Source of the DNA: an uncultured virus (IMG/VR IMGVR_UViG_3300017747_000864) | Lineage: Duplodnaviria > Heunggongvirae > Uroviricota > Caudoviricetes | IMG/VR virus record: IMGVR_UViG_3300017747_000864 | Direction: 5' to 3' (one strand) | Length of the DNA: 64,000 bases | Part shown: piece by piece, positions 1-64,000 of the stretch | How the letters are laid out: every line of letters starts with the position of its first letter | Position numbering within the stretch: the stretch's first letter is position 1 | Notes under the pieces: model-generated | Seen by the model: the letters and a program-made list of their open reading frames with translations, nothing else | What the model was told of the DNA's origin: nothing | The model's database searches: none | Made by a program: the position numbers and the translations under genes

Positions 1-216
1 AATCTCATCCGCACGCTGTTGAGTGATCAACTGCTTGACGACAAAAGACTCAACCCCTTGAATCGTTCTAGGGTCTGTCGTTTCGATAGGGTTGTCAGCA
101 TTGTTGAACCTAAACAGCCATGCCTCAATATCAACATCAGTTTTTCCAGCGTTCAAAATGCTAATGAACTCTGGGTGCGTGAACCGGTCGATGAATTGCT
201 GTTTAGTGAGTTCCAT
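1..216 (-). CDS. Hypothetical protein, 3' end runs off the window
   Basis: Own translation from ATG 216: MELTKQQFIDRFTHPEF...RADEI, open to the edge; starts just after the stop of the upstream gene. Not in ORF track. Confidence 0.75.
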   Translation of the reverse strand, partial: MELTKQQFIDRFTHPEFISILNAGKTDVDIEAWLFRFNNADNPIETTDPRTIQGVESFVVKQLITQQRADEI

Positions 217-217
217 C

Positions 218-664
218 TTAAGCCAGAGTGAAGATCGCGCCGGGGCTGGCATTGGAGAACTTGACGGTAAAAGTCTCGCCGTCGTTAAGCGTCAGAGCGC
301 TGGGGTAGACCCACCAAGCCACCAGAGGGCCAGCGCCAGCGGTGATCGTCTTGGAAGAGTTGTACAGCACGGCATACTGGAACGGGCCAAACGAACCGCC
401 CGAGGCAGTAAATACCACCTGAGTTCCAGAGACAGTCGTGGTACCCGCCGTAGGTGTGTCCCCGGCCACCGTGATCGTCGTAGCCGTACCACCCGAAGGA
501 TAGCCGTTAGCGGCTGTGATCTCAGCGAGGTCGCCTTTTACAGCGTCGGCAGAGGCTGAAGGCGTGGTGTTAGACAGGTAAATCTTAAATACGTCCGTAT
601 CGAAATCGTGGACGCCAAGAGTAAGCTGCTCAGAGAAATCATCAAACTTATTATATGTGGCCAT
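218..664 (-). CDS. Putative virion structural protein, paralogous to 57143..57574
   Basis: 148 aa, T/A/G-rich; DFDTDVFKIYL...NGYPSGG resembles NFSSDTFKIAL...TGYTAGG. Confidence 0.65.
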   Translation of the reverse strand: MATYNKFDDFSEQLTLGVHDFDTDVFKIYLSNTTPSASADAVKGDLAEITAANGYPSGGTATTITVAGDTPTAGTTTVSGTQVVFTASGGSFGPFQYAVLYNSSKTITAGAGPLVAWWVYPSALTLNDGETFTVKFSNASPGAIFTLA

Positions 665-665
665 G

Positions 666-998
666 TCAGAACTCTTCTATTAGGGCAGTTACGGCCACTT
701 CAGCAGCCTCACTGAGGTTGATGATTAGCGCCCCGTCTACCGGGCCAGTGCAAAACTGCCGCTTACTTAGCGCATACACCCGGAACTTTTCTTCTGCGCC
801 GAGAAAGATTTTGATCAAAGGGGACGAACTTGCCCCCGGATCATTCAAAGCGTAGATCCACCGCAGGCGCAGGCGCTTGCCCGCCGCAGGGGTGTAGATA
901 GTCGTAGAGCCGGAAGCAGTGATAGTCGATACCACATGGGTAAAGTCATATTCACCGCTATCCAGCCCTTGGACGTAACTTACGCCGCTGACTGCCAC
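666..998 (-). CDS. Hypothetical (putative virion) protein
   Basis: 110 aa, tightly packed in structural operon. Confidence 0.7.
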   Translation of the reverse strand: MAVSGVSYVQGLDSGEYDFTHVVSTITASGSTTIYTPAAGKRLRLRWIYALNDPGASSSPLIKIFLGAEEKFRVYALSKRQFCTGPVDGALIINLSEAAEVAVTALIEEF

Positions 999-1001
999 TG
1001 T

Positions 1002-1520
1002 TTACCCCAACTTGGCTCGGAGAGACTCAAGTACGGATTCAGCAGCCTGACGCTTAGCCTCGACTTCAGCAAGAGCAGCTTCAGCCGCTTCTTGTTTAGC
1101 CTTGATCTCCGCATCACACGTAGCGACTTTTTCCGCAATACCTGATTCAACTGCGGCAAGTCTTGCTTCCGCTTCGGCAAGTTTTGCTTCCGTAGCCGCC
1201 AGAGCTTTCTTGCGTGTAGCCCCGGCTTCCGCAAGCTCTTGCTCACGCGCAGCAGTCAAACGAGCCGTTTCATCAATTACATCTTGACGAGCTTTGATGG
1301 CCTGCTCCATCTGACTATTCACTTCAGACAGACGCTTGTCTGCTTCTACGTAAGCATCCTTAATCTCTTGCTCCGTAGCGGCAAACTCTTCGCGCTTGGC
1401 TTCGACTGCCTTCTCAAGTTCGTTGCGCTGCTGCGACATCTCAATAACAGCAGGAATCGAGTCGAGGACAGGCTTCCAAGACGCCTCAAATTGCCGAAGG
1501 GCCCCAATGTCAATAGCCAT
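1002..1520 (-). CDS. Coiled-coil protein
   Basis: 172 aa, A/E/K heptad-rich; GGAGGT RBS upstream. Confidence 0.75.
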   Translation of the reverse strand: MAIDIGALRQFEASWKPVLDSIPAVIEMSQQRNELEKAVEAKREEFAATEQEIKDAYVEADKRLSEVNSQMEQAIKARQDVIDETARLTAAREQELAEAGATRKKALAATEAKLAEAEARLAAVESGIAEKVATCDAEIKAKQEAAEAALAEVEAKRQAAESVLESLRAKLG

Positions 1521-1522
1521 AA

Positions 1523-1861
1523 TTACCTCCCCGGCATGCCAGCTTGGATGACAGTCATCGTCGCCTGACCGCTAGTATATGGAGCAACCAAACTCAAACG
1601 AACAGCGCGAACTGGGTAGTTGTAGTTGCCATCCAGTGAAGTCGTTTTGGTCGTCAACCCAGCTTGGGAAAACCAGACAGCCGTAGACGGGTCAAACCCT
1701 GCGGCGTAAACATCGTCGTAGGTGTGCTCGACGGTATACGTCAGGTTCGCCCCGGCTGACAGTGCCACTGCGACACTGACATTAAACGGTGACTGATTGA
1801 TATCGAGAGGAATGGGGGCCGAAGCCCCCAGTCCCGTTAGTGCTGTACGGACTGGGCGCAT
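1523..1861 (-). CDS. Hypothetical virion protein (beta-rich)
   Basis: 112 aa, operonic downstream of capsid gene. Confidence 0.7.
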   Translation of the reverse strand: MRPVRTALTGLGASAPIPLDINQSPFNVSVAVALSAGANLTYTVEHTYDDVYAAGFDPSTAVWFSQAGLTTKTTSLDGNYNYPVRAVRLSLVAPYTSGQATMTVIQAGMPGR

Positions 1862-1874
1862 GCTACCCCCTTAC

Positions 1875-2354
1875 TCAGTTCTGGAAGGTAGTCGGGTTCT
1901 GAGCGCCAGTCGAATCGCGCTGGGCGTACGTCACCGTAACGATGAAACGTCCTTGCGTGGTGGCGAGCGTGCCGATGACGTTGCGAATAAACACCGTGGT
2001 GTCCGCAGTGGTGGAAGTCTGCCAAGCCAACTGCGTAGCCGCCGAAGCGGTGCCACGGAAGCGCCCACCAGCAGTGGTGGCAACACCAGCCATCAGTTCA
2101 GCGCCACCCGAAGTGGTGCCAACGGAGATCGTGAAGGTGGAGGTGGCGGTAGGAATCTGAACCTGATCCACCACAATGTCCATAATCTGCGAACCCTGCG
2201 GAATGACCAGCGCCGCCACATCGACGTTACCCGTACTGGCGACAACCGTGCCAGAGTCGTAGGACTGATTAAGCACAACCAAGCCAGTATTACGGCCTGC
2301 GCCATAACGAACGGTGCCAGAACGAACGGGGCCGGAGAAAGTAGCAAAACCCAT
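1875..2354 (-). CDS. Putative capsid decoration/minor virion protein
   Basis: Start moved to ATG 2354 (MGFATFSGPVRSG) with GAGGT RBS; directly follows MCP. Confidence 0.65.
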   Translation of the reverse strand: MGFATFSGPVRSGTVRYGAGRNTGLVVLNQSYDSGTVVASTGNVDVAALVIPQGSQIMDIVVDQVQIPTATSTFTISVGTTSGGAELMAGVATTAGGRFRGTASAATQLAWQTSTTADTTVFIRNVIGTLATTQGRFIVTVTYAQRDSTGAQNPTTFQN

Positions 2355-2454
2355 TTTATATACCTCAGTTATGTCTACCGTTTGAGGAAAATCTGCCAAG
2401 CCAGTCGGTAGAAAAACAATGATCTTGGATACGCAGAAACTAACACACCAGACA

Positions 2455-2485
2455 ATAAAAGAGAAGGGGGCCGAAGCCCCCTCCC
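2455..2485 (-). terminator. Rho-independent terminator after major capsid gene
   Basis: Minus strand AGGGGGC-TTCG-GCCCCCT hairpin followed by TCTCTTTTATT. Confidence 0.75.
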
Positions 2486-2500
2486 TGCAACCCTAAAGCC

Positions 2501-3409
2501 TTAGGCTCCGGGGGAAGCGAACATACCGAGCGGATCCGACCAACCGAACGAATAACGCTCACGGGCCTTGTAACGCACGTTGCCAGTATCGAAATCACCG
2601 TCCATTCCGGTACTCATCGGGGTACGAACAAAGTGCTTCAGACCGTTGGGAACGTCCGTGGTCAGGAACCAAGCATTGTTGTCGGTCAAGAAGTGGTTCA
2701 CGGTGTAGCCACCGGGGATCGAACCGTTGTTCTTCAGGGCGTTGATATCGTTGTCAGTGGTACCGACACGGAGTTCGGTTTCCAGCAGACGGGTAGCAAC
2801 GAACTGGAGAGCGGGCGGAACAATCAGCTTCTTGGGCTTAGCGGCGATCAGCAGACCACGCTCATCCGTCCATGCAGCGATCTGAATAACAGCAGCCTCA
2901 AGCGAGGTCTCATTCAGATCGGCAGCAGTCGTCGGGCGATTGCTGTTGGTTTCACCGTTAACCAGCGGGTGAGCCGTCGAGAACAGAGCAACGCCGTCAC
3001 CGCCCGGAACTACAGCGGAGAAACCGTTGTTCAGAACCGAGGCAGCTTTGACCTGCTTGGTGTACGCCATGGCACGAGCCAGAGCTTTGGTGTAACGAGC
3101 AGACAGGCTGTCGTACAGGTTGTCCTCGATGGCCTCTTCGGTCAGCGAGAAACCCAGAGCAATGGTTTCGTGGTTGTAGCGAGCAGTCCAAGCCTCTTGC
3201 GCGTTATCGTAGGCAATCGCGCTGCCTTCGTTCTTCACCGGAGCGGCGGAGAATCCAGACAGTTTGGTTTCCTCTTCAAACGAACGCTCGGAGGTCTCGG
3301 TCTCATAAATCTCCTTATGCTCTTCGCCGTAGCGTGAGTATTCCAGACCGAACAGAGCGTTCAGACCGGGCAGGAGTTCCTTAAGCAGTTGTGCGCGTGA
3401 AATAGCCAT
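2501..3409 (-). CDS. Major capsid protein (HK97 fold, Mu gpT-like family)
   Basis: 302 aa; MAISRAQLLKELLPGLNALFG N-terminus, PKKLIVPPAL, GDFDTGNVRYKARERYSFGWSD; downstream of scaffold; terminator follows. Confidence 0.9.
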   Translation of the reverse strand: MAISRAQLLKELLPGLNALFGLEYSRYGEEHKEIYETETSERSFEEETKLSGFSAAPVKNEGSAIAYDNAQEAWTARYNHETIALGFSLTEEAIEDNLYDSLSARYTKALARAMAYTKQVKAASVLNNGFSAVVPGGDGVALFSTAHPLVNGETNSNRPTTAADLNETSLEAAVIQIAAWTDERGLLIAAKPKKLIVPPALQFVATRLLETELRVGTTDNDINALKNNGSIPGGYTVNHFLTDNNAWFLTTDVPNGLKHFVRTPMSTGMDGDFDTGNVRYKARERYSFGWSDPLGMFASPGA

Positions 3410-3422
3410 GTTAAGTCACCCC

Positions 3423-4232
3423 TTAGGCCACGTAGTAACGATGGGCACCGAAGGTGATCTTGACGAGCACTTCGGGAGATTGAACAAGAATCAGCGTGCC
3501 GGACGCAGTGGTCGAAGCGGCCATCGTCAGGGTCTGCGAAGTAGCAGACGAAACGGTAGCAGCAGTGCCCACAACGCCAATCCACTCAGGCTGACCAGTT
3601 GCAGCGACCAGTTGGAACATATCAGTACCAACGGGGATCACTTGACCCACGGTCAGGCCAGACACAGCGATAGACGTTGAGCCGGTGCCCGAAACATAGG
3701 TGCAACCAGTGGTCACTTGCGTATCCGGAACAAGGCCCAGAACACGGAAGTTGCCAGTGGTCGCGGTAGCAGCAACCACACCGCCAGCCGAGTTACCCGT
3801 CGTGGCAGAGCCAGTCGAGGTGTTGCCAGCCATGTTCGCACCAACCAGAAGCTGGGTGCCAGAAGCAGTGGTGGCGGTACCAGCAGCGGTTACAACGGCG
3901 CACTTGAACACCGTATCGGGATCATCACACACGATGGCTTTGATATCGCCAGCGGTGACGTTACCGGGGTAATACTGCGAGAAGCGCTTTTGCTTGCTCA
4001 CCGGATCGGTATACGAGCAACCAAGGAACACGCCAACCGCCGCATTGCCGGTAATGGTGTTAGCCAGAATGGTGATAAATCCGCTCGAAAGCTGGACGAA
4101 ATCACCGTAATAGATGGCCGTGCCATAGTTGTAGTCAATCGCGTATTCGCGGGTAGAACCCGAGAACACTTGCCCGCCAATCAGGTTGACAGGCCGGAAC
4201 CCATAGGGTGCCGAAACAGTCGGGTAGGACAT
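3423..4232 (-). CDS. Putative capsid-associated (decoration/cement) protein
   Basis: 269 aa; APYGFRPV..., GVFLGCSYTDP; immediately upstream of MCP. Confidence 0.65.
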   Translation of the reverse strand: MSYPTVSAPYGFRPVNLIGGQVFSGSTREYAIDYNYGTAIYYGDFVQLSSGFITILANTITGNAAVGVFLGCSYTDPVSKQKRFSQYYPGNVTAGDIKAIVCDDPDTVFKCAVVTAAGTATTASGTQLLVGANMAGNTSTGSATTGNSAGGVVAATATTGNFRVLGLVPDTQVTTGCTYVSGTGSTSIAVSGLTVGQVIPVGTDMFQLVAATGQPEWIGVVGTAATVSSATSQTLTMAASTTASGTLILVQSPEVLVKITFGAHRYYVA

Positions 4233-4251
4233 TTAAAACTCCTAAAATTAA

Positions 4252-4698
4252 TTAGACGCCCTTACCGAAAGAAGTCCCCGATTTGCGCTCCTTAAAGAGC
4301 GGCATGCGCGGGTCGTTCTGACGCATAAGGTTGTTATCAACGGCTTCCGTTTGAGCGTTGGTTTGCTTGGCAATGTATTCATTGCGTTGCGCGACAAACT
4401 CAGTCGGCGTTTTGCACAGCAGGAGACCACCGATCTCGATGTTGTCCTTAAACCGCGATTGCGGGTCAGTCAACAAACGAAACTTAGGCTGCTCTTCGAC
4501 AGGTACCGGCTCCCACCCTTCCCGGAGTTTGCCCGAGAGATTGCGGGGATCAGGAGAGTTCAACGTAGAAACACGCACCCAGTGATAATCATATCCGGGC
4601 TGTTTGTCAGGCTCGGGCAGAAGTTCAGGCGGCATCCACTGTTTAGGACGCGACTGGATCTCACGGGTTTCGAGTTCACGGGTAAGTCGTTCAGCCAT
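4252..4698 (-). CDS. Conserved head-module hypothetical protein
   Basis: 148 aa; W.PPELLP, REGWEPV, IGGLLLCK motifs; between scaffold and capsid. Confidence 0.75.
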   Translation of the reverse strand: MAERLTRELETREIQSRPKQWMPPELLPEPDKQPGYDYHWVRVSTLNSPDPRNLSGKLREGWEPVPVEEQPKFRLLTDPQSRFKDNIEIGGLLLCKTPTEFVAQRNEYIAKQTNAQTEAVDNNLMRQNDPRMPLFKERKSGTSFGKGV

Positions 4699-5638
4699 TT
4701 CGGGACTCCAATTTCAATGCCTCTTTGGCATATTGCTCAGGTGTAAGGCCCAGTTTCTTTGCCAACTGGACTTGGCTGGCCTTCAGTCGAATCTTGTTTG
4801 AAGATGTACTGCGGACAGCGGGGGCTACAACTGTCGATGCCTTAGGCTTAACGGGCTCCTCTGCCTCAAAGGCTTCGGGAAACCGTTTACGCATTGTTTT
4901 GTCCAATGTGCGGTAATAATCCTCAGACCCAACTTCTACGCCGTTTTCTCGTAGTTCTTCGTGCAACCCGAGAGCGTAGGCTGTCATTCCTCTGTGCTTA
5001 CCGAACCATTCATTGCGCTCTTGCCACGCCAATGCTTTGGTATCAGGTTTAGGCACATCAGAAACAGCGGGTGCTGATTCTTGACGCTTTTGTACCGGAA
5101 CTTCTTCCTCTTGTAAAGAGGGCATCTTGAAGTTTTTAACCTGAATAAGTTTCAGGTTAGCTTCCTGAAGCGCCTGCTGAGCTTCAACCAACTTGTCAGT
5201 ATCACCTGCATCATAGGCTTCCCTATATGCACGTTTAGCCGCCTCAAGCTCCAGATTAGCGGCATTCTGAGCGGTGGCGACATACTCCTTTTCGCCCGTA
5301 GTCAGAATCTCTTTAATCCGCTTATTCTCATCAAGGAGTTTTTTAGCGAACGTCAAGGCTTCCTGCTGCTCGCGCAAAGCGGCTTCTTTCTCCCGACGCT
5401 CATCGTGCCAAACCTTACGCATCTGCTTAAGGCGGGATTTGACGTTATCGTCGTAAGACTCAAGTTCGTCCTGCTCAAGTTCCTGCACCAACTCCTTGGG
5501 CATGGGCGTGCGGCCACGATCTTCTGTGGGCGTATCGTCCTCCATCTCGATCTCTACCTCAGGCGTGCCTTTGGCTTCGGTCTCGGCCTGATTGGCTTCG
5601 TCAGGGAACTTGAACTCTTCTTGTTCAAATGGAGGCAT
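4691..5638 (-). CDS. Putative capsid scaffolding protein
   Basis: 315 aa acidic coiled-coil; C-terminal LAKKLGLTPEQYAK; position between portal and MCP. Confidence 0.75.
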   Translation of the reverse strand: MPPFEQEEFKFPDEANQAETEAKGTPEVEIEMEDDTPTEDRGRTPMPKELVQELEQDELESYDDNVKSRLKQMRKVWHDERREKEAALREQQEALTFAKKLLDENKRIKEILTTGEKEYVATAQNAANLELEAAKRAYREAYDAGDTDKLVEAQQALQEANLKLIQVKNFKMPSLQEEEVPVQKRQESAPAVSDVPKPDTKALAWQERNEWFGKHRGMTAYALGLHEELRENGVEVGSEDYYRTLDKTMRKRFPEAFEAEEPVKPKASTVVAPAVRSTSSNKIRLKASQVQLAKKLGLTPEQYAKEALKLESRNG

Positions 5639-5650
5639 CTTGTACTCCTC

Positions 5651-6076
5651 TTATTTGCGTTTAATGCCACGGGGATCTTCAACAACCCCCTCGACTGAAT
5701 CATCATTGATGATTCGGAACTCCCGACCATGGATGACTAGTCGGGTGCCTGCGTGCGGGCGCACAAGGACAAAATCGCCCTTTTTGCACCAAGCCCCAGT
5801 GGGGAACTTGCTTTCGTCCTTATAGCAATCAGGCCCAAGATCCACCACGAAAAGAACCGTAGTAAGGAGTTCTTCGTTGCGGAGAGTCAGGTCGGCTTTA
5901 ATAAGTCCTACTTCGCTGTCCTCAAACTCCTTATCTGCCTCTGGAATCGCACACAGAATGCGATACCCCGTCGGCTTAGGGAGTTGTCGGGCTTTTTCTT
6001 CAGCAGAGGCACTTGGGCGATAAGCGCCCACTACTTGCGGATTGCCGGGGTTTGTAGCCAGCAAAATATCAGTCAT
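5651..6076 (-). CDS. groES: Phage co-chaperonin GroES (Cpn10 family)
   Basis: PTGYRIL...GLI...VVDLGP...KGDFVL...GT...GREFRIINDDSVEGVV matches the Cpn10 pattern. Confidence 0.8.
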   Translation of the reverse strand: MTDILLATNPGNPQVVGAYRPSASAEEKARQLPKPTGYRILCAIPEADKEFEDSEVGLIKADLTLRNEELLTTVLFVVDLGPDCYKDESKFPTGAWCKKGDFVLVRPHAGTRLVIHGREFRIINDDSVEGVVEDPRGIKRK

Positions 6077-6257
6077 CCATGTTCTCCATAGCGGATTTAA
6101 GGTCTAAGGCATAACCCCTTGCAGTGAGTAGACCCCGAATCTCACCACAAAGTCTTTTGTATTCCTCAAAACTGGCGGCTTTGCCTTCCGCCAGATGTTC
6201 TTTCAGTTGACCAACCTTTTCATCAATCTGCGGGATTAAGGCTTCAAGCTCAGTCAT
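6069..6257 (-). CDS. Small hypothetical protein
   Basis: 62 aa, overlapping start/stop codons with portal and groES. Confidence 0.75.
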   Translation of the reverse strand: MTELEALIPQIDEKVGQLKEHLAEGKAASFEEYKRLCGEIRGLLTARGYALDLKSAMENMDD

Positions 6258-8782
6258 TTACGTTCCTTGGGGCTAGGTACAGCTTGTTGAGCCTTGGCCT
6301 GCATAGCAGCATGCCGCTCCTGCAACTCCCGCAGTTTCGCTTCCTGATGTTGGCTAGACATATGTTTGAGTACATCCAGACCCATATCCATCATCGAGGC
6401 GCTCTTATCGTTCGACATTTGCGCGGCGGTCTTTAACATATCCGTCTGAATCCGCTTAGCTTCAGTTTGCTGCTGTGCAGCAATCCGCTCACGTTCAACC
6501 TGAATTTGCTGCTGTTTAAGCTGAGCGTCCTGCTGATCTTTGGCTGCTTTGCGCTGCTGATCCTGCGCCTTGATCTGAAGTTCCTGCATCTGCATCTGAA
6601 CCAGCGGATCTTGGGCTTGCTGTTGAGCCTTCTGTTGAGCAACCTGCTGTTGATTCTGCTGAAGCAACCGTTGCGAAGCCTGTGCAAGAAGCGGAGCCAG
6701 TTTGGCTTCAACTTCAGGCTGAAGATGAATATCTTCGCCAGCTTCGTCTTTCTGAGGCGGCAGGGAGAAGCCCAACTGCTGCTCTATCTGCTTGCGGTAC
6801 TCAAACCCAAGGTGCTCATTAATATGAGCCATCATCGCAGAGGCCAACTGCTGAGCCATTGGGTTGCCTTGCAGCAACTGCTGAATCTTCGGATCCTGCA
6901 TCGCAGACATATGCACCATGATGTGTGCCTGATGGTCTTGATAAGCGAACGCCTTGACTGGCTTCATCATCAGCACGTTTTGATTCTCAGACACCGGATC
7001 CATCGGCTTCTGGTCCTCATCCATCGGGACTAGTTTGCTAGCTTCTTTAACCCCAAGAACGTCCAGCATCTGCCTATGGAGCAGGGGCATGTTGTACAAC
7101 TGCGGCGAGCCTTGGGCCAACTGCATCACAGCCTGATACTGAACAATCTTCTGCGCCATGGTGGACGCATTCGGATCACTCACCGGGATGACATCAACGT
7201 CGTCGTAGTCGGACTTCTTGGCCTTGCGGTCCCCCTCGTCCGGGTCATACGAATACTCATCAGGGGTGTAATCCCTAATGATGTCCCGCAGCAGCACCAA
7301 CTCCTGCTTCATTGAATAGTGGATGCGGGCCTGAACAGCGCTCATCGTCTTGAGAGTGCGCTCAAGAATCGCCAGCGTCGTCCCGACGGGGGCTTGTGCC
7401 GACATATCACTAATCTGGAGATCCGCCGTATTCGCAAACCGGCGTCCCTCCTCAATGATCTTGTCCATCAGCCCAGCCAGCGTCTGGCTCGGCTCTTTAT
7501 AAGGAAGCGGCAGCAGATTATCGCGGATGGTGCCACTAGGCACATCTACATCTCGCCATTCTCCGGGGCTGATCGGAGTGTCATCACCCTTGACCCGCAT
7601 ACCACGGGCTTTGAAACCACCGGGCAGATTAGCCAACGTGCCTGCATCGACCAACTGACGAAGCAGTGAAGTCGAAGACTTGGCGTACGCGCCAATCAAA
7701 TGGATCAGACCAAAGCAATAGAACCCAAAGCCGGGGATATAGCCGTAGTGAACCAAGTGATTACGCTTGGCGTAAGTCTCATCCTCCGGTTGCCAATTGC
7801 GACGGATCGCCAGCACCTTGGCTGAGCCTTTCTCCAACGTGACGATATACGGCAGCTTGATGCCATCCTCGTCCTCATGCCCCGGCAGGTCCAACTCAAC
7901 CTGAATCTCCAGCAGCTTGTAGCGCTCATCGGAAGTAGCCCGAAAGCCCAGCCGCTCGGCAATCTTCTTCTCTACTTCGTCCAGCGTGTTGTTAGGGTCA
8001 CCCAGTTCAATGTCCCGGTAGAACCCAGCAACCTGAAGCCTGCGTAGCTCGTTCTCGGTCTTACGCATCACGTGAGTAATACGTGGAGCAGACGCCAAGT
8101 CACTCGCGCCATAGGGCACTACGATATCTTCAGCAGGCACATACATCGCCACCTGACGCTGCAAGTGCGGGTCGTAGTACACCTTCTTGAACGCATTACC
8201 CGCCAGCCCCAGACCCCACAGCATGCGCTCATGCTCGGGCCGGTACTCAGTCATGATGTCGGTCAACTGATGGTTCATGTCCTCTTGGACACGCTCAGCG
8301 GACTCTTTCTTAGCTGGAGTCTCTCGCCCAATGACCTTGGTCTTGACCGGCCCCGCAGCGGGGAAGGTACTCATCATTGTCTCGGACTGGAACTTCACCA
8401 GCGCCTCAGTCAGCATGGGGTGGTACACCCCACACGCGCCCTCCCACGGCTCGGAGCGCTCCTCCAGTTTCAAGCCCAGCAACTCCAACCCATCAACATA
8501 CGTCTGCATCCAATCCCGTCGGCTGGATACGTCGTCATTGAAGTCACTGATTAGTTCCGCAGCGAGGGACTCCAACTCACCCTCATCCATATCCTCTGCG
8601 AGGTTGGCGTTGAACTCATCGTCTCCTTCGGCATCTGGAGTCAGGCTAATCTCCAGATCACCTATCATGATATCGACCGAGTCGGGGTTCTCGATCTCAA
8701 TCTCAATAGGAGGGGCCATATCTGCCATAGCAGCGACACCCTCAGGAGCGGCGTACAGCGCCTTATCAATATTAGTTGCCAT
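6254..8782 (-). CDS. Portal protein (P22-like)
   Basis: 842 aa directly downstream of TerL; Q-rich C-terminal helical barrel typical of P22-type portals. Confidence 0.85.
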   Translation of the reverse strand: MATNIDKALYAAPEGVAAMADMAPPIEIEIENPDSVDIMIGDLEISLTPDAEGDDEFNANLAEDMDEGELESLAAELISDFNDDVSSRRDWMQTYVDGLELLGLKLEERSEPWEGACGVYHPMLTEALVKFQSETMMSTFPAAGPVKTKVIGRETPAKKESAERVQEDMNHQLTDIMTEYRPEHERMLWGLGLAGNAFKKVYYDPHLQRQVAMYVPAEDIVVPYGASDLASAPRITHVMRKTENELRRLQVAGFYRDIELGDPNNTLDEVEKKIAERLGFRATSDERYKLLEIQVELDLPGHEDEDGIKLPYIVTLEKGSAKVLAIRRNWQPEDETYAKRNHLVHYGYIPGFGFYCFGLIHLIGAYAKSSTSLLRQLVDAGTLANLPGGFKARGMRVKGDDTPISPGEWRDVDVPSGTIRDNLLPLPYKEPSQTLAGLMDKIIEEGRRFANTADLQISDMSAQAPVGTTLAILERTLKTMSAVQARIHYSMKQELVLLRDIIRDYTPDEYSYDPDEGDRKAKKSDYDDVDVIPVSDPNASTMAQKIVQYQAVMQLAQGSPQLYNMPLLHRQMLDVLGVKEASKLVPMDEDQKPMDPVSENQNVLMMKPVKAFAYQDHQAHIMVHMSAMQDPKIQQLLQGNPMAQQLASAMMAHINEHLGFEYRKQIEQQLGFSLPPQKDEAGEDIHLQPEVEAKLAPLLAQASQRLLQQNQQQVAQQKAQQQAQDPLVQMQMQELQIKAQDQQRKAAKDQQDAQLKQQQIQVERERIAAQQQTEAKRIQTDMLKTAAQMSNDKSASMMDMGLDVLKHMSSQHQEAKLRELQERHAAMQAKAQQAVPSPKERK

Positions 8783-8803
8783 GGTCAGCCTTTGCAGTAA
8801 CCT

Positions 8804-11245
8804 TTAATAATACTCACGTTTTCGATGGTACATAGGCTCATCGTCCTCATCCGACCGTAGACGAATGAACCCACCACGCCTGTAACGCAGCAATGCCTGC
8901 GTCGTAGAGTCCACCAAGTCATCATGCTCACCAGCAGGGAATGCTGCGATCTCTTCGATCAATTCCTCCGCCCAGCGAGTATTAGGCACCCAAACGTGGC
9001 CGCTGGCAAATATGTCCGTAACAGCATTCAACCGAGCAATTTTGTCGTTGCCTTTACTAGGCGTGAACTCCTGCACGGGGATGCCCATGGCACGTAATTC
9101 AAAGATCAAAGGTGAGCCAGCAGCCTTGGCCTCAACGATCAGGCTATCGACCTCCCACTCCTTGAACTCCTGATACGCCCGTTGCTTGAGTTCCGGGAAC
9201 TCCATGCGCTTTTTGAACGCATTGAGCAGAATGATGTTCGACTGCGGCTTGCCCGTATCGTCGTCTTTATAGAACACCCCCCACGTAGTACACGCAGAGT
9301 AGTCAGCACGCTCGCTCTTCAGGAACGCCGTATCCCAAGACTGGATAATGAACTCGCAGTGGGGAGGGCTGTCTTCCTCCCAAATATGCCACCATTCCCG
9401 TTTGATGATGGCCGAGGCGTCTGAAGTTGGCTGCTGCTGATACTGGGCTTGCCACTTACTATTAGGTAGTTCTTCGCGCAGTGCCTCTAGTTCTTTCAAA
9501 CTCCAGAACTCAGGCCACAAGGGCTGGCCGCTGGGCATAATCGCGGGAAACTCAATCACCTCCCACTCTTCACCGCCCCGCTGAGCGCTGGATTTGAGCA
9601 CTTGCCCAGTCAGATCCTTTTGAGACCAGCGCGTGTTGTGGCTGATTACACCATTGGCGATAAAGTTCTCGGTACGCTCGATCTGAACATCGAAGACTTC
9701 TTCCTCGCCGTCCGGGATAATCTCAACTATCTGGTCGGTTGTTACGGCGTAGGTATTCAGCAGCTCGCCGCAGGATTTCTGGGGTCTTACCGTACCCAAC
9801 TGCGAGGTTGCAGTCGTTGCAGAGCAGCCCCCTGACGACGCCTGTGTCGTGGCAGTGGTCGATACAGAGCTTACCGTTCCAGTGGGCGCGGGTATTGGTG
9901 TCAGACGGCGGCTCACCGCAGACATCGCAGCGGTTACCACGCTCTTCAACCATACGGTTAAAGGTTTCCTCTGTGATCCCGTACTTACTTTTGATCCGTT
10001 TTGCCCGCCGAGACTCTGGAGTATAGTTTTTTCCCCGGTAGCCTTCGGACCAGCGCCACTTGTTGTAGTGCGACTGACAAAACCCGTTGATCTTTGCTGG
10101 CTCTGAACAGTTTTCTTCGGCGCAACTTCTGCCTTTCCACTTCCCGTGGTCGCCGAGAGGTTTGTAAGGCGCGTCCGGGTTCTTTCGGTGGTAAGCGGCT
10201 CGGGCTTGGCAGGGATGACAAAGTCCCGGTTTGTTTTGCGATCTTGCTGGGCGCTTGCATCCTTCGTTACTACAAGCGACATACCCGGCTTCAGGTCTTG
10301 CAATCTGGTCCATTTACGTTCTCCGTTGACATCGACGAGGAACGGATGCCTCGCGTTTGCCCGGACAAGTATGCCAGATTGTGTTCGTACTGTATATACT
10401 GAATCAACACCGTTTGACCGATGGTTAAGCACCTTTGCAGTCGTGATCTTGCCGTCCTCGTAGGTGGCTACATCATCACCCGGACGAATTTTCCTTAGCT
10501 CATTCGTAGACCCGTCAGCCATCAGTACGGGGGTATCCCCCGTCATGCACATAACCACAACAATTGCCCCACCCGGCTGCAAACGCTGCCGAGGACCAGA
10601 GGTGTACCACTCGTAGGTCTTGTCGTAGATCTCTGGGTTTACTTGAGCAAGAGCAGCCTCCTGCTCTGAGTGCGGGTCGTCAATAATTAGCAGGTCGGCA
10701 CCCTTACCGGTCACTGCACCCCCAACACCGATAGCAAAGTAGTCACCAGACTTGCTGGTATTCCACCTACCAGCCGCTTTTGAGTCAGCTTGGAGCGAAA
10801 GTTCGGGGAAAATGTCGTGATAAACCTCAGAATCGACCAGATTTCGCACTTTTCGACCAAAACCCACCGCCAATTCAGCAGTATGGGAGGTTTGGATCAC
10901 TTTTTTGTGCGGAAACTGCCCCAAAAACCACGCCGGGAGCAGATAAGAGGCAAATTCTGACTTGGTATGCCGTGGCGGCATGTTGATAATCAGCCGCTTG
11001 CACTCTCCACGGGCTACACGCTCGAAAGCAGTAGCCATAATCTTATGGTGCCTGCCAGAAATGAAGGTAGGCCAGACCTTTTCCACGAACTTAATGAACT
11101 TGGAGCGGGCCAACTCCTTCTGTTTGAGCTTTTCCAAGTGCAAAAGCTGGGCTTCCAGCACACGGAGGTCTGCCTCCGACAGCCTATCAAGCACTTTGGG
11201 GATGTCTTTAAGGGTAATCCCCGAGATTACCGGCTCTTCAAGCAC
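8804..11245 (-). CDS. terL: Terminase large subunit with an intein (about 508 aa after splicing)
   Basis: Walker A-like MPPRHTKS, Walker B LLIIDDP, RNase H nuclease SWDTA and HDDLVD; intein at residues 233-537. Confidence 0.95.
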   Translation of the reverse strand: MLEEPVISGITLKDIPKVLDRLSEADLRVLEAQLLHLEKLKQKELARSKFIKFVEKVWPTFISGRHHKIMATAFERVARGECKRLIINMPPRHTKSEFASYLLPAWFLGQFPHKKVIQTSHTAELAVGFGRKVRNLVDSEVYHDIFPELSLQADSKAAGRWNTSKSGDYFAIGVGGAVTGKGADLLIIDDPHSEQEAALAQVNPEIYDKTYEWYTSGPRQRLQPGGAIVVVMCMTGDTPVLMADGSTNELRKIRPGDDVATYEDGKITTAKVLNHRSNGVDSVYTVRTQSGILVRANARHPFLVDVNGERKWTRLQDLKPGMSLVVTKDASAQQDRKTNRDFVIPAKPEPLTTERTRTRLTNLSATTGSGKAEVAPKKTVQSQQRSTGFVSRTTTSGAGPKATGEKTILQSLGGQNGSKVSTGSQRKPLTVWLKSVVTAAMSAVSRRLTPIPAPTGTVSSVSTTATTQASSGGCSATTATSQLGTVRPQKSCGELLNTYAVTTDQIVEIIPDGEEEVFDVQIERTENFIANGVISHNTRWSQKDLTGQVLKSSAQRGGEEWEVIEFPAIMPSGQPLWPEFWSLKELEALREELPNSKWQAQYQQQPTSDASAIIKREWWHIWEEDSPPHCEFIIQSWDTAFLKSERADYSACTTWGVFYKDDDTGKPQSNIILLNAFKKRMEFPELKQRAYQEFKEWEVDSLIVEAKAAGSPLIFELRAMGIPVQEFTPSKGNDKIARLNAVTDIFASGHVWVPNTRWAEELIEEIAAFPAGEHDDLVDSTTQALLRYRRGGFIRLRSDEDDEPMYHRKREYY
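9635..10549 (-). mobile_element. Intein (305 aa) in TerL
   Basis: Starts CMTGDTPVLMADG (block A), ANARHPF (block B His), VFDVQIERTENFIANGVISHN (blocks F/G), +1 residue Thr; excision restores IVVVM|TRW. Confidence 0.93.
9723..10313 (-). CDS. Endonuclease VII-type homing endonuclease, nested out of frame in the intein
   Basis: YGIT...CDVC...LCIDHCHDTGVVRGLLCNDCNLAVG; GGAG RBS 7 nt before ATG; frame differs from TerL. Confidence 0.88.
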   Translation of the reverse strand: MDQIARPEAGYVACSNEGCKRPARSQNKPGLCHPCQARAAYHRKNPDAPYKPLGDHGKWKGRSCAEENCSEPAKINGFCQSHYNKWRWSEGYRGKNYTPESRRAKRIKSKYGITEETFNRMVEERGNRCDVCGEPPSDTNTRAHWNGKLCIDHCHDTGVVRGLLCNDCNLAVGYGKTPEILRRAAEYLRRNNRPDS

Positions 11246-11807
11246 CCGTTTCCTCCGCAGGGGGCTCCGCAGGGGCTTCTAGCTCACTAATAAGTGGCTC
11301 TACATCGACTACATCGGTATTGAGCAGGCGCTTGATGCGGTCTTTAATGCTGTTTTCCAGATCTTCGGACGACTTGTGAGTGACGGTCACTTCACTGCGC
11401 TCAGTAAACAGCCCGATATCACTGTGCTTACCAAGCAACTCAAGCGCTTTCAGTTCAAGTTTGGGGTCACCGCAGTCGCTCAGTTTCAGCAACTTATTAG
11501 TGACGTAGTTGCGTGCCTGCTGCACATCAACAAAAGCCTGAAAGTCAAACTGCTTAATCAGTATCGACACAGCTTTGGCTTCGCTAGGCACTGTGAGATG
11601 CCTAGGGTTATCCGTCTTGCCGACCCCGTTAATCAAAGCCGACGCTTTGTGCAGGTCTTCATTGCTGTAGTCGATTGACCCGCCGAGTTCTTCGATCAGA
11701 TCGACTGTGTTCGCCGCAATTGCCAGCCCGTCTTTATGAGTCTTAGGCAACTCATTAGAAAGATCAAACGGTAGGGGGCGGTCAGGCGTAGGAGTGACTT
11801 CAATCAT
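11238..11807 (-). CDS. Putative terminase small subunit
   Basis: 189 aa helical protein immediately upstream of and overlapping terL; LKALELLGK motif. Confidence 0.6.
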   Translation of the reverse strand: MIEVTPTPDRPLPFDLSNELPKTHKDGLAIAANTVDLIEELGGSIDYSNEDLHKASALINGVGKTDNPRHLTVPSEAKAVSILIKQFDFQAFVDVQQARNYVTNKLLKLSDCGDPKLELKALELLGKHSDIGLFTERSEVTVTHKSSEDLENSIKDRIKRLLNTDVVDVEPLISELEAPAEPPAEETGA

Positions 11808-11987
11808 TGGGGGTCTGTATCCAATGAAAAAATTAGTATCCCGAATGTAGCACAGGAGGTTGGGACTCCAATAGGGGGGTGTTTGCCAAAATACAAATAC
11901 ACAACCCTAGGGAAAAACAGAAGGGGGGTACCCCCACCCTTCAACTGCTACGCAGACCACAACCGAAACCTTCAGCGTGCTGAAAGT

Positions 11988-12111
11988 ATTGCATACCACA
12001 GGAAACTAAGCAACTCTAGGCAGTGGAATTGCATACCACAGGAAACTAAACAACTCTAGGTGATGGAATTGTGTACTACTAAAAACTAAGCAACTCTAGG
12101 CGGTGGGATTG
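11988..12111. repeat. Three tandem 40-bp repeats
   Basis: ATTGCATACCACAGGAAACTAAGCAACTCTAGGCAGTGGA unit at 11988 and 12028, diverged copy at 12068. Confidence 0.9.
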
Positions 12112-12339
12112 GTTGCGCAAATTAGTGTGTAAGCTGGCTTGAGCCTCCTGTGATGCCGTTTTTGGGGGGTGGGGTCGCTGGCTGGCAAGGGCTAATAATT
12201 GTTAGGGGATGCCCCATGCTGCCCCTATTTTAATACCTATTTATCGTTCCGAAACCGTGGTACGATATAGTACATTTCATCCATCGACAGCGCAGTGCTG
12301 TTGGTCGGCTCCCTACCCGCATGTAGGTTGGAGTGTGTC

Positions 12340-12876
<537 letters not shown>

Positions 12877-13176
12877 GTAAACCCTGCGGCCCCTAACAAT
12901 TGTTAGGGGCTGCGCTAAACAAGGAGAGAGTCATGTTCGATACCGTTACCGCAGTGCCTGCATATGGGCGCGACTATCGCAGTGCTGAGGCCGTTCGCAC
13001 CGACTGGCGTGCGGGCAAGGACTTCAAGTGTGCCCTGACCGGCCAGTACCTGTCGGAGCGTGACATGGGCGGGCGTGAAGTCTGGGTTCGCTACGCTAAG
13101 TTGACTAAGACGGTCAAGGTTCAGTAAACCCTGCGGCCCCTAACAGTGTTAGGGGCTGCGCTAAACAAGGAGAGAG
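12877..13176 (+). repeat. ~54-bp direct repeat (12877-12930 and 13124-13176) containing palindrome and RBS
   Basis: GTAAACCCTGCGGCCCCTAACA(AT/G)TGTTAGGGGCTGCGCTAAACAAGGAGAGAG twice. Confidence 0.92.
12933..13127 (+). CDS. Small early protein
   Basis: MFDTVTAVPAYGRDY...GKDF; AAGGAG RBS. Confidence 0.8.
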   Translation: MFDTVTAVPAYGRDYRSAEAVRTDWRAGKDFKCALTGQYLSERDMGGREVWVRYAKLTKTVKVQ

Positions 13177-13183
13177 AGAGAAA

Positions 13184-13348
13184 ATGACCATCATCCTGCG
13201 CGACAACGGCATTGACCGCACCTATAAGTGCGAAAACCAGTGGGACGCAATCGTCCTGTTCGATGCACTTATCCGCCAGCACTGCCAAGTTGAAATGTGG
13301 GACGGTGCAACGCTTGTCCAAAAATACGATTCGAGATTCACTATCTGA
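13184..13348 (+). CDS. Small early protein (54 aa, not in ORF track)
   Basis: MTIILRDNGIDRTYKCENQW...; RBS within the direct repeat; terminator follows. Confidence 0.7.
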   Translation: MTIILRDNGIDRTYKCENQWDAIVLFDALIRQHCQVEMWDGATLVQKYDSRFTI

Positions 13349-13368
13349 CCCACCCCCCACCCCACGAC

Positions 13369-13393
13369 AACCCCGCTTCGGCGGGGTTTTTTG
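13369..13393 (+). terminator. Rho-independent terminator
   Basis: AACCCCGC-TTCG-GCGGGGTT followed by T run. Confidence 0.85.
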
Positions 13394-13658
13394 TTGCCCT
13401 AACAATGTTAGGCATGACCCGCTCGGCTCGTGCCTGATGCACCAGTTCCCGGAGTAGCGGTAGCCAAAGCAAGTGGCGGCTGGCAGTAGCGGTAGCCAAA
13501 GCATGTGGCGGCTGGCGGTGTGGTAGCCCAAGCCCTAACAATGTTACCTATATGTAGAGCAGTGCTAACCGATATGCTGGGCCCAGCATATCGTTTTTGA
13601 GGCGCGGTGTCAACCCCAATAGGTGATGCACCAGTTCCCGGAGCGGCGGTAGCCAAAG

Positions 13659-13836
13659 ACCCTACTGCTGACCCCACTTAAAATTCGGCGTAACATTATA
13701 ACATAATGGTACAGAATAATAACCCTACTGCTGACCCCACTAAGAATTGCTCGTAACATTATAACAAAAGGTACGAAATAATAACCCTACTGCTGACCCC
13801 ACTTAAAATTCGGCGTAACATTATAACAAAAGGTAC
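13659..13836. repeat. Three tandem 62-63 bp repeats in an AT-rich non-coding region (candidate origin)
   Basis: ACCCTACTGCTGACCCCACT...CGTAACATTATAACA...GGTAC at 13659, 13722, 13784. Confidence 0.88.
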
Positions 13837-14219
13837 AATTTACCCCTAACAATGTTATGTTGTTACATTCCCCATTTTGGTGCGTAACGCTGTAAGTCAT
13901 TGATTAAAAAGGAATGTTCGGAATGTTATAATGTTACGAGCAAAAACGAATAGGTACGCAACGGAGAGCCCCCTTTCAGCATGAGCATCCCCTTCTCTAC
14001 TCCCCGCTCAGCACACGAGGATATACCTTTTTGCTCGTAACATTATAACATTATAACTTTTTAAAAATTTCCTTTTGATTTTCAAAGACTTGCAGCGCCC
14101 AAAGCGCGTTACGGGTGATACTCGGGGTCGTAACAATCGTAACATAAGGTACAATTTGCATTATAACTTTTAAAAATGGTTTTTAGCCCCTGCCGATCCA
14201 CTCGGCCAGTCAGATAGGC

Positions 14220-14248
14220 TTGACATTGCTACTTATTTGTGTTATACT
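14220..14248 (+). promoter_or_regulatory. Sigma70-type early promoter
   Basis: TTGACA-17 nt-TATACT. Confidence 0.8.
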
Positions 14249-14303
14249 ATAGTATAATCAAAGAGCGCCCGTAGTTCCCACAACCAACCGAGAGAGCCTA
14301 ACA

Positions 14304-14501
14304 ATGTTACCCACCTGCACAACGTGCGGCGACGATATAGAACCACCTGCCCGCGCACTCATAACAAACACCTGCAAGCACTGCGGTGAGCAAGCCGCAA
14401 GAAAAACTAGACGGACGGTCGTACCTATGTCAAAATCTAACTACATCCTAGTAACCGACCTGTCTCTCTTAAAAGGGCTAAACAAGTATGCGAACTCGTA
14501 A
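14304..14501 (+). CDS. C4 zinc-finger protein (possibly DksA/TraR-like)
   Basis: CTTC...R...TCKHC; ATG lies inside a palindrome copy. Confidence 0.6.
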   Translation: MLPTCTTCGDDIEPPARALITNTCKHCGEQAARKTRRTVVPMSKSNYILVTDLSLLKGLNKYANS

Positions 14502-14925
14502 CACTCCACACACTATGGAATCTCTGTTGGCGCTAACCGTACCGCACGGGGGCTGTCTAATTTGGCAGGGGGTATCTCGCGTGCTCAATGGGTACGGAGT
14601 GACTATGTACATGGGCAAGCAAACCACTACCCATCGGGTCATGTTCCAACTCTACACGGGGCAACCCATACCACCGGGCATGGAGATTGACCACACATGC
14701 AATAACCGACTGTGCATAAACCCCTTGCACCTACAGATGGTTACGCATTCCGAGAACATGCGCCTTGCGCTAGAGCGCCGCACCCACTGCCGTGCTGGTC
14801 ACGAATGGAACGACGCTAATACTTACTTAGCCGTAGTAAAGCGAAAGCAAGGAGGCACCCGAGAGCAGAGGTACTGCCGACCTTGCCGAGCCATCGCCCA
14901 AAGACGGTTGCGGACTTCCCCCTAA
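14488..14925 (+). CDS. HNH homing endonuclease (HNH_3 type with C-terminal Zn finger)
   Basis: CLIWQG...GYG...HRV...IDHTCNNRLCINPLHL...HSEN; THCRAGH...CRPC. Confidence 0.88.
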   Translation: MRTRNTPHTMESLLALTVPHGGCLIWQGVSRVLNGYGVTMYMGKQTTTHRVMFQLYTGQPIPPGMEIDHTCNNRLCINPLHLQMVTHSENMRLALERRTHCRAGHEWNDANTYLAVVKRKQGGTREQRYCRPCRAIAQRRLRTSP

Positions 14926-14943
14926 CAATATTAGGAACCAAGC

Positions 14944-15147
14944 ATGACCACCATCAACTCATCCGCTGCCGACAACGACCTCGACCACCTGACCGAGGCA
15001 GAACTAACTACACTGCGCTCCCTGCGCGACCGAGGCTGGGCTGTTTGTCTCTTTGCACCCTTTGAAGTAAACGGAGCCAACCCCGAGCGCGTGAGCGACG
15101 CCATGGCCGAAGCAGGCTGGCGACAAATCGAAGCGGCAGGGCGGTGA
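14944..15147 (+). CDS. Hypothetical protein
   Basis: 67 aa, AGGA RBS. Confidence 0.65.
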   Translation: MTTINSSAADNDLDHLTEAELTTLRSLRDRGWAVCLFAPFEVNGANPERVSDAMAEAGWRQIEAAGR

Positions 15148-15202
15148 CCCTGCCTGCGCAAATCGACTGGGAACTCACTCACGGATTGAAAGGAGTCTGA
15201 AC

Positions 15203-15343
15203 ATGGAACTAACAATATTAGGGGGGCTGCTGATTCTGCTGGGCGTGTTCGCCTATGCGCTGATCGTTGCCCTTACTGCCCTATTCCTAACCATGACCGA
15301 AGAACCGCCTTCTGCCGAACCGCCCCCAAAGGACGACCGATGA
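15203..15343 (+). CDS. Small single-pass membrane protein (46 aa, not in ORF track)
   Basis: AAGGAG RBS; MELTILGGLLILLGVFAYALIVALTALFLTMTEEPP...; ATGA overlap with next gene. Confidence 0.7.
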   Translation: MELTILGGLLILLGVFAYALIVALTALFLTMTEEPPSAEPPPKDDR

Positions 15344-15549
15344 GACACCCAAAGCCTAACGAACGGAGTGAGCCATGGATCGCACCACAGAACAATCCGA
15401 CCGCAGGGACAACCATCTACAAACCCTGCGCCAACCGCTGCACCCGCTGTGCTGCATGTAAGAGTTTCTCCGCTATCCTCAAGGAGATCGACCTGACCAA
15501 GACCAGCCCATCCGACCGACACAGACGAAATATCATCCGCCCCGACTAA
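15340..15549 (+). CDS. Small Cys-rich hypothetical protein
   Basis: 69 aa with CANRCTRCAAC; stop lies inside a palindrome copy. Confidence 0.55.
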   Translation: MRHPKPNERSEPWIAPQNNPTAGTTIYKPCANRCTRCAACKSFSAILKEIDLTKTSPSDRHRRNIIRPD

Positions 15550-15575
15550 CATTGTTACCCCCAAGGAGAACCCCC

Positions 15576-15818
15576 ATGCGTGACCTGCCCGGATTCGGAG
15601 ACGAAGCCACTTGGCCTGCATACGACGGCCACCCCAATGACCCCCGCCGTGTAGATGACTATGAGGAGTACGACGGAATGACCATTGCCGATGTGATCGA
15701 CTATCTCAAGCAATTCGATAAGGACACTCGCGTGGTGCTGACTACCGACGATATCCCGTCCACCTACCCTGACTACACAACCTACATCTCACTCGACACC
15801 CTGCCACTGGAGAACTGA
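15576..15818 (+). CDS. Acidic hypothetical protein
   Basis: ATG 15576 with AAGGAG RBS. Confidence 0.7.
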   Translation: MRDLPGFGDEATWPAYDGHPNDPRRVDDYEEYDGMTIADVIDYLKQFDKDTRVVLTTDDIPSTYPDYTTYISLDTLPLEN

Positions 15819-15819
15819 C

Positions 15820-16839
15820 ATGACCTTTGCTTCCTATCAACGACTGCCTACTCTGCTGACTTACGCACAGGCACTCAACAAAGCCAAGACCACCGAGCCT
15901 ATCCGTGGGCGCTCGCCTGAACTCATCCCGCTTGGGGCACGCAGGGACTGCGACAAGTTTGCTATCCGGCTGGAGGAGAGCGGGGATGTGTGCGTGCTCC
16001 TGTACAACCACCCATGGCTGAAGTACCTGAAGCCGACTGCCGATCAGCCGGAGCACATCACTCGTATCCAATTACATAACAGCCGTTGGGGATGGGGCGT
16101 GTCTGATGGGTGGACGCTGGACTCACTGTTCCACGGCGTGCTCCATGCTCAAGTCTCGCGCAAGTACATAAAGATCTCCCGTGCTGCTGGGGATCCGTTT
16201 GTCATACCTGTACCTACTGAGGCAACCCCTGTAACGCTTGAGGTGGACGCACAGAAGCGCACTGTCGAGCGCGTGGAGGAGGTGGTTCTGTCCGCTTGGA
16301 GGATCAACCGAGCGGAGGCTAACAATGTTAGGAAGCAATACGGCAAGTTCTATCGGTTCATGAAGGGCATGATCGGTGTACGCAAGCAGGAGTACCGCCC
16401 GTGGAGTCCTCACTACGCTGCTGCCGATCTGGTAGTGGAGTTCAATGCATCCGAGTTTGCCGACGTTGCCGAGGCACACCCGATCCTGTTCAGTACATCT
16501 TGGGGTAACTCACTGGATCAGAAGCCCATGCTCAACTCTGACAAGTACCACGCTTGGGTGGAGAAGATGACGCACTTCATCGCCCTGATTGAGGACAACC
16601 CGGACGAGGCGGTCCAATGGCAGAACTTTGCCCATGCGTTCGCAGTGCTTGGCTATCTGTGCGCGGCGACCAACCGTGTCAGATCATCGGACAAGGTAAA
16701 GATCGAGGACATCCCGAAGAAGGCTGACGAACTGTTGTTCAAGCACTACAGCAACAAGGTATTCCAACGCGCCCCTGTGCCCGAGGGTTCCGTACCTAGA
16801 ACTACCTATGACCTGTGGGTAGACCGTGCAACGATCTGA
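15820..16839 (+). CDS. Hypothetical protein
   Basis: 339 aa ORF with GGAG RBS. Confidence 0.8.
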   Translation: MTFASYQRLPTLLTYAQALNKAKTTEPIRGRSPELIPLGARRDCDKFAIRLEESGDVCVLLYNHPWLKYLKPTADQPEHITRIQLHNSRWGWGVSDGWTLDSLFHGVLHAQVSRKYIKISRAAGDPFVIPVPTEATPVTLEVDAQKRTVERVEEVVLSAWRINRAEANNVRKQYGKFYRFMKGMIGVRKQEYRPWSPHYAAADLVVEFNASEFADVAEAHPILFSTSWGNSLDQKPMLNSDKYHAWVEKMTHFIALIEDNPDEAVQWQNFAHAFAVLGYLCAATNRVRSSDKVKIEDIPKKADELLFKHYSNKVFQRAPVPEGSVPRTTYDLWVDRATI

Positions 16840-16858
16840 CTCGCTCAGTCAGAACGTA

Positions 16859-16887
16859 TTGACATTGCTACTTTTGTGTGGTATAAT
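16859..16887 (+). promoter_or_regulatory. Consensus sigma70 promoter
   Basis: TTGACA-17 nt-TATAAT; first 15 nt identical to the 14220 promoter. Confidence 0.88.
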
Positions 16888-16980
16888 ATATGTATACTGG
16901 GAGAGCGTCCAGTAGCAGTGAGCAGTGAGCAGTAACCCAAACCAGCCTAACAATATTAGGCGCATCTGAGAGAGTGAACC

Positions 16981-18051
16981 ATGAAAGCAAACGAGATTTC
17001 CTTCGGCAAAACCGTCAGCCTCGACGAGGCCGAGTCCCTCATCGTCAATGTCCCCGAGAATCGCTTTCACCTGATGGGCGAGCCGGGTATCGGCAAGAGC
17101 GCAATGCTGCGCCGCATCGCAAGCAAACTGGGCATCGACTATGCCTACATTGATGTACCTAACATGGACTTGGGTGACATCGCCATGCCTGTGGTGGATC
17201 ACGAGACGCGCACTACCCGGTACTACCCTAACTCCAGGTTCAAGTTTCATCTGGGCAAACCCGTTGCCGTCATGCTCGACGAGTTCACCAAGGGTGCTGA
17301 CCCCGTGAAGAACATGCTGCATCCCCTCTTTGAGGTCAATAACCCACGCCTCGGGGATGTGGCTGTGCCTGAGGGCTCGCCTATCTTCAGTACCGGCAAC
17401 ATGAGCAGCGACGGCGTGGGCGACAACATGAAGGCCCACACCAAAAGCCGCCTAACAAAGTTAGTCGTTCGCAAACCTTCGGCTAAGGAGTGGCTCAACT
17501 GGGCTGTGCCTACTGGCATCGCACCCGAGGTGTGTGCTTTCGTTGATCGGTACGAGCATGTCATGGCGTCCTACTTGGACGGTGGCAACGACGACAACCC
17601 GTACATCTACAACCCGCGCAAGGTACAGGACTCTTACATCACTCCCCGTACTCTGGAGTTGGCAAGCAATCTTGTGAACAAGCGGGGCAAGTACACGCCC
17701 GACGCGCTGATTGCGTCCTTGACTGGTGCTATCGGTGAGGCAGGTGCGCGTGATCTGCAAGCGTTCATTGCTTACTCTGACCAACTTCCTACCAAGGCGG
17801 CAATCATTGCCGACCCGAACAACGCTCCGATTCCTCACATGCCCGGAGCATGTGCTGTGCTGGTGTACTCCATGATCGCCGGAGCGGAGCGCGATACCTT
17901 CAGCAAGTTCATGACCTACATCAAGCGGCTCAGTGCCGAGTGGCAGGCCACGTTCGCTATCAACATCGCCAAAGACTCGCGCAAGCAAGCGGTGGCGTTC
18001 AGCAATGCTGACTTCGGCAAGTGGGTCGCCGACAACCAAGACCTTCTGTGA
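16981..18051 (+). CDS. MoxR/dynein-related AAA+ ATPase
   Basis: Walker A GEPGIGKS, Walker B VMLDE, sensor STGN, TPRT motif. Confidence 0.85.
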   Translation: MKANEISFGKTVSLDEAESLIVNVPENRFHLMGEPGIGKSAMLRRIASKLGIDYAYIDVPNMDLGDIAMPVVDHETRTTRYYPNSRFKFHLGKPVAVMLDEFTKGADPVKNMLHPLFEVNNPRLGDVAVPEGSPIFSTGNMSSDGVGDNMKAHTKSRLTKLVVRKPSAKEWLNWAVPTGIAPEVCAFVDRYEHVMASYLDGGNDDNPYIYNPRKVQDSYITPRTLELASNLVNKRGKYTPDALIASLTGAIGEAGARDLQAFIAYSDQLPTKAAIIADPNNAPIPHMPGACAVLVYSMIAGAERDTFSKFMTYIKRLSAEWQATFAINIAKDSRKQAVAFSNADFGKWVADNQDLL

Positions 18052-18060
18052 GGAGTAAGC

Positions 18061-18288
18061 ATGAAGCAACGCCACACCGCATGGGTTACCATCGGCACTA
18101 ACGACGGGCAAGTTCTGCCCACATGGTTCTATGCTTTCCGTAAGTGGGAGAGCGCCAAGGCATTCATGGACGCTGCCAACGACACCGTGTCTTGGGATCT
18201 CTTCCCGTGCGAGTTCATGTCCGTAGAAGAAACGCTGGAGAACTTCAAGCAGTGCATGCAAGAAGGCGACCGCAACATCCCCGTGTAA
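18061..18288 (+). CDS. Hypothetical protein
   Basis: 75 aa, AGGAG RBS. Confidence 0.7.
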   Translation: MKQRHTAWVTIGTNDGQVLPTWFYAFRKWESAKAFMDAANDTVSWDLFPCEFMSVEETLENFKQCMQEGDRNIPV

Positions 18289-18314
18289 CCCAACCAACCG
18301 AGAGAGGACTAACA

Positions 18315-19520
18315 ATGTTAGGCGAGAAACTTACACCCGAGCGCAAACTTCAGCGCGTCAAGATCAACCTGCTGCGTAACCCCAAGGTCGCCGTCATGTC
18401 TGGCATCTTGATGGTTGGCAGGACTTTCGTAGATGCAACGCTGCCGACTGCCCGAACCAACGGGCGGGACGAGTGGTACGGCGAGAAGTTCATCGCCACC
18501 CTCGACGAGCGGGAACTCGCGTTCGTCATCATGCACGAGGCATCACACAAGATGTACCGGCATCTGACCACGTGGAAGAAACTGCACGACGAGAACCACG
18601 AACTCGCCAATATGGCTTGCGACTACGTGATTAACCTCATGCTGCGTGATCTCGATCCGACCGAGACGTTCATGGCTATGCCCCGCAACAAAGACGGAAA
18701 GGTCATGGGCCTGATCGACGAGCGGTTCCGTGGCATGAACGCCAAGCAGGTGTTCGACATTCTCAAGCAGGAGCAAGAGAAGCGGGGCAGGGGCCAAGGG
18801 CAGGGTGAAGGTGAGGGCTTCGACGAGCATGACTGGGACGGGGCCAAGTTGTCCGAGGATGATGCCAAGGAGTTGGAGCGCGAGATCGACCAAGCCATTC
18901 GGCAAGGACTCATTGCCGAGCAGAAGGTGAAGGGTAACGGTCGCAGTGATCTCGCTCGTTCATTGGGTGAGTTGACTACGCCTAAGGTGGACTGGCGCGA
19001 GCAGATGCGTGAGTTCGTCAAGTCTGTGTGCGCTGGTAAGGATACGTCCTCATGGCGTAGGCCCAACCGTAGGTTCATCGGATCGGATATCTACCTGCCG
19101 ACGCTGGTGAGTGAGCGGGTCAACCGACTGGTCGTGGCTACCGATACTAGCGGCAGCATTGGCAACGCTGAACTGAACGCGGCAATGGCTGAGTTTGTGG
19201 GTATCTGCGATCAGGTTAAACCGGAGCACATTGATCTTCTGTACTGGGGTTCCCATGTCGCTGGTCACGAGACTTACGACGGCGCTGATGCCTCTAACAT
19301 TGTTAGTTCAACGCGCCCAATTGGAGGCGGTGGTACTTCGCCTTCGTGTATCACTGCGTACATCAAGGAGAAAAACTTGGATGCCGACTGTGTGGTTGTT
19401 TTCACAGACGGAGAGGTTGGGTCCGACTGGGGTGGAACTTGGCCTTGTCCCGTACTGTGGTGCGTCATTAACGGTAAGCAGGTTGCCACTACTGGCAAAA
19501 CTATTCACATCGCGGAGTAA
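18315..19520 (+). CDS. Metallopeptidase-VWA protein (DUF2201-like)
   Basis: HEASH zincin motif, NMACDYVIN, MIDAS DTSGS, GGGT, FTDG; start moved to ATG 18315. Confidence 0.85.
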   Translation: MLGEKLTPERKLQRVKINLLRNPKVAVMSGILMVGRTFVDATLPTARTNGRDEWYGEKFIATLDERELAFVIMHEASHKMYRHLTTWKKLHDENHELANMACDYVINLMLRDLDPTETFMAMPRNKDGKVMGLIDERFRGMNAKQVFDILKQEQEKRGRGQGQGEGEGFDEHDWDGAKLSEDDAKELEREIDQAIRQGLIAEQKVKGNGRSDLARSLGELTTPKVDWREQMREFVKSVCAGKDTSSWRRPNRRFIGSDIYLPTLVSERVNRLVVATDTSGSIGNAELNAAMAEFVGICDQVKPEHIDLLYWGSHVAGHETYDGADASNIVSSTRPIGGGGTSPSCITAYIKEKNLDADCVVVFTDGEVGSDWGGTWPCPVLWCVINGKQVATTGKTIHIAE

Positions 19521-19524
19521 CACC

Positions 19525-19758
19525 ATGACCAAAGCAGTCATCGACATTGGCTACAACAAGTACGTCCTCGACCTCAAGGATGCTGTCACTGTGCTTGAGA
19601 TGCTGGGCAAGGCGGAGAAGTACGAAACCAAGTGGGGCAAGGAGGGGGGTACATCTCACTACATCTACTCGCAGGAGGAGTCGATGGGGTCATTGTCTTT
19701 GCTGGGCGAGAACCTCTATCGCATGGCTAAGTTGGCGGGTAAGCCGCCCGCCGCCTAA
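19525..19758 (+). CDS. Hypothetical protein
   Basis: MTKAVIDIGY..., GGAG RBS; stop lies inside a palindrome copy. Confidence 0.75.
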   Translation: MTKAVIDIGYNKYVLDLKDAVTVLEMLGKAEKYETKWGKEGGTSHYIYSQEESMGSLSLLGENLYRMAKLAGKPPAA

Positions 19759-19811
19759 CAATGTTAGGCTTAGTAAAGTAACCACAACAAACTAAAGTAA
19801 ACGGAGTAACC

Positions 19812-20675
19812 ATGTCTATTACATCCAGCGCCGTCCTCGCCTCACTCAACATCAGTGTGTGGCCCGCATCCAAACTCGACCGTGAGGTGACCGATAAGGT
19901 CACAGCCGACGCCAACGCGAACGCCAACTCAGGGAAGTTCATCAAGGATCTTACTGCTGGCTCTAGCCTGCGTAAGGACATCGAGAAGTTTGCTGCCCAC
20001 TGCCGTGTCCGTCACCTTCGCTTTACTCTGCCTTGGGCAGACAAGGGCGAGCGGCTGCTGCCGACCAAACTGTTCCTTGAGTACAAGGCGTTCATCAACG
20101 AGAGCGAACAACGGTTCAACGACCTGTGCCAGCGATTCTTCGCGGACTACCCGCAACTGCTGGCTGACGCGCCAACCAACCTCGGCAAGTTCTACAAAGC
20201 GGATGACTACCCCCCGCTTGACGAGGTGCAGGGTCGGTTCGGTTTCCGTTATGTGTTCTCGCCGCTGCCTGATGCGGGGGACTTCCGACTGGATGTGGCT
20301 AACGAGGATCGTGAGTTCCTTGAAAGCAAGTACGCACAAGCGTACGAGACTCGGCTGGCCGACGCCATGCGTGAGCCGTGGGAGCGGCTGCACAAGATGC
20401 TTACGGACATGAGCATCAAACTTACGGACGAGCCGGACACTGACGACGACAAGCCCAAGAAGCGTTATCACGACACGCTGGTTACCAACGCTCAGGAACT
20501 GTGCGGACTGCTGACCAAACTCAACATAACCAACGACCCCAAGTTGGAGGAGGCACGCAAGCAACTGGAGGTAACAATGTTAGGGGCTGACATTGAAGTC
20601 ATCAAAGAATCTCCCGCTATCCGCGAGAGCATGAAGTCCAAGGTCGATGCCATCCTCGGCAAGTTCAATTGGTAA
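19812..20675 (+). CDS. DUF3150-like protein
   Basis: 287 aa; TLPW...GERLLP, YPPLDEV...F, LNITNDP; follows the AAA/VWA pair. Confidence 0.6.
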   Translation: MSITSSAVLASLNISVWPASKLDREVTDKVTADANANANSGKFIKDLTAGSSLRKDIEKFAAHCRVRHLRFTLPWADKGERLLPTKLFLEYKAFINESEQRFNDLCQRFFADYPQLLADAPTNLGKFYKADDYPPLDEVQGRFGFRYVFSPLPDAGDFRLDVANEDREFLESKYAQAYETRLADAMREPWERLHKMLTDMSIKLTDEPDTDDDKPKKRYHDTLVTNAQELCGLLTKLNITNDPKLEEARKQLEVTMLGADIEVIKESPAIRESMKSKVDAILGKFNW

Positions 20676-20685
20676 GGAGACAGTG

Positions 20686-21528
20686 ATGAACTCAAACACA
20701 CACAACACAGAAAAAACAATCATCGGCCACCCCAATGTGCTGATTGACAGTACGGATAAGCCCGAAGGGCGGAGCGTAGAGACTCACACCCTGATCTATG
20801 AAACTCTCTCACCTCTGCTGGAACTGCGCCCTTTGTGGAGGTTCGTAGGTACAGCGTTTTACCACGGCTACACCAACGTACTTACAGGCGTTCGCATCTT
20901 TGAAGGCGCGGAGATCCTCGGTGATGTGAGCGTCGAGTACAGCCGACGGGGTTACAAGGTCTGCGTTAAGAACCACAGGATTACCGGCAAGCAGGTAAGG
21001 GGGAAGGGCTACTTCACTGAAGATGCAGCAAGGGCTACCCTGCACATCCGCAAGAACTTCTATGCCCGTGACTCAAGCGAGTTGATTATTGCTGCTTCTC
21101 AACGTGCTGGGGTAGTGGCTTCCCGTGAATACAACATGAAAACCGCAGAGTTGAACGAGGCTAAGGTGGCGGTATACACCAAAGCGAAAGCGTTCGTCCG
21201 TGTCAGAGAGGAGGAGTATTTCTCGATGTTCCCTGAACTTCTACCTGCTAGAGCTAGGAGAGAGGTTGCCACTGCGATGTTCAATGTAGTGAGTTCCGTT
21301 AATGAGGCGCTGGTTTCCAACAAAGCAACACTTGTGGTATTAAATGGCGACCAATACTTAACACGAACAGAGGGAGCGGTAACTCGCTACACACATGAGA
21401 CGCTGCCTGAGCACATGCGAACCAAGTTGGGCTTGCTGAAATTGGTGCAGGACAAGCAGATGGTGTCGGATGTCGGCTGCAAAGTTGACGCCGTTACTTT
21501 CGTACTTCTTCCTCAGGGAGATGCATGA
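20686..21528 (+). CDS. Hypothetical protein
   Basis: AAGGAG RBS; ~280 aa. Confidence 0.75.
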   Translation: MNSNTHNTEKTIIGHPNVLIDSTDKPEGRSVETHTLIYETLSPLLELRPLWRFVGTAFYHGYTNVLTGVRIFEGAEILGDVSVEYSRRGYKVCVKNHRITGKQVRGKGYFTEDAARATLHIRKNFYARDSSELIIAASQRAGVVASREYNMKTAELNEAKVAVYTKAKAFVRVREEEYFSMFPELLPARARREVATAMFNVVSSVNEALVSNKATLVVLNGDQYLTRTEGAVTRYTHETLPEHMRTKLGLLKLVQDKQMVSDVGCKVDAVTFVLLPQGDA

Positions 21529-21689
21529 TGAGAACGGGAATGCTTAAACATGTGCGTGAGTTGTTTGCTGTGGACTATGTACCCAAGCACACACAACGAC
21601 ACAATCAGAGGCAGTGGGTTCGAGCGGTTCGTCAGTTGGGGGATCGCTGGATTCTTGCTAAGTCGGCGCACATCCAGCGTCGTACATAA
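21525..21689 (+). CDS. Small basic protein (54 aa, not in ORF track)
   Basis: MMRTGMLKHVRELF...NQRQWVRAVRQLGDRWILAK; GGAG RBS and ATGA overlap. Confidence 0.7.
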   Translation: MMRTGMLKHVRELFAVDYVPKHTQRHNQRQWVRAVRQLGDRWILAKSAHIQRRT

Positions 21690-21736
21690 CCACAGGCGGG
21701 GGTTCGCCCCTGCCTAACATTGTTAGGGGTAAGTGT

Positions 21737-21943
21737 ATGGATGAACCTGAAGTTGTTGTACCAAAGAAGAAAGGGCGTGGTCCCGGCAAGAAGCCCGCTC
21801 TGTTCTGCACGAGCATCCGCTTGAACCGAGAGGTGATGGACTATTTCTCCCAGCACCACAGCAAGGATAAGCAAGCGAAGATGAGAGAAGTCTTGACCGA
21901 GTACGTTAATAAACAAACCCAAGGAGCTAATCATGAAGCGTAA
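21737..21943 (+). CDS. BrnA-antitoxin-like ribbon-helix-helix protein
   Basis: KGRGPGKKP...TSIRLNREVMDYF...QAKMREVLTEYV resembles the BrnA C-terminal RHH. Confidence 0.6.
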   Translation: MDEPEVVVPKKKGRGPGKKPALFCTSIRLNREVMDYFSQHHSKDKQAKMREVLTEYVNKQTQGANHEA

Positions 21944-22343
21944 GTACGGAGCGATTGCTGAGCGTATCCGCGCCTATATCACAGCGCACCCCGATGCCAA
22001 ACCTAACGAAGTGGCGGCTGCGGTTAAGTGCAAGGTCAGTAACGTGTACGCATATAAGTACAAGAAGGCAAAGGTAGAGCCTGTTAAAGCACTTAAGCCC
22101 CAATGGCGTGTGGTCGCCGCACTTACCAGCGACAAGAGCATTGCCGAAGTTGCGCCCGTGCAATCTCTTATGCCGGGGCCGGTGACCGAGCAGTTCCTCA
22201 AGGCGGCGCTCTCTGCGGAGCAGTTGGCTGGATTCTACCGTGGTTGCCTGATCGTACATCTCGCAGGCGGTACGGCCATTGATGCCGCTTGCGCCAAGTG
22301 GTATGCTGGGAAACTGCAAGAGGAAGTGGCCTCTCGCAGCTAG
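21933..22343 (+). CDS. Putative DNA-binding protein (N-terminal HTH-like)
   Basis: IRAYI...PDAKPNEVAAAVKCKVSNVY. Confidence 0.55.
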   Translation: MKRKYGAIAERIRAYITAHPDAKPNEVAAAVKCKVSNVYAYKYKKAKVEPVKALKPQWRVVAALTSDKSIAEVAPVQSLMPGPVTEQFLKAALSAEQLAGFYRGCLIVHLAGGTAIDAACAKWYAGKLQEEVASRS

Positions 22344-22369
22344 TGGTTGGTTGCATGGTTGGATCGAGT

Positions 22370-22401
22370 AGCCCCGACGCTTCGGCCTCGGGGCTTTTTT
22401 T
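22370..22401 (+). terminator. Rho-independent terminator ending the early region
   Basis: AGCCCCGA...TCGGGGCT stem, TTCG loop, T run. Confidence 0.8.
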
Positions 22402-22440
22402 CGGCCTAACATTGTTAGGCCATGTACCAGTTCCCGGTCC

Positions 22441-22469
22441 TTGACTTTGTCAAGAGATGGGCGTACACT
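22441..22469 (+). promoter_or_regulatory. Putative middle promoter with palindrome over the -35
   Basis: TTGACT-17 nt-TACACT; TTGACTTTGTCAA inverted repeat. Confidence 0.6.
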
Positions 22470-22475
22470 CCTATC

Positions 22476-22781
22476 ATGCCTGCCACCCCCGAATCCAAAG
22501 TCAAGGCCAAGATCAAGGCGATCCTAGCCAAGCACGGTGTTTACTACGCCATGCCCATCGGCACGATGTATGGCAACAGCGGCGTCCCTGACTTCCTGTG
22601 CTGCGTGGCGGGGCGTTTCCTCGCGGTAGAGGCTAAGGCAGGCAAGGGGCGAACGACAGCCCTGCAAGACAAGCACATAGAGCAGATCAACAAACTGGGC
22701 GGTACGGCGCTGACTATCAACGAGCACAACCTGCCCTTGCTTGAGCAGACCATAACCGAACTACAGAGAGGCCCATTCTGA
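22476..22781 (+). CDS. VRR-NUC domain nuclease (putative Holliday junction resolvase)
   Basis: PESKVK...GVPD...FLAVEAK...LQ...GG. Confidence 0.85.
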   Translation: MPATPESKVKAKIKAILAKHGVYYAMPIGTMYGNSGVPDFLCCVAGRFLAVEAKAGKGRTTALQDKHIEQINKLGGTALTINEHNLPLLEQTITELQRGPF

Positions 22782-23005
22782 TGCTGCGAGATGCGGTACG
22801 CATACTGGTCGAGCGCATGCGAAGCCATCCAGAGGAGTTCAATTCTGGCGGCAGATTCTTTTGGATTATCCAAGCACACACAGATGGGAGGCTGGATTTT
22901 TTGACTGAAGCCGAGCGACAGGCTTTTAAACAAGTACTCGACGCCATGCGATACGAAGCCTTCCACAACACTATTTTTTCTTCAGTGCTAGAAGCTAGAC
23001 GATGA
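22781..23005 (+). CDS. Hypothetical protein
   Basis: 74 aa, translationally coupled on both sides. Confidence 0.7.
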   Translation: MLRDAVRILVERMRSHPEEFNSGGRFFWIIQAHTDGRLDFLTEAERQAFKQVLDAMRYEAFHNTIFSSVLEARR

Positions 23006-24825
23006 ACGTATTGACGATTGATTTTGAGACGTTTTACAGCACTGAGTACAGCCTGACCAAGCTGACTACTGAGGAATACATAAGGGGTGATGAGTTTGAG
23101 GTAATCGGGGTATCGGTGCAGGTCAACGACGGCGAGCCTGAGTGGTTCTCGGGTACGCATAGTGAGACTAAGGCGTTCCTTCACAAGTTCAACTTTGCCG
23201 ACAACATCGCGTTAGCGCACAACGCCATGTTCGATGCGGCCATTCTCTCGTGGCAGTTTGATATCACGCCGAAGCGGTGGATGGACACGCTCAGCATGGC
23301 TCGGGCGCTGCACGGCACGGAAGTCGGTGGCAGTCTGAAAGCATTGGCCGAGCGGTACAAGTTGGGGGTCAAGGGTACGGAGGTAGTTAACGCGAAGGGG
23401 AAACGCCGACTGGATTTCTCCGCTACGGATCTGAGCCGCTATGCAGAGTATTGCTGCAACGACACGGCACTTACGTATGCGCTGATGCTCCGACTGATGC
23501 CTGAGTTTCCGCCCGTGGAACTGAAGCTGATCGACCTCACCATTCGGATGTTCTCCGAGCCTCAACTCCACCTGAGCACCAGCGTACTCAACTCGCATCT
23601 GAAGTCTGTGCAGCACAGGAAGCAGCAGTTGATGGACGGGATGCTGATGCAGGGGTACGCGAAAGAGGATTTGATGAGCAACCCCAAGTTGGCTCAGATC
23701 CTTACGAGCCTAGGGGTAAAGCCTCCCATGAAGGTGAGTCTTACTACTGGTAAAGAGACGTATGCGTTTGCCAAGAACGACGATGAGTTCAAAGCCCTGC
23801 TTGAGCATGAGTCCCCTTTAGTTCAAGCGATAGTCTCTGCACGTTTGGGGGTGAAGTCCACGCTTGAGGAAACTCGCACCGAGCGTTTCATTGGTATCGC
23901 TAACCGTGGCCCCATGCCCGTGCCTTTGCGTTACTACGCTGCCCACACTGGACGATGGGGTGGTGACGACAAACTCAATCTACAGAATCTACCTAGAGGG
24001 TCTGCGCTCAAGCATGCCATCGTCGCCCCGCTTGGCTATGTGATCTGCGACTCTGACTCATCTCAGATTGAAGCACGTACGCTGGCATGGCTAGCCGATC
24101 AGGATGATTTGGTCGAGGCGTTTGAAAACGGGCAGGACGTATACAAGATCATGGCGTCCGCTATTTACAACAAACCTGAGGCTGACATTACTAAGGATGA
24201 ACGGTTCGTTGGTAAGACCACGATTCTTGGTAGCGGCTACGGTATGGGGGCTATCAAGTTCAAGGCTCAGCTTAAGAACTTCGCCGTGGAGATTGACGAG
24301 ACGGAAGCGCAGCGCATCATTGACACGTACCGAACTACTTATCCTGCTATCCCCAAACTCTGGCGTAAATGCGGCGAAGTATTGGACTGGATCTCCTCGG
24401 ACAAGGTGGGCTATTTCGGGCGGGACAAGCTGCTCAAGGTAGAGGGTAAGAGCGGTATCCGCCTGCCGAACGGGCTGTACATGCGCTACCCAAACCTTAG
24501 GAAGGTTAAGAACGAGAGCACGGGTGAGTTTGAGTATGTGTACGACTCACGCAAAGGCGTAAACAAGATATACGGAGGGAAAGTTGTAGAGAACGTCTGT
24601 CAAGCGTTGGCTAGGATTGTGATCGGTGAGCAGATGCTCATGATCGCCAAGAAGTACAAGGTGGTGATGACCGTGCATGACGCTGTTGCCTGTCTTATCC
24701 CGCAACAGGAGGCAAGTAACGGTAAAGAGTACGTCGAGTTGTGCATGCGTCTGCGCCCCAAATGGGCAGCGGATCTTCCGCTTAACTGTGAAGCCGGAGT
24801 CGGCCATGACTACGGCGAATGCTAG
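23002..24825 (+). CDS. polA: DNA polymerase family A with 3'-5' exonuclease
   Basis: ExoI IDFET, ExoII HNAMFD, ExoIII YCCND; HTGRWGG, motif A DSSQIEAR, motif B R...KTTILGSGYG, motif C TVHD. Confidence 0.93.
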   Translation: MNVLTIDFETFYSTEYSLTKLTTEEYIRGDEFEVIGVSVQVNDGEPEWFSGTHSETKAFLHKFNFADNIALAHNAMFDAAILSWQFDITPKRWMDTLSMARALHGTEVGGSLKALAERYKLGVKGTEVVNAKGKRRLDFSATDLSRYAEYCCNDTALTYALMLRLMPEFPPVELKLIDLTIRMFSEPQLHLSTSVLNSHLKSVQHRKQQLMDGMLMQGYAKEDLMSNPKLAQILTSLGVKPPMKVSLTTGKETYAFAKNDDEFKALLEHESPLVQAIVSARLGVKSTLEETRTERFIGIANRGPMPVPLRYYAAHTGRWGGDDKLNLQNLPRGSALKHAIVAPLGYVICDSDSSQIEARTLAWLADQDDLVEAFENGQDVYKIMASAIYNKPEADITKDERFVGKTTILGSGYGMGAIKFKAQLKNFAVEIDETEAQRIIDTYRTTYPAIPKLWRKCGEVLDWISSDKVGYFGRDKLLKVEGKSGIRLPNGLYMRYPNLRKVKNESTGEFEYVYDSRKGVNKIYGGKVVENVCQALARIVIGEQMLMIAKKYKVVMTVHDAVACLIPQQEASNGKEYVELCMRLRPKWAADLPLNCEAGVGHDYGEC

Positions 24826-24832
24826 GACTGAT

Positions 24833-25024
24833 ATGAACGTAATTGATTATTCGGAACCCATGCTGAAACTGAAGCAAGCAGTGCTTGCTGCGGAGAAAGC
24901 TCTGCTTGAGAAAGATTGGGACACAGCTTCGGCTGCACTGGTTGACGCAGTTGTAGAGCTTCGACTGCTCAAAGCCAACGTAGAGTTGGTAAAAGAGAAC
25001 AACGGGTTACCGTACCAAGTATGA
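24833..25024 (+). CDS. Hypothetical protein
   Basis: MNVIDYSEPML..., AGGA RBS. Confidence 0.65.
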   Translation: MNVIDYSEPMLKLKQAVLAAEKALLEKDWDTASAALVDAVVELRLLKANVELVKENNGLPYQV

Positions 25025-25233
25025 AAAAAGTAGCGGTCGGCCAGACAGTTATGTGTGAAGGCTACAAAGGCGTAGTCGAAACTATCCGCGATGGGGATTG
25101 GGTTGTAGTGATTCTTCGTGGCACTGATGGCTGGCCGTTCCCTACACGGAAGTTATTTAAAGTGCGTGACCTGAGACGGTTCAGTAAGAAGCGAACGCAG
25201 TCCGACACAGAGTTTGAAGAGGCACCGTGGTGA
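25021..25233 (+). CDS. Small SH3-like hypothetical protein
   Basis: VGQTV...GVVETI; coupled overlaps. Confidence 0.6.
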   Translation: MKKVAVGQTVMCEGYKGVVETIRDGDWVVVILRGTDGWPFPTRKLFKVRDLRRFSKKRTQSDTEFEEAPW

Positions 25234-25490
25234 GAAGCACAAGGGCTAAGGCAGATCTTGAGGAAGTTGTTGCTGATTTGATGGCATCAATTGGATGGAT
25301 CCGAGATGAGATTGGTATTGGTAGTCAAAAGATTGACTCGCGTACAGAGGAGCATATGGCGCACATCGAGACGTTCTGCGCGATTGCTATCCGGGTTCTT
25401 CGTAAGACCAATCCCAGCAAGATCCGAGATGCCGCTATGGCAGAAGAAATCTCTGCGAGGCTGGACGGGAGGGGGGTGATCGAAGAATGA
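25227..25490 (+). CDS. Hypothetical protein
   Basis: ~87 aa, coupled overlaps. Confidence 0.6.
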   Translation: MVRSTRAKADLEEVVADLMASIGWIRDEIGIGSQKIDSRTEEHMAHIETFCAIAIRVLRKTNPSKIRDAAMAEEISARLDGRGVIEE

Positions 25491-25651
25491 GTATCTGTGC
25501 TCAGTGTAGTGAATGGGGGTCGAAGGTTCTAGAGACACGCAAGCAAGACAACGGATGGCTGTCCCGACGCAGGCGCTGCAAGTGCGGCAATGTATGGTGG
25601 ACTTACGAGATCCCGGCAAGCAACGTAACTGTTAACGAGGAAGAGGAATGA
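25487..25651 (+). CDS. NrdR N-terminal-like zinc-ribbon protein (54 aa, not in ORF track)
   Basis: MSICAQC...KVLETR...RRRRCKCGNVWWTYE; ATGA overlaps at both ends. Confidence 0.75.
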   Translation: MSICAQCSEWGSKVLETRKQDNGWLSRRRRCKCGNVWWTYEIPASNVTVNEEEE

Positions 25652-25878
25652 AACTCTCGCCCCATCAGATCTTCATGCTGAAGATGTTTGAGAAAGGCTG
25701 GGGGTTCAAGATGTTCAACAGCAAGCGCGGTTCGTGGATGACGTACTGGTCGCTGCGTACCCGAGGGCTGATTGGCAATGGCCCCACCGTTCACCGTGCT
25801 GGCAACCTTGTTGCCGTTGATCGACTGACTGACAAAGGGCGAGCAGTGCTTGCTAAGTTAAAGGAGAAGGAGAAATGA
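25648..25878 (+). CDS. Small winged-helix-like hypothetical protein
   Basis: SLRTRGLI...LTDKGRAVL. Confidence 0.6.
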   Translation: MKLSPHQIFMLKMFEKGWGFKMFNSKRGSWMTYWSLRTRGLIGNGPTVHRAGNLVAVDRLTDKGRAVLAKLKEKEK

Positions 25879-26090
25879 CCCGCGACGACATCATCCGCAT
25901 GGCGCGTGAGGCCGAGTTGCACTGCCACGTTAAATTGACTGAGCACGGCCTCTTCACCGAAGACCTTGAGTATTTTGCCAACCTTGTCGCTTCTGCCGAG
26001 CGTGAGGCGTGTGCGAAGTTGTGCGACGGATGGACACATGCAGACGGCGATGCTTGCGCTGAAGCCATCCGCGCAAGGGGAGAAAAATGA
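25875..26090 (+). CDS. Hypothetical phage protein
   Basis: MTRDDIIRMAREA...AEREACAKLC...AIRARG. Confidence 0.75.
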   Translation: MTRDDIIRMAREAELHCHVKLTEHGLFTEDLEYFANLVASAEREACAKLCDGWTHADGDACAEAIRARGEK

Positions 26091-26470
26091 CTAAAGACAC
26101 CGTGCAAGTAAATCGTGATGTGCTTGTTCAGGCGCTGGAGGCGTTGGATGCTTACTCATGGGAACAGGTAGACGCAGCGAGAACCGCCCTCCGCGCCGCA
26201 CTGGCAGACCAACCCCAGACAACCCACTGGCAAGGTTGCGAGGAGGTGCATCCTGAGTGTGCGATTGCCGAGGTCGAGCGGCTGCGGCGTGGCAAAAAGG
26301 CGATTGCCGACTACGTCGAAGAGCAGTATCCCGACCGCGAGGCGCTCAAGGCACCAACCAAGTCTTGGGCAGAACTGGAGAAGAAGTACCAAGCGGGCTG
26401 CGACCACTGTAATCACCCCTTGTACGCAGGCATCAAGTGCGGCGTATGTGGCCGGTGGACGGATAAATGA
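26087..26470 (+). CDS. Hypothetical protein with C-terminal Zn ribbon
   Basis: QALEAL N-terminus; CDHC...CGVC. Confidence 0.7.
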   Translation: MTKDTVQVNRDVLVQALEALDAYSWEQVDAARTALRAALADQPQTTHWQGCEEVHPECAIAEVERLRRGKKAIADYVEEQYPDREALKAPTKSWAELEKKYQAGCDHCNHPLYAGIKCGVCGRWTDK

Positions 26471-26658
26471 GCGAGAACCGCAACATGCCCGCAGCCAGCG
26501 GCGTCGTGTACTGGCGCGAGCCGCAAGACGAACCGCCACCCAGAGGAGTGAAACTGCTCATCCTCACATCCGGTGGTGTCGCCGTTTTTGGTGATTGGAT
26601 GGACGATTCAAACTTCGTGGCGTGGTCGCCGCTGCCAAAGAGGAGGGGTAAAAGATGA
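26467..26658 (+). CDS. DUF551-like small protein
   Basis: W...EPPP.G...AWSPLP. Confidence 0.6.
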   Translation: MSENRNMPAASGVVYWREPQDEPPPRGVKLLILTSGGVAVFGDWMDDSNFVAWSPLPKRRGKR

Positions 26659-26825
26659 GCATCACAGACAAACTTGTTTTAGTAATTCTCGCTGTAGCCG
26701 TGGCAATCACCGTCGCCCTCATTCCGCGAGCGCCGAGTGACCCCTGCGGCGTGGCTGAGTTTGCACCTGACGTACCACAACACATTAAAGAGCAGTGCCG
26801 TCAACACAGGAGAGTGAAGACATGA
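26655..26825 (+). CDS. Small membrane-anchored protein (56 aa, not in ORF track)
   Basis: MSITDKLVLVILAVAVAITVALIP...CGVAEFAPD...KEQCR; ATGA overlaps at both ends. Confidence 0.7.
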   Translation: MSITDKLVLVILAVAVAITVALIPRAPSDPCGVAEFAPDVPQHIKEQCRQHRRVKT

Positions 26826-27646
26826 CCGAAACCCTTGGTGACTACATAAAAAAGCACATGATCGACAACATCAACCCCAACCACGACACCGTTAACCACC
26901 CGAAGCATTACACAAGCCATCCTAGCGGGGTCGAAACAATTCAGATCACGGAGCACCTTAATTTTTGTTTAGGCAACGCCGTTAAGTATTGCTTTAGGAG
27001 CGGAAATAAAGTACAGTCTGACGATACAGAAGATCTAAGAAAGGCGATCTGGTATGCAGAACGAGAATTGGAAAGTGTACTCGGCGGACCGAAGGTACGA
27101 GGTTTCGGATCTTGGCCGAGTGCGAAACTTAGCGACTCAGAAGATCAGATCACCCGTGCGTATCAAGAATGGGTACATGACGTTGCTGTTTTCCTCGCCT
27201 CGGATTCTGCGTTACCCGCACGTAATGGTCCTAGAAACTTTTATTTGCGAGAGGCCAATCGGTTTGGATGCCTCCCACTTGAACGGGAACCGAGCGGACA
27301 ACAGGCTAGCAAATCTAGCTTGGGAATCTCGGAGTACCAACATGGCTCGGAAAAAAGCGCACGGGACCGAGCTTCTTGGGGAGAAACGATGGTCAGCGAA
27401 ACTGACCGAACAGCAGGCGAAAGAAATAAAGTACGGGACGAAATCAATAACAGACACAGCGGCGCAGTACAAAGTATGTCGAATGACAGTGTGGCGTATC
27501 CGTTCAGGCATGAATTGGCCGCATATATAGCGCATGAGCCCCAAGAGTGGCGAAAGCGGGCGGTGTTTTATCTGTCTACGGGAGAGCCTGTTAAGGCTCT
27601 TTGGTACATCAACCGGCTGGTGAGCGAACTTGAGAAAAAACAGTAG
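26822..27646 (+). CDS. DUF3310 (T7 gp1.7-like) protein with a large in-frame insertion
   Basis: DTVNHPKHY...ETI...FCLGNAVKY..R...K...EDLRKAIWY; frame remains open across the nested HNH gene. Confidence 0.8.
   Translation: MTETLGDYIKKHMIDNINPNHDTVNHPKHYTSHPSGVETIQITEHLNFCLGNAVKYCFRSGNKVQSDDTEDLRKAIWYAERELESVLGGPKVRGFGSWPSAKLSDSEDQITRAYQEWVHDVAVFLASDSALPARNGPRNFYLREANRFGCLPLEREPSGQQASKSSLGISEYQHGSEKSARDRASWGETMVSETDRTAGERNKVRDEINNRHSGAVQSMSNDSVAYPFRHELAAYIAHEPQEWRKRAVFYLSTGEPVKALWYINRLVSELEKKQ
27054..27530 (+). CDS. NUMOD4-HNH homing endonuclease nested in the +1 frame
   Basis: ENWK...YEVSDLGRVRN (NUMOD4), H..VLETF...SHLNGNRADNRLANLAWESRSTN (HNH), AKLTEQQ...HTH tail. Confidence 0.88.
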   Translation: MQNENWKVYSADRRYEVSDLGRVRNLATQKIRSPVRIKNGYMTLLFSSPRILRYPHVMVLETFICERPIGLDASHLNGNRADNRLANLAWESRSTNMARKKAHGTELLGEKRWSAKLTEQQAKEIKYGTKSITDTAAQYKVCRMTVWRIRSGMNWPHI

Positions 27647-27992
27647 TAAGGAACGAATCCTAAGTAAGCTAATCCGCCCAATGACGGTCAAGGAATTGGC
27701 AGCGGAAGTGTTTATGGATGCTCACCATCTTGGCAAGATGTTGCGTAGGTTCCGCAAGGAGCGTGAGGTATACATATGCGAGTGGGAGCAAGAAGATTAT
27801 CCCCGCGCTTTGTGGATGGCAGGTAACTCACGTGATAAGCCAAGACCCAAAGCCAAGACCCGCGCACAAGTCTCCGAAGCCTACCGGAAGCGTATTAACA
27901 AGAACCCAGAACGACGAATGATCTATCTGGCAAAGAAACGCTTGGCTAGAATGGAAGCCCGCCCGGATGTGGCGTCTACATGGATTCGATAG
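27630..27992 (+). CDS. Basic HTH-like protein
   Basis: PMTVKELAAEV...VYICEW...GNSRDKPRP. Confidence 0.65.
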   Translation: MRKNSSKERILSKLIRPMTVKELAAEVFMDAHHLGKMLRRFRKEREVYICEWEQEDYPRALWMAGNSRDKPRPKAKTRAQVSEAYRKRINKNPERRMIYLAKKRLARMEARPDVASTWIR

Positions 27993-27993
27993 C

Positions 27994-28656
27994 ATGACTA
28001 CCACATGGTCTTTCAGCAGTCTTAAAACTTTTCAGCAGTGCCCACGCAAGTACTTCCATATCAAGGAAGCCAAGGACGTTGTCGATAAGCCGCACGAAGC
28101 CGCGCTCTACGGCAGTGCCGTACATAAGGCTGCGGAGGATCACATGCGAGATGGAACTCCTGTCCCTAAAAAGTACGGGTACATGGAGCCGATTCTCGAT
28201 GTTCTGAAGAACATCTCTGGCGAGCGGCACTGCGAGTTGGAACTAGGGCTCAAACAAGACTTGTCCCCCTGCGGGTTTCATGCGGAGGGGGTGTGGTGGC
28301 ACGGGATCATTGACCTGCTCATCGTGGACAAAGAGAAGCAGCTTGCCCACATGGTCGATTACAAGACCAGCAAAAACGCCCACTATGCCGACACAAAGCA
28401 ACTTGATTACATGGCTGTAGCAGTGTTCGCGCACTTCCCTGAAGTGACTCGGATCAAGTCCGCACTGTTGTTTGTTGTAAGCAACGATATTGTCAAGAAG
28501 TCTCACGAAGTGTCACTGAAGCGCGAGTACATTCAACCTGCGGTAGTTGACCTTGACCGCTTGCAAAAGGCTAGGGAAACTGGAGTGTGGAACCCCATTC
28601 GTGGGCCGCTATGTCGGTTCTGCCCTGTCAAGACCTGTGAACACAATAGGAGTTAG
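27994..28656 (+). CDS. PD-(D/E)xK Cas4/RecB-like exonuclease
   Basis: WSFSSL..FQQCP, GIIDL, VDYKT, QL..Y/M, CRFCPVKTC. Confidence 0.85.
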   Translation: MTTTWSFSSLKTFQQCPRKYFHIKEAKDVVDKPHEAALYGSAVHKAAEDHMRDGTPVPKKYGYMEPILDVLKNISGERHCELELGLKQDLSPCGFHAEGVWWHGIIDLLIVDKEKQLAHMVDYKTSKNAHYADTKQLDYMAVAVFAHFPEVTRIKSALLFVVSNDIVKKSHEVSLKREYIQPAVVDLDRLQKARETGVWNPIRGPLCRFCPVKTCEHNRS

Positions 28657-28658
28657 TC

Positions 28659-28970
28659 ATGCCCTACGTCAATAAGCCCCGCCCCTACAAAAAAGAATAC
28701 GAGCAACAGTTGGCTCGTGGGGAAGCAGCCCGCCGACTGGAACGGCAACGCGCACGGGAGGCTTTTGACAAGAAGCATCCAGACACCAACGGTAACGGTG
28801 CTGCGGATGCTAGGGAGGGTAAAGATTTGGCTCATCGTGTGGCGCTCAGTAAGGGCGGCACCAACAAGCAAGGCGTGAAGTTAGAGAGTGCGTCGGGCAA
28901 CCGCTCGTTCAAGCGGAACTCCCAGCACAAGGTCGTGTCTGAAGTGAGTAAGAAGGAGCGTAAGAAGTAA
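28659..28970 (+). CDS. Small HNH-like protein
   Basis: GKDLAHRVALSKGGTN...NRS, degenerate HNH. Confidence 0.6.
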   Translation: MPYVNKPRPYKKEYEQQLARGEAARRLERQRAREAFDKKHPDTNGNGAADAREGKDLAHRVALSKGGTNKQGVKLESASGNRSFKRNSQHKVVSEVSKKERKK

Positions 28971-30349
28971 TGGAGAACTACAACTGGCCGTGCCCTCCGG
29001 GGCTAACGCCGTTTGCACATCAGAAAGAAACAGCGGCGTTCTTGGCAGGTAAGCCGAAAGCGTTCTGCTTCAACGAGCAGGGTACGGGTAAAACCGCCTC
29101 AGTGATCTGGGCTACCGACTACCTGATGAAGTTGAAGGTACTCAAGCGCGTGCTCATTGTCTGCCCGCTCTCAATCATGCACTCCGCTTGGCAGCAAGAC
29201 CTGTTCAAGTTTGCGGTTCACCGCCGAGTAGATGTCGCTTACGGCAGCGCGGCTAAGCGTAAAGAGATCCTTAACGCAGGTGCTGAGTATGTCGTCATCA
29301 ACTTCGATGGGGTGCAGATTTGCAAGAACGAGATCATCCGTGGCGGGTTCGACCTCGTAGTCGTTGATGAGGCGTCTGCGTATAAGAACGCACAGACAAC
29401 GCGCTGGAAAACCATGCGCGACATCATGAAGCACGTGAAGGGTTTGTGGATGCTGACGGGCACGCCAGCAGCACAGTCTCCAGAAGATGCATACGGACTA
29501 GCCAAGTTGGTTAGCCCGAGTAACGTACCTTCTTTCTTTGGGCAGTACAGGGACATGGTGATGACGCCCATCACGCAGTACCGCTGGATCCCTAGACCAG
29601 AAGCCAAAGCCATCGTGCATAAGGCGCTACAGCCTGCTATCCGATTTGAGAAGCGCGAGTGCATTGACTTGCCAGAGATAACGTACTTGGATAGAGCAGC
29701 ACCGATGACGCCGCAGCAGAGTAAGTATTACGCTAGGCTCAAGACTGAGATGCTGATGGAAGCTGCGGGGGAAGAAGTTACCGCAGTAAACGCAGCGGTG
29801 AAGATCAACAAGCTCTTGCAGATTGCCTGCGGGTCTGTGTACTCAGACAGCAAAGAGGTTGTGGACTTTGACGCCAGCAACCGACTGCAAGTAGTCAAAG
29901 AGGTGATCGACGAGGCGTCAAACAAAGTGCTGGTATTTGTGCCATTCACGCACACGATCAAGAAGGTATGTGACTACCTTACGCAGCACAAGATCACATG
30001 CGACGTAATAAATGGTGATGTGCCGGTGGCGCGCAGAGCCGAGATCATCAAGCGGTTTCAAACCGAGGCCAACCCCTCTGTGCTTGTCATCCAGCCACAA
30101 GCTGCGTCTCACGGACTCACGCTGACAGCCGCTGACACCATCATATGGTACGCCCCGGTCACGAGCGTAGAGACCTACCTGCAAGCTAATGCTAGGATCG
30201 ACCGCCCCGGTCAGAAGAACGCCATGACTGTTGTGCATATCATGGGTAGCCCGATTGAAGGCCGGGTGTACTCGCTCCTGCGTGGAAAGATTGACGACCA
30301 CCAACAGATTATTGACTTGTACAAGCAAGAAATCGACGGAGCGTCTTGA
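28970..30349 (+). CDS. SNF2-family helicase
   Basis: EQGTGKT, VVDEAS, LTGTP, HGLTLT, QANARIDRPGQ. Confidence 0.92.
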   Translation: MENYNWPCPPGLTPFAHQKETAAFLAGKPKAFCFNEQGTGKTASVIWATDYLMKLKVLKRVLIVCPLSIMHSAWQQDLFKFAVHRRVDVAYGSAAKRKEILNAGAEYVVINFDGVQICKNEIIRGGFDLVVVDEASAYKNAQTTRWKTMRDIMKHVKGLWMLTGTPAAQSPEDAYGLAKLVSPSNVPSFFGQYRDMVMTPITQYRWIPRPEAKAIVHKALQPAIRFEKRECIDLPEITYLDRAAPMTPQQSKYYARLKTEMLMEAAGEEVTAVNAAVKINKLLQIACGSVYSDSKEVVDFDASNRLQVVKEVIDEASNKVLVFVPFTHTIKKVCDYLTQHKITCDVINGDVPVARRAEIIKRFQTEANPSVLVIQPQAASHGLTLTAADTIIWYAPVTSVETYLQANARIDRPGQKNAMTVVHIMGSPIEGRVYSLLRGKIDDHQQIIDLYKQEIDGAS

Positions 30350-30374
30350 CAAAGTCAAAACACGAGAGTACAGT
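30346..30374 (+). promoter_or_regulatory. Putative middle promoter with palindrome over the -35
   Basis: TTGACA-17 nt-TACAGT; TTGACAAAGTCAA inverted repeat. Confidence 0.6.
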
Positions 30375-30381
30375 GACGGAC

Positions 30382-30801
30382 ATGGACACTCCTACAACGA
30401 TATCCGGCACACCGCTGGAGCAACTTACGGCCCTCTACATCAAGATGCGTGACACGCGCAACACGCTCGCTAAGCAGTTTGAGCAGCGTGATGCCGAGAT
30501 CGCAAAAGATATGGAGCTTCTTGAACAAGAGATGCTAGAGATCTGCAAGACTCTCGGCGCAGATAGCATCCGCACAAACGCAGGGACAGTCATCCGTTCG
30601 CTCAAGTCGCGGTACTGGACGAATGACTGGGATTCAATGTATCGGTTCATCAAAGATAACGATGCATTCCCCTTGCTGGAGAAGCGACTTCATCAGTCTC
30701 ACATGAAGCAGTTTCTTGAAGAGAATCCAGACGTACAACCCGCTGGACTAAACATCGAGCGGCATTTCTCCGTGACTGTCAGACGTTCAAAGGAAAGTTA
30801 G
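30382..30801 (+). CDS. Conserved replication-module coiled-coil protein
   Basis: YIKMRD...SIRT.AGT...DW..MY.FI...LLEKRL. Confidence 0.75.
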   Translation: MDTPTTISGTPLEQLTALYIKMRDTRNTLAKQFEQRDAEIAKDMELLEQEMLEICKTLGADSIRTNAGTVIRSLKSRYWTNDWDSMYRFIKDNDAFPLLEKRLHQSHMKQFLEENPDVQPAGLNIERHFSVTVRRSKES

Positions 30802-30803
30802 AG

Positions 30804-31664
30804 ATGAGCAACATCGTATTGAGCCAAGCACTGCCCGACTTCCTGCAACAAGCCGGGGTCAGCGAACTCACCAAGCAACTCGCCGGTAAGTCTGGCGCGA
30901 AGCGTATCGTGCCGAAGAACGGGATTTTCCGTCTCGTAGTCGGCGGCGAAGAGATGGGCAAGATGAAGGGGGAACTTAACGCCATTGTCGTTAACGCCTC
31001 TCCGCATGTGGGCCGTATCTTCTACGCAAAAGCGTGGTCTCCCGACGCCGAGCCAACTGCCCCGGATTGCTTCAGCAATGATGGTCGAGTGCCTGACGCC
31101 AAGGCAGTAAACCCGCAGGCCCGCAACTGCAACGACTGCCCGAACAACATCAAGGGTTCTGGTCAGGGGCAGTCCAAAGCCTGTCGGTACAGCCGCCGTA
31201 TCGCTGTGCTTCTGGAGCAGGACTTTGGTACGAGTCTGGAGGGGGAGGTTTATCAGATGAACCTTGCGTCTAAGTCGCTGTTTGGCGATGGCGCAAACGA
31301 CATGCTGACGTTTGAGAACTACTCAAAGCATCTCCAGAGCAATGGCAAGAGCATTGATTACATGGTCACCAAGATCGCGTTCAATGAGAACAACGACAAC
31401 CAGTCGGTACTGTTCACCCCCTCGCGGTACATCAACCGCGAAGAGTACGGAGTGGTTACTAAAGTGGCTTCTAACGAGCAAGTTAAAGCCATGGTTCTCA
31501 TGACGCCCTCGCAGGCAGACGGTGTTACCAAGTCCCCGGCCCTGTCCGCCCCCGCGCCGCAGGAAGATGAACCTACCAAGCGGCCCAGTAAGAAGTCTGA
31601 TGCTGCGCCGACTACCAAGGCAAGCCTCGCAGATGTAGTTTCTGCGTGGAGCGATCAAGAGTAA
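30804..31664 (+). CDS. Putative single-stranded DNA-binding protein
   Basis: 286 aa; Cys cluster (PDCFS, CNDCP, ACR); flexible tail ending WSDQE; position in replication module. Confidence 0.55.
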   Translation: MSNIVLSQALPDFLQQAGVSELTKQLAGKSGAKRIVPKNGIFRLVVGGEEMGKMKGELNAIVVNASPHVGRIFYAKAWSPDAEPTAPDCFSNDGRVPDAKAVNPQARNCNDCPNNIKGSGQGQSKACRYSRRIAVLLEQDFGTSLEGEVYQMNLASKSLFGDGANDMLTFENYSKHLQSNGKSIDYMVTKIAFNENNDNQSVLFTPSRYINREEYGVVTKVASNEQVKAMVLMTPSQADGVTKSPALSAPAPQEDEPTKRPSKKSDAAPTTKASLADVVSAWSDQE

Positions 31665-31901
31665 GTGATGACCTACGGATATAGCCAAAGCACTGTTGCA
31701 GCAAATAAACGCGCCAGCAACAAACTGCTAGGTGTTGCACTTGGGCGTCTATGTATTGCCAACGATATTCCTGTAAGCCTAATCGCTGAGCGTGTCGGCG
31801 TCTCTCGACAGACCATCTACAATTGGTTTGAAGGGAAGCACGAACCAAACAGAAGTACCGTACTGGCAATTGAGAAGCTCATAGATTCCCTACGCAAATA
31901 A
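31665..31901 (+). CDS. XRE/Cro-type HTH regulator
   Basis: IAERVGVSRQTIYNWFEG...P. Confidence 0.85.
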   Translation: MMTYGYSQSTVAANKRASNKLLGVALGRLCIANDIPVSLIAERVGVSRQTIYNWFEGKHEPNRSTVLAIEKLIDSLRK

Positions 31902-31952
31902 TCCGGGCGGTGCGGGGCCTCGCTCCGCACTGTACTAAATCTGTGGTGCCCA

Positions 31953-34805
31953 ATGATAAGCAACTTCGATTTGCTGGATACAGTGCTCCCTACAGAAGGG
32001 CGATACTGTGCTCTCGGCATCGGAAAATACATAAGCCAGAAGTTTTTCGAGGATAGGGAGACATTTAATGAACACATTGACTGGCTAGTAGCTAACGGAT
32101 TCAACGCATACTTTGGCTGCGCCAAGTATGGAGACATGAATAACCGCAAGCATGAGAACGCAGAGTTCTTCCGTGCTCTGTGGATGGACATCGACTGTGG
32201 TGAAGATAAAGCCACGCCGGATGAGAACGGCAAGGTAAAGGGTTACATCGACCAAGCCGCAGGTCTGGCAGCAGTCCGAGACTTCTGCATCCAGAAGAAA
32301 TTGCCCCGCCCGATCATTGTTGACTCCGGCAATGGGCTGCACTTCTACTGGCTCCTCACAGAAGTGTTGCGCCGTAACGTATGGGATACGCTCTCAAAAC
32401 GCCTGCGCGACATGGCCCTTGAGGCAAACCTGATTGTGGACACCTCAGTGTTTGAGGCGTCTCGTGTGCTGCGCGTTCCCGGCACATACAACTTCAAAGA
32501 TTCAGAGAACCCCATCGAAGTTCGGGTTTTGTCCTCTACGTACGAGGCTAAGTCTTACGAGTATTGGAAAGACCTCATCGGTGCTGGCGAGCCGGAGGAA
32601 GATAGGAGTTTTATCCCTCGTCGGCTGAGCCCTCTGATGGAGTCGATGTTTGAGAACCGAGTAAAGCGGTTCAAGACCATCCTCGTTAAGACCGCCGCAG
32701 GGGAGGGGTGCAAGCAGATACAGCACTGCTACGAGAACCAAGCCGACATTGACTACAACCTTTGGCGGTCGGCGCTCTCAATTGCCACGTTCTGTGAGGA
32801 TCGGGAGTGGGCTATCCACTTCATCTCAAAGGACCATCCTAATTACGCTCCGGGTGAGACAGAGAAGAAGGCACTGGATATCGGTGGCCCGCACTTCTGC
32901 TCTACGTTTGAGACTGCCAACCCCGAAGGATGCGCGGACTGCCCTAACAAAGGTAAATTCAAGTCACCCATCGTGCTTGGAACTGAGATTGCTCGGGCAG
33001 AGGATTACGACGATGGGGATGGGGATGGGGATGATGAAGATGAAGAAGCCACCCCCGTAACTAAATTAGCGCCACTGCCTGAACCGTACTTCCGAGCAAA
33101 GAACGGTGCGATCTACATGCAGATGGCAGAGGGCGACCCAGTGCTTATCTACGAGCATGACTTGCATGTGGTCAAGCGCATGGAAGATCCGGTGCTTGGG
33201 GAAACCCTCTTGCTTAGGCTGCACTTACCACAAGATGGGGTTAAAGAGTTTGCCCTCCAACTCTCCTCGCTGGTTGTAAAAGAACGCCTGCGCGAAGAAC
33301 TTGCATCACGGGGGGTTGCCGCAGGGGAAGCACAGACCAAGAACCTGCTCAACTACTTGATAACCGCAACTAAAAACATACAGCTAACCAACAAGGCAGA
33401 GATTATGAGAACACAGTTTGGGTGGGCCGACAACGACTCCAAGTTCATTCTTGGCGACAGGGAGATAACCAAAGACGGCGCGTTCTACAGCCCTCCGTCC
33501 TCCACAACGAAAGATGTAGGGGACTTGATTAAGCCGGTTGGCTCTTTCGATAAATGGAAAGAGATCTTCAATATGTATGCGCGGCCCGGACTGGAGCCAC
33601 ATGCATTTGCTGCGCTTACAGCGTTTGGCTCCCCACTGCTGAAGTTTCTCGGGCTTAGCGGGGCCATCATCAACCTTATTTACGACGGCTCAGGTACAGG
33701 CAAATCGACCACTCTGCATCTGTGCAACAGCGTGGTGGGACACCCGAAGCATCTGTGCTCAATCCAAAAGGATACGTTTAACCACAAGATGCACCGGCTC
33801 GGCGTGATGAACAACCTCGCCAACACAATCGACGAGATCACGAATACGCCGCCCATGGAGTTTTCAGATCTGGCTTACAGCATCAGCCAAGGCCGGGGCA
33901 AGAACCGGATGAAGGCGTCAGCCAACGAGGCGCGGCTCAACCTGACTAGCTGGCAGGGCATCACACTCTGTTCATCCAACGCATCGTTCTACGAGAAACT
34001 CGGCCTTGCCAAGAACTCCCCTGACGGTGAGTCGATGCGGCTGTTTGAGTACACGATGGAGCCGAGCGACATCATCGACCCGGTAGAAGCCAAGGCCATG
34101 TTCGATCAAGCACTATTTGAGAACTACGGACACGCAGGGGATATCTACGCACAGTGGCTCGTCAACAACAAAGAAGAAGCGGTTGCTACGCTTAGGCAAG
34201 TGCAGGCAAAGATTGACGCTGAAGTGCAGTTCACTTCACGCGAGCGGTTCTGGTCTGGTATTGCTGCGATCAACATCACGGGTGGACTGATCGCCAAGCG
34301 GCTCGGCCTGCACGACTACGACATGAAGGCCATTTACGAATGGCTCAAGAGTTTGCTGGGTAACCTCAGGGAGCAAGTGCGCCCCCCAGCTTCGGATACC
34401 ACGAACGTCCTCGGTGAGTTTATCAACGAGCGGATTGGCAACATGCTGGTGGTCAATGGCGTTGCCGACGCACGAACGAGTCTGGATGCTGCCCCTATCT
34501 TGGAGCCTAGGTATGACTTGCAGATTCGGTACGAGCCAGATACCAAGCGCATGTATATCTCTGTGGCCGCTTTCAAAAAGTACAGCGCGGAGCGGCAGAT
34601 CGGTTACAAACTCCTGCTAGCCAAACTCACGGAGAAGGGCATTCTCTTGGGGGTGCTGAATAAACGGCTGTCCAAAGGTATGAAGGCAGTAGCCCCCGCA
34701 GTGCGAGTGCTGGAGTTGGACGCCAGTAAGGACGACTTCGTAAACATGGACGGATATGTAGCCGAAACCAAAGATGCGAATCGAGACAGTCAGCTACCTG
34801 ATTAA
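31953..34805 (+). CDS. Primase-helicase (RepB-like primase N-terminus plus DUF927)
   Basis: WMDIDC, DSGNGLHFYW, RVLRVPGT; QFGW; GSGTGKST, IDEIT. Confidence 0.85.
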   Translation: MISNFDLLDTVLPTEGRYCALGIGKYISQKFFEDRETFNEHIDWLVANGFNAYFGCAKYGDMNNRKHENAEFFRALWMDIDCGEDKATPDENGKVKGYIDQAAGLAAVRDFCIQKKLPRPIIVDSGNGLHFYWLLTEVLRRNVWDTLSKRLRDMALEANLIVDTSVFEASRVLRVPGTYNFKDSENPIEVRVLSSTYEAKSYEYWKDLIGAGEPEEDRSFIPRRLSPLMESMFENRVKRFKTILVKTAAGEGCKQIQHCYENQADIDYNLWRSALSIATFCEDREWAIHFISKDHPNYAPGETEKKALDIGGPHFCSTFETANPEGCADCPNKGKFKSPIVLGTEIARAEDYDDGDGDGDDEDEEATPVTKLAPLPEPYFRAKNGAIYMQMAEGDPVLIYEHDLHVVKRMEDPVLGETLLLRLHLPQDGVKEFALQLSSLVVKERLREELASRGVAAGEAQTKNLLNYLITATKNIQLTNKAEIMRTQFGWADNDSKFILGDREITKDGAFYSPPSSTTKDVGDLIKPVGSFDKWKEIFNMYARPGLEPHAFAALTAFGSPLLKFLGLSGAIINLIYDGSGTGKSTTLHLCNSVVGHPKHLCSIQKDTFNHKMHRLGVMNNLANTIDEITNTPPMEFSDLAYSISQGRGKNRMKASANEARLNLTSWQGITLCSSNASFYEKLGLAKNSPDGESMRLFEYTMEPSDIIDPVEAKAMFDQALFENYGHAGDIYAQWLVNNKEEAVATLRQVQAKIDAEVQFTSRERFWSGIAAINITGGLIAKRLGLHDYDMKAIYEWLKSLLGNLREQVRPPASDTTNVLGEFINERIGNMLVVNGVADARTSLDAAPILEPRYDLQIRYEPDTKRMYISVAAFKKYSAERQIGYKLLLAKLTEKGILLGVLNKRLSKGMKAVAPAVRVLELDASKDDFVNMDGYVAETKDANRDSQLPD

Positions 34806-34968
34806 CTGGAAGAAGTTCTACAAAGGGTACTCGTTCTTCGTACCCTGCATAAATCATCGGGAAGCACGGGACACGCTGGCTCGGGTAACCAAACGGTTGG
34901 GTATCGAGATAGTCACCAAGCTGGTAGTAGAGGAAGGAGTGAAAGGCTTGCGAGTGTGGCGCGTTTAG
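34774..34968 (+). CDS. Small hypothetical protein
   Basis: GYSFFVPC...GLRVWRV. Confidence 0.7.
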   Translation: MRIETVSYLINWKKFYKGYSFFVPCINHREARDTLARVTKRLGIEIVTKLVVEEGVKGLRVWRV

Positions 34969-35011
34969 GCTACAGTCCACGCACTCTCTCGGAAGTTAGC
35001 TCCTTCCTTTC

Positions 35012-35040
35012 AGCCCCCGGCCTTCCGGGGGTTTTTTATT
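35012..35040 (+). terminator. Terminator at the convergence of the two arms
   Basis: GCCCCCGG-loop-CCGGGGGT followed by T run; abuts the stop of the 2365-aa gene. Confidence 0.8.
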
Positions 35041-38000
35041 TCCGCTCTTGCAGCCGCTCTTGCATGGTGGCCGCAGCCTCGCCCACAGTTCGGACATTTT
35101 TCTCACTGAAGGGCACTCCAGATACAGCCCTACCCTTTTGCTCCTGCATAGTCTGGGCCATACGAGCTAACTGATCGGGGGTAACTTTGTACTCTGGATG
35201 GCGGGCATTGAACTTGGGGATTTCTTCGCCGATCACTTTTTCAAGCAGATCAAATTTCTGCTTCTCGTAGGCGTGCTTAAACCGGCGAGCAATAAGGTCG
35301 CGTTTGTTAACGATCTGCTGTTCTGCACCTGTGAGTTTGAAGGATGCCTCCCGTGCAGCCGCAACGTCAGCGGGTACAGCGCCCAGAGCCTGCCGAAAGA
35401 TCTCGCCCTTTGTAACCTTATCCGGCGAAACCAACTCCCCTTTCGGCGTGGTATACCCTTCCTCTGCTACACGTTTCGCCACCGCCAAGTTACGGGCAGG
35501 GGCCAGCGGCACGGTTTGTTCAAACGCTTTTTGGTAGTCCCCGATCAAGGCAGATTGAATACCCTTAGCCGCAGACTGTCCGTAACTAAGCAATGGGCCA
35601 CCAAACGCGCTCATCATAAATGCGCCGACGGCTTCAGGAACCGTTGCACTCGGCTTGCCGTCACGGAACCACAGATCGTTAAGCCCGATCCTCCGGCCAA
35701 TGTCTACGTTGGTAAACGCACTCAATGCACCTTCACCAATAATCCGATCCAAAGGTACGTCGAGAATCTTTGTCTGCCCAAGAGTCTTGGGCATCCAGAC
35801 TGTCTTGAACCAAGTTACCGGGTCGATATCCTTGAGTTCCGCAGGCAAATCTTCATCGTCCAGATCATCAAGGAACTTGGTAAGCGCAGTGATAATCAGA
35901 TCGGCAAACGGCATGTTGTAAACACCAGCAACCACCGCAGCAGACATTGCAATACCCGCAAACTTTGTGATCGCTTGTGTTTTGCCTTCCTTGTTAAGAA
36001 GCGGAAGCGCCCGAGCAAGACTGCCGAACAACTGCTGCATAACCACGACTGGGTACATCTTCATGGAGAACGCAACCCTGCCGACAGGGTGCTGCATCCA
36101 CTTGGGCTTACTGCTCAGATCGTAGTCACCGAGTGACTCTTTTACGTCCGCAGCGGCCTGCATGACTGCTTGCTCGTGGGTGAGCCCTTTACTGCGCCCA
36201 ATACGGTAACTAGCAAGATACAGAGCCTCACGGGTAAGACGTTCTGTATTCCGAAGCAGCCCGTTGATTACTACGTCGGCAGTTTTCTTTCCAAGTTCTA
36301 CAGCCTTGCCGGTAGTCGTAGTAGGTGTAGCCGAGGGGATGTTGGCTTCACCTTGCGCTGCGTCCCACAAGAACCCGGAGTAAGTCTGCGTGGCTACATT
36401 CATAGCAGCCATTGCTTGGACGGCGGCTTTCTCATCTCCTGTCAGGTACTGACTGTTGACCAAAGAAGGCGCGACGTATTCAACTTCTCCGTTTGGCAGC
36501 TTACGGGTGATCCCGTACTGCCTCATATCTAGAACCACCCTAGCAACCTCCGCACCTACTTGCGCTGGATTAGCTTTGTGGTTAGCGGAGAGGATCGGAA
36601 TGCCAGAAATAACCAAACCGGAAGGCTGCACAAATGCAGTCATCGCACCCGTGAGGTACGTCAGATAAGTGAACTTGTTGGCAAGCCCTGCGAAAGCATC
36701 CAGAAACCCACGGAGGTTAGGGCGCATTACCGCATCTATTCTCGCTAAAACGGAGTCACGTACCGGGTGATACTTTTCCTCCGTAGCGGTAAAGCGCACC
36801 CTTTGTGCGCGAAGCTGCTGCCCATAGCGAAGCCGGGACAGCGCCGGAGCCATGCCTGTGATATGAGCAGCGATGTTCTGCCCAATATTTACTCGGTATC
36901 CGGCTCGCCCTTTACGCTCGTGAAAATGCTTACGGAAGCCCTGCTCTGGCATCATCGTCAGCCAGATATCAAACATGGCGCTCTTCAAGTCCTCGTTAAT
37001 AGTTACAGTCGATTCACCCGGAACAACCGAAGAATCAACAGCATTAAACAACTCGGACAGCAGCGTTCCTTGAAGGTCTATTCTGCTTCGCAGGTCTTTA
37101 GTATCGTTCCCCATATAGAAGGTGCGATCATCCTGAAGCATCTCTATATCATCAGTGTTGTACTGCTCACGCGCAATACGGCGAGCATCTGATGCACGAT
37201 CTTCTCGGCTCTCGTAGAAATAGACCTGAGGGTTTTCTTTGCCGACCAGCAGGAAAAACTTACCGGGGTCACGAGTCAGCGGTACATACGGCTCGATTCT
37301 GCGCTGCTCTGCAAACATGGCGTAGATCTTAGCCAGCATGTTTTCTTTGACGGCTGGATCAAGCCCCGGAAGATCTTCAATCTGCTTATTAAGCAAGAAC
37401 TCCATGTATCCACGAAGTGATTCGTGATAGTCGATGACCCGCTTATATATGGCCCGCCCTTTATCGCCAAGGGCTTGATACCGAGCATCAAGATCCGGAC
37501 TGCGCTCACGCGCAAAGCGTTTAGATGGGTCAATCCTCATCACAGTGGCTATCTGGATAAGGTCAGTTACATCCTGTTCAAGCTGCGGGTTTCCTTTTAC
37601 GTCACGCACGAGCATGCGTACTTGGTCGATAGCAGACTGATTAAGCTCGTTGATATGACCGAGCATTTGCTGAACGATGTTGTACGTATCCTGAACAGCC
37701 GGTACTTCTTTCTTAAACCAACGGCCAAGAAAATCAAACGACACGAGATCTGCAAGTAGTCTACGGCCCTGATAAGACGCATTGTCGTACTTGTCTTTCA
37801 GGATAGGCAGAACCTTACCTTCGTCCCGCATCCGCTGAAACATACTCATCGACTTATGCAAGTCGGAAGCGCGTGACTGCTGAAGCCCTGTAAGCGCCTT
37901 CTTATAGTCTGCGTTAATCTCTTTTTGCGAGCGCTGCGCTTGCTGTTTTTGCTGCGGAGAAGAAGCACCCAGTGCCTTTACGTCGCGCTCTTCTTGCGCA

Positions 38001-41000
38001 ATGGCAAGCATCTCAGGGGTCAAGCTGGAGCGGATGATCTTATCCGTGGCATATACGAGATCCTTGAAGGCATTGGTGTCGTTTGCACCGATGCCAAAGA
38101 TCCGCATTAGCCCTTGTACAAACTCGGTAAAGGGGGCTTTCTTTATGGCCCCCATCGCTGCCTGCATCAAAAAGACTTGGAAGTCCGGGTCAGTCAAACC
38201 ATAAGAAACAAACTCGGCGACATTGACGAATACCTCGCTGTCGCCATCCTCGTCGCGCAGTCGCTCGATCAGATCTACGACATTCGGGGAAACTTTGCCG
38301 ACGGACTTTAACATCCCGTAGCTGCGTTCTGCCCGCCCACTGGCCCGAACGATTATATCAACGGCCCTTCTAAGGTTGGAGTCCTTGACTGACGCCAACG
38401 CCAAGCGAATTTTTCTAGCAGTGGCCGCATGCAGAATCTCGTGCAGCGCAATGGTGTTGTTGATGCCTTGATGCACGCCAGCAGATGCACCGCGCACATA
38501 GATAACTCCGCTCGCTTCAGAGTACACACCGACGGCTCGGTCCCACAGGCTGCGGGCAACAAGTCGGGGGTTAGGCCGTTGGCCTTCTTCTACAACTACG
38601 AAGCGGATACCTGCAACTGCCCCCTTAAGCCTACGCGCAAGGAAGCGCTGAAATACCGTGCCCTTAGCAATAATCGCGTCAAGAGCGCCCTCGGCAGTAG
38701 TTGCAGCAGCGAGACCGGGGTTAACTACATCAACTCCACCGATCACATCTCCGATCTCATGCGAGAGTGCGCCGGTTGAATTTTCACCTTCACCCGCTGC
38801 ACGACGAAGTCTGTCCTCAGTATCGAGGTAGGTCTCAGCCTGCCTGCGCTCTGCTTCCGTAATTCTAGGATCTGCAAGTGCTTTTTTAACGCGCTTGTAT
38901 GCGGCGGTATTTTTAATACCCGGTATCCGCATCAACTGCATCAGGCCGACGGCGACGTTAGCCCGCATGTAAGACTGATAGTCCGCCAGTGTGGGGAAGG
39001 AATCCGAAGGGACAAATCCTTTAGCTGCGGTAGCCACGGAATCAAGCTGGGCCAGCAGTTTTCCTAGGTGGTAGGTCACCGTCTGGCCGATATTCTTTGC
39101 CTGCTTCTGCCCCTCGTTCTTTTCTTTGCGCTGCTCTTCAGTGAGTTCCATAGCAGGCCGACCACGCCCACGTTTCTCACCCTCACCTTCAGCAAGTTGC
39201 GCCGTTGCTTCCTTGCGAGGCCGACCACGCCCACGCTTAGTTACGGGGGGAGTAGTGTCCTCAACAACTAGCGCATCGGCATCGGCTGCTGCACCGGCAT
39301 CGGCGGCAGGTTCTTTTTGTCCTTGCGTTTCTGCTTGCTGGGCTTGAGGGGCTTGAGTGCCATCAGTCAATCCTGAGTATAAAGTCAAAAGTTCGGTAAA
39401 GGCGTTATCGTTCTTCAGCCCAAGCAGATCCGCGATGTACTGGGTAAACTTACCCCACGCACTAGTGTTCTCGTATTTAATGCGAGAAAGTTTGTACTGA
39501 AAGTCAGGATTACCGAGACCTTCTGCAACAAACTCATAGATATTAGCCGTCCCATAGGGCGGATATTTATCCGTTTCAAACTGTTTACGAACATGCTCGT
39601 ACAGCTTGTTAATTCGCTCAACAACAGGCCGTTGTTTAGCGGTGGGGTTTTTGATTGCTGCTACCGTTTGGGCGTGAACGATCTCATGGGCAAGCACTTC
39701 CTCATCTTGCGCACGATAATCCGGTACAAGAACAACATCGGCATCGGGGTCGTATTTACCCGCCGCAGAGAAGGTGCTGTATGGGGCAGATGCAGTCGTG
39801 CGAACCGCTTGTTCGTCCCCTATATCTTTTTCCAGATTGGCGAGTAACTCTTGCACATCCGCATTTGTACGGACTGGCCTATCCCCCTCGCGCTGGGAGG
39901 AGAACCAACTAATTTCTCCTTGGACTGAGAAGTTCGTTATCGGCCTATTATTAATTACCTCCCCGCGCTCGTAAATAGGAATCTCTATGGGGGCGGCTGA
40001 ATTATTGTCACTACCTTTGTAGGCTTGCGCGGTTTTAACGTAATCCCGCACTGCATCGAGCAGGGCTATCCTAAATTTGGCGTAGTCAATTACCGCAGTG
40101 CGGGAGGCGTTACCGCCCTCTTCAGGTTGCTCAAAGGCTTCATCGTCCACCTTTACGCCGGTCTTCAACCCACGCGCACGGCGGGCAATTTCAGCAACCA
40201 CCTTATTTTTGCTTCTCTCAAGCGCATCAAGAAGTTTGGGGAAGTTACCTTCTCTTACTGCGGTACCCGCAGCGCGGTTATCTCTACGCCCGCGCAGTGA
40301 GCCGGGGTAGGCTTGCGAAGCCCCCAGCGCAGTACCAAATGCCACACGCTGCTGAAGATCTGTGGGTTGCTTCTCTTTGGTAGCCTTGGTTACTGCAACG
40401 GGTTCTGCTGCTGTTCCGCCAGTAGGTTGTTCAACATCTGTTGAAGGAGGTACCACTCCAGTTGGTTCAGTTCCTGCAACTCCTCCGGTGGGGGCGACAG
40501 TTCCGGGGACGCCAGCCACTCCAGCGCCAACTCCACCTGTGGCATCGACAGCTTCTCCAGCACGCTTCTCTCCTACTGGTTCTTCAACAATCTCAGCCTG
40601 CTCATTAGCAAACTGCTCCCGAGCAAAGGTCTCGGCCTGAGCAGGGGGGAAACCGCCGTCGATAAACTCGTTGTATATGGAAAGGAGGCGCTCTTCTTCA
40701 GGCGACCCTACGGGTGGCTGCTGGAATACAGGGAGAGCCTTAGTAATTACTTCGTCAACTTCCGCGAGTTTTCTTTTTACTTCGGCTTCCGCAATGGCAC
40801 GCGCCTCTACCTCAGATACAGGCAAAGTCGCCATAATCTCCTGCACCCTGCGCTCAACATCAGGCAACGGAGCCGAGACGGGAGGCTCAGGAGTAATGGG
40901 AGTCTGTGGCCCGAACGTAGGCTCAACCCTAGTTTCCGCAGGAGAAGCGGGCTGCTGCGTAGCGCCAAACGTGGGTTCGATACGCTCGTATACGGAGGGT

Positions 41001-42133
41001 GGCTCTGGGCGTTCAGCCTGTCGCGTGCTGACATCTTCACCTACTTGAGCAGCCGTTCGGAGCCCAGTGCCGATAACAGCAGACGGGCCAGCACCAAGAG
41101 CCTCGGCCAAAATATCTCCGGGCTTGAACTCTCCAGTAGCTGCTTGCGCTAGCGCCTCACCACCGGCTTCGGTAGAAGGCTCAATAACCAAATTAGCTGC
41201 GCCACTAGCAATATTCTTTGCTACCCGCCCTTTCTTGAACGGCAAAAGCATGCCGCCGCCGAGAGCGTCCATAGTGGCAATAATGCCAGCCCTAGTAAAC
41301 GCTCGATCCCCTGCGGCTTTAAGAAACGCTGGGTCTCTGAGTTTGGCGTCAACGGCTCGCGGATTCTTCGGGTCCACCCCCGCATCGTCCAGCGACTCCA
41401 TGATCGAAGCCGCATACTCCATAGGAAAACTGCCCGTCGCCATGCCAGCCATCATTGCGCCGACACCACCCCGCATCAGCAGGCCCGCTGCTCCGCCAAC
41501 CAAAGACGGCAGCATATTAGGAGTCGATTCAACAGAAAACTGCTGAATTACCGCTCCGGGATTGCTGGAAAACGCTTTCCATGCGTCGCCGTACTTACCA
41601 GCGTTAGCCAGTTTGGTCATGTTCTCCGCAGCCGCACTGCGGGCGTACTCCATCTTCTCCGTTTCGAGCACAGCGGCTCGACGCAAGTTAGGCGGGATAG
41701 CCGCCTCAAGTTTTGCCTTAATGTCCGCCCGTTGCTTGGGCGACATATGCTGAAAACCTAAAGTGTCCTCTGCTTCAGACACAGGCTCTTTGTTCTCTAC
41801 TCGGTCGAGAACATTCAGGAGCAACTGATTGTTCTTAGCTTGCGTAATAAGCTGCGAACTGCCTAGGCTCTTAAGCCCAGACATAAACTGCTCAGGCACA
41901 AGCTGATACCCACGACGCTGCAAAGTCGTGGTCTTTCCCTTAGGCGTAGGGATCGCTTCAGTAGGCTCAACCGGCTCTGCTACGGCACCAAGACGAGATC
42001 CGGGGCCAGCGTCCGCGACGGGGACTTCTTGCTTAGGAGCCTCTACTTTTGCTGGCCCAGCGTCGAATTGATCGAACGGATTAGCCGCTACCGAAGGCTT
42101 CGTATCAAACTGGTCAAACGGATTAGCGGCCAT
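35036..42133 (-). CDS. Giant internal virion/ejection protein, polyvalent type with two zincin motifs and AT-hooks
   Basis: 2365 aa; LAHEIVH...EFVAE and LHEILH...EFVSY; KRGRGRP twice; ANPFDQFD twice at N-terminus; last gene of structural arm. Confidence 0.7.
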   Translation of the reverse strand: MAANPFDQFDTKPSVAANPFDQFDAGPAKVEAPKQEVPVADAGPGSRLGAVAEPVEPTEAIPTPKGKTTTLQRRGYQLVPEQFMSGLKSLGSSQLITQAKNNQLLLNVLDRVENKEPVSEAEDTLGFQHMSPKQRADIKAKLEAAIPPNLRRAAVLETEKMEYARSAAAENMTKLANAGKYGDAWKAFSSNPGAVIQQFSVESTPNMLPSLVGGAAGLLMRGGVGAMMAGMATGSFPMEYAASIMESLDDAGVDPKNPRAVDAKLRDPAFLKAAGDRAFTRAGIIATMDALGGGMLLPFKKGRVAKNIASGAANLVIEPSTEAGGEALAQAATGEFKPGDILAEALGAGPSAVIGTGLRTAAQVGEDVSTRQAERPEPPSVYERIEPTFGATQQPASPAETRVEPTFGPQTPITPEPPVSAPLPDVERRVQEIMATLPVSEVEARAIAEAEVKRKLAEVDEVITKALPVFQQPPVGSPEEERLLSIYNEFIDGGFPPAQAETFAREQFANEQAEIVEEPVGEKRAGEAVDATGGVGAGVAGVPGTVAPTGGVAGTEPTGVVPPSTDVEQPTGGTAAEPVAVTKATKEKQPTDLQQRVAFGTALGASQAYPGSLRGRRDNRAAGTAVREGNFPKLLDALERSKNKVVAEIARRARGLKTGVKVDDEAFEQPEEGGNASRTAVIDYAKFRIALLDAVRDYVKTAQAYKGSDNNSAAPIEIPIYERGEVINNRPITNFSVQGEISWFSSQREGDRPVRTNADVQELLANLEKDIGDEQAVRTTASAPYSTFSAAGKYDPDADVVLVPDYRAQDEEVLAHEIVHAQTVAAIKNPTAKQRPVVERINKLYEHVRKQFETDKYPPYGTANIYEFVAEGLGNPDFQYKLSRIKYENTSAWGKFTQYIADLLGLKNDNAFTELLTLYSGLTDGTQAPQAQQAETQGQKEPAADAGAAADADALVVEDTTPPVTKRGRGRPRKEATAQLAEGEGEKRGRGRPAMELTEEQRKEKNEGQKQAKNIGQTVTYHLGKLLAQLDSVATAAKGFVPSDSFPTLADYQSYMRANVAVGLMQLMRIPGIKNTAAYKRVKKALADPRITEAERRQAETYLDTEDRLRRAAGEGENSTGALSHEIGDVIGGVDVVNPGLAAATTAEGALDAIIAKGTVFQRFLARRLKGAVAGIRFVVVEEGQRPNPRLVARSLWDRAVGVYSEASGVIYVRGASAGVHQGINNTIALHEILHAATARKIRLALASVKDSNLRRAVDIIVRASGRAERSYGMLKSVGKVSPNVVDLIERLRDEDGDSEVFVNVAEFVSYGLTDPDFQVFLMQAAMGAIKKAPFTEFVQGLMRIFGIGANDTNAFKDLVYATDKIIRSSLTPEMLAIAQEERDVKALGASSPQQKQQAQRSQKEINADYKKALTGLQQSRASDLHKSMSMFQRMRDEGKVLPILKDKYDNASYQGRRLLADLVSFDFLGRWFKKEVPAVQDTYNIVQQMLGHINELNQSAIDQVRMLVRDVKGNPQLEQDVTDLIQIATVMRIDPSKRFARERSPDLDARYQALGDKGRAIYKRVIDYHESLRGYMEFLLNKQIEDLPGLDPAVKENMLAKIYAMFAEQRRIEPYVPLTRDPGKFFLLVGKENPQVYFYESREDRASDARRIAREQYNTDDIEMLQDDRTFYMGNDTKDLRSRIDLQGTLLSELFNAVDSSVVPGESTVTINEDLKSAMFDIWLTMMPEQGFRKHFHERKGRAGYRVNIGQNIAAHITGMAPALSRLRYGQQLRAQRVRFTATEEKYHPVRDSVLARIDAVMRPNLRGFLDAFAGLANKFTYLTYLTGAMTAFVQPSGLVISGIPILSANHKANPAQVGAEVARVVLDMRQYGITRKLPNGEVEYVAPSLVNSQYLTGDEKAAVQAMAAMNVATQTYSGFLWDAAQGEANIPSATPTTTTGKAVELGKKTADVVINGLLRNTERLTREALYLASYRIGRSKGLTHEQAVMQAAADVKESLGDYDLSSKPKWMQHPVGRVAFSMKMYPVVVMQQLFGSLARALPLLNKEGKTQAITKFAGIAMSAAVVAGVYNMPFADLIITALTKFLDDLDDEDLPAELKDIDPVTWFKTVWMPKTLGQTKILDVPLDRIIGEGALSAFTNVDIGRRIGLNDLWFRDGKPSATVPEAVGAFMMSAFGGPLLSYGQSAAKGIQSALIGDYQKAFEQTVPLAPARNLAVAKRVAEEGYTTPKGELVSPDKVTKGEIFRQALGAVPADVAAAREASFKLTGAEQQIVNKRDLIARRFKHAYEKQKFDLLEKVIGEEIPKFNARHPEYKVTPDQLARMAQTMQEQKGRAVSGVPFSEKNVRTVGEAAATMQERLQERK

Positions 42134-42135
42134 GT

Positions 42136-44718
42136 TTATTTCTTAGGCAAGTATTGCGCGGAGGCTCCTTCACCAAATTTAGCATCAAACGCCGCCGCTA
42201 GCTTAGGGTTAGCAACAAGGTGGTCAATCTGCTGTTGATTTGGCTTGAGAGCGGTAGGAGCAGGTTTAGGCGTAGCGGGGGTAGCGCCGGGTTTTGGCCT
42301 AGTCGGCGCTGCTTGAGGGCTAGCGGATTCTCTTGCCTGCTGTGGTGTAGGCACTGCTCTGAATTGCGCTTTGAGTTTATCTTCAAAGGCTTTCTCCATA
42401 TCTTCGCCTCTTTGTCGCTCCTCTGCGTCTTTACTAGCTTTGAGACGAGCGGCCTGCACGCCCTCAAGAGTGGATCTCCATTCCTGCATCGCTGCGGCCA
42501 TTTCTTCAGCCACCCTTGCAGTGGGGCCAGTCACAGCCCCAGCGGCCCTATTGGGGCCGTAATCCCTTGTCATCAGCGCGGTTCTCTCCGCAGCCATCCT
42601 ACGGAGTTCAACGGGGTCTGCATTGGGGAACTGCACTTGAAGGTCAGCGAGCGTGCTATTGAACAACTCCTGATCGAGCTTAAACGGCGGGGGTTTGCCC
42701 GCCCCACCAGCGGCCTTAAGGGGTTTGGTCGCCGTCATCCCTTTAGCCACAAGATCCGCGATAATCTTGCGTTTATCGAGTTCTGCTTTCCCGGCCTCAG
42801 TACGATCTTTCCTTGCTTGCTCAAGCGCAGCCGTAGCGTCACGGTGCAGGCCCATACGCTCTTTACGCTCAGCATCAAGCAGGTTGAACTCCATCTGAGC
42901 ACGAGCACGCTTAGCAGCCGTATCTTCCTTGGCGATCTGCGAATACTTCTGCCCCAATACCGACCCCGCTTGGCCGAGACCTTGGGCAAACGTCATACCC
43001 GGCTGCATCATCGCAGCACCAGCCTGAAGGAACGCAGCGCCCTTCTCTTTCTCAGTGTCACGGTTACCCGTTAACTCAGCGATTTGTTTACGGTATGCCT
43101 CGTAAGGAGAAGGGCCAGCCGCTTCTTGCGCTTGTTTCATGTATTCGATTTTGGCCTTAGCGACCTCTTCGGCGGTCATACCCTTGGGCGAGTAATCAAG
43201 AACGTTCTTAATCAAGCCGGGGTACATCTGGGCCAAAGCAGAATACACCTTAGGTTGCCCCGGAGAATCTCCAAGAAGTTGGGCAAGTTGCTCAGGCAGT
43301 CCCATCTCACTCCGCGCTTCCCCGTCTTCCGAGGTGCCACCTGCCTGAAAAGCAACAATCCCGCCGCCAGCCATACGAGTTGGGAGGTTTGATGTCAGAG
43401 CGTTAATCCCAGGCATTGCCTTTGCCCGCTCTTTTTGCATCTCAACGGGACGGCCAATCAGGTCGCTGAGCGTCTGGTTCTTGATTCCTTGTTTGACTTG
43501 ATCAAGTGTCACTGAATCCGGGTCAAAAAACACCTTGCGGTTGATTGCCGGGATACCACCCGTCGCCATCCGCTGCGGCTCTTCAACCTTGCCGCCTTTA
43601 GCCATCATCTTAGACACGCCGTATGCGCCCATGCCGAGACCGGCCAACTGAGACATCATCGGCGGAGCGGCTTGATACGAGGTAGTTGTCTGACCCGGTA
43701 CCGCATAACCACGCAACAGAGCGTTAAAGGCGTTGAGGCGATTAAGCGGGTTTTCTTGCGCTTGCGCGTAGTTCTGGACGGCTTGGTCAATAACCCGCTG
43801 CTGTTGCTGTTGCTGCTGGCCCCCCATCTGGGACTGCATGCCAATGATGTCTTTCTGCGCCCCAAGTTGCTGGCTACCGATATTTGCCAGATTGGCACCT
43901 TGGCGACCGACAAGATCGTAAGCGCCCAGCACGTTCTGCATGCCTTGCTGTGCCCCAGTAAGCCCACGAAGCCCAAGGTCAGCGCCAAACTGCTGCGCTT
44001 TCTGCGCTTGGTCAAATGCAGACTGAAGCCCAGTTGCTTGGATGTTTTGTTTCTGACGCATCAGATCAGCGTTAGCCTGCGATTGAGCAATACCCGACCG
44101 ACCGCCAAACCCGCTCTTGGCAAACCCAGCTTTCATTGCCTGATTGGCAATATCCGCCTGACGCTGCGCTTGTTGCTGCTGAACATTAACGACGTTCTGC
44201 ATGTACGGGGACATGAACGCCTGAGTGGCAAACGGGTTCGTTGCCATCTGCATGTACTGGTTACCAACACCCGCCTGCATACCGGCGATTCCAGCAGCCT
44301 GCCCCGCAGTGCTCAGACCACCAAGACCTGCTTGGGTAGCCATATCCGTAGCGCCACGATACTGTCCGGGCACTTGCAGATTAGCTGTATTACCAAACGC
44401 CTGCTGCTGAAGAGGGGAGAACCCCGCTACATAATTACTAGGATCTTGGCTATACGGAGTGAACGGCTTCATCCCCGTGATTTGCAGAGTACCGTCCTCG
44501 CCCTTTTGGGTCTGGAACATCTCCTGCATACCCGCGCCGAGCACGGACTCGACCTGAGGGCGAAGCCAGTCAGGGATATTGGTTTGCGTTACCGTACTGC
44601 TAGTAGGGCCACCGCCACCGCCACCGCCGCCGTAAATTACCCGACCGGCAACTTTTTTAGTTGCGGAGTCTCCAATTGGCTCACCAAGAGCGTAAAGATG
44701 CTGCCGGGAATAGTTCAT
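42136..44718 (-). CDS. Putative internal virion (DNA ejection) protein
   Basis: 860 aa, Q/A/G-rich; poly-G near N-terminus; MxxGG motifs. Confidence 0.7.
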   Translation of the reverse strand: MNYSRQHLYALGEPIGDSATKKVAGRVIYGGGGGGGGPTSSTVTQTNIPDWLRPQVESVLGAGMQEMFQTQKGEDGTLQITGMKPFTPYSQDPSNYVAGFSPLQQQAFGNTANLQVPGQYRGATDMATQAGLGGLSTAGQAAGIAGMQAGVGNQYMQMATNPFATQAFMSPYMQNVVNVQQQQAQRQADIANQAMKAGFAKSGFGGRSGIAQSQANADLMRQKQNIQATGLQSAFDQAQKAQQFGADLGLRGLTGAQQGMQNVLGAYDLVGRQGANLANIGSQQLGAQKDIIGMQSQMGGQQQQQQQRVIDQAVQNYAQAQENPLNRLNAFNALLRGYAVPGQTTTSYQAAPPMMSQLAGLGMGAYGVSKMMAKGGKVEEPQRMATGGIPAINRKVFFDPDSVTLDQVKQGIKNQTLSDLIGRPVEMQKERAKAMPGINALTSNLPTRMAGGGIVAFQAGGTSEDGEARSEMGLPEQLAQLLGDSPGQPKVYSALAQMYPGLIKNVLDYSPKGMTAEEVAKAKIEYMKQAQEAAGPSPYEAYRKQIAELTGNRDTEKEKGAAFLQAGAAMMQPGMTFAQGLGQAGSVLGQKYSQIAKEDTAAKRARAQMEFNLLDAERKERMGLHRDATAALEQARKDRTEAGKAELDKRKIIADLVAKGMTATKPLKAAGGAGKPPPFKLDQELFNSTLADLQVQFPNADPVELRRMAAERTALMTRDYGPNRAAGAVTGPTARVAEEMAAAMQEWRSTLEGVQAARLKASKDAEERQRGEDMEKAFEDKLKAQFRAVPTPQQARESASPQAAPTRPKPGATPATPKPAPTALKPNQQQIDHLVANPKLAAAFDAKFGEGASAQYLPKK

Positions 44719-45143
44719 AACTCCGCCTCAACCAAAGTAAGCCTTGGTTCAAAACCGTAACGCTGCCAGAGCCGCACGATGGATTCTCTTCCGTAGCCCT
44801 GAATCTTGGTGGCCCCTCGCTGCTTGAGAATATGCTTTAACTGCTCAAACGTCGCTTGGCCTGCGATCAATTTTCCGCCAATAGCAGTAATAAAAGCAAC
44901 ACGATGTAGTGGGTAATTGACGAAAGATACGGTACAAGCACCACGAATTTCGCCATCTTCAACCGCCACAATCAACAGCCACGCCCCGTTAGTCAGGAAC
45001 ATTTGCAGGTGATGGATGTTGTAGTTTGAATACCAGTCAGGGAACTCCGGGCTACTAGTTAGAGCCTCTTCCAAAAACGAAGCAACCTGAGGCCAGAGTT
45101 GAGCCACATGCTCAGTCTCTACATAGTGAACTGATGCCGTCAC
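44715..45143 (-). CDS. GNAT-fold-like protein in the ejection module
   Basis: AFITAIGG...GATKIQGYGR...LWQRYGF. Confidence 0.55.
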   Translation of the reverse strand: MTASVHYVETEHVAQLWPQVASFLEEALTSSPEFPDWYSNYNIHHLQMFLTNGAWLLIVAVEDGEIRGACTVSFVNYPLHRVAFITAIGGKLIAGQATFEQLKHILKQRGATKIQGYGRESIVRLWQRYGFEPRLTLVEAEL

Positions 45144-45622
45144 CTGTAAAGCCCTGCGATCCCGTAGTTCGGAGAAGTCATACCTTCAAACTGCATGCCG
45201 TAGTCACCAAACGGGTTCAGCCCGCCGATCCCCTGACCACCCATGTAGTTTGCTTGAGGGGCATAGAACTGCTGGGAATAACTGAACGGGTTAACAAACT
45301 GCCCAAACGGAGAACTATAGTCTTGCCCGTACTGACTTACGGCAAGTGGATTCCCCTGATTGTAGTCCTGATAGGACGGCTTATACACGGGCTGATAGAA
45401 CTGCCGCGACATATCCTGAGGAGTGTACTCAGACGACAGCATATTTGGCTGAGCACTAGAGCCTCCTAGCAAATCAGCAATACCACTACCTGTGTCACTG
45501 CCGCCACCAAAGTCACCGGGGTCGCCGGGGCTGGGGCCATCAACTCCTGATTCGCCACCAATCCCAAAAGAATAAGTTCTACGCCCAGCAAAGTACCCGT
45601 TGAATTTATTTGGAATCAGCAT
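45140..45622 (-). CDS. Low-complexity putative internal virion protein
   Basis: 160 aa, G/Y/Q/P-rich; GAGGT RBS; N-terminus shared with 45630..46727. Confidence 0.7.
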   Translation of the reverse strand: MLIPNKFNGYFAGRRTYSFGIGGESGVDGPSPGDPGDFGGGSDTGSGIADLLGGSSAQPNMLSSEYTPQDMSRQFYQPVYKPSYQDYNQGNPLAVSQYGQDYSSPFGQFVNPFSYSQQFYAPQANYMGGQGIGGLNPFGDYGMQFEGMTSPNYGIAGLYR

Positions 45623-45629
45623 CTCAACC

Positions 45630-46727
45630 TCACGCAGGCATGTATTTCTGGGGCTTGATCTGTTTGCCCTGAGCCTTGCGCCCAGTCCGTGCAGAGCGAA
45701 CCTTGTCCATCATGGAGTACAACTGTTTGGCACCGGCATCGGTCGAGCCATTCCCAAGGTGGGATACCACATCGGCAGGCACTACGAACTCACCATCGGC
45801 CAATCGAGCAGGGCGCTTGTTAGAGATAGTAGCGGGGATGTTGTCGCTCATGCCATCACCCGGACCTTTAAGCAGTCGGCCACCGTCTGAGTATGAGCCA
45901 AGATCAGCGATACCGCCACGGGCCATACGCATGGGGATCGAAGCAGGGATATACCGGCTAGGATCGTATTTGAACTTAGACAGCGGCCCAGTATAAGGAG
46001 CCTGTCCCGGTACACTACCCTGTCGCCCCATAAGCGCCATCAGCCCAAGGCCCCCGGCACCGCCGTACATGAGTTTTTTCTCAGTCGGCAAAGACTTCCA
46101 CCACTCTTTGATGCCTTGATTGGCCGCAGGAGTTTGTGCGGCTGGGCCCGTGCTTTGCGGAGCGATACCTTCAAGACCAGCCAGCGCGTTGCTCCCTGTT
46201 CCGGCACGAACGCCATCAGTAGCGGATTGCGCTAGCGCTTGTTCTGTTGCCGTAGGAGTAGCGGCATTCAGCGCCCCAAAATCCAAACCCGCTGTATCAA
46301 GAGGCAGTGAAGTAATACCTTCACCCATGGAAATCGGCATGGCGGTAGCCGCTTCAATGACCCCCTGCATCGGAGTAGAAGCCGCCGCCTGTAGGGCCCC
46401 TTGCGCTGGGTTTGACAGCAGTGACTGCATGAACAGCCCCGGCTGGGATGCTGCGTTAGCTGCGGCATTTAAGCCAATCCCCCCTTCAACAATAGGAGCG
46501 GCGGCAGAGGCTGGCAGTTGCGAAGAAAACAAAGTGCCGAGCGCCGGAGCAACCGCGTTGCCAATCCCGCCAGTCACCCCACCAAGCAACGCGCCTTTAA
46601 GGGGGTCACCACCTTGCGCTGCGGAAGAAACGCCGCCTAGAGCAGCGCCGATAAGAATGGGCTCCATCCCCGTGTTGTATGTACGGCGACCGGCAGTGTA
46701 TCCGTTAAATTTATTAGGGATGAGCAT
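45630..46727 (-). CDS. Putative internal virion protein
   Basis: 365 aa; glycine zipper; C-terminal GPGDGMSDNIPA...LADGEFVVPADVV. Confidence 0.75.
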   Translation of the reverse strand: MLIPNKFNGYTAGRRTYNTGMEPILIGAALGGVSSAAQGGDPLKGALLGGVTGGIGNAVAPALGTLFSSQLPASAAAPIVEGGIGLNAAANAASQPGLFMQSLLSNPAQGALQAAASTPMQGVIEAATAMPISMGEGITSLPLDTAGLDFGALNAATPTATEQALAQSATDGVRAGTGSNALAGLEGIAPQSTGPAAQTPAANQGIKEWWKSLPTEKKLMYGGAGGLGLMALMGRQGSVPGQAPYTGPLSKFKYDPSRYIPASIPMRMARGGIADLGSYSDGGRLLKGPGDGMSDNIPATISNKRPARLADGEFVVPADVVSHLGNGSTDAGAKQLYSMMDKVRSARTGRKAQGKQIKPQKYMPA

Positions 46728-46752
46728 ATGAACCTCGTTTGCCTAAATCGTA

Positions 46753-47610
46753 TCACCGCAGGGAGGAGGATACAAAGGTCGCTGTAAAAATGAGCGCGGG
46801 GCTCACGGGGTGCGTCGGACTGGTGCCCGCAGGGTAAGTAGCAACTACCGTGTTGCCAGTGTTTGATGACCACCTAACAGACATAAAGTCATTAGCAGTA
46901 ACTTCTTGAAGAATGTTGTAGGTCAAGATCGAGGCACCCGGACCTGATCCATGTTTTGACCCAACCTCTTCAATACTGGCTGAATACGGTATATCGGCAC
47001 CGTTTAAGGTAAACCACATCGTGACGTTATCGGTCGTTGTGGTGTAGTTCAATAACTGCGCGCTTATCTGGATGTTGTAAACACCGGCGTTCTCAAAATA
47101 GACATTAGCGCCGCTATCACCAGTGCGTACACCATTACTGTAGTCGGTGTAATTAAGAAGAATCGTGCCGTAAGTCGTTGGGCTAGAAACACCCTGAACT
47201 TCTGATAGTACAGCCCCAGCACTATGCGACGTATTGGTCGTACTGAATACGCCTCGCGTAATACCAGTAAAGGTTGTTGGCGTCTTGCCGGTGAAGCGAA
47301 TAATCTCCGCGCCAATCAATACCCACCCTTGGGATGGAAAATCAGCAGTTGATACAACCTGAAGGTCTGCGGTTGAGGTGTTGGAGATACCTGTTGTCAG
47401 GCTAGTTGTCCCGTCCTGATGAAACGCGCCATACGGGAAATTGGTTAGTCTGCCACCTTGTCTGCCACCCAACTGGCCGAGCACTTGGCTAAGTTGGTTG
47501 AAATACAAACGAAGTACGTTGGAATACTGATCGTGAAACTGCGGATTCCATGCCTGCGGGGCGAGTGGAATGCTAGGAGAGGGCGGAAACCGTAGATAGT
47601 TATTACTCAT
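46753..47610 (-). CDS. Putative tail-associated protein
   Basis: 285 aa beta-rich; AGVYNIQISAQL. Confidence 0.65.
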   Translation of the reverse strand: MSNNYLRFPPSPSIPLAPQAWNPQFHDQYSNVLRLYFNQLSQVLGQLGGRQGGRLTNFPYGAFHQDGTTSLTTGISNTSTADLQVVSTADFPSQGWVLIGAEIIRFTGKTPTTFTGITRGVFSTTNTSHSAGAVLSEVQGVSSPTTYGTILLNYTDYSNGVRTGDSGANVYFENAGVYNIQISAQLLNYTTTTDNVTMWFTLNGADIPYSASIEEVGSKHGSGPGASILTYNILQEVTANDFMSVRWSSNTGNTVVATYPAGTSPTHPVSPALIFTATFVSSSLR

Positions 47611-49715
47611 CGCCTACCGTCAGAGCGGAAATCAATACGCGGTGCGCCCAATTGCCACGCGGTATTCACTTGATTGGACCCAATCTTAAAGATCATCTGT
47701 CGTCCACGCAGCCGGGTATATACCTGACCAGTGAATTTCTCTGTATCAGAAGTTGTAGCCGGAGCGTTCAAGGTAACAGTGTTGGAGTTGGCAGTGGTTA
47801 TCCCGGAGCCAGAGTTCTGCAACGTAGAGAGAGTCATTGCCACTTGCGGAGACGCGCCAGTCGGTGAGTTTGAAGAGTTGGCGAACGTAATGTCTGGCAG
47901 GAAGCGCCACACGAAACTGAAGTTGTGGCCGTCGCCAATATCAAACTCCGACGAACTAATGTACGCATTGAGCGGGTTATTGGTTCCAGAGGTGTTGTCG
48001 TTGATACCGCTTTCGTGGGTAATCAGTCGCCCAGTCTGCGTAACCGAATCGTAGGTTGTGGCGAGTGGATTAGTCCGCAAACCAGAGTCAATCCACGCAG
48101 TGCGCTCCATGGTGCCGTAATACCAAGCCTGCTCAAGATAATTAAAAATTACGTAACGATCAGGTTGAGTAGAATTTGCCGCCGGGTAAAACCACCAGAC
48201 TTCGTTAAACCCTTCGTTAGACCCCGCATACACTTGGCCTGATTGCGAGATGTTGAAATCGCCAAATACATAACGCCGAACGTCGCAATTCAGGGTCTGC
48301 ACTCGGCCATCGTAGAAATAGAACTTATCTATTCCCATCCAGTAGATAATGCCCGAGGCAACAACCGCCGCGTTAAATCCTGCAATAGATATGTTGTCAG
48401 CAAGAAGCTGCGGCCCCCAAACAGTTGGTGGCCCAAAGTATTGCAGCGAATAAACGCTGGAGTCCGTGAATACCACAAGCTCTTGACGAGCAAGCACGCC
48501 AGCGATAATCGAAGAGCCGTGAGAGACGCGCACGCTTCCAGCCTGATTGGCGGCGTCTGGGGTCCACTGATATACGTTGTCTTGATCGCTCCAGCGAATC
48601 AGCATTGGGTCAATAACCGCCGACCCGTAGTCATTGCACCCTAAGGCAAACACAAACCGGTTAACGTCAGATACAACAATCGTGTTTTGTACCGTTGGAA
48701 CGTCCACTAACTTAGAGATACTAAACGTCCCACTGCCTGCGCTAGTTACATCGACCAGATTGCCGGAACCATCCAGAAGATTCGCAGTCAGCCCCAGCAC
48801 GTTAAATAGGTAGTAGGTTGTATTGGCTGTAATGCCGGTAGGCAGCGTGCCACCACTAGATACCGCAAACTGCACCGCCGTGCTTTCGGACAATACCGTT
48901 GTAAGCGTTACTATCGTGGGGGAAGTGGTAGTAAACGTCACCGTCCCGCCAAGAGAGTTGAGCAGCACACCGCGAGTATTAGTGCCGTTCGTGGCATCCC
49001 AATAGTAAACACCGCCAGTACGGGGGCCGAAAATTAGATCCTCGCCGTAGTTCTGCTGCGTCCACAGCCCAAGACTAGTGCTAGTGGTAACCGGAGAGCC
49101 TTCTCCCCAGCCGCCTGACGCCCAAGTACTGAACCCCCAGCCGATCCGTGGAAGTTCTGTAGATCCACTGACTCCCACCTGATAAGCCGCTACGGGAGTC
49201 CCGCCATAAGAGCCACCAGAGATTACGGACGGCGCGGTGATGGTGTAGGAGTTGGCATTGACGATAGAGACAATCTGGAACTCGGCGTTGAAGATCGTAT
49301 CGTAAGTGCCCGTGGCCCCGGAGTAAGTCACGAAGTCGCCAATAGAGGCCCCGTGTCCTGTATCAGTCACAGTGACTGTCGTAGTGTTATTGCCAGCAAA
49401 TGGATTAGACCCCAGCGTTACCGTCCGTCTAATCGGCGTGATGTCGTTGTACGCACCACCTTCCTCGATATAAAACTTCAGGTTGGTGCCCACCCCCATC
49501 AAGTTACGCCCAGTGAGCGTTACCCAGTTCCACAGGGATCTGCAAACACCACTAAATACAGCGCCAATACTGGAGTACGGCACCCATCCGCCAATGCTCT
49601 CTGGATTGCCTTGACGGAAGCGGATCTTGTCGCACTCATACCAACCACCCTCGGTGGTATAGCGAGTGTTCTCCCTGTTAACCCCCGGCTTAAAGACAAT
49701 CTTTTGGAGCGGCAT
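47607..49715 (-). CDS. Tail nozzle / DNA stabilization protein (P22 gp10 or T7 gp12-like)
   Basis: 702 aa beta-propeller-like; IRWSDQ, FNEVWWFY, C-terminal DGRR. Confidence 0.7.
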   Translation of the reverse strand: MPLQKIVFKPGVNRENTRYTTEGGWYECDKIRFRQGNPESIGGWVPYSSIGAVFSGVCRSLWNWVTLTGRNLMGVGTNLKFYIEEGGAYNDITPIRRTVTLGSNPFAGNNTTTVTVTDTGHGASIGDFVTYSGATGTYDTIFNAEFQIVSIVNANSYTITAPSVISGGSYGGTPVAAYQVGVSGSTELPRIGWGFSTWASGGWGEGSPVTTSTSLGLWTQQNYGEDLIFGPRTGGVYYWDATNGTNTRGVLLNSLGGTVTFTTTSPTIVTLTTVLSESTAVQFAVSSGGTLPTGITANTTYYLFNVLGLTANLLDGSGNLVDVTSAGSGTFSISKLVDVPTVQNTIVVSDVNRFVFALGCNDYGSAVIDPMLIRWSDQDNVYQWTPDAANQAGSVRVSHGSSIIAGVLARQELVVFTDSSVYSLQYFGPPTVWGPQLLADNISIAGFNAAVVASGIIYWMGIDKFYFYDGRVQTLNCDVRRYVFGDFNISQSGQVYAGSNEGFNEVWWFYPAANSTQPDRYVIFNYLEQAWYYGTMERTAWIDSGLRTNPLATTYDSVTQTGRLITHESGINDNTSGTNNPLNAYISSSEFDIGDGHNFSFVWRFLPDITFANSSNSPTGASPQVAMTLSTLQNSGSGITTANSNTVTLNAPATTSDTEKFTGQVYTRLRGRQMIFKIGSNQVNTAWQLGAPRIDFRSDGRR

Positions 49716-49717
49716 GA

Positions 49718-50329
49718 TTACTCAGGGAAACAGGCGAGGGCTTTAGCGTACCGAGCTTTGCGGTCGGCCAACCCAATCAGACCACCGTTGATGCGTTTGG
49801 TCAACAACTCAAATTCCCGTGCGTCGGCCATCGGAGAGCAGTTGTTGGACTTCCAGAACCATCCGGCAGACAACGCAGCAAACTCAGGTGTAAGCAGCAA
49901 GTCAGGTTCAGCAACAAGATCTTTACCCAGACCCTTGCTACACGCTGTGTAGTTTGACTTGCCAGTGAGTTGCTTGAGTCCGCGACCGCGATACTTCCAG
50001 CCTTCACCACTAGCCTCAGGGCCGTTACCCATCCGGTTGCCATAGACGTTGTTGGCGATCTTCTCCGGCTGGCGGTGGTATCGCATCGCTACTTCCATCG
50101 ACGGAAACCGACTAGGCCACACGCGCATGAGCGCCTCGGCACTGTAGTTCAGGTTCTCGATGAGTCGAGTAAAGCCGCCGGATTCATGGCCGCACTGCGC
50201 GAGAAACGCCGCGATCCGATTCGGGTTGTTGATCTCAAACCGGTCACAAGCAGCCTGCACAGCAGGAAGCCACGTAGCAGCAGTCTCGGGTTTTACGCCA
50301 ACGGCAACAAGGTGAGCAATCTCGATCAT
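49718..50329 (-). CDS. Endolysin, glycoside hydrolase family 19
   Basis: FLAQCGHESGGF...ENLNY, YRGRGLKQLTGKSNY, TKRINGG. Confidence 0.92.
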   Translation of the reverse strand: MIEIAHLVAVGVKPETAATWLPAVQAACDRFEINNPNRIAAFLAQCGHESGGFTRLIENLNYSAEALMRVWPSRFPSMEVAMRYHRQPEKIANNVYGNRMGNGPEASGEGWKYRGRGLKQLTGKSNYTACSKGLGKDLVAEPDLLLTPEFAALSAGWFWKSNNCSPMADAREFELLTKRINGGLIGLADRKARYAKALACFPE

Positions 50330-50805
50330 TTCTTCTCATCCTTGACACGGGAGCCGAAGGAGGAACCCAGCAAGAACGAGAACATCGAAGCCATCACAGT
50401 GCCCAGCATGAAGCCGAGGATGGTGTCAGCGAACCGCACGTTCTCAGACGGGATAGGGCCGAAGGTGATGTACGGGATGTACACCATCGCAAAGATCGAC
50501 CACCCGCTGATAAAGAAGTAGGTGAACCGCCGCACGAACCAATCAGAGGAGGACATGGCGTGTTTTGCCATCTCTCTAGCATTGGCCTTGTCCTTAACTT
50601 CCTGCTCCACCATGAACTCGGCGTGCTGCATCGCCCGTTCGCGCAAAGAAGCGACATGCTCCTGCGTCATCTCTTCTTCGGGCTTGAGTTCAACCCCAAG
50701 TTTCTTCTCGACGTAATCGACGCCCTTTTCTAGCACCGCATCAGCAATCTTGGGTAAGCCGTTGGAGATCAGGCCAGAGACGATAGAGGCGACGATTGGC
50801 AGCAT
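50326..50805 (-). CDS. Putative holin
   Basis: Two C-terminal TM helices, FLLGSS end; directly upstream of endolysin. Confidence 0.65.
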   Translation of the reverse strand: MLPIVASIVSGLISNGLPKIADAVLEKGVDYVEKKLGVELKPEEEMTQEHVASLRERAMQHAEFMVEQEVKDKANAREMAKHAMSSSDWFVRRFTYFFISGWSIFAMVYIPYITFGPIPSENVRFADTILGFMLGTVMASMFSFLLGSSFGSRVKDEKK

Positions 50806-50807
50806 GT

Positions 50808-51209
50808 TTAGACCCTTGTAGAAATTGAATCTTCGCCCTTGCTGACTGTAACCCGATCACCCTCAACATCCACACGCATCGGGGGTTCTTTCTGATCCAG
50901 TCGGGCGATCAACTCTTTGATAATGGTGATCTCAGGCTTTTCTTCTTTCTTAGCCTCGTTGACGATGCCGTTGACCATCTGGATTAAAGCCATCGTGGCG
51001 GTAGCAACAAGGCCAATAACGGCAGGGAGAGCCTCTGGGCTCAGCATAAAAGACGAGCCTACCCCGACCAGAACCAGAAGAAAGATCCACATGATCGCGT
51101 CTTTGCCGATTGCTTTGGCAGCGACTTCCTTGGCTGTGGCCTGAGCCTCCAGCTTGTCAAGCTCGATCTTGGCCTGCGTCTTCAGGACTTGAATGTCTTG
51201 GGGTTCCAT
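50808..51209 (-). CDS. Two-TM membrane protein (lysis accessory?)
   Basis: IMWIFLLVLVGVG and VIGLVATATMALI hydrophobic segments. Confidence 0.6.
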   Translation of the reverse strand: MEPQDIQVLKTQAKIELDKLEAQATAKEVAAKAIGKDAIMWIFLLVLVGVGSSFMLSPEALPAVIGLVATATMALIQMVNGIVNEAKKEEKPEITIIKELIARLDQKEPPMRVDVEGDRVTVSKGEDSISTRV

Positions 51210-51211
51210 GT

Positions 51212-51673
51212 TTAGTCTTTCAGATTGAACGTCAGGTTCTTGTGCTTGGGGTAAGTCACAGTACGCTCACCCTCTGGGCACTTGTACTTGATGGTCGCCA
51301 GCAGGGTGGCCTTTCCGGGATTTACGGGCTCTTTGTCCGAAATCTTCAGCATGTACGTGAAGGTGTCAATCTCAGGGCCAGCGGGGCCCGTGAACTTCGA
51401 CATACTGGGAGTGGCTTCGTGAATCAGACCAGCAGCATCTCGCACCGTCGGGGTGAAGCCTTCAACCGAGCAATCGTCGCGCTTCTTGATCCGGGCCACA
51501 GTGACTTGCACAGGCTCACCGATCTTGGCGTCCTTGATACTGAAGTGCTCCGGTGCCCACTCAATGATGCTGCGATCAAACCATCCAAACTTATCCCCAG
51601 CGGTATACCCGCCCACTGACAGAGCGAATGAGGCAGTCAGAAACTGCACCACCGGGGTAAGTTTGGGGAACAT
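51212..51673 (-). CDS. Hypothetical protein with N-terminal hydrophobic segment
   Basis: 153 aa, two Cys. Confidence 0.65.
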   Translation of the reverse strand: MFPKLTPVVQFLTASFALSVGGYTAGDKFGWFDRSIIEWAPEHFSIKDAKIGEPVQVTVARIKKRDDCSVEGFTPTVRDAAGLIHEATPSMSKFTGPAGPEIDTFTYMLKISDKEPVNPGKATLLATIKYKCPEGERTVTYPKHKNLTFNLKD

Positions 51674-51697
51674 GGCACTTAAAAATCACCAGTGGGT

Positions 51698-52069
51698 TTA
51701 GAAGGGCGGGGGAGTCGGCGTAGGAACAGGAGGTTGATCAACCAGCGGGGTAGACCAATACTGCATCTGGGCATTGCGCTCTGCCTGCACCATCTGATCC
51801 TCGTGCGAGGCTACGTAGGAGTCAACCCAAGGTTGGCCTCCTTGGACCTGAATGATCCAGTCAACGACCTGTTGCGCGGTCAGTTGAGCAATCGGAATAA
51901 ACCCTTGAGGACTTGGGGGGGTGAGATATGTAACACCCGCACCATAGATTTTAACCCCGTTACGGGTCATCTCGCAGATCCAAGTCGATCTAGCCACTGA
52001 GTCGGGGCATTCAGGATACTGCTGAACGTAGACTTTATCGACATAAAATACGGGGTTTATGGTAGTCAT
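51698..52069 (-). CDS. Hypothetical tail-fibre accessory protein
   Basis: FIPIAQLTAQQVVDW; follows fibre genes. Confidence 0.6.
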   Translation of the reverse strand: MTTINPVFYVDKVYVQQYPECPDSVARSTWICEMTRNGVKIYGAGVTYLTPPSPQGFIPIAQLTAQQVVDWIIQVQGGQPWVDSYVASHEDQMVQAERNAQMQYWSTPLVDQPPVPTPTPPPF

Positions 52070-52506
52070 GGCTTCTCTGCGCCGTAGAAGTTGCTGATGC
52101 TGATTTGGCCGGAAGTTGGAACACTTCCGTTGATGTTCACAGTCGTCGGGTAAGAGCGAGAAACTTCATAGTAATACTGAACGAAGCCCGTTTCTGAGTC
52201 TGTGTAGGTGTAGAACAAACTGCCTCTGTAATACGTAGTCGATCCAACCGTTACAGACGAAACAGAGTTTGAATAATCTGATACGACGAGGGATCCGTTC
52301 CAATAGATCGTGTTTTGATACTGCCCCTGACTAAAATGATAGACATCAAGAGAGCCAAACGGGCCTTCACTGGTCGTCACCGTCTTTGTACTCGGCACTA
52401 GACCACCGCCACGGTAATACTCGCTCAAACTGTGCGGTGCTGTACCACCCATTACACCGGCAATGTCGTTGATGCTCAGGGCACCCGATGACGGGAGAAC
52501 TGCCAT
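52066..52506 (-). CDS. Putative tail-fibre tip/adhesin-like protein
   Basis: LPSSGALSINDI...SLSEYYRGG...VPTSGQISISNFYG. Confidence 0.6.
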   Translation of the reverse strand: MAVLPSSGALSINDIAGVMGGTAPHSLSEYYRGGGLVPSTKTVTTSEGPFGSLDVYHFSQGQYQNTIYWNGSLVVSDYSNSVSSVTVGSTTYYRGSLFYTYTDSETGFVQYYYEVSRSYPTTVNINGSVPTSGQISISNFYGAEKP

Positions 52507-53652
52507 TTAGCGAGCCTCCAGTTCTTTCACGCGAGCCGAGAGTTCTTTGATAGCGGCAAATGCTAGTGCGCAGAGTTTTTCGTAATCCACGGCCAAGGTG
52601 CCATCTTCGCGTTCACGGACTGCCAACGGGAAAGCTGCTTGGACATCCTGCGCCACCACACCAAAGTCAGACTTCTGTACAAAGTAGCCGTCCGCACCGC
52701 CCTTAGACTCAATGTATTCGTCCGTCCAGTCAAACAGCTTCCCTCCGATAGCTTCTACAGCACCAACTGCACTGGGGATATCACGAATGTTTTCTTTGAG
52801 CCTACGGTCAGACGAATAATACGCGGTGACGTTATTGGTGGCCCGAATCTCTCCAGACGTTCCAGAAGCCGTTGCTCCTACACCAAGTGAACCCAACTGC
52901 GTATTACTCGCGGTGCCGACACCCAGAGCGGTTGCAGCATTCGCCGCAGTAGTAGAACCCGTACCGCCGTTAGCGATTGGGAGAGTACCGGTAACTTCTG
53001 TGGAGAGACTTACACTCCCGGCTGTAAACGCCGAAACCCCACTAGCTTTAACCACACCCGTCAGGGTCGTAGCGCCCGTACCCCCCGCCGCCACAGGCAG
53101 CGTACCGGCAGTCAGCGCCGAAGACGAGGTGGAGTAAATGGCGTTGTTGGCCGCAGTAAAGGTCGTCAGACCCGTACCGCCGTTGCCGGTAGTCAAAGTT
53201 CCCGTCAGATCAGTGATCCGGTTAGAGGCGATCAGGATGTAGTCAGATCCGTTCCAGGCAATCAGCGACCGGGTAAGCGCGGGGATGTTAACCCCAGTCG
53301 TTGCTGCGCCTTTGACCGTCACTATCTGATTGGTAGAGGTAGCGTTGATAACCAGATATACACGGCTCGCAGACGGAGCGGTGATTATCAACGTAGCTGC
53401 CGGACTACCCGTACAGTTAATGATGCGGTACTGCGCGGAGCCTGCGGATGTTGCGGCTGCTTGAACTAGCGCAGTACCGTTTGCCACCGTTAAGGTGACC
53501 GCAGTTTGGCTCCCACTGATTGTCTGAGCCCCGGCCACCGCTGCATCAAGATAGGTAGTCAAGTAGTCATTGACTACATCACCCCATGTGCCCGCCTCTG
53601 TGCCAGTAGTTGGCTTAGCAAGGCCAAGGAGGGAAGTATACGTAACGGCCAT
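52507..53652 (-). CDS. Tail fibre with C-terminal intramolecular chaperone (peptidase S74)
   Basis: GTLPVAxGGTG repeats; YYSSDRRLKENI...GVVAQDV...VDYEKL...AIKEL. Confidence 0.85.
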   Translation of the reverse strand: MAVTYTSLLGLAKPTTGTEAGTWGDVVNDYLTTYLDAAVAGAQTISGSQTAVTLTVANGTALVQAAATSAGSAQYRIINCTGSPAATLIITAPSASRVYLVINATSTNQIVTVKGAATTGVNIPALTRSLIAWNGSDYILIASNRITDLTGTLTTGNGGTGLTTFTAANNAIYSTSSSALTAGTLPVAAGGTGATTLTGVVKASGVSAFTAGSVSLSTEVTGTLPIANGGTGSTTAANAATALGVGTASNTQLGSLGVGATASGTSGEIRATNNVTAYYSSDRRLKENIRDIPSAVGAVEAIGGKLFDWTDEYIESKGGADGYFVQKSDFGVVAQDVQAAFPLAVREREDGTLAVDYEKLCALAFAAIKELSARVKELEAR

Positions 53653-53661
53653 GAACTACTC

Positions 53662-56544
53662 CTAAACGATTTCTGTCTCGTCAAAGTCTTGAGCGCTATC
53701 AATATCCGACCATGCCGGGTTTTGATTGGTAGCGACTCCTTGCCAGTTTACCGCTTGCGCGGTCTCGATTGTAGGCCAGCTTCCAGCCTGCTCATTAACA
53801 ACAGACTGCCAGCCCGCAGACTGGCTATCATTGACTTCAGACCAAGCAGTAGTTTGGGCGGCGTTAACATTTTGCCAGCTTACAGCCTGAGTGACATCAA
53901 CCGCAACCCAGTCGGCGGTCTGCGACGTACCAGCATTCTGCCACTGCGCGTCCTGATTGTCACTAACAGTCTCCCAAGTAACCGGCTGACTGTTGTCAGG
54001 GGCCTGCCAGTTTGCGTCTTGAGAATCGTCTATCGTGTCCCATTGACGGGTGATGATAGAACTAATTAAGTCAGCAGCAAGTCCTACGTCGGCAATAAGT
54101 ACTGCGTACTCGGGGTCAGATGCGACTGAATCAGTCGCAGAAGATGCGTCTTCTATAGAGCGGAAATAAGAACGCCCGCCAAGAATAAAGTCCGCGACAG
54201 TAAGATCTTCGTGGACATCCGATTCGTAATACTGCACCCCAACCGTGGAATCGGAGATTGCAACGCCTTCGATGATGGAAACGAAGAACGTAGCAGCGGT
54301 ATCAACTTCTACCGTCGCGTCCAGAAACTCATCTGTAGACCGGGGATACGCAGGGACGCCGATAACTTCATCTGCTATAGACGCAGACTCTTCGATAGAA
54401 CGAGAGAACACCACCCCGTTCCATGGACCCTGACCCCAAGTCCCAGAACCCCAGCCGCCTTCTGTGTAAATGACCGCGAGCGATACGGCATCGGTAGCCG
54501 TGGAGGGCTCGCTTATTAGAGGGTTTTGAGTCGGGGTCTCGGCGCTTACTGCATCGGTAGCCGTTGCGGAATCTGGCGCTACGTTGAAAGAAAGCGGCAA
54601 ATCCGCGCTGATAGCATCGGTGGCCGTCGCAGGTTCTTCAATAATCCCGTTAACCAGCGCCAGCCGGGGCGTTACTGCATCCGTCGCGGTTGCAATCTCC
54701 TCGACATTGCGCGAGAAAACGATACCGTTCCACGGGCCTTGACCCCAAGTTCCTGAGCCCCAGCCACCTTCGGTCAGTGTGATCGTGGCAGACGTTTCAT
54801 CCGTGACTTGAACCGGCTCATCAACCAGCCCATTAACCACCGGAAGAGCCGGAGTAACGCTATCGGTTGCTGTGGCGAAATCTTGGGCTACATTGAAAGA
54901 CTGCGCGAGATTAGAAGATACTGAATCAGCCGCCTGAGCAGCTTCATTGAGCAGTCCATTTACTTGTGCAAGTCTAGGAGTTACCGCATCAGATGCGACC
55001 GCGCTATCCGCAGTGCTCCTACTAAAGACGATCCCGTTCCACGGCCCTTGGCCCCAAGTGCCTGATCCCCAGCCACCTTCGGTGTAGGTAACCGTGGAAG
55101 ATGTTGAGTCAGTTCCGGTCGAAGTATCGGCAACAAGAGTTTCAGCATCGTTTGCACGGGCTGCGAATATAACGTCAGCGCCAGAGGCGGTTTCTTCAAC
55201 CCGACCGTTGACTGTTGGGACGGTCGCAGATACCGAATCAGAAGCAGAGGCTGACTCTATAACCAGACCGTTAACCAAAGACAGGGCGGACGAAATAGCG
55301 TCTGACCCAAGAGCGGAATCCGCAACACTTCTGCTAAATACGATTCCGTTCCACGGGCCTTGACCCCATGCCCCAGAGCCCCATCCGCCCTCGGTGTAGG
55401 CAACAGAAGAGGCAATGGAGTCAGCACCGGAGGAGGTTTCTGCGACGGAGTGGTTGAACCTACCAATCGCAGAATTAGAATCCGCGACAGATGCAGAGTC
55501 CTGTGTAACACCGTTAACTGTCGTAAGTTTGGGCGTTACCGAGTCGCCAATAGACGCCGCTTCAATAACAGAGCCATTGACCGTGGCAACGGCGGCTGAA
55601 AACAAATCAGAGCCAGCAGCAGACTCGGATATGTTCCGGGCAAATACAACCCCGTTCCAAGGCCCTTGGCCCCAAGTGCCTGATCCCCAGCCGCCTTCAG
55701 TAAGGATACGAACTGAGGAAACAGAATCCGCAACCGCCGCTAATTCTGAAACACTTGACCGGGGCGCAAACCTAGCCGCTATAGAGTCGGCAATAGACGC
55801 CGATTCAATAACCAAACCATTGACGGTTGTTAGCCTCGGGGTTACAGAGTCAGTGCCAGTTGCAGTCTCGTTTATTTGCCCATTAACAGCGGGGACCGAG
55901 ACAGATACTTGATCTGAAGCGGTAGCGGCCTCTACGATTGACCGGCTAAATACCGTGCCACTCCACGGACCCTGACCCCACGTTCCCGTACCCCATCCGC
56001 CTTCGGTAAGGATACGAACTGAGGAAACGGAGTCAGCGCCGGTAGATGTTTCTAAGGCAGAGGACTGTAGTTGCGCCCGAGCGGCTATTGACTCTGCAAC
56101 AGTGGCAGTTTCTTGCTCAGCAGAGTAAAAAGTAGGTCTGGCAGATACCAGATCGGATATTGTTCCTACTTCTGTTTCTGATCTGAAAAACTGCGAGCGT
56201 GCGCTTATCTGATCTGAGGCCGTTGCAGCCTCGACTTCACTGGCAAAAAATCTCGCCTGCGCGCTAGTAGAATCCGCGCCAGTAGCAGTCTCGGATTCAG
56301 TGCGAAAATAGTTTCGCACGCCAAGATTACTGTCGGCTATGGATGCCGACTCGGCAACTACGGGGTTTAACCGCCGTATAGCGGCTACAGTTTCAGTGCC
56401 TGTAGCCGCTTCTGTGACTAGACCTGCAAGAGATGATCCCGTTATGGAATCAGAGCCAGTGGCGGACTCCGTTACTGAGGATGAATACCCAGAGTAACCC
56501 CAGTTAGATTGGCCCCAAGTGCCGGAACCCCAGCCACTGGACAC
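53662..56544 (-). CDS. Highly repetitive virion fibre-like protein
   Basis: 960 aa; ~21-aa E.A...D repeats, seven GWGxGxWGQxxW motifs, C-terminal 11-aa W repeats. Confidence 0.75.
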   Translation of the reverse strand: MSSGWGSGTWGQSNWGYSGYSSSVTESATGSDSITGSSLAGLVTEAATGTETVAAIRRLNPVVAESASIADSNLGVRNYFRTESETATGADSTSAQARFFASEVEAATASDQISARSQFFRSETEVGTISDLVSARPTFYSAEQETATVAESIAARAQLQSSALETSTGADSVSSVRILTEGGWGTGTWGQGPWSGTVFSRSIVEAATASDQVSVSVPAVNGQINETATGTDSVTPRLTTVNGLVIESASIADSIAARFAPRSSVSELAAVADSVSSVRILTEGGWGSGTWGQGPWNGVVFARNISESAAGSDLFSAAVATVNGSVIEAASIGDSVTPKLTTVNGVTQDSASVADSNSAIGRFNHSVAETSSGADSIASSVAYTEGGWGSGAWGQGPWNGIVFSRSVADSALGSDAISSALSLVNGLVIESASASDSVSATVPTVNGRVEETASGADVIFAARANDAETLVADTSTGTDSTSSTVTYTEGGWGSGTWGQGPWNGIVFSRSTADSAVASDAVTPRLAQVNGLLNEAAQAADSVSSNLAQSFNVAQDFATATDSVTPALPVVNGLVDEPVQVTDETSATITLTEGGWGSGTWGQGPWNGIVFSRNVEEIATATDAVTPRLALVNGIIEEPATATDAISADLPLSFNVAPDSATATDAVSAETPTQNPLISEPSTATDAVSLAVIYTEGGWGSGTWGQGPWNGVVFSRSIEESASIADEVIGVPAYPRSTDEFLDATVEVDTAATFFVSIIEGVAISDSTVGVQYYESDVHEDLTVADFILGGRSYFRSIEDASSATDSVASDPEYAVLIADVGLAADLISSIITRQWDTIDDSQDANWQAPDNSQPVTWETVSDNQDAQWQNAGTSQTADWVAVDVTQAVSWQNVNAAQTTAWSEVNDSQSAGWQSVVNEQAGSWPTIETAQAVNWQGVATNQNPAWSDIDSAQDFDETEIV

Positions 56545-56554
56545 TTATCCATCC

Positions 56555-57133
56555 TTAGGCGGACAGGCTAAACTGATAAGTGACGTTCAGAATATCCCCG
56601 CTAACAACCGCTCGGTCGCCGGGGGCTTGAAAGTCAGCGGCAGAGAACAGCGTACCAGTCGTACCAGCCTTAGTGTTGTTGCTAATCAAAAACGCACCGC
56701 CAATCGTGGTGGTGGCGTTCATGGTAAACACCGCCTTGTTAGAGGTGTTGGTAACAACGGAAGGATTGGCATTAGTTGCAGCGGCAAAGTTTGCCACCGG
56801 GCGCGTAGCTTCCGAGTAGCTGGTGTTTTCAGTCCAGCCACCATGAGAAGATGCAGTATCCAGTGCGTTTGGAGTGTTCGAAGCGCCAGCGCCGTACAGA
56901 CCAACATACCAAGTGGTGATCTGAGTGGTAGCAACAAGCGCCGTTCCAGCCATGTACTGAAGACCGACGTTCACAACAAGATTGGGCGTCTCAGCGGTCC
57001 ACTTGTGATTGCCGTCTTTATCGAAACACTCAACGATGTACTTGCCCATCGCTTTGGCAGAGTCGCTCGGCATGCTATTAGCAATCAAACCGCCGCCGGT
57101 TACATCCGAAGTCTTTGCTCGATTCGTCGTCAC
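56555..57133 (-). CDS. Putative virion structural protein
   Basis: NLVVNVG...WYVGL...GDILNVTY. Confidence 0.7.
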   Translation of the reverse strand: MTTNRAKTSDVTGGGLIANSMPSDSAKAMGKYIVECFDKDGNHKWTAETPNLVVNVGLQYMAGTALVATTQITTWYVGLYGAGASNTPNALDTASSHGGWTENTSYSEATRPVANFAAATNANPSVVTNTSNKAVFTMNATTTIGGAFLISNNTKAGTTGTLFSAADFQAPGDRAVVSGDILNVTYQFSLSA

Positions 57134-57142
57134 TTCAGGCTC

Positions 57143-57574
57143 CTATGCAATCCTGATGATTGCGCTTGTACTAGAGGCAGCGGGGAACTGTACCTCAAAT
57201 GAGGTAGTGCATGTCTTGTCGCTACCAAAATCCAGAACACACACTGTGGGGTTCCCCCCACCTGACTTGTAGATCAACGCGCCACGGCACGTAAACGCCG
57301 CTGGGTTCCACGTTGCATTTGCGAAAGACAAATACGCTACCGTATTAGAAGAATCCGCCCCAGTCGTCGGAGTGACAGACACTGTAAGCGTAACGCCACC
57401 GGCAGTATACCCGGTGCCAGTGAGTTCACCAGTCGTTGTATATGCAGTGGTTGTCGGGCCAAGGTCAGCGGTGCTGCTATACAGCGCGATCTTAAAAGTA
57501 TCCGACGAAAAATTAAACGAGCCTGATGCAAGACCCGTTTTAAACGTATTAGTCGCGCCTTGAACAAGTGCCAT
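57143..57574 (-). CDS. Putative virion structural protein
   Basis: DTFKIALY...GYTAGG...RGALIY...VLDFGSDKT. Confidence 0.75.
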   Translation of the reverse strand: MALVQGATNTFKTGLASGSFNFSSDTFKIALYSSTADLGPTTTAYTTTGELTGTGYTAGGVTLTVSVTPTTGADSSNTVAYLSFANATWNPAAFTCRGALIYKSGGGNPTVCVLDFGSDKTCTTSFEVQFPAASSTSAIIRIA

Positions 57575-57575
57575 C

Positions 57576-58271
57576 TTAAGTCACCGGCTGACGGTATTGC
57601 CCAGAACGGTACGCATCCTGACGCTCCATTCCATCTCCAAGGCGCTTGGCAAGAGCAAGGGCTTCTTTGTACTTGCCATCATACAAGCCAACCATATCGG
57701 CCTCACCCTTCATGAAGGTATACGCCTCAACCAGCGCTCCGTACAACAGCACCGAATCAAAGTTATCCCCCAGCCAAGTGGTGTTTGCGACCGTAATCGA
57801 CTCAGGATAGTAGTAATAGTGAAGCTCGATGCCGTAAGCGATATCCGGGGTCGGCCCAAGCAAAAACGACAATTCGTTGGTGATCGTAACTCCGGTCACC
57901 GTCGGGCCAAACAAGGAGTAATACTTAGGAGCGCCTGTATCTGTTGGGGATGGATACGACTGCCGGATGAAGTTCACATCCTTATTGAGCAGGTACTCAT
58001 ACGCCCCAGCCCCATCAATAACCGCCATGGAATACACGGCAAGAAAATCGGTTGGGCAGGACAGGTACTTATTGCCGACAGAGGTTGTGCCGGTCACGTT
58101 CTTACGCAGGGACGGGAACTGAACAGTGTTGTAAATCCGCTGTTCTGCCTGCTGAACGAAGCGAGCGATCTGAGAGGCCGACGAAACCGTAGACCCATCA
58201 GCAAGTGTCGTCACCGGGAACTGATTCTCGGTATACGACTGAATCGCAGCAGAAAGCTCGCTGTAGTTCAC
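57576..58271 (-). CDS. Putative head-tail adaptor/tail tubular protein
   Basis: MNYSEL..AIQSYTEN...FVQQAEQRI...GAPKYY...PTPD...LLYGALVEA. Confidence 0.65.
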   Translation of the reverse strand: MNYSELSAAIQSYTENQFPVTTLADGSTVSSASQIARFVQQAEQRIYNTVQFPSLRKNVTGTTSVGNKYLSCPTDFLAVYSMAVIDGAGAYEYLLNKDVNFIRQSYPSPTDTGAPKYYSLFGPTVTGVTITNELSFLLGPTPDIAYGIELHYYYYPESITVANTTWLGDNFDSVLLYGALVEAYTFMKGEADMVGLYDGKYKEALALAKRLGDGMERQDAYRSGQYRQPVT

Positions 58272-58534
58272 GCCATCGGTCCCCGAGCAGTCACGCCCTT
58301 GGTAGCGGCACCGTTACCCCGAGTCTTGATACCCGAAGTCTTAGGCGCTGCGTAATCGTTGCGGTCGATATTACCAACGCTCATGTTCACATCGTTGGCG
58401 CGGTAACGCTTGCCGCCATTGTAGCCAGAGTTGCTGATGTCAACACCAGCAGTGCCCTGCATATCGTGCGGAGGCGCATAAACCGGCGCGGGGCCGATCT
58501 CCTTGCCCTTGACCTTCATGCTGAACTTAGCCAT
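58268..58534 (-). CDS. Small basic protein
   Basis: KTSGIKTRGNGAATKG motif. Confidence 0.75.
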   Translation of the reverse strand: MAKFSMKVKGKEIGPAPVYAPPHDMQGTAGVDISNSGYNGGKRYRANDVNMSVGNIDRNDYAAPKTSGIKTRGNGAATKGVTARGPMA

Positions 58535-58686
58535 TACTTGCTCCGCTGGTTCATTGCACGGGCCATGTTGCGACCGTACTTCTTCATATCGAGAGAAGTA
58601 ACGCCGCCTTTCTTCATGCCTTTGGCGTGCATGCGCTTTTCGTGAGCCTTAACCTCGGTCTTGGCGATTTTTTTCATGGAATCCAT
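58534..58686 (-). CDS. Small Lys/Met-rich protein (50 aa, not in ORF track)
   Basis: MDSMKKIAKTEVKAHEKRMHAKGMKKGGVTSLDMKKYGRNMARAMNQRSK; AGGAG RBS; TAATG overlap. Confidence 0.75.
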   Translation of the reverse strand: MDSMKKIAKTEVKAHEKRMHAKGMKKGGVTSLDMKKYGRNMARAMNQRSK

Positions 58687-58694
58687 GTCTGCTC

Positions 58695-59072
58695 CTACGC
58701 AGTCACTACAGTGACGGTACCAACTTGTACAGAGAGTACCAAGTTATTTGGGGTCAATCCAGCGTCATTTGCTCTAGACCCGCCTACGGGGTTCCACCCC
58801 CACTGAAAGACCCGACTACCTTCTGCATTAACTCCAGACTGGTAGTAGCTGGTATCCGGGCGTGGCTCACGCACGGCCTGCGGGTCGTACACGGGGTACA
58901 TACCCAATTGCAACTGAGGGTGGTCTGGTTCCCAGCACTCATGGCAAACCTTGATATTGACCTGTTTGGTCTTGATCGTGAGTTTGCGGAGTTCCTTAAG
59001 TTTATATCGTTGCCCGCAGCGATCACACTCAGCAATCGCGTTCTTAGCGGAAGCGTATTTAGGTCCAGCCAT
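58695..59072 (-). CDS. Zn-ribbon hypothetical protein
   Basis: CDRCG...VCHECWEPDHPQ...DPQAVREPRPD. Confidence 0.75.
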   Translation of the reverse strand: MAGPKYASAKNAIAECDRCGQRYKLKELRKLTIKTKQVNIKVCHECWEPDHPQLQLGMYPVYDPQAVREPRPDTSYYQSGVNAEGSRVFQWGWNPVGGSRANDAGLTPNNLVLSVQVGTVTVVTA

Positions 59073-59074
59073 AA

Positions 59075-60004
59075 TCAGGCATAGTACATAGAACGTGGCA
59101 CAAAACGCAGACTGGCCTTATCCCGATCTTCATCCGAGGCCAACTGCCACTGCATGTCGTATTCAGCTTTAAGAACGGCAAGCCTATTGGGGTCCATGTT
59201 TGGCAGCTTCATAGCCATCTTGTATGCAAGCCCAGCGACCATGCATTCGATGAACCGGAATGGAATATCCTGAGTTTTGGTACCTGTACCAGCGTCCTGC
59301 ACTCGGCGCATACGCCAATACACAAACATATAGTAAGGGTTGCCAACCGCGCCTTGATTTGGGATAGGCCAGATATTGATGTTTGGCAAGTTCTGAAGTG
59401 TAACGCTAGCGCCAGCGGTATGAGAAGCCGCAGTAGTGCTGTTCTGTCCACGGCCACAGTAGAGCAGGTTATTCCCGCTAATGGCCGAGTACCCAATCGT
59501 TTCATTGTCCAGCTTAATAAACCCTGCGGACGGCAAAGTCGAAGCGCCGGTAATGGCAATCGTAGTATCTGTAGAACCAATCGTGGCAGTCAGCGTAGCG
59601 GTGGTAGGGTTAGACTCGCCCGACTGCCGGTTGATCCAGACCTGAATAGGACGACCCGTAGCATTCTTGTTAGGGATCGTAGAGTACGTGGACTCCGAGA
59701 TCCGATTGATATTGATGTCAGTTTGGTTTGTACCAGTTCCCGTCCTGACAACCTTATCCAGAAGATCAATCGTATCCACCGGAAGCGAGTAAATAGATTG
59801 ATTTTGATACAGGGGAATCTGCCCCTGCTCAATTGTCCACAGGTTGATACCGCGATTTGCCCACTCAATAGACAGCAGGTTAAGGCTACGTCGAGCCGTG
59901 CGGAAGTCATAACCCGTGCGAAGTTCTTGGCCGCACCTCTCAAACGCCTCTTCGATAAGGTCGTTCATGTCCAGATTAAACGTCGAAGTGCCTGTCGTAG
60001 CCAT
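59075..60004 (-). CDS. Putative head-tail connector/tail tubular protein A-like
   Basis: IEEAFERCG...ARRSLNLL..EWANRG.NLW...P.RF...VAGLAY. Confidence 0.65.
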   Translation of the reverse strand: MATTGTSTFNLDMNDLIEEAFERCGQELRTGYDFRTARRSLNLLSIEWANRGINLWTIEQGQIPLYQNQSIYSLPVDTIDLLDKVVRTGTGTNQTDININRISESTYSTIPNKNATGRPIQVWINRQSGESNPTTATLTATIGSTDTTIAITGASTLPSAGFIKLDNETIGYSAISGNNLLYCGRGQNSTTAASHTAGASVTLQNLPNINIWPIPNQGAVGNPYYMFVYWRMRRVQDAGTGTKTQDIPFRFIECMVAGLAYKMAMKLPNMDPNRLAVLKAEYDMQWQLASDEDRDKASLRFVPRSMYYA

Positions 60005-60237
60005 TATCTAAACCTTGCAGTCTTTTTGGCGATGGTCTTGGGCTGAGATACGAACTGCTTGCCTTTGGCCTTGCCAGCGCGTTTAGCGCGGGTGGTCGCA
60101 GCGTACTCGGCGGAGGACAGGGACTTGATCGCGTTTGCGGGAAGGTATCGCTCGCCAGTCTCGCTTGAGGGCTTGCCTGACTTCGTGCGCCATTTCTGAG
60201 CAGTCCAGTCTTTTAGTGACTGCTGGGGGGCTTTCAT
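60004..60237 (-). CDS. Small basic protein (DUF5872-like C-terminal part)
   Basis: QQSLKDWTAQKWRTKSG...ERYLP...KGKQFV. Confidence 0.65.
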   Translation of the reverse strand: MKAPQQSLKDWTAQKWRTKSGKPSSETGERYLPANAIKSLSSAEYAATTRAKRAGKAKGKQFVSQPKTIAKKTARFR

Positions 60238-60659
60238 TTGTACCCCCCGCTATTCTCTTTCAAATACGCAACAGCGGCTTCAAGAATTTCAACTTTATCC
60301 CGCGCATGCCCGAGCATGGTGTTGCACGGATTGCATAAAAGCCCTCTGACTTTCCCGGAATAGTGGCAGTGGTCCACGTCCAGTTTTTTACCAAGCTCAT
60401 CCTCACTGATGCCGCAAATCATACACCGACAATCTTCCGCTTGGCGCATGGCTTCCCACTGTTCATAGGTCAAGCCGTACCGCAGTTGTAGCTTCTCAGC
60501 CTTGCGGTTGCGGGGCGTTGTTGGACTCGTCCGTTTGTATTCCTGATGGCACGGCTTGCATCGTGCGCTCAAATAGCGCTTCTGTGTCCAGCGGTCAAAG
60601 AACCGATAAAAATCGGATTCGTCCTTGTCCTGCTCGCAGAGAAGGCACGCTTTTGTCAT
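60234..60659 (-). CDS. Free-standing endonuclease VII-type homing endonuclease
   Basis: YGLT...CMIC...LDVDHCHYSGKVRGLLCNPCNTMLG...AVAYL. Confidence 0.88.
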   Translation of the reverse strand: MTKACLLCEQDKDESDFYRFFDRWTQKRYLSARCKPCHQEYKRTSPTTPRNRKAEKLQLRYGLTYEQWEAMRQAEDCRCMICGISEDELGKKLDVDHCHYSGKVRGLLCNPCNTMLGHARDKVEILEAAVAYLKENSGGYK

Positions 60660-60940
60660 TTATAAGAGCCGCCCTTAGACTTGTACTGCTTAGCAAGCAA
60701 CTGTGCCTTACGGGCTGACCATTGCCCTGCGGCGGTGCCCTGCGTAGCACGAGACTTGATAGACTCAAACAGCGACTTACGCATACCCGGCTTGGTGTAA
60801 TTACCAGCCTGATTCACACGGGACTTAACCTCGCCGCCCTCGGCATACTGATCGAAATCAGTACTGTCTCGCCTTGATTTGCGAGTTGCCTTGGGCATCT
60901 TGGAGGGGCTTATGGCCCCCATTCCGCGTGATGCCATCAT
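60656..60940 (-). CDS. Small basic protein (DUF5872-like N-terminal part)
   Basis: MMASRGMG...YAEGG...NYTKPGMRK...GQWSARKAQLLAKQYKSKGGSYK. Confidence 0.7.
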   Translation of the reverse strand: MMASRGMGAISPSKMPKATRKSRRDSTDFDQYAEGGEVKSRVNQAGNYTKPGMRKSLFESIKSRATQGTAAGQWSARKAQLLAKQYKSKGGSYK

Positions 60941-60942
60941 AG

Positions 60943-61191
60943 TTACACCATCCGACCTTTGGTCTTGCCACGCTGAGCGCAACCATCCGCACGGGAAGAA
61001 GCGGAGCTAACCTTGCCACCAGCCTTGAACGGCAGGGCTTTCTTCAGGCGATCAGGCTTGGTTGCTTCTTTGTAGCCTTTCTCCGTAGCAGCATCCTGCT
61101 TGGCTTCGCGCACCATGCGCTCTTCAGCGGTCTCGGCTTTGGGAGCCGGGGGCGGAGGGGGAGGGGGCGGAGGGGTTTTAGCCTTGTCCAT
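60943..61191 (-). CDS. Small basic protein with poly-Pro
   Basis: FKAGGKV...RADGCAQRGKTKG. Confidence 0.75.
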   Translation of the reverse strand: MDKAKTPPPPPPPPPAPKAETAEERMVREAKQDAATEKGYKEATKPDRLKKALPFKAGGKVSSASSRADGCAQRGKTKGRMV

Positions 61192-61193
61192 GA

Positions 61194-61619
61194 TTAGCAC
61201 TTACCGCCTTTTTTCATGGCGATCTGCTTGGCCTTAGTCTTACCCTTGGAAGCAACACCGTCGGCTGCGCGAACGAAACCACCAGAAGCCATCTTCTTCA
61301 TACCGGCTTCCTTCTTCTCATGCTCGATCATGGACTTCGGAGCGCCCTTGGCCTTCATGAAGCCAATCTCCTTCTTGACCATCGCTTTAGACTCTTTCAT
61401 GGAACCACCTTCACTGAATAGTGCCGATTTACCATGGAGGGTTTTCGGCTTGTTGAGACGCTGGAGATCGGGACGGGAGCCGGTACCAAACTTACGGCCC
61501 TTGTCTGCCTTTACAAATTCTTCCCCAACTGACTGAGGAATGCCAGTCTTTTTTGCGGCTTTCGGGTCATTTGCGACCATAGCCATCAGATTATGCTGCC
61601 GCTGACTGGTACTAGGCAC
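61194..61619 (-). CDS. Small Lys/Met-rich protein
   Basis: PSTS..QHNLMA...IPQSVG.EF...D; MASGG, MKKGG, ADGVASKGKTK. Confidence 0.75.
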   Translation of the reverse strand: MPSTSQRQHNLMAMVANDPKAAKKTGIPQSVGEEFVKADKGRKFGTGSRPDLQRLNKPKTLHGKSALFSEGGSMKESKAMVKKEIGFMKAKGAPKSMIEHEKKEAGMKKMASGGFVRAADGVASKGKTKAKQIAMKKGGKC

Positions 61620-61854
61620 GAGCACCGCCTTTTATGAAGGTATCAATCTTTGCTTCCAGCCGGTCAAGCCTATCAAGCACTCGATTGATGTCGTTATGGA
61701 CTTCTACCTTGGTAACGTATTCCCGAGCAATCTCTTCTCGGGTCTTGTTGAGGAGAATTTCAACCCTCTTGAGTTCCGTTGCTTTCTCTTTTAGAACCCA
61801 AGACAACAGCCCGATTAGCACCGTCAGTACGGTGTTCCAGATACTGAGGTCCAT
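61612..61854 (-). CDS. Small membrane-anchored coiled-coil protein
   Basis: MDLSIWNTVLTVLIGLLSW...LLNKTREEIAREYVTK. Confidence 0.7.
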   Translation of the reverse strand: MDLSIWNTVLTVLIGLLSWVLKEKATELKRVEILLNKTREEIAREYVTKVEVHNDINRVLDRLDRLEAKIDTFIKGGARA

Positions 61855-61855
61855 T

Positions 61856-62110
61856 TCAGCAGTTCCACGCCCTAAGCGATTTATTGATACGAGAGTTGGG
61901 ATCGTTAGCCGTTTTGGCGCTCGTGAGCTTCTTCTTCGCCCCTTCCATCCGGGCACAGAAGGAATCGCGTCGTGGGCCACCTTCAGGCTGCGGGGCTTTA
62001 AGCCCCGGTTTACCGGGGTTCGCGGCGTTATAAGAAGCGCGGCCTTTAGCGTTCAAACCGCCCTTGGGGTTCTTGCCTTCCTTGCGAGTCCAAGCGGGGG
62101 TCTTTGCCAT
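61856..62110 (-). CDS. Small basic conserved phage protein
   Basis: AWTRKEGKNPKGGLNAKGRAS...RRDSFCARM...SLRAWNC. Confidence 0.8.
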   Translation of the reverse strand: MAKTPAWTRKEGKNPKGGLNAKGRASYNAANPGKPGLKAPQPEGGPRRDSFCARMEGAKKKLTSAKTANDPNSRINKSLRAWNC

Positions 62111-62115
62111 GACGT

Positions 62116-62910
62116 TTAGTCATCAAATAGGTAGATCGGATTGCCGCCTACAACTAGTGTCCCAGTATAAATGCCACCGGGCCCGTAAACAACCCCCTGA
62201 CGAACGTCAGCAGGGTTCGGGAAAAGCGTTGTCGGGAAGAGGTCGGCAGCTTGTCCAGCGATTAAGTAGCTGCCTGAGTTAGCGCTTAGCGAAAGCCCGC
62301 GAAGAAGCTCTGCTACCTGACCGCTTATATCATAAGCGCCCGCATCCGCCGAGACATTTTTAGCCTTAGTAAGGCTAGCGTCTTGGCCCAGAACGATGTA
62401 CGAACCTGCGGCGAGTGAAAGCGCTCGGGTAGCGGAGAGATCCGCGCTCTGCCCGTTAATGTCGTAAGCGCCAGCATCAAGCCCAAGGACTCGGGCAGCG
62501 GTAAGAGACGCCGCTTGACCGGACAGGTTGTATGCGCCTACTTCAGCGTTAAACAGCAGAGTACGAACAAACTCCGCAACTTGCCCGGAGATACTATAAG
62601 AGCCCGCCGCCGCATTAAGCGTCCGGTCAACCGTATAGATTAACTCTGCATTCTGACCGGCAACCGAATAAGAGCCAGCGCCAGCGGAAACAACCGCCGT
62701 GCGGGTGAGGGTAGCCGCCTGACCAGTAAGGGAATAACTGCCAACTTCCGCATTTAAAGTAAAAGCGTTAGCAGTGCCCCAGAACCACTGCCCTTGTACT
62801 GTTGCTTCTGTCGGGTCTGGGTCGGCGTACTGAATGACCTGCCGCAGCGCAAGGCTCGGCTGCTTGTATAGCAGCGTCGAGTTAAACGGCGGCCTGCCGC
62901 GCCCGCTCAC
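62116..62910 (-). CDS. Repetitive virion protein (~22-aa A.AGSY...GQ.A.L repeats)
   Basis: About eight tandem repeats; C-terminal PADVRQGVVYG. Confidence 0.7.
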   Translation of the reverse strand: MSGRGRPPFNSTLLYKQPSLALRQVIQYADPDPTEATVQGQWFWGTANAFTLNAEVGSYSLTGQAATLTRTAVVSAGAGSYSVAGQNAELIYTVDRTLNAAAGSYSISGQVAEFVRTLLFNAEVGAYNLSGQAASLTAARVLGLDAGAYDINGQSADLSATRALSLAAGSYIVLGQDASLTKAKNVSADAGAYDISGQVAELLRGLSLSANSGSYLIAGQAADLFPTTLFPNPADVRQGVVYGPGGIYTGTLVVGGNPIYLFDD

Positions 62911-62913
62911 GAC

Positions 62914-63747
62914 TTACCCCTGCGTGTACTGAACTAGAATTGGGCCACCGTCTGTTGCCCCGTTGGTAGCCATCACAGACACATTCTGAGGAACGCTATC
63001 GTTCCACAGTTGCGGCATCGCAAGTGTCAGAGCGTCATCGGCGCAATAGTTTGCGGGAGCAGAAGCAGCGTTAATCATTGCAATCGGGCGATATGCAACT
63101 AAATGCAGCACACCAGCAGTTCCCCACGATACCGAGAAAGTAACCGACTGCACCGAACGAACCCCGGTATCTCCGGCGGCTAACCCGATGGGAAACCAAT
63201 GGCCTGCTGGTGCGCTGGTGCGGGCGGAAAGAATACCTACACCGGTGCGACCAGAAGTCCCCGTGCTGTTGGTGTATGAAACAGTGATTGTCGGGCCACC
63301 CGTGCCCATGTTCGCGCTGATCTCAATGGCAAGGTACACACCCTCGCCGTTAGTCGATCCGTTTAGATCCCGCGCAGGCCATGCCACGCTGTCGACAGTC
63401 TGTGCAGTGGTCAGTGTGCGGTCTAGTCCCGAGTTGTGCCACAGCCGATCAACGATCATCAGCGTTCGTTGGGATGCATTCGCGGTGTCAGCAAAAAATT
63501 GTCGCCGCAACCCTGCAAGATAAGTATTCCCGCTCAGTGGATTGGTGAACGGAATTTGTCCGGAGTAAGCAGTCAGCGCCGCTCCAGCAACGCCGGGAGT
63601 AGGTGCAGTGGCGGCAGGCGGGTAACCTGCTGTGTAAAACGATGTGATCCACTGATTGGTACCGTTAGCACTATTGCTAGCGGTCTTGGCCAAGATATTG
63701 GGGTAAGTTAAACCTGCTTCAACGCCAGCGAGTGTTGTAATCGCCAT
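62914..63747 (-). CDS. Putative virion protein
   Basis: 277 aa beta-rich; DRLWHNSG, LAAGDTGVRSVQS. Confidence 0.75.
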   Translation of the reverse strand: MAITTLAGVEAGLTYPNILAKTASNSANGTNQWITSFYTAGYPPAATAPTPGVAGAALTAYSGQIPFTNPLSGNTYLAGLRRQFFADTANASQRTLMIVDRLWHNSGLDRTLTTAQTVDSVAWPARDLNGSTNGEGVYLAIEISANMGTGGPTITVSYTNSTGTSGRTGVGILSARTSAPAGHWFPIGLAAGDTGVRSVQSVTFSVSWGTAGVLHLVAYRPIAMINAASAPANYCADDALTLAMPQLWNDSVPQNVSVMATNGATDGGPILVQYTQG

Positions 63748-63750
63748 CGC

Positions 63751-64000
63751 TCACCCCTGCGTCACAGTCATCGAGCCTTGCAAGGATGTCGATTGGGTTC
63801 CAGAGGGGACAAAAAGCAGAAACGGCACGGTGTTGTTGAACATCTGAGGCATCCCACCCGTTACCGCATCAACCGCCGTCGAAATGCCGCCTGCACCAAT
63901 TTGAATGACAGATAAAACACGGTAAGCGACCAAATGGATTGTGCCGCTTATCCAAGAGGCGCTAAGCGTAATTGACTGAACCGAACGAACACCCTTGTCT
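63751..64000 (-). CDS. Paralogue of 62914..63747, 5' end outside the window
   Basis: Frame open to the edge: DKGVRSVQSITLSASW...HLVAYR...MPQMFNNTVP...TQG aligns with the neighbour's C-terminus. Confidence 0.8.
   Translation of the reverse strand, partial: DKGVRSVQSITLSASWISGTIHLVAYRVLSVIQIGAGGISTAVDAVTGGMPQMFNNTVPFLLFVPSGTQSTSLQGSMTVTQG

What the first reader, a model, noticed from the sequence alone, without database searches (positions are those of the whole stretch)
9635..10549. Terminase intein whose homing endonuclease is a separate gene overprinted in another frame
Seen: a canonical intein (C1...HN, +1 Thr) whose central ~190 residues are S/T/G-rich with no LAGLIDADG or HNH motif. The same DNA read in the -1 frame (9723-10313) encodes an intact endonuclease VII-type protein with extra N-terminal Cys/His clusters and its own RBS (GGAG-AACGTAA-ATG). 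Both frames are stop-free for ~197 codons. Established: intein endonucleases are normally in-frame LAGLIDADG domains. I recall out-of-frame intein endonucleases being reported in some actinobacteriophages, so this is rare rather than certainly unprecedented. Inference: a free-standing EndoVII gene colonised a mini-intein, and splicing discards the junk translation while the nuclease is expressed independently and drives homing.
Basis: partly seen in the sequence, partly recalled or inferred. Interest (0 to 1): 0.85.

Follow-up and report, generated by a model that had tools for sequence, protein, structure and literature searches.

The report
Terminase intein with overprinted homing nuclease
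A phage packaging gene carries a self-splicing protein insert whose middle encodes, in a shifted reading frame, a separate DNA-cutting enzyme that probably spreads the insert; this layout was first described in 2025, and here it turns up in a different, very large group of phages.

Summary
terL (8804-11245, minus strand, 813 aa) carries a 305-aa class-1 intein (9635-10549). A 196-aa Endonuclease_7 ORF (9723-10313) lies inside it at frame offset +2 (Pfam E 3.4e-20).

In 59 distinct metagenomic copies both frames stay open. In the overlap, selection acts on the nested frame: pN/pS is 0.33, against 1.15 in the terL frame. The in-frame middle (aa 102-262) is predicted unstructured, and the two ends fold as a mini-intein. 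A GGAG box and the ATG are favoured at sites that are synonymous in terL.

The element looks mobile:
- 79 of the 80 closest N-extein relatives lack it.
- The nuclease tree conflicts with the extein tree (AU p 1e-4).
- Contigs from three studies carry about 99%-identical terL with exactly these 915 nt missing.

It is not unprecedented. A 2025 bioRxiv preprint describes homologous out-of-frame endonuclease VII inteins in actinophage TerL, at the same site and offset, with 49-62% identity. What is new is the range. I found hundreds of uncultured phage contigs (39-67% GC) relatives of Pelagibacter, cyanobacterial and Caulobacter phages, and a locus on a 948-kb Bradyrhizobium contig, probably a prophage.

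Splicing, translation and cleavage remain untested. Verdict: a new member of a known kind, of moderate interest.

The parts
8804..11245 (-). terL, the terminase large subunit precursor: 813 aa including the intein, 508 aa once spliced
   Evidence: ORF. PHROG terminase large subunit at E 8e-101. Terminase_6C at E 5.6e-11.
10550..11245 (-). N-extein, the ATPase part of TerL (aa 1-232). It ends ...GAIVVVM.
   Evidence: The closest IMG/VR relatives are 77-87% identical, and 79 of those 80 run straight into the C-extein.
9635..10549 (-). Class-1 intein, 305 aa, from Cys1 to His-Asn, followed by Thr at +1
   Evidence: Intein_splicing at E 2.7e-15. C1, H68, H304 and N305 are invariant in 36 of 36 sequences. 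Exactly these 915 nt are skipped in contigs of runs X6, X7 and X11.
10250..10549 (-). N-terminal splicing lobe of the intein, aa 1-100 (blocks A and B)
   Evidence: pLDDT is 80-96 and the region is beta-rich. It matches mini-intein structures. The third position of terL codons is the most variable: 0.262/0.222/0.498.
9764..10246 (-). In-frame middle of the intein, aa 102-262. It is rich in T, S, G and A and acts as an unstructured linker, a by-product of the other frame.
   Evidence: pLDDT is below 50 and there is no secondary structure. Composition is T29, S21, G15 and A14 of 161 residues. pN/pS in this frame is 1.15.
9635..9763 (-). C-terminal splicing lobe of the intein, aa 263-305 (blocks F and G, ...NFIANGVISHN)
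   Evidence: pLDDT is about 90 or higher from aa 270. Invariant columns are listed. Diversity by terL codon position is 0.111/0.023/0.571.
9723..10313 (-). Nested gene for a 196-aa endonuclease VII-family protein at frame offset +2 relative to terL. It is the presumed homing endonuclease.
   Evidence: PF02945 at E 3.4e-20. PHROG endonuclease VII at E 5.5e-31. pN/pS is 0.33, and diversity by nested codon position is 0.281/0.219/0.527. The model has mean pLDDT 78.
10321..10324 (-). GGAG Shine-Dalgarno-like box, 7 nt upstream of the nested ATG (10311-10313)
   Evidence: Sequence. GGAG is present in 48 of 59 distinct copies. The Gly codon there is GGA in 49 of 59, against 14% GGA among 1966 background Gly codons. 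The codon that supplies the first base of the start ends in A in 54 of 59, against 39% for background K/E/Q codons.
10209..10274 (-). First Cys4 cluster of the nested protein (C14, C19, C32, C35). It is present only in the long form.
   Evidence: Invariant in 36 of 36 sequences. It is missing from the 151-152-aa nested proteins of Affeca and Phlyer and from the short metagenomic forms.
10068..10124 (-). Second zinc-finger-like cluster of the nested protein (C64, C69, C79, H82)
   Evidence: The three Cys are invariant. There are weak Pfam zinc-finger hits. The model of aa 60-90 resembles an A20-type zinc finger at Z 4.1, rmsd 1.3 over 31 residues, which is weak.
9747..10001 (-). Endonuclease VII catalytic core of the nested protein, aa 105-189
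   Evidence: Pfam stretch 105-189. C129, C132, D152, H153, H155, C165, C168 and N169 are invariant. They align with the CxxC, DHxH and CxxCN motifs of T4 endonuclease VII.
8804..9634 (-). C-extein, the nuclease part of TerL. It begins TRW.
   Evidence: Terminase_6C. The closest C-extein is L057 at 81%.

Best explanation
terL of this roughly 60-kb phage is interrupted, at the conserved ATPase strand GAIV(I/V)VM|TRW, by a mobile class-1 intein.

The first 100 or so and last 40 or so residues of the intein form a complete HINT splicing domain. After translation this domain excises the 305-aa insert and ligates a 508-aa TerL (inferred, not shown here).

The DNA between the two splicing lobes is really a separate gene, read at offset +2 on the same strand. 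It encodes a 196-aa protein with two Cys-rich, probably zinc-binding DNA-binding modules and an endonuclease VII (His-Me finger) catalytic core. In the terL frame the same DNA gives only a stop-free, disordered linker rich in T, S, G and A, which is discarded with the intein.

The nuclease is most likely translated from the terL mRNA by internal initiation at its own GGAG-N7-ATG (inferred). It then most likely acts as the element's homing endonuclease: it cuts intein-free terL alleles of co-infecting relatives at or near the empty site, and recombinational repair copies the intein together with its nuclease gene into them (inferred).

Shown here: the dual coding, the switch of selection between frames, the sporadic and incongruent distribution, and the existence of precise intein-free alleles in near-identical phages.

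For: Anatomy.

Fold:
- The intein model has pLDDT above 90 for aa 1-100 and about 270-305, and below 50 with no secondary structure for aa 102-262.
- The folded part matches mini-inteins: NpuDnaB 4o1r at E 1.4e-8, TM 0.87 on the target, rmsd 2.3; also the Mtu RecA and gp41-1 inteins.

Selection, on 59 distinct metagenomic copies:
- There are no stops in either frame, and the start sits at the same position (54 ATG, 5 GTG).
- In the overlap, nucleotide diversity by nested codon position is 0.281/0.219/0.527. pN/pS is 0.33 in the nested frame and 1.15 in the terL frame.
- In the splicing-only parts and the exteins, the third position of terL codons is the most variable, at 0.50-0.60.

A sample drawn independently of the nuclease, seeded with the first 78 intein residues:
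- All 68 distinct inteins carry the nuclease at offset +2.
- In 66 of them the frame is open for at least 153 codons.

Translation signals: GGAG in 48 of 59 copies, GGA in 49 of 59 against a 14% background, and an A-ending preceding codon in 54 of 59 against 39%.

Adaptation to overprinting:
- A free-standing paralogue in the same window has 5 stops in the equivalent frame over 140 codons.
- Permuting synonymous codons of the terL frame leaves the nested frame open in only 0.08% of trials.

Mobility:
- 79 of the 80 closest N-extein relatives are intein-free, with no gap at the site.
- The C-extein tree needs at least 9 changes of intein state, 5 of them forced by well-supported branches.
- The nuclease tree puts the window in a clade with 99% support whose exteins are only 50-60% identical to the window's. 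The AU test rejects the extein grouping at p 0.000116.
- Contigs of X6, X7 and X11, from three studies, join 9634 directly to 10550. Flanks differ at 15 of 1464 and 15 of 1414 letters. A contig of X4 covers the intein with 0 differences.

Homology to the published class:
- Gordonia phage Affeca and Mycobacterium phage Phlyer carry the nested ORF at the same site and offset.
- Nuclease identity is 49-62%, while N-extein identity is 27% (Phlyer) or undetectable (Affeca).
Against: - Nothing here shows protein splicing, translation of the nested ORF or DNA cleavage. No RNA run was available.
- The Shine-Dalgarno box lies inside a translated ORF, which may make initiation inefficient.
- The structural match of the nuclease model to T4 endonuclease VII is weak: Foldseek E 0.075 and VIA Z 2.7.
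- By the HMMER alignment, the residue aligned with T4 Glu65 is Val172. My recollection, not a tool result, is that Glu65 is catalytically important.
- Block B of the intein has Asn65 where the canonical TxxH motif has Thr.
- pS in the nested frame (0.725) is near saturation, and the copies are phylogenetically related. The counts of GGAG, ATG and open frames are therefore not independent events.
- The extein tree mixes two samples chosen by different criteria, so the number of state changes depends on the sampling.
- The intein-free alleles could reflect loss by recombination with an empty allele rather than recent gain. Contigs show presence, not absence.
Confidence: 0.85

Rival explanations
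1. The nested endonuclease VII is not a homing enzyme. It is a structure-specific resolvase or debranching enzyme serving the phage, like T4 gp49 which clears branched DNA for packaging, and it happens to be lodged inside terL.
For: The family is that of T4 recombination endonuclease VII. A position inside the packaging gene would give sensible co-expression. The nested frame is under purifying selection, which any useful function would explain.
Against: - The phage already has a separate free-standing endonuclease VII gene at 60237-60659.
- 79 of the 80 closest N-extein relatives, and the roughly 99%-identical strains in three runs, do without both the intein and the nested gene. It is therefore dispensable.
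- Its tree conflicts with the extein tree.
- It carries extra Cys-rich modules, as sequence-targeting nucleases often do.
Confidence: 0.07
2. The nuclease is not made from its own start. It arises by a programmed +2/-1 frameshift of ribosomes translating terL, which gives a fusion of the N-extein, the N-lobe of the intein and endonuclease VII.
For: The gene lies on the same strand, inside a translated ORF. The scan found no promoter-like site on the minus strand upstream. The nested frame is open for a few codons upstream of the ATG in some copies.
Against: - A start codon stands at the same position in 59 of 59 copies, with a strong synonymous bias towards ATG, and GGAG lies at -11 to -8 in 48 of 59.
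- In the window a stop immediately precedes the ATG, because the open frame begins at the start codon itself.
- The first 13 or so nested residues are variable, as expected of a free N-terminus.
- No unusual RNA structure was found at the site, z = 0.00.
Confidence: 0.05
3. The nested ORF is a decaying relic with no present function. The insert behaves as a vertically inherited mini-intein with a long junk loop.
For: Degenerate copies exist. L170 is frameshifted and L175 has an internal deletion. L258 and L260 on bacterial genome contigs are broken.
Against: - 66 of 68 independently sampled inteins keep the frame open, although identity falls to about 41-75%.
- pN/pS is 0.33, with variation concentrated at the third position of nested codons.
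- The catalytic and zinc-binding residues are invariant.
- The distribution is sporadic and incongruent with the exteins.
Confidence: 0.02

Closest known systems
[quoted passage not shown] I read the abstract, selected passages and section 15. The supplements are closed.
   Same: - The host protein is TerL and the insertion site is the same (...M/Q|C...HN|TRW).
- The nuclease is read at the same offset, their 'reading frame 3'.
- The in-frame middle is unstructured.
- The sequences are homologous. The nuclease is 59-62% identical to those of Gordonia phages Affeca, Sedona, Keitabear and Angelicage, and 48-49% to the Pipefish group.
   Different: - The carrier is not an actinophage of PhagesDB. 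Its portal and TerL exteins are closest to phages of Pelagibacter, Synechococcus, Planktothrix, Roseobacter and Caulobacter.
- The nuclease is a long form with an extra N-terminal Cys4 cluster, 196 aa against 151-152 aa.
- Added here: hundreds of uncultured carriers, frame-specific selection measurements, bias at translation signals, and presence/absence polymorphism in about 99%-identical genomes.
Cyanobacterial DnaX intein with an out-of-frame LAGLIDADG homing endonuclease (Phillips, DeSimone and Gogarten, bioRxiv 10.64898/2026.09.14.751524). I read the abstract and section 17.
   Same: The homing endonuclease lies in a +2 frame inside an intein. dN/dS is low in the nuclease frame and raised in the intein frame. 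The distribution is sporadic, and intein-free and intein-bearing alleles coexist.
   Different: The nuclease family (LAGLIDADG), the host gene (cellular dnaX) and the carriers (bacteria) all differ. The two elements are not homologous.
ShiLan insertion element in a phage DNA methylase with a hidden out-of-frame HNH endonuclease (PMC11855218). I saw only the search listing and the start of the abstract.
   Same: An in-frame, stop-free insert in a phage gene carries an out-of-frame His-Me/HNH-type nuclease and shows homing-like evolution.
   Different: According to its abstract, that insert could not be identified as an intein. The host gene differs.
Fractured genes: split inteins with a free-standing endonuclease gene between the two halves (Dassa et al. 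2009, PMC2677866). I saw only the search listing and the start of the abstract.
   Same: A separately translated nuclease gene sits where an intein's endonuclease domain would be. The cases were found in environmental, phage-like DNA.
   Different: There the host gene and the intein are physically split and spliced in trans, and the nuclease family differs. Here the intein stays contiguous because the nuclease gene contains no stop in the terL frame.
Canonical inteins with an in-frame LAGLIDADG domain. One sits in the N-extein of the related TerL in L027.
   Same: A HINT splicing domain is interrupted at the same topological point by the mobility function. They are selfish homing elements in conserved sites of essential genes.
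   Different: The nuclease is a domain of the same polypeptide, with no overprinting and no internal start.
T4 recombination endonuclease VII (gp49; PDB 1e7d, 1en7)
   Same: Both belong to Pfam family PF02945. The CxxC...DHxH...CxxCN pattern is conserved.
   Different: T4 gp49 is a structure-specific resolvase with no extra zinc-finger modules and is not part of a mobile element. The structural superposition is weak. The residue aligned with T4 Glu65 is Val here.

Membership tests
Class-1 intein (HINT domain) | A nucleophilic Cys or Ser as the first residue | tested here: met
   Cys1 is invariant in 36 of 36 aligned inteins and in all 61 distinct copies listed.
Class-1 intein (HINT domain) | Block B TxxH motif | tested here: inconclusive
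   His68 is invariant, but the position of the canonical Thr is an invariant Asn65. The motif definition is recalled, not taken from a call.
Class-1 intein (HINT domain) | C-terminal His-Asn followed by Cys, Ser or Thr at +1 | tested here: met
   H304 and N305 are invariant. The +1 triplet is TRW in all 61 copies.
Class-1 intein (HINT domain) | HINT fold | tested here: met
   PF14890 scores 56.9 bits against a cut-off of 35.8. The model matches 51 PDB chains at E <= 0.001; the listed ones are almost all intein, Hedgehog or intein-like (BIL) splicing domains, for example 4o1r at E 1.4e-8 with TM 0.87 on the target.
Class-1 intein (HINT domain) | An in-frame insert at a conserved host-protein site, with contiguous insert-free alleles | tested here: met
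   79 of 80 relatives have no gap at the site. A precise 915-nt skip is seen in three runs.
Class-1 intein (HINT domain) | Protein splicing activity | not testable with these tools
   This needs expression and a gel or mass spectrometry.
Endonuclease VII / His-Me finger nuclease (PF02945) | Profile match above the curated threshold | tested here: met
   72.2 bits against a cut-off of 23.6, E 3.4e-20, aa 105-189.
Endonuclease VII / His-Me finger nuclease (PF02945) | Four zinc-binding Cys plus the catalytic Asp, His, His and Asn | tested here: met
   C129, C132, C165, C168, D152, H153, H155 and N169 are invariant. They align with the corresponding T4 endonuclease VII motifs. The roles of these residues are recalled. 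The residue aligned with T4 Glu65 is Val172.
Endonuclease VII / His-Me finger nuclease (PF02945) | Similarity of fold to solved endonuclease VII structures | tested here: inconclusive
   T4 endonuclease VII and Hpy99I are the top Foldseek hits, but only at E 0.075-0.15. VIA gives Z 2.7, rmsd 5.7 over 67 residues.
Homing endonuclease (functional class) | Encoded inside the intervening element that it mobilises | tested here: met
   The nested ORF lies wholly within the intein.
Homing endonuclease (functional class) | Sporadic distribution, a history incongruent with the host gene, and coexisting empty alleles | tested here: met
Homing endonuclease (functional class) | Cleaves the element-free allele at or near the insertion site | not testable with these tools
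   This needs an in-vitro cleavage assay.
[quoted passage not shown] 2025 preprint) | Located in TerL, with the nuclease on the same strand in the third frame relative to the intein and an unstructured in-frame middle | tested here: met
   The offset is +2 in the window, in Affeca and in Phlyer. The middle has pLDDT below 50.
[quoted passage not shown] 2025 preprint) | Sequence homology to the published examples | tested here: met
   The nuclease is 59-62% identical to those of the Gordonia phages named in the preprint, and every one of those matches lies under an annotated terminase gene.

The most novel reading that the evidence does not exclude
The mini-intein plus overprinted endonuclease VII gene is a single, old, pan-phage mobile element. 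It targets the TerL ATPase strand ...VM|TRW in phages whose relatives infect at least Actinobacteria, Proteobacteria and cyanobacteria, and possibly Firmicutes. It has stayed dual-coded throughout, and it is homing right now in a freshwater phage population. That would make it the most widespread non-canonical intein and a natural model for how a gene survives being overprinted on an essential ORF. A bolder extension is that placing the nuclease start inside the translated terL ORF lets terL ribosome traffic throttle nuclease synthesis.
Probability: 0.55. Interest if true: 0.55.

Novelty: new member of a known kind. Interest (0 to 1): 0.42.

Why it matters
It shows that the out-of-frame endonuclease VII intein, reported so far only from actinobacteriophages, is a large and still mobile family. 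It occurs in uncultured aquatic phages and on bacterial genome contigs, among them a 948-kb Bradyrhizobium contig.

The many carriers span 39-67% GC, and their nuclease identities to the window's run from about 41% to 76%. That gives an unusually clean natural dataset for studying overprinting. Selection switches frame exactly at the borders of the nested gene. The essential frame is kept free of stops. Translation signals are written into sites that are synonymous in the host gene.

There is also a practical point. Gene callers annotate only terL, so the nuclease goes unannotated. Such inteins would be misfiled as decaying or mini-inteins.

The nuclease, with its Cys-rich modules and a target in a conserved terL motif, is a candidate for a new specificity class of His-Me homing enzymes.

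Tried and rejected
- **The window's own genome:** none is held. I therefore searched the window itself for paralogues.
- **Internal promoter for the nested gene:** the consensus scan of 9500-11400 found no promoter-like site on the minus strand.
- **RNA structure around the nested start:** minimum free energy -27.6 kcal/mol, z = 0.00 against shuffles. Nothing notable.
- **Structural confirmation of the nuclease fold:** only weak matches. Foldseek gave nothing at E <= 0.001 and VIA nothing at Z >= 5. The family assignment rests on sequence profiles.
- **Expression:** no RNA holder was listed among the 22 runs.
- **Ancestors or derivatives of this lineage:** I looked among the 160 IMG/VR loci for a mini-intein without the nuclease and for an in-frame endonuclease VII intein. 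I found neither. The only departures were one frameshifted copy and one internally deleted copy.
- **Homodimer prediction for the nuclease:** not run. The report does not depend on it.
- **Large protein-database searches** (search for homologous proteins, the search of protein representatives, atlas): not used, because the contig scans answered the question.
- **Depth:** not used to estimate allele ratios, because contig depth cannot support that.
- **Host labels of metagenome-assembled genomes:** not used as host evidence, because phage contigs can be mis-binned.


Full report
**1.

- Window 8804-11245 (minus strand) is one 813-aa ORF. It is a terminase large subunit: PHROG at E 8e-101 and Terminase_6C at E 5.6e-11.
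- Residues 233-537, window 9635-10549, are an intein. They begin with Cys and end His-Asn, and Thr follows. Pfam Intein_splicing scores E 2.7e-15, above its cut-off. No LAGLIDADG or HNH domain is found in that frame.
- On the same strand, 9723-10313 is a 196-aa ORF that starts 932 nt after the terL start, so its offset is +2. It matches Endonuclease_7 at E 3.4e-20 and the PHROG endonuclease VII families.
- GGAG lies 7 nt before its ATG.
- This is not chance. When I permuted synonymous codons of the terL frame across the overlap, the nested frame stayed open in 0.08% of 5000 trials, with a mean of 5.95 stops.

**2. Structure**

I aligned the window's intein with 35 relatives and modelled it. 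The model is confident and beta-rich for aa 1-100 and about 270-305. For aa 102-262 it has pLDDT below 50 and no secondary structure. The folded part superposes on solved mini-inteins: NpuDnaB 4o1r at E 1.4e-8, TM 0.87 on the target and rmsd 2.3, and also the Mtu RecA and gp41-1 inteins. In the terL frame, then, the insert is a complete mini-intein with a 161-residue linker rich in T, S, G and A.

The nested protein models at mean pLDDT 78. A profile built from it finds Hpy99I (E 5.9e-5) and T4 endonuclease VII (E 5.6e-4) among solved structures. The CxxC, DHxH and CxxCN motifs align and are invariant in 36 of 36 relatives. Structural superposition is weak: Foldseek E 0.075 and VIA Z 2.7. The family call therefore rests on sequence.

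Two further invariant Cys clusters precede the catalytic core: C14, C19, C32 and C35, then C64, C69 and C79 followed by H82. The second loosely resembles an A20-type zinc finger at Z 4.1, which is weak.

**3. Relatives, and which frame is selected**

A scan of IMG/VR with the nested protein found 307 stretches. The best 80 were kept. All 80 place the protein inside an intein at the same terL site. In every locus where the intein's first residue is present, the nested ORF starts 236 nt after it.

Among the 59 distinct copies:
- Neither frame has a stop, and the nested start is ATG in 54 and GTG in 5.
- In the overlap, nucleotide diversity by nested codon position is 0.281/0.219/0.527. Variation therefore falls on nested third positions, which are terL second positions.
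- pN/pS is 0.33 in the nested frame and 1.15 in the terL frame.
- In the splicing-only parts and in the exteins the pattern reverses. There the third position of terL codons is the most variable, at 0.50, 0.57, 0.60 and 0.59.

Selection thus switches frame at the borders of the nested gene. The alignments show the same thing. The first 13 or so and the last few nested residues vary where the intein frame is conserved (W80, L83, L86, V93, and the block F/G region). The reverse holds in the middle.

That sample was seeded with the nuclease, so I drew a second sample with the first 78 intein residues only. All 68 distinct inteins carry the nuclease at offset +2. In 66 of them the frame is open for at least 153 codons. 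One copy (L170) is frameshifted and one (L175) has an internal deletion.

There are two size classes. The long form is 184-200 aa, like the window's. The short form is about 153-164 aa and lacks the first Cys4 cluster, as in the actinophages.

**4. Signals for independent translation**

- GGAG occupies positions -11 to -8 in 48 of 59 copies.
- The terL Gly codon that supplies it is GGA in 49 of 59, although GGA is the rarest Gly codon in the surrounding terL frames (14% of 1966).
- The terL codon that supplies the first base of the start ends in A in 54 of 59, against 39% for K/E/Q codons nearby.

These are biases at sites that are synonymous for terL, which fits a Shine-Dalgarno-led internal start. 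The copies are related, so the counts are not independent events. I found no minus-strand promoter-like site upstream and no unusual RNA structure. The simplest reading is therefore translation from the terL mRNA.

The nested gene also looks adapted to its position. A free-standing endonuclease VII paralogue in the same window (60237-60659) has 5 stops in the equivalent frame over 140 codons.

**5. Mobility**

- Of the 80 IMG/VR loci closest to the window's N-extein (77-87% identity), 79 run straight from ...VM into TRW..., and only one carries the intein.
- On a C-extein tree of 131 rows (55 with the intein, 76 without), the intein state changes at least 9 times, 5 of them forced by well-supported branches. 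Because the two sets were sampled by different criteria, this shows scatter and is not a rate.
- The window's C-extein groups with L057 and L023 (98% support), while its nuclease sits in a 99%-supported clade with L005, L009-L013, L016 and L058, whose exteins are only 50-60% identical to the window's. The AU test on the nuclease alignment rejects the extein grouping at p 0.000116.
- The most direct evidence comes from public runs. Contigs from runs X6, X7 and X11, which belong to three studies, join window 9634 directly to 10550. They skip exactly the 915 nt of the intein. Their flanks differ from the window at 15 of 1464 letters (X6) and 15 of 1414 (X11). A contig of run X4, from a fourth study, covers 9437-10601 with no difference.

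Near-identical phages therefore exist with and without the element. Whether that reflects gain or loss cannot be told from contigs.

**6. What is already known**

A bioRxiv preprint (10.1101/2025.01.02.630785; I read the abstract, passages and section 15) surveys PhagesDB. [quoted passage not shown] These include terminase inteins of Gordonia phages Affeca, Keitabear and Sedona and one printed there as 'Angelicase'. The authors call the type previously unreported and propose that a free-standing endonuclease invaded an intein.

I checked Affeca and Mycobacterium phage Phlyer directly. Both have a 151-152-aa nested ORF at the same site and at offset +2. In GenBank phages, all 39 best matches to the window's nuclease (H31-H69) lie under annotated terminase genes of Gordonia, Mycobacterium or Mycolicibacterium phages, mostly at 45-62% identity and three at 37%. 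Matches to free-standing endonuclease VII genes, in Klebsiella phages for example, are at 44% or less. The exteins are far more distant: 27% for the Phlyer N-extein, and no hit for Affeca.

The window's element is therefore a homologue of the published type that has crossed between very different terminases. Related precedents for out-of-frame nucleases are the cyanobacterial DnaX intein (10.64898/2026.09.14.751524; abstract and section 17) and the ShiLan element (PMC11855218; listing only).

My three literature searches found no paper placing the TerL endonuclease VII type outside actinophages. That statement is limited to this library.

**7. What is new here**

The carrier is a roughly 60-kb phage. 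The whole window is phage DNA. The closest cultured relatives of its portal and TerL exteins infect Pelagibacter, Synechococcus, Planktothrix, Roseobacter and Caulobacter. Carrier contigs span 39-67% GC.

In bacterial genome records, 18 of 21 matched loci show the composite. In 15 of them both frames are intact. One of these lies on a 948-kb contig of a Bradyrhizobium tropiciagri isolate, probably a prophage. Others lie on contigs of Mycolicibacterium, Oribacterium and Dysosmobacter isolates. Two copies are degenerate (L258, L260). I do not rely on the host labels of metagenome-assembled genomes.

**8. Verdict**

Splicing, translation of the nested gene and cleavage of the empty site remain inferred. 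The arrangement is a new member of a recently described kind. Its value is that it is far more widespread than reported, it looks currently mobile, and it shows unusually clearly how selection is shared between two overprinted frames.

Noticed in passing
window 60237-60659 (-): A free-standing 140-aa endonuclease VII gene. It scores PF02945 at E 1.2e-23 and is 38.5% identical to aa 98-192 of the nested nuclease. It has 5 stops in the frame that would correspond to terL. It may be the phage's own resolvase, or a relative of the gene that colonised the intein.
   Followed up: partly
L027 1037-4495 (also L062 and L079): In some relatives TerL carries two inteins. In L027 the 1152-aa ORF has a canonical in-frame LAGLIDADG intein in the N-extein (LAGLIDADG_3 at E 7e-9, Hom_end at E 2e-5) as well as the endonuclease VII-nested intein. 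The N-exteins of L062 and L079 are split by a similar insertion of about 1 kb. That insertion was not analysed in those two.
   Followed up: partly
window 8804-11245, compared with L084 and L057: The window's TerL is mosaic. The relatives closest in the N-extein (87%) have C-exteins only about 68% identical. The closest C-extein (L057, 81%) comes with an N-extein 75% identical. The closest nuclease (L005, 76%) sits in exteins 56-60% identical. There are three histories, and they meet at the intein.
   Followed up: partly
L170, L175, L258, L260: Degenerate copies of the element exist. L170 has a frameshift that puts part of the nuclease in the intein frame. L175 has an internal deletion, giving a 225-aa intein with a 112-codon nested ORF. 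In L258 (911-kb genome contig) the intein frame is broken; in L260 (8.5-kb contig) the nested frame.
   Followed up: partly
window 14488-14922 (+): Another putative free-standing homing-type nuclease gene: HNH_3 at E 7.6e-15 and a PHROG HNH endonuclease family at E 2e-37.
   Followed up: no
window 18144-19517 (+): The two libraries disagree on this gene. The PHROG family is labelled 'HNH endonuclease' (E 6e-85), but Pfam finds DUF2201_N (putative metallopeptidase) and the DUF2201 VWA-like domain. The PHROG label is probably misleading.
   Followed up: no
window 17799-17878 (-): ARAGORN calls a tRNA-Arg(CCG) on the strand opposite to, and inside, the ATPase ORF 16981-18048. It may be a false call or a real overlap.
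   Followed up: no
window 35039-42133 (-): A 2365-aa ORF whose C-terminal third matches DarB-like antirestriction and large virion protein families (PHROG at E 2.4e-40). It is probably an ejected internal virion protein.
   Followed up: no
window 23002-24822 (+): The DNA polymerase ORF (607 aa) matches only positions 670-1233 of a 1445-position PHROG profile. The polymerase may be split, or a shorter form.
   Followed up: no

Follow-up and report, generated by a model that had tools for sequence, protein, structure and literature searches.

The window, as we call the whole 64,000-nucleotide stretch of uncultured caudovirus DNA that was analysed, contains a DUF3310 gene with a second, out-of-frame gene nested in it. 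The host ORF starts at an ATG with AGGAG about 9 nt upstream, while an alternative upstream GTG at 26795 would lengthen the product to 283 aa. Pfam detected a single domain in this protein, DUF3310 (PF11753), which was matched over profile positions 1-60 of 60 (E 7.5e-12; 45.6 bits against a cut-off of 24), and PHROGs matched the protein to phrog_236, 'nucleotide kinase' (E 5.5e-28). We annotate the host gene as DUF3310, T7 gp1.7/SaV-like, and as a predicted kinase by its PHROGs label; nucleotide kinase activity has been reported for T7 gp1.7. Across alleles, the DUF3310 domain (hereafter the N-copy) is 0.67-0.93, 0.84-0.96 and 0.44-0.60 identical at codon positions 1, 2 and 3, respectively, a pattern indicative of strong purifying selection at the protein level. 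The downstream ORF, for which neither Pfam nor PHROG gave a match, is equally arranged in a sister phage (L009).

Table 1. Features of the DUF3310 locus and of the second nested endonuclease in the window.
Feature	Position	Strand	Remarks
Host ORF, 274 aa	26822..27646	+	ATG start; stop TAG, then TAA; from N- to C-terminus: resident leader, DUF3310 core, ~150-aa linker read from HNH DNA, tail, resident last helix
Complete DUF3310 domain (N-copy), residues 24-80	26891..27061	+	Pfam
Mobile cassette, ~717 bp	26885..27601	+	DUF3310 core, HNH and tail up to ..KAL
Shine-Dalgarno-like AAGAAAGG	27037..27044	+	9 nt before the HNH ATG
Putative NUMOD4/HNH_3 endonuclease ORF, 158 aa	27054..27530	+	+1 frame relative to the host; weak HTH
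Host-frame codons overlapped by the HNH ORF (159)	27053..27529	+	stop-free; mostly predicted disordered
Tail, residues 225-274	27494..27643	+	second, degenerate set of DUF3310 core helices
Downstream ORF, 120 aa	27630..27992	+	TTG start; overlaps the end of the host ORF
Endonuclease_7 ORF	9723..10313	-	out of frame inside the terminase intein

Pfam recognized both NUMOD4 (E 2.4e-9; 37.7 bits against a gathering cut-off of 23.4) and HNH_3 (E 7.8e-7; 29.1 bits against 24.8) in the nested ORF, and residues H75, N83, N87, N96 and H103 were invariant in the six alleles compared. We regard the product as a putative homing-type endonuclease of the NUMOD4/HNH_3 kind. Its best phage matches are 34-36% identical over the full length, and the one from a Ralstonia phage is annotated 'DNA endonuclease I, HmuI'. 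ORF and Pfam analyses confirmed the original prediction that this ORF is complete and starts within the W-Y-A codons of the DUF3310 motif: the ATG is made of the last two bases of TAT and the G of GCA in TGG TAT GCA (27050-27058). The Shine-Dalgarno-like sequence ahead of it coincides with the L-R-K-A codons of the host motif, and a purine-rich AAAGG, AAGGG or AAAAG occurs at a fixed spacing from TGGTATG in all 12 alleles. The prediction that the HNH gene is nested in the DUF3310 gene was correct, but its placement inside the DUF3310 domain was not, as the domain is already complete before the HNH start. By position, the HNH ORF lies between a full DUF3310 domain and a C-terminal partial repeat of it. 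It is contained wholly within one continuous host ORF and does not sit between genes as a free-standing endonuclease gene would. In the overlap, the third codon position of the HNH frame is the least conserved (identity 0.38-0.67), which marks the HNH frame as the one under amino-acid selection. Given that the third positions of the overlap resemble those of the N-copy (0.44-0.60), the host frame is kept open rather than conserved as amino acids.

Openness of the host frame over the 159 overlapped codons had been put forward as exceeding chance, and permutation analysis bore this out. When the HNH codons were permuted synonymously, none of 5000 permutations left the host frame open in any of six alleles, with 6.2-11.2 host-frame stops expected; the other alternative frame of the HNH alleles contains 9-17 stops. 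Stop avoidance, proposed as a check in relatives with the same HNH, was found there as well: the host frame stays open in each of the 12 HNH-bearing alleles for which DNA was available (the window, L017, L004, L005, L006, L008, L016 and L018-L022), several of which are closely related, so that they represent about six deep lineages and not 12 independent ones. Identity of their HNH to that of the window ranges from 94% down to 46%. Six of these alleles (L017-L022) were retrieved by an HNH-only query, and that sample is therefore unbiased toward open host frames. The long-frame protein clusters P0001-P0019 were left out of the openness count because the length filter of 150-480 aa could conceal truncated forms.

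The same avoidance was evident at the level of single codons. In the overprinted alleles, T occupies 0 of 401 HNH third positions at which it would create a host-frame stop, compared with 413 of 1052 other T-capable positions; no HNH codon that stands before a codon starting with AA, AG or GA ends in T. In six free-standing HNH genes used as controls, T was present at 56 of 226 stop-creating positions and the corresponding frame contained 3-23 stops. Among 24 further long window ORFs, 827 of 2495 (33%) stop-creating third positions carried T. The longest stop-free run in the same frame of the other long window ORFs was 33-93 codons, with the exception of terminase, which contains another nested endonuclease.

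Beyond the HNH ORF, the host frame enters the tail. The echo of the N-copy that the original prediction had pointed out there, KALWYINRLVSELE, is real; a second, degenerate DUF3310 core ends with it. Codon identity of the tail across alleles is 0.60-0.91 at position 2 and 0.17-0.52 at position 3, and its Arg and Leu residues are conserved through CGN/AGR and CTN/TTR codon switches. Judged by these substitution patterns, the tail is under purifying selection at the protein level; no start codon ahead of it is conserved across alleles. Counterparts of the post-HNH segment, on which the original prediction also depended, were found: the HNH-less gene of L009 matches the final 14 residues of the segment, and the tail of an in-frame variant (P0022) has its counterpart in an HNH-less protein composed of DUF3310 and tail (P0124). 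A word search with residues 215-274 gave no candidate for an HNH-less allele with the window-type tail. When 1.84 billion representatives were searched by phmmer with the last 60 residues, two true matches were obtained, both HNH-bearing, and the other four of the six matches were long unrelated repeat proteins. Among the matches listed in a tail-profile scan of IMG/VR, for which the pattern was generic, were the L004 contig and one ordinary DUF3310. Six 'DUF3310+tail' candidates from a scan with P0022 (L035, L039, L067, L036, L058 and L085) were rejected as plain single-domain genes in which a single region had matched the query's two halves. As a counterpoint to a requirement for an attached tail, Pfam already scores the N-copy alone as a full DUF3310 domain.

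In the AlphaFold2 model of the host protein, residues 24-86 and 225-274 had high pLDDT, and values fell below 50 in residues 89-105 and 128-223. The overlap had been expected to be tolerated as a disordered loop, and the model is consistent with this expectation, as pLDDT lies below 50 over most overlapped residues while both flanks are high. The tail folds confidently in two models. When the N-copy and the tail, which are halves of one polypeptide, were modelled as two chains, they reached an ipSAE of 0.52 (best of three controls, 0.00), a value rated as 'weak support'. Of 157 solved complexes, 116 attain the mark, as do 2 of 215 mismatches; 18 of the 157 solved complexes and both passing mismatches score at or below 0.60. 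Contact agreement between the runs was at least 98% and partner pLDDT at least 76. These predictions lend weak support to packing of the tail on the N-copy. Foldseek found no PDB match at E<=0.001 for the model of P0124, and VIA-align returned only generic helical bundles for both models, all with Z below 8. Among them, the all-alpha dUTPase 2yay (Z 5.6 and 6.7) was discarded as not above the background of helical proteins.

Comparison of the window with two other phages delimited the mobile cassette, whose boundaries are approximate to a few bases. The flanks of L009 are identical to those of the window up to ~26884 and from 27602 onward, whereas its core is different and lacks the HNH. In L017, the cassette is 83-100% identical to that of the window per 60-nt bin and the core ~93% identical overall, whereas both flanks are unrelated (33-52%). 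These comparisons indicate that the moving unit is the whole cassette, consisting of DUF3310 core, HNH and tail, rather than the HNH alone, and that it moved horizontally and replaced the core of a resident DUF3310 gene. The distribution of the insertion is disjunct and homing-like, with close homologues that do not carry it (L009; P0124 compared with P0022). P0124, which lacks the HNH, is allelic to P0022: the two align at 92% identity around an exact gap of 160 aa, and the gap position is a low-confidence loop in the predicted structure of P0124. Three proteins, P0022, P0056 and L032, have the order DUF3310-NUMOD4-HNH-tail in a single frame, with no separate start codon for the HNH; in another, P0021, an Endonuclease_7 domain stands between DUF3310 and tail. 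Megablast against phage records found no near-identical DNA. An apparent extension of DUF3310 into the overlap in Moraxella phage Mcat10 was dismissed, as tblastn had read across three separate genes; DUF3310 of this phage is an ordinary 78-aa gene.

No sign of protein splicing was found in the host frame, in agreement with the original prediction: Pfam at E<=0.1 gave DUF3310 only, and the junction residues (WY/AE and KAL/WY) come without Hint blocks, without Cys, Ser or Thr at the first and +1 positions and without a C-terminal His-Asn. As a positive control, the terminase of the window scores Intein_splicing. Rfam 15 at E<=10 over 26500-28000, a search that atypical introns can evade as it relies on covariance models, returned one chance-level lncRNA row only. 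The genome had also been said to contain a second, independent overprinted endonuclease, and this was found as the Endonuclease_7 ORF within the terminase intein.

We consider it probable that the locus is a cassette with a dual-coding endonuclease, in which the host gene is read straight through the HNH DNA, the tail is needed, and neither RNA nor protein splicing is involved. A mobile cassette of ~717 bp would have replaced the central part of a DUF3310 gene resident at this site, bringing with it a full DUF3310 core, a NUMOD4-HNH gene that is in the +1 frame and, C-terminally, a repeat of part of the DUF3310 helices. With the Shine-Dalgarno sequence and ATG of the HNH gene built into the invariant K-(A/G)-x-W-Y codons of the host, one DNA would specify two proteins: the endonuclease, translated from its own start, and the host protein, translated across the endonuclease DNA to yield a mostly disordered linker of ~150 aa between the DUF3310 domain and the tail. 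Need for the tail as protein would, we propose, cause selection to purge every host-frame stop. These data support the original reading of a splice-free element with a host frame kept open, the absence of splicing being deduced from conservation of the frame. Presumably, the read-through protein is made and functional, and the HNH endonuclease cleaves DUF3310 alleles that lack it.

An unorthodox self-splicing intron, group I-like or other, that is removed from the RNA together with its HNH ORF would render the open frame incidental. Group I introns often carry phage HNH genes, as is generally known and is discussed in section 3.5 of PMC11855218, and AERELESV, with which the host-frame reading of the overlap begins, is similar to INRLVSEL, the resident residues that follow the right junction; a likeness of this kind was raised as a possible intron signature in the same paper. 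However, the likeness between AERELE and INRLVSE is forced by the HNH N-terminus, MQxExWK, in the other frame, and the free-standing L023 shows the same. An intron also gives no reason for the lack of stop-creating T's (0/401) in alleles down to 46% identity; Rfam reported no intron family at E<=10, and in the in-frame versions P0022 and P0056 the HNH has no start codon. We consider an intron very improbable. The probability is close to nil for a compositional accident in which the tail is a decaying remnant of the former target gene, a reading that the relatives already refute. A 159-aa ORF (27212..27691) does occur in antisense over this stretch in the window, but it is lost in relatives, whereas the tail is conserved as protein; likewise, 0 of 5000 permutations were open and T was absent from all 401 sites, compared with 33% T at such sites in other window ORFs. 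As a gene in its own right, the antisense ORF was rejected, since it is not kept in L004, L005 and L006.

Two further alternatives concern translation. The frame might be open for translational coupling or anti-polarity, with ribosomes having to reach the stop at 27644 to start the downstream gene, and in the window, L009, L005 and L006 the downstream ORF indeed either overlaps the host stop or directly adjoins it. Yet the next ORF of L004 begins 11 nt past the stop with no overlap, cassette-bearing phages differ in their downstream genes, and the tail combines protein-level purifying selection and codon turnover with a confident fold in two models; we find coupling unlikely. A programmed +1 frameshift near TGG TAT GCA could produce a DUF3310-HNH fusion as the main endonuclease and leave the read-through linker as a by-product, for which P0022, P0056 and L032, as in-frame DUF3310-HNH-tail proteins without a separate HNH start, might be taken as precedents. 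We give this explanation little credence: a Shine-Dalgarno-like purine run and ATG are present at fixed spacing in every one of the 12 alleles, neither a slippery nor a stimulatory element was identified, and both the host-frame stop avoidance and the conserved tail would be left unexplained.

The dual-coding cassette can be taken one step further, in a proposal that is conceivable but rather doubtful. The cassette may act as a self-sufficient homing module of the 'target-replacement' kind that overwrites very diverged alleles and whose frame is locked open by the right-hand repeat. If so, the endonuclease would have on its left the cassette's own, presumably cleavage-immune DUF3310 core and on its right a partial repeat of that core, and both sides would therefore be homologous to any DUF3310 target. 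Very diverged alleles could then be overwritten (cf. the three-way comparison of the window, L009 and L017), and the right-hand repeat would have to read in frame into the resident last helix, resulting in dual coding and an open frame. A small gene would in this manner be invaded without intron, intein or gene death. Given the existence of in-frame HNH, out-of-frame HNH and Endonuclease VII forms, such a route may have arisen more than once.

To our knowledge, homing endonucleases are thought to survive within genes only via introns or inteins, or else between genes. The T4 seg and mob genes are free-standing phage homing endonucleases capable of intronless homing, and mobE splits nrdA in phage Aeh1; elements of this type occupy intergenic positions or divide the host gene into two pieces that are translated separately. 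The DUF3310 locus resembles them as an HNH-type selfish gene in or beside a conserved phage gene that spreads by gene conversion with its flanks, but differs from them in that the host stays one continuous ORF across the endonuclease DNA. Its endonuclease has the same domain architecture as the I-HmuI-type NUMOD4/HNH_3 endonucleases of phage group I introns; unlike these, it has no intron RNA detectable by Rfam around the HNH ORF (26500-28000).

A third route, in which the endonuclease stays in the gene by out-of-frame read-through as a tolerated loop, is represented outside subscription journals by a single system in print, known as the ShiLan domain, in which an HNH ORF lies concealed and out of frame within the DNA methylase gene of a mycobacteriophage; it was described along with an insertion in Pacc40 gp60 (Arsenault, Gosselin, Gogarten, Genes 2025, PMC11855218). 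The strategy itself is thus already published, and what is new here is a different host gene and HNH family. As described in that paper, ShiLan likewise has an HNH ORF in an alternative frame of a host gene without internal stops, no detected intein or intron signature, an in-frame translation predicted to be a loop or disordered, a disjunct, homing-like distribution, and an insertion start that resembles, in the host frame, the sequence past the insertion site. By contrast, the host gene is DUF3310 rather than a methylase, the endonuclease has NUMOD4, HNH_3 and HTH rather than HNH with zinc fingers, and its start is an ATG with a canonical Shine-Dalgarno sequence in a host motif, whereas a GTG with leaderless initiation was proposed for ShiLan. 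Further differences from ShiLan, to the extent that it is described in PMC11855218, are that the moving unit includes a full replacement host domain and a partial repeat, that in-frame sister forms exist, and that stop avoidance has been quantified at the codon level in alleles down to 46% identity. A homing endonuclease that lies out of frame is also contained in a cyanobacterial dnaX intein (bioRxiv 10.64898/2026.09.14.751524), where, according to the preprint, the endonuclease ORF again overlaps an open host frame. The carrier in that case is a true splicing intein, whereas DUF3310 has no splicing domain; the dnaX case therefore parallels the terminase intein of the window with its Endonuclease_7 ORF and not the DUF3310 locus.

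The DUF3310 locus constitutes a second system, independent of ShiLan and better constrained, with a hidden canonical ribosome-binding site, both filled and empty alleles, and a cassette that moved between unrelated flanks. The lack of T at stop-creating third positions provides a signature that could serve in a systematic search for such elements. The locus also offers a natural example of an overprinted linker of 150 residues that evolves freely save for the avoidance of stops.

The window belongs to a phage contig. Besides genes for DNA polymerase A, an SNF2 helicase, a DUF927 protein, a Cas4-like nuclease and a large terminase with an intein, the window carries a DUF3310 gene (the host ORF) that contains a homing endonuclease gene (the HNH ORF) in its +1 frame. 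PHROGs labels the family of the host ORF 'nucleotide kinase', and we take DUF3310 to be tied to T7 gp1.7 and lactococcal SaV (in part after PMC8306868). Annotated phage HNH homing endonucleases are 34-36% identical to the HNH ORF across its full length. As the original prediction stated, this NUMOD4-HNH ORF is complete and its ATG is placed within the host codons TGG TAT GCA (W-Y-A); AAGAAAGG, encoded by the host motif L-R-K-A, stands 9 nt before it. The 159 overlapped codons hold no stop in the host frame, again as predicted. An antisense ORF over the same stretch, which is not kept in L004, L005 and L006, most probably just reflects the scarcity of stops in the sense frames.

Coordinates of features in the window and, where a handle is given, in related loci
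Feature	Coordinates	Strand	Description
Host ORF	26822-27646	+	274 aa; residues 24-80 match the whole Pfam DUF3310 profile (1-60/60, E 7.5e-12)
HNH ORF	27054-27530	+	158-aa NUMOD4/HNH_3 protein, weak HTH match
Putative cassette	26885-27601		DUF3310 core, HNH and tail up to ...K-A-L
Host-frame motif	27128-27196	+	Residues 103-125, Q-E-W-(V/I)-H-D..V-F-(F/L)
Antisense ORF	27212-27691	-	159 aa
Host ORF end	27644-27649	+	TAG TAA
Large terminase	8804-11245	-	Intein_splicing at residues 262-536
ORF inside terminase intein, out of frame	9723-10313	-	196 aa; Recombination endonuclease VII domain, E 3.4e-20
L009, region of host ORF end	546-569		CAG CAA
L023	201-555		Shorter free-standing HNH relative
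L026 (Aeromonas phage ST4, OR261032.1)	304-1410		368-aa 'hypothetical protein'; related HNH_3 and HTH in frame, residues 146-242
L032 (IMG/VR)	1330-2355		One-frame DUF3310-NUMOD4-HNH-tail protein

Related alleles came from two IMG/VR scans (L004-L008 and L016) and from a metagenome scan that used only the HNH alignment (L017-L022), which makes that half of the sample unbiased as to the host frame. After removal of duplicates (L003/L012, the window's own contig; L013, the contig of L004; L014, the same as L006; L007/L015, identical in protein to L006), 12 alleles remained in roughly six lineages, whose HNH identity to the window was 94% for L017 (grouped with the window), 66% for L004, 59-61% for L005, L008 and L020, 60-63% for L006, L016, L018 and L019, 57% for L021 and 46% for L022. 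In all 12, the DUF3310 and post-HNH parts share one frame, which stays open over the entire length of the host ORF, and the HNH is shifted downstream by one base. About 18 long-frame clusters in the protein database (P0001-P0015, P0017-P0019) were kept out of this openness test, since truncated forms would have been lost to the length filter. The HNH-only scan also yielded L023 (26% identity), which was used as a control; its SD and start (AAAGAAAGGAG..ATG, MQEEKWK) are almost the same, no DUF3310 lies upstream, and its alternative frame is closed after 17 codons.

By three independent measures, the openness of the host frame exceeds chance. When the HNH codons were permuted synonymously, the host frame stayed open in 0 of 5000 trials for each of six alleles (6.2-11.2 stops expected), and in 0 or 1 of 5000 when the window's background codon usage was applied. 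The host frame can acquire a stop only if a T-ending HNH codon is followed by one that begins with AA, AG or GA; in the 12 alleles with DNA, T was found at none of 401 such third positions versus 413 of 1052 other T-capable third positions. The stop avoidance that the original prediction proposed to test in related HNH alleles holds throughout. In six free-standing HNH controls (L023-L025, L027-L029), T occupies 56 of 226 such positions and that frame contains 3-23 stops; the other alternative frame of the nested alleles contains 9-17 stops. Among 24 other long ORFs of the window, T occupies 827 of 2495 stop-creating positions (33%), and stop-free runs in that frame reach at most 93 codons; the one exception is the terminase, with its second nested endonuclease.

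Codon-position identity was compared for all 10 pairs of five alleles (window, L004, L005, L006 and L021). In the complete DUF3310 domain (the N-copy), read in the host frame, identity was 0.67-0.93, 0.84-0.96 and 0.44-0.60 at positions 1, 2 and 3, respectively, a pattern indicative of classic purifying selection on the protein. The corresponding values for the overlap, read in the HNH frame, were 0.59-0.84, 0.72-0.87 and 0.38-0.67. The HNH third position, which is the host first position, is as free here as ordinary synonymous sites, which argues that the HNH is selected as a protein and the host frame merely kept open. Inside the otherwise disordered linker, host residues 103-125 are nearly invariant and are modelled by AlphaFold2 as a helix (pLDDT 55-80); their conservation may be a by-product of HNH conservation, since the most conserved HNH stretch, I-K-N-G-Y-M-T..F-S-S-P, yields them when read in the alternative frame.

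Over 35 aligned codons of the tail 3' of the HNH, identity was 0.60-0.91 at position 2 and 0.17-0.52 at position 3, and the conserved Arg and Leu are held via CGN/AGR and CTN/TTR codon switches, which argues that the tail is conserved as protein and not as DNA. No start codon ahead of the tail is conserved across the alleles, and read-through is thus the simplest route to it. In a 19-member family alignment, the tail pattern L-A-x-(Y/F)-I-x-H-E ... R-A-(V/I)-F-Y-(L/I) ... K-A-x-W-Y-(I/L)-x-R-E-I has the DUF3310 core counterpart I-x-I-T-E-H ... G-N-A-V-K-Y ... D-L-x-K-A-x-W-Y; the tail thus appears to be a degenerate second DUF3310 copy, missing only the N-terminal N-H-P-x-H-Y motif.

AlphaFold2 on the same alignment gave high pLDDT at residues 24-86 and 225-274, a moderately confident helix at 103-125, and values below 50 at 89-105 and 128-223 (mean pLDDT 61, pTM 0.56), in agreement with the predicted disordered loop. 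Folded as two chains, the N-copy (20-90) and tail (222-274) scored an ipSAE of 0.52, compared with a best value of 0.00 among three controls; 116 of 157 solved complexes attain the ipSAE mark, as do 2 of 215 mismatches, and scores of 0.60 or less include only 18 of the 157 along with both passing mismatches. The two-chain runs, in which the chains are parts of one polypeptide, showed at least 98% contact agreement and partner pLDDT of at least 76, and hint at an N-copy/tail contact. In fold searches, the N-copy and tail helices jointly matched three- and four-helix bundles, all with Z below 8, and no specific relative was found.

We found no signature of splicing, in agreement with the original prediction that intein ends and evident group I intron elements are absent. 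Rfam 15 at E<=10 over 26500-28000 gave just one chance-level lncRNA row, and the host frame matched no Pfam family besides DUF3310 and has junction residues that are not intein-like; as a positive contrast, Intein_splicing does match the window's terminase. An atypical intron that removes the HNH stretch is very improbable: stop avoidance across alleles as divergent as 46% would have no explanation if the stretch left the RNA, and we infer that it is not spliced out. The first overlapped host residues, W-Y-A-E-R-E-L-E, resemble the normal last DUF3310 helix because the NUMOD4 N-terminus M-Q-x-E-x-W-K, read one base earlier, imposes this likeness; free-standing L023 also reads ...Y-A-R-R-K-M-E-R-F in that frame.

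Two products are probably made from one DNA without splicing, in which case translation of the endonuclease would begin at its own ATG, served by its own SD, and that of the host protein would run straight through the endonuclease DNA. Translational coupling to the downstream gene is an unlikely explanation, a frameshift fusion is as improbable as the intron, and chance is hardly credible; none of the four accounts for the stop avoidance together with a tail that is conserved at the protein level. The nesting of an HNH gene in an open DUF3310 gene is confirmed, and its original interpretation is supported.

Comparison with an uninterrupted DUF3310 gene delimited the insertion, as the original prediction had proposed. 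L009, a sister phage, matches the window's DNA exactly as far as ~26884 and then from 27602 (TGGTACATCAACCG...) onward, where the post-HNH end has its counterpart; the interval between these flanks holds an ordinary DUF3310 gene (92 aa) that belongs to another subtype and has no HNH. In 60-nt bins from ~26873 to ~27600, L017 and the window are 83-100% identical, and both flanks fall to 33-52%. The matching boundaries argue that the moving unit is a cassette of ~717 bp. It would have entered the resident gene after the leader (...N-P-N-H) and before the last helix (W-Y-I-N-R-L-V-S-E-L-E-K-K-Q), a footprint that either homing with co-conversion or an exchange of cassettes between phages would be expected to leave. 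At the host ORF end, L009 reads on past CAG CAA and five further codons, adding 7 residues; in both phages a downstream 120-aa ORF has a TTG start upstream of the host stop TAG (27644).

Three sister forms were found. P0022 and P0056 from the protein database share the single-frame arrangement of L032, and P0021 is a DUF3310-Endonuclease_7-tail protein, also in one frame; in each of the four, the endonuclease is followed by a partial DUF3310 repeat. P0067 is a GC-rich, out-of-frame-looking form. P0124 (119 aa) is 92% identical to P0022 minus exactly 160 HNH residues; the gap is flanked by RR on either side and falls in the sole low-confidence loop (residues 66-82) of its AlphaFold2 model (pLDDT 77, pTM 0.67). 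A DUF3310+tail protein can thus exist without an endonuclease, and the P0022-type endonuclease is predicted to sit in a surface linker. Among the matches listed in database searches with the tail, there was no HNH-less gene with a window-type tail; single-domain DUF3310 genes vastly outnumber both DUF3310+tail forms (3559 short hits, 15 of them inspected). Two tandem fused DUF3310 duplications without endonuclease, P0016 (151 aa), which repeats even the N-terminal MAKQSK leader, and P0020 (297 aa), may be relics of cassette insertion or loss.

The closest known system is the ShiLan domain, an out-of-frame HNH in a mycobacteriophage methylase gene with an open host frame, no intein or intron signature and an in-frame translation predicted as a loop, alongside a second case, Pacc40 gp60 (PMC11855218); the concept is thus already published. 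Relative to ShiLan, the DUF3310 locus differs in host gene and HNH family, in its canonical ribosome-binding site, in a cassette that brings a replacement copy of the host domain and a partial repeat, in its in-frame sister forms and in how strong the codon-level evidence is. No publication on endonucleases nested in DUF3310 turned up in literature searches. An out-of-frame endonuclease inside a dnaX intein, reported in a 2026 preprint (bioRxiv 10.64898/2026.09.14.751524), parallels the window's terminase intein, where the second overprinted endonuclease claimed for this genome was found as an Endonuclease_7 ORF and the terminase frame stays open. In the L026 protein, ~100 unassigned residues precede the HNH-homologous stretch (starting near residue 100) and ~125 follow it; the protein may represent a further case of an endonuclease lodged inside a host gene.
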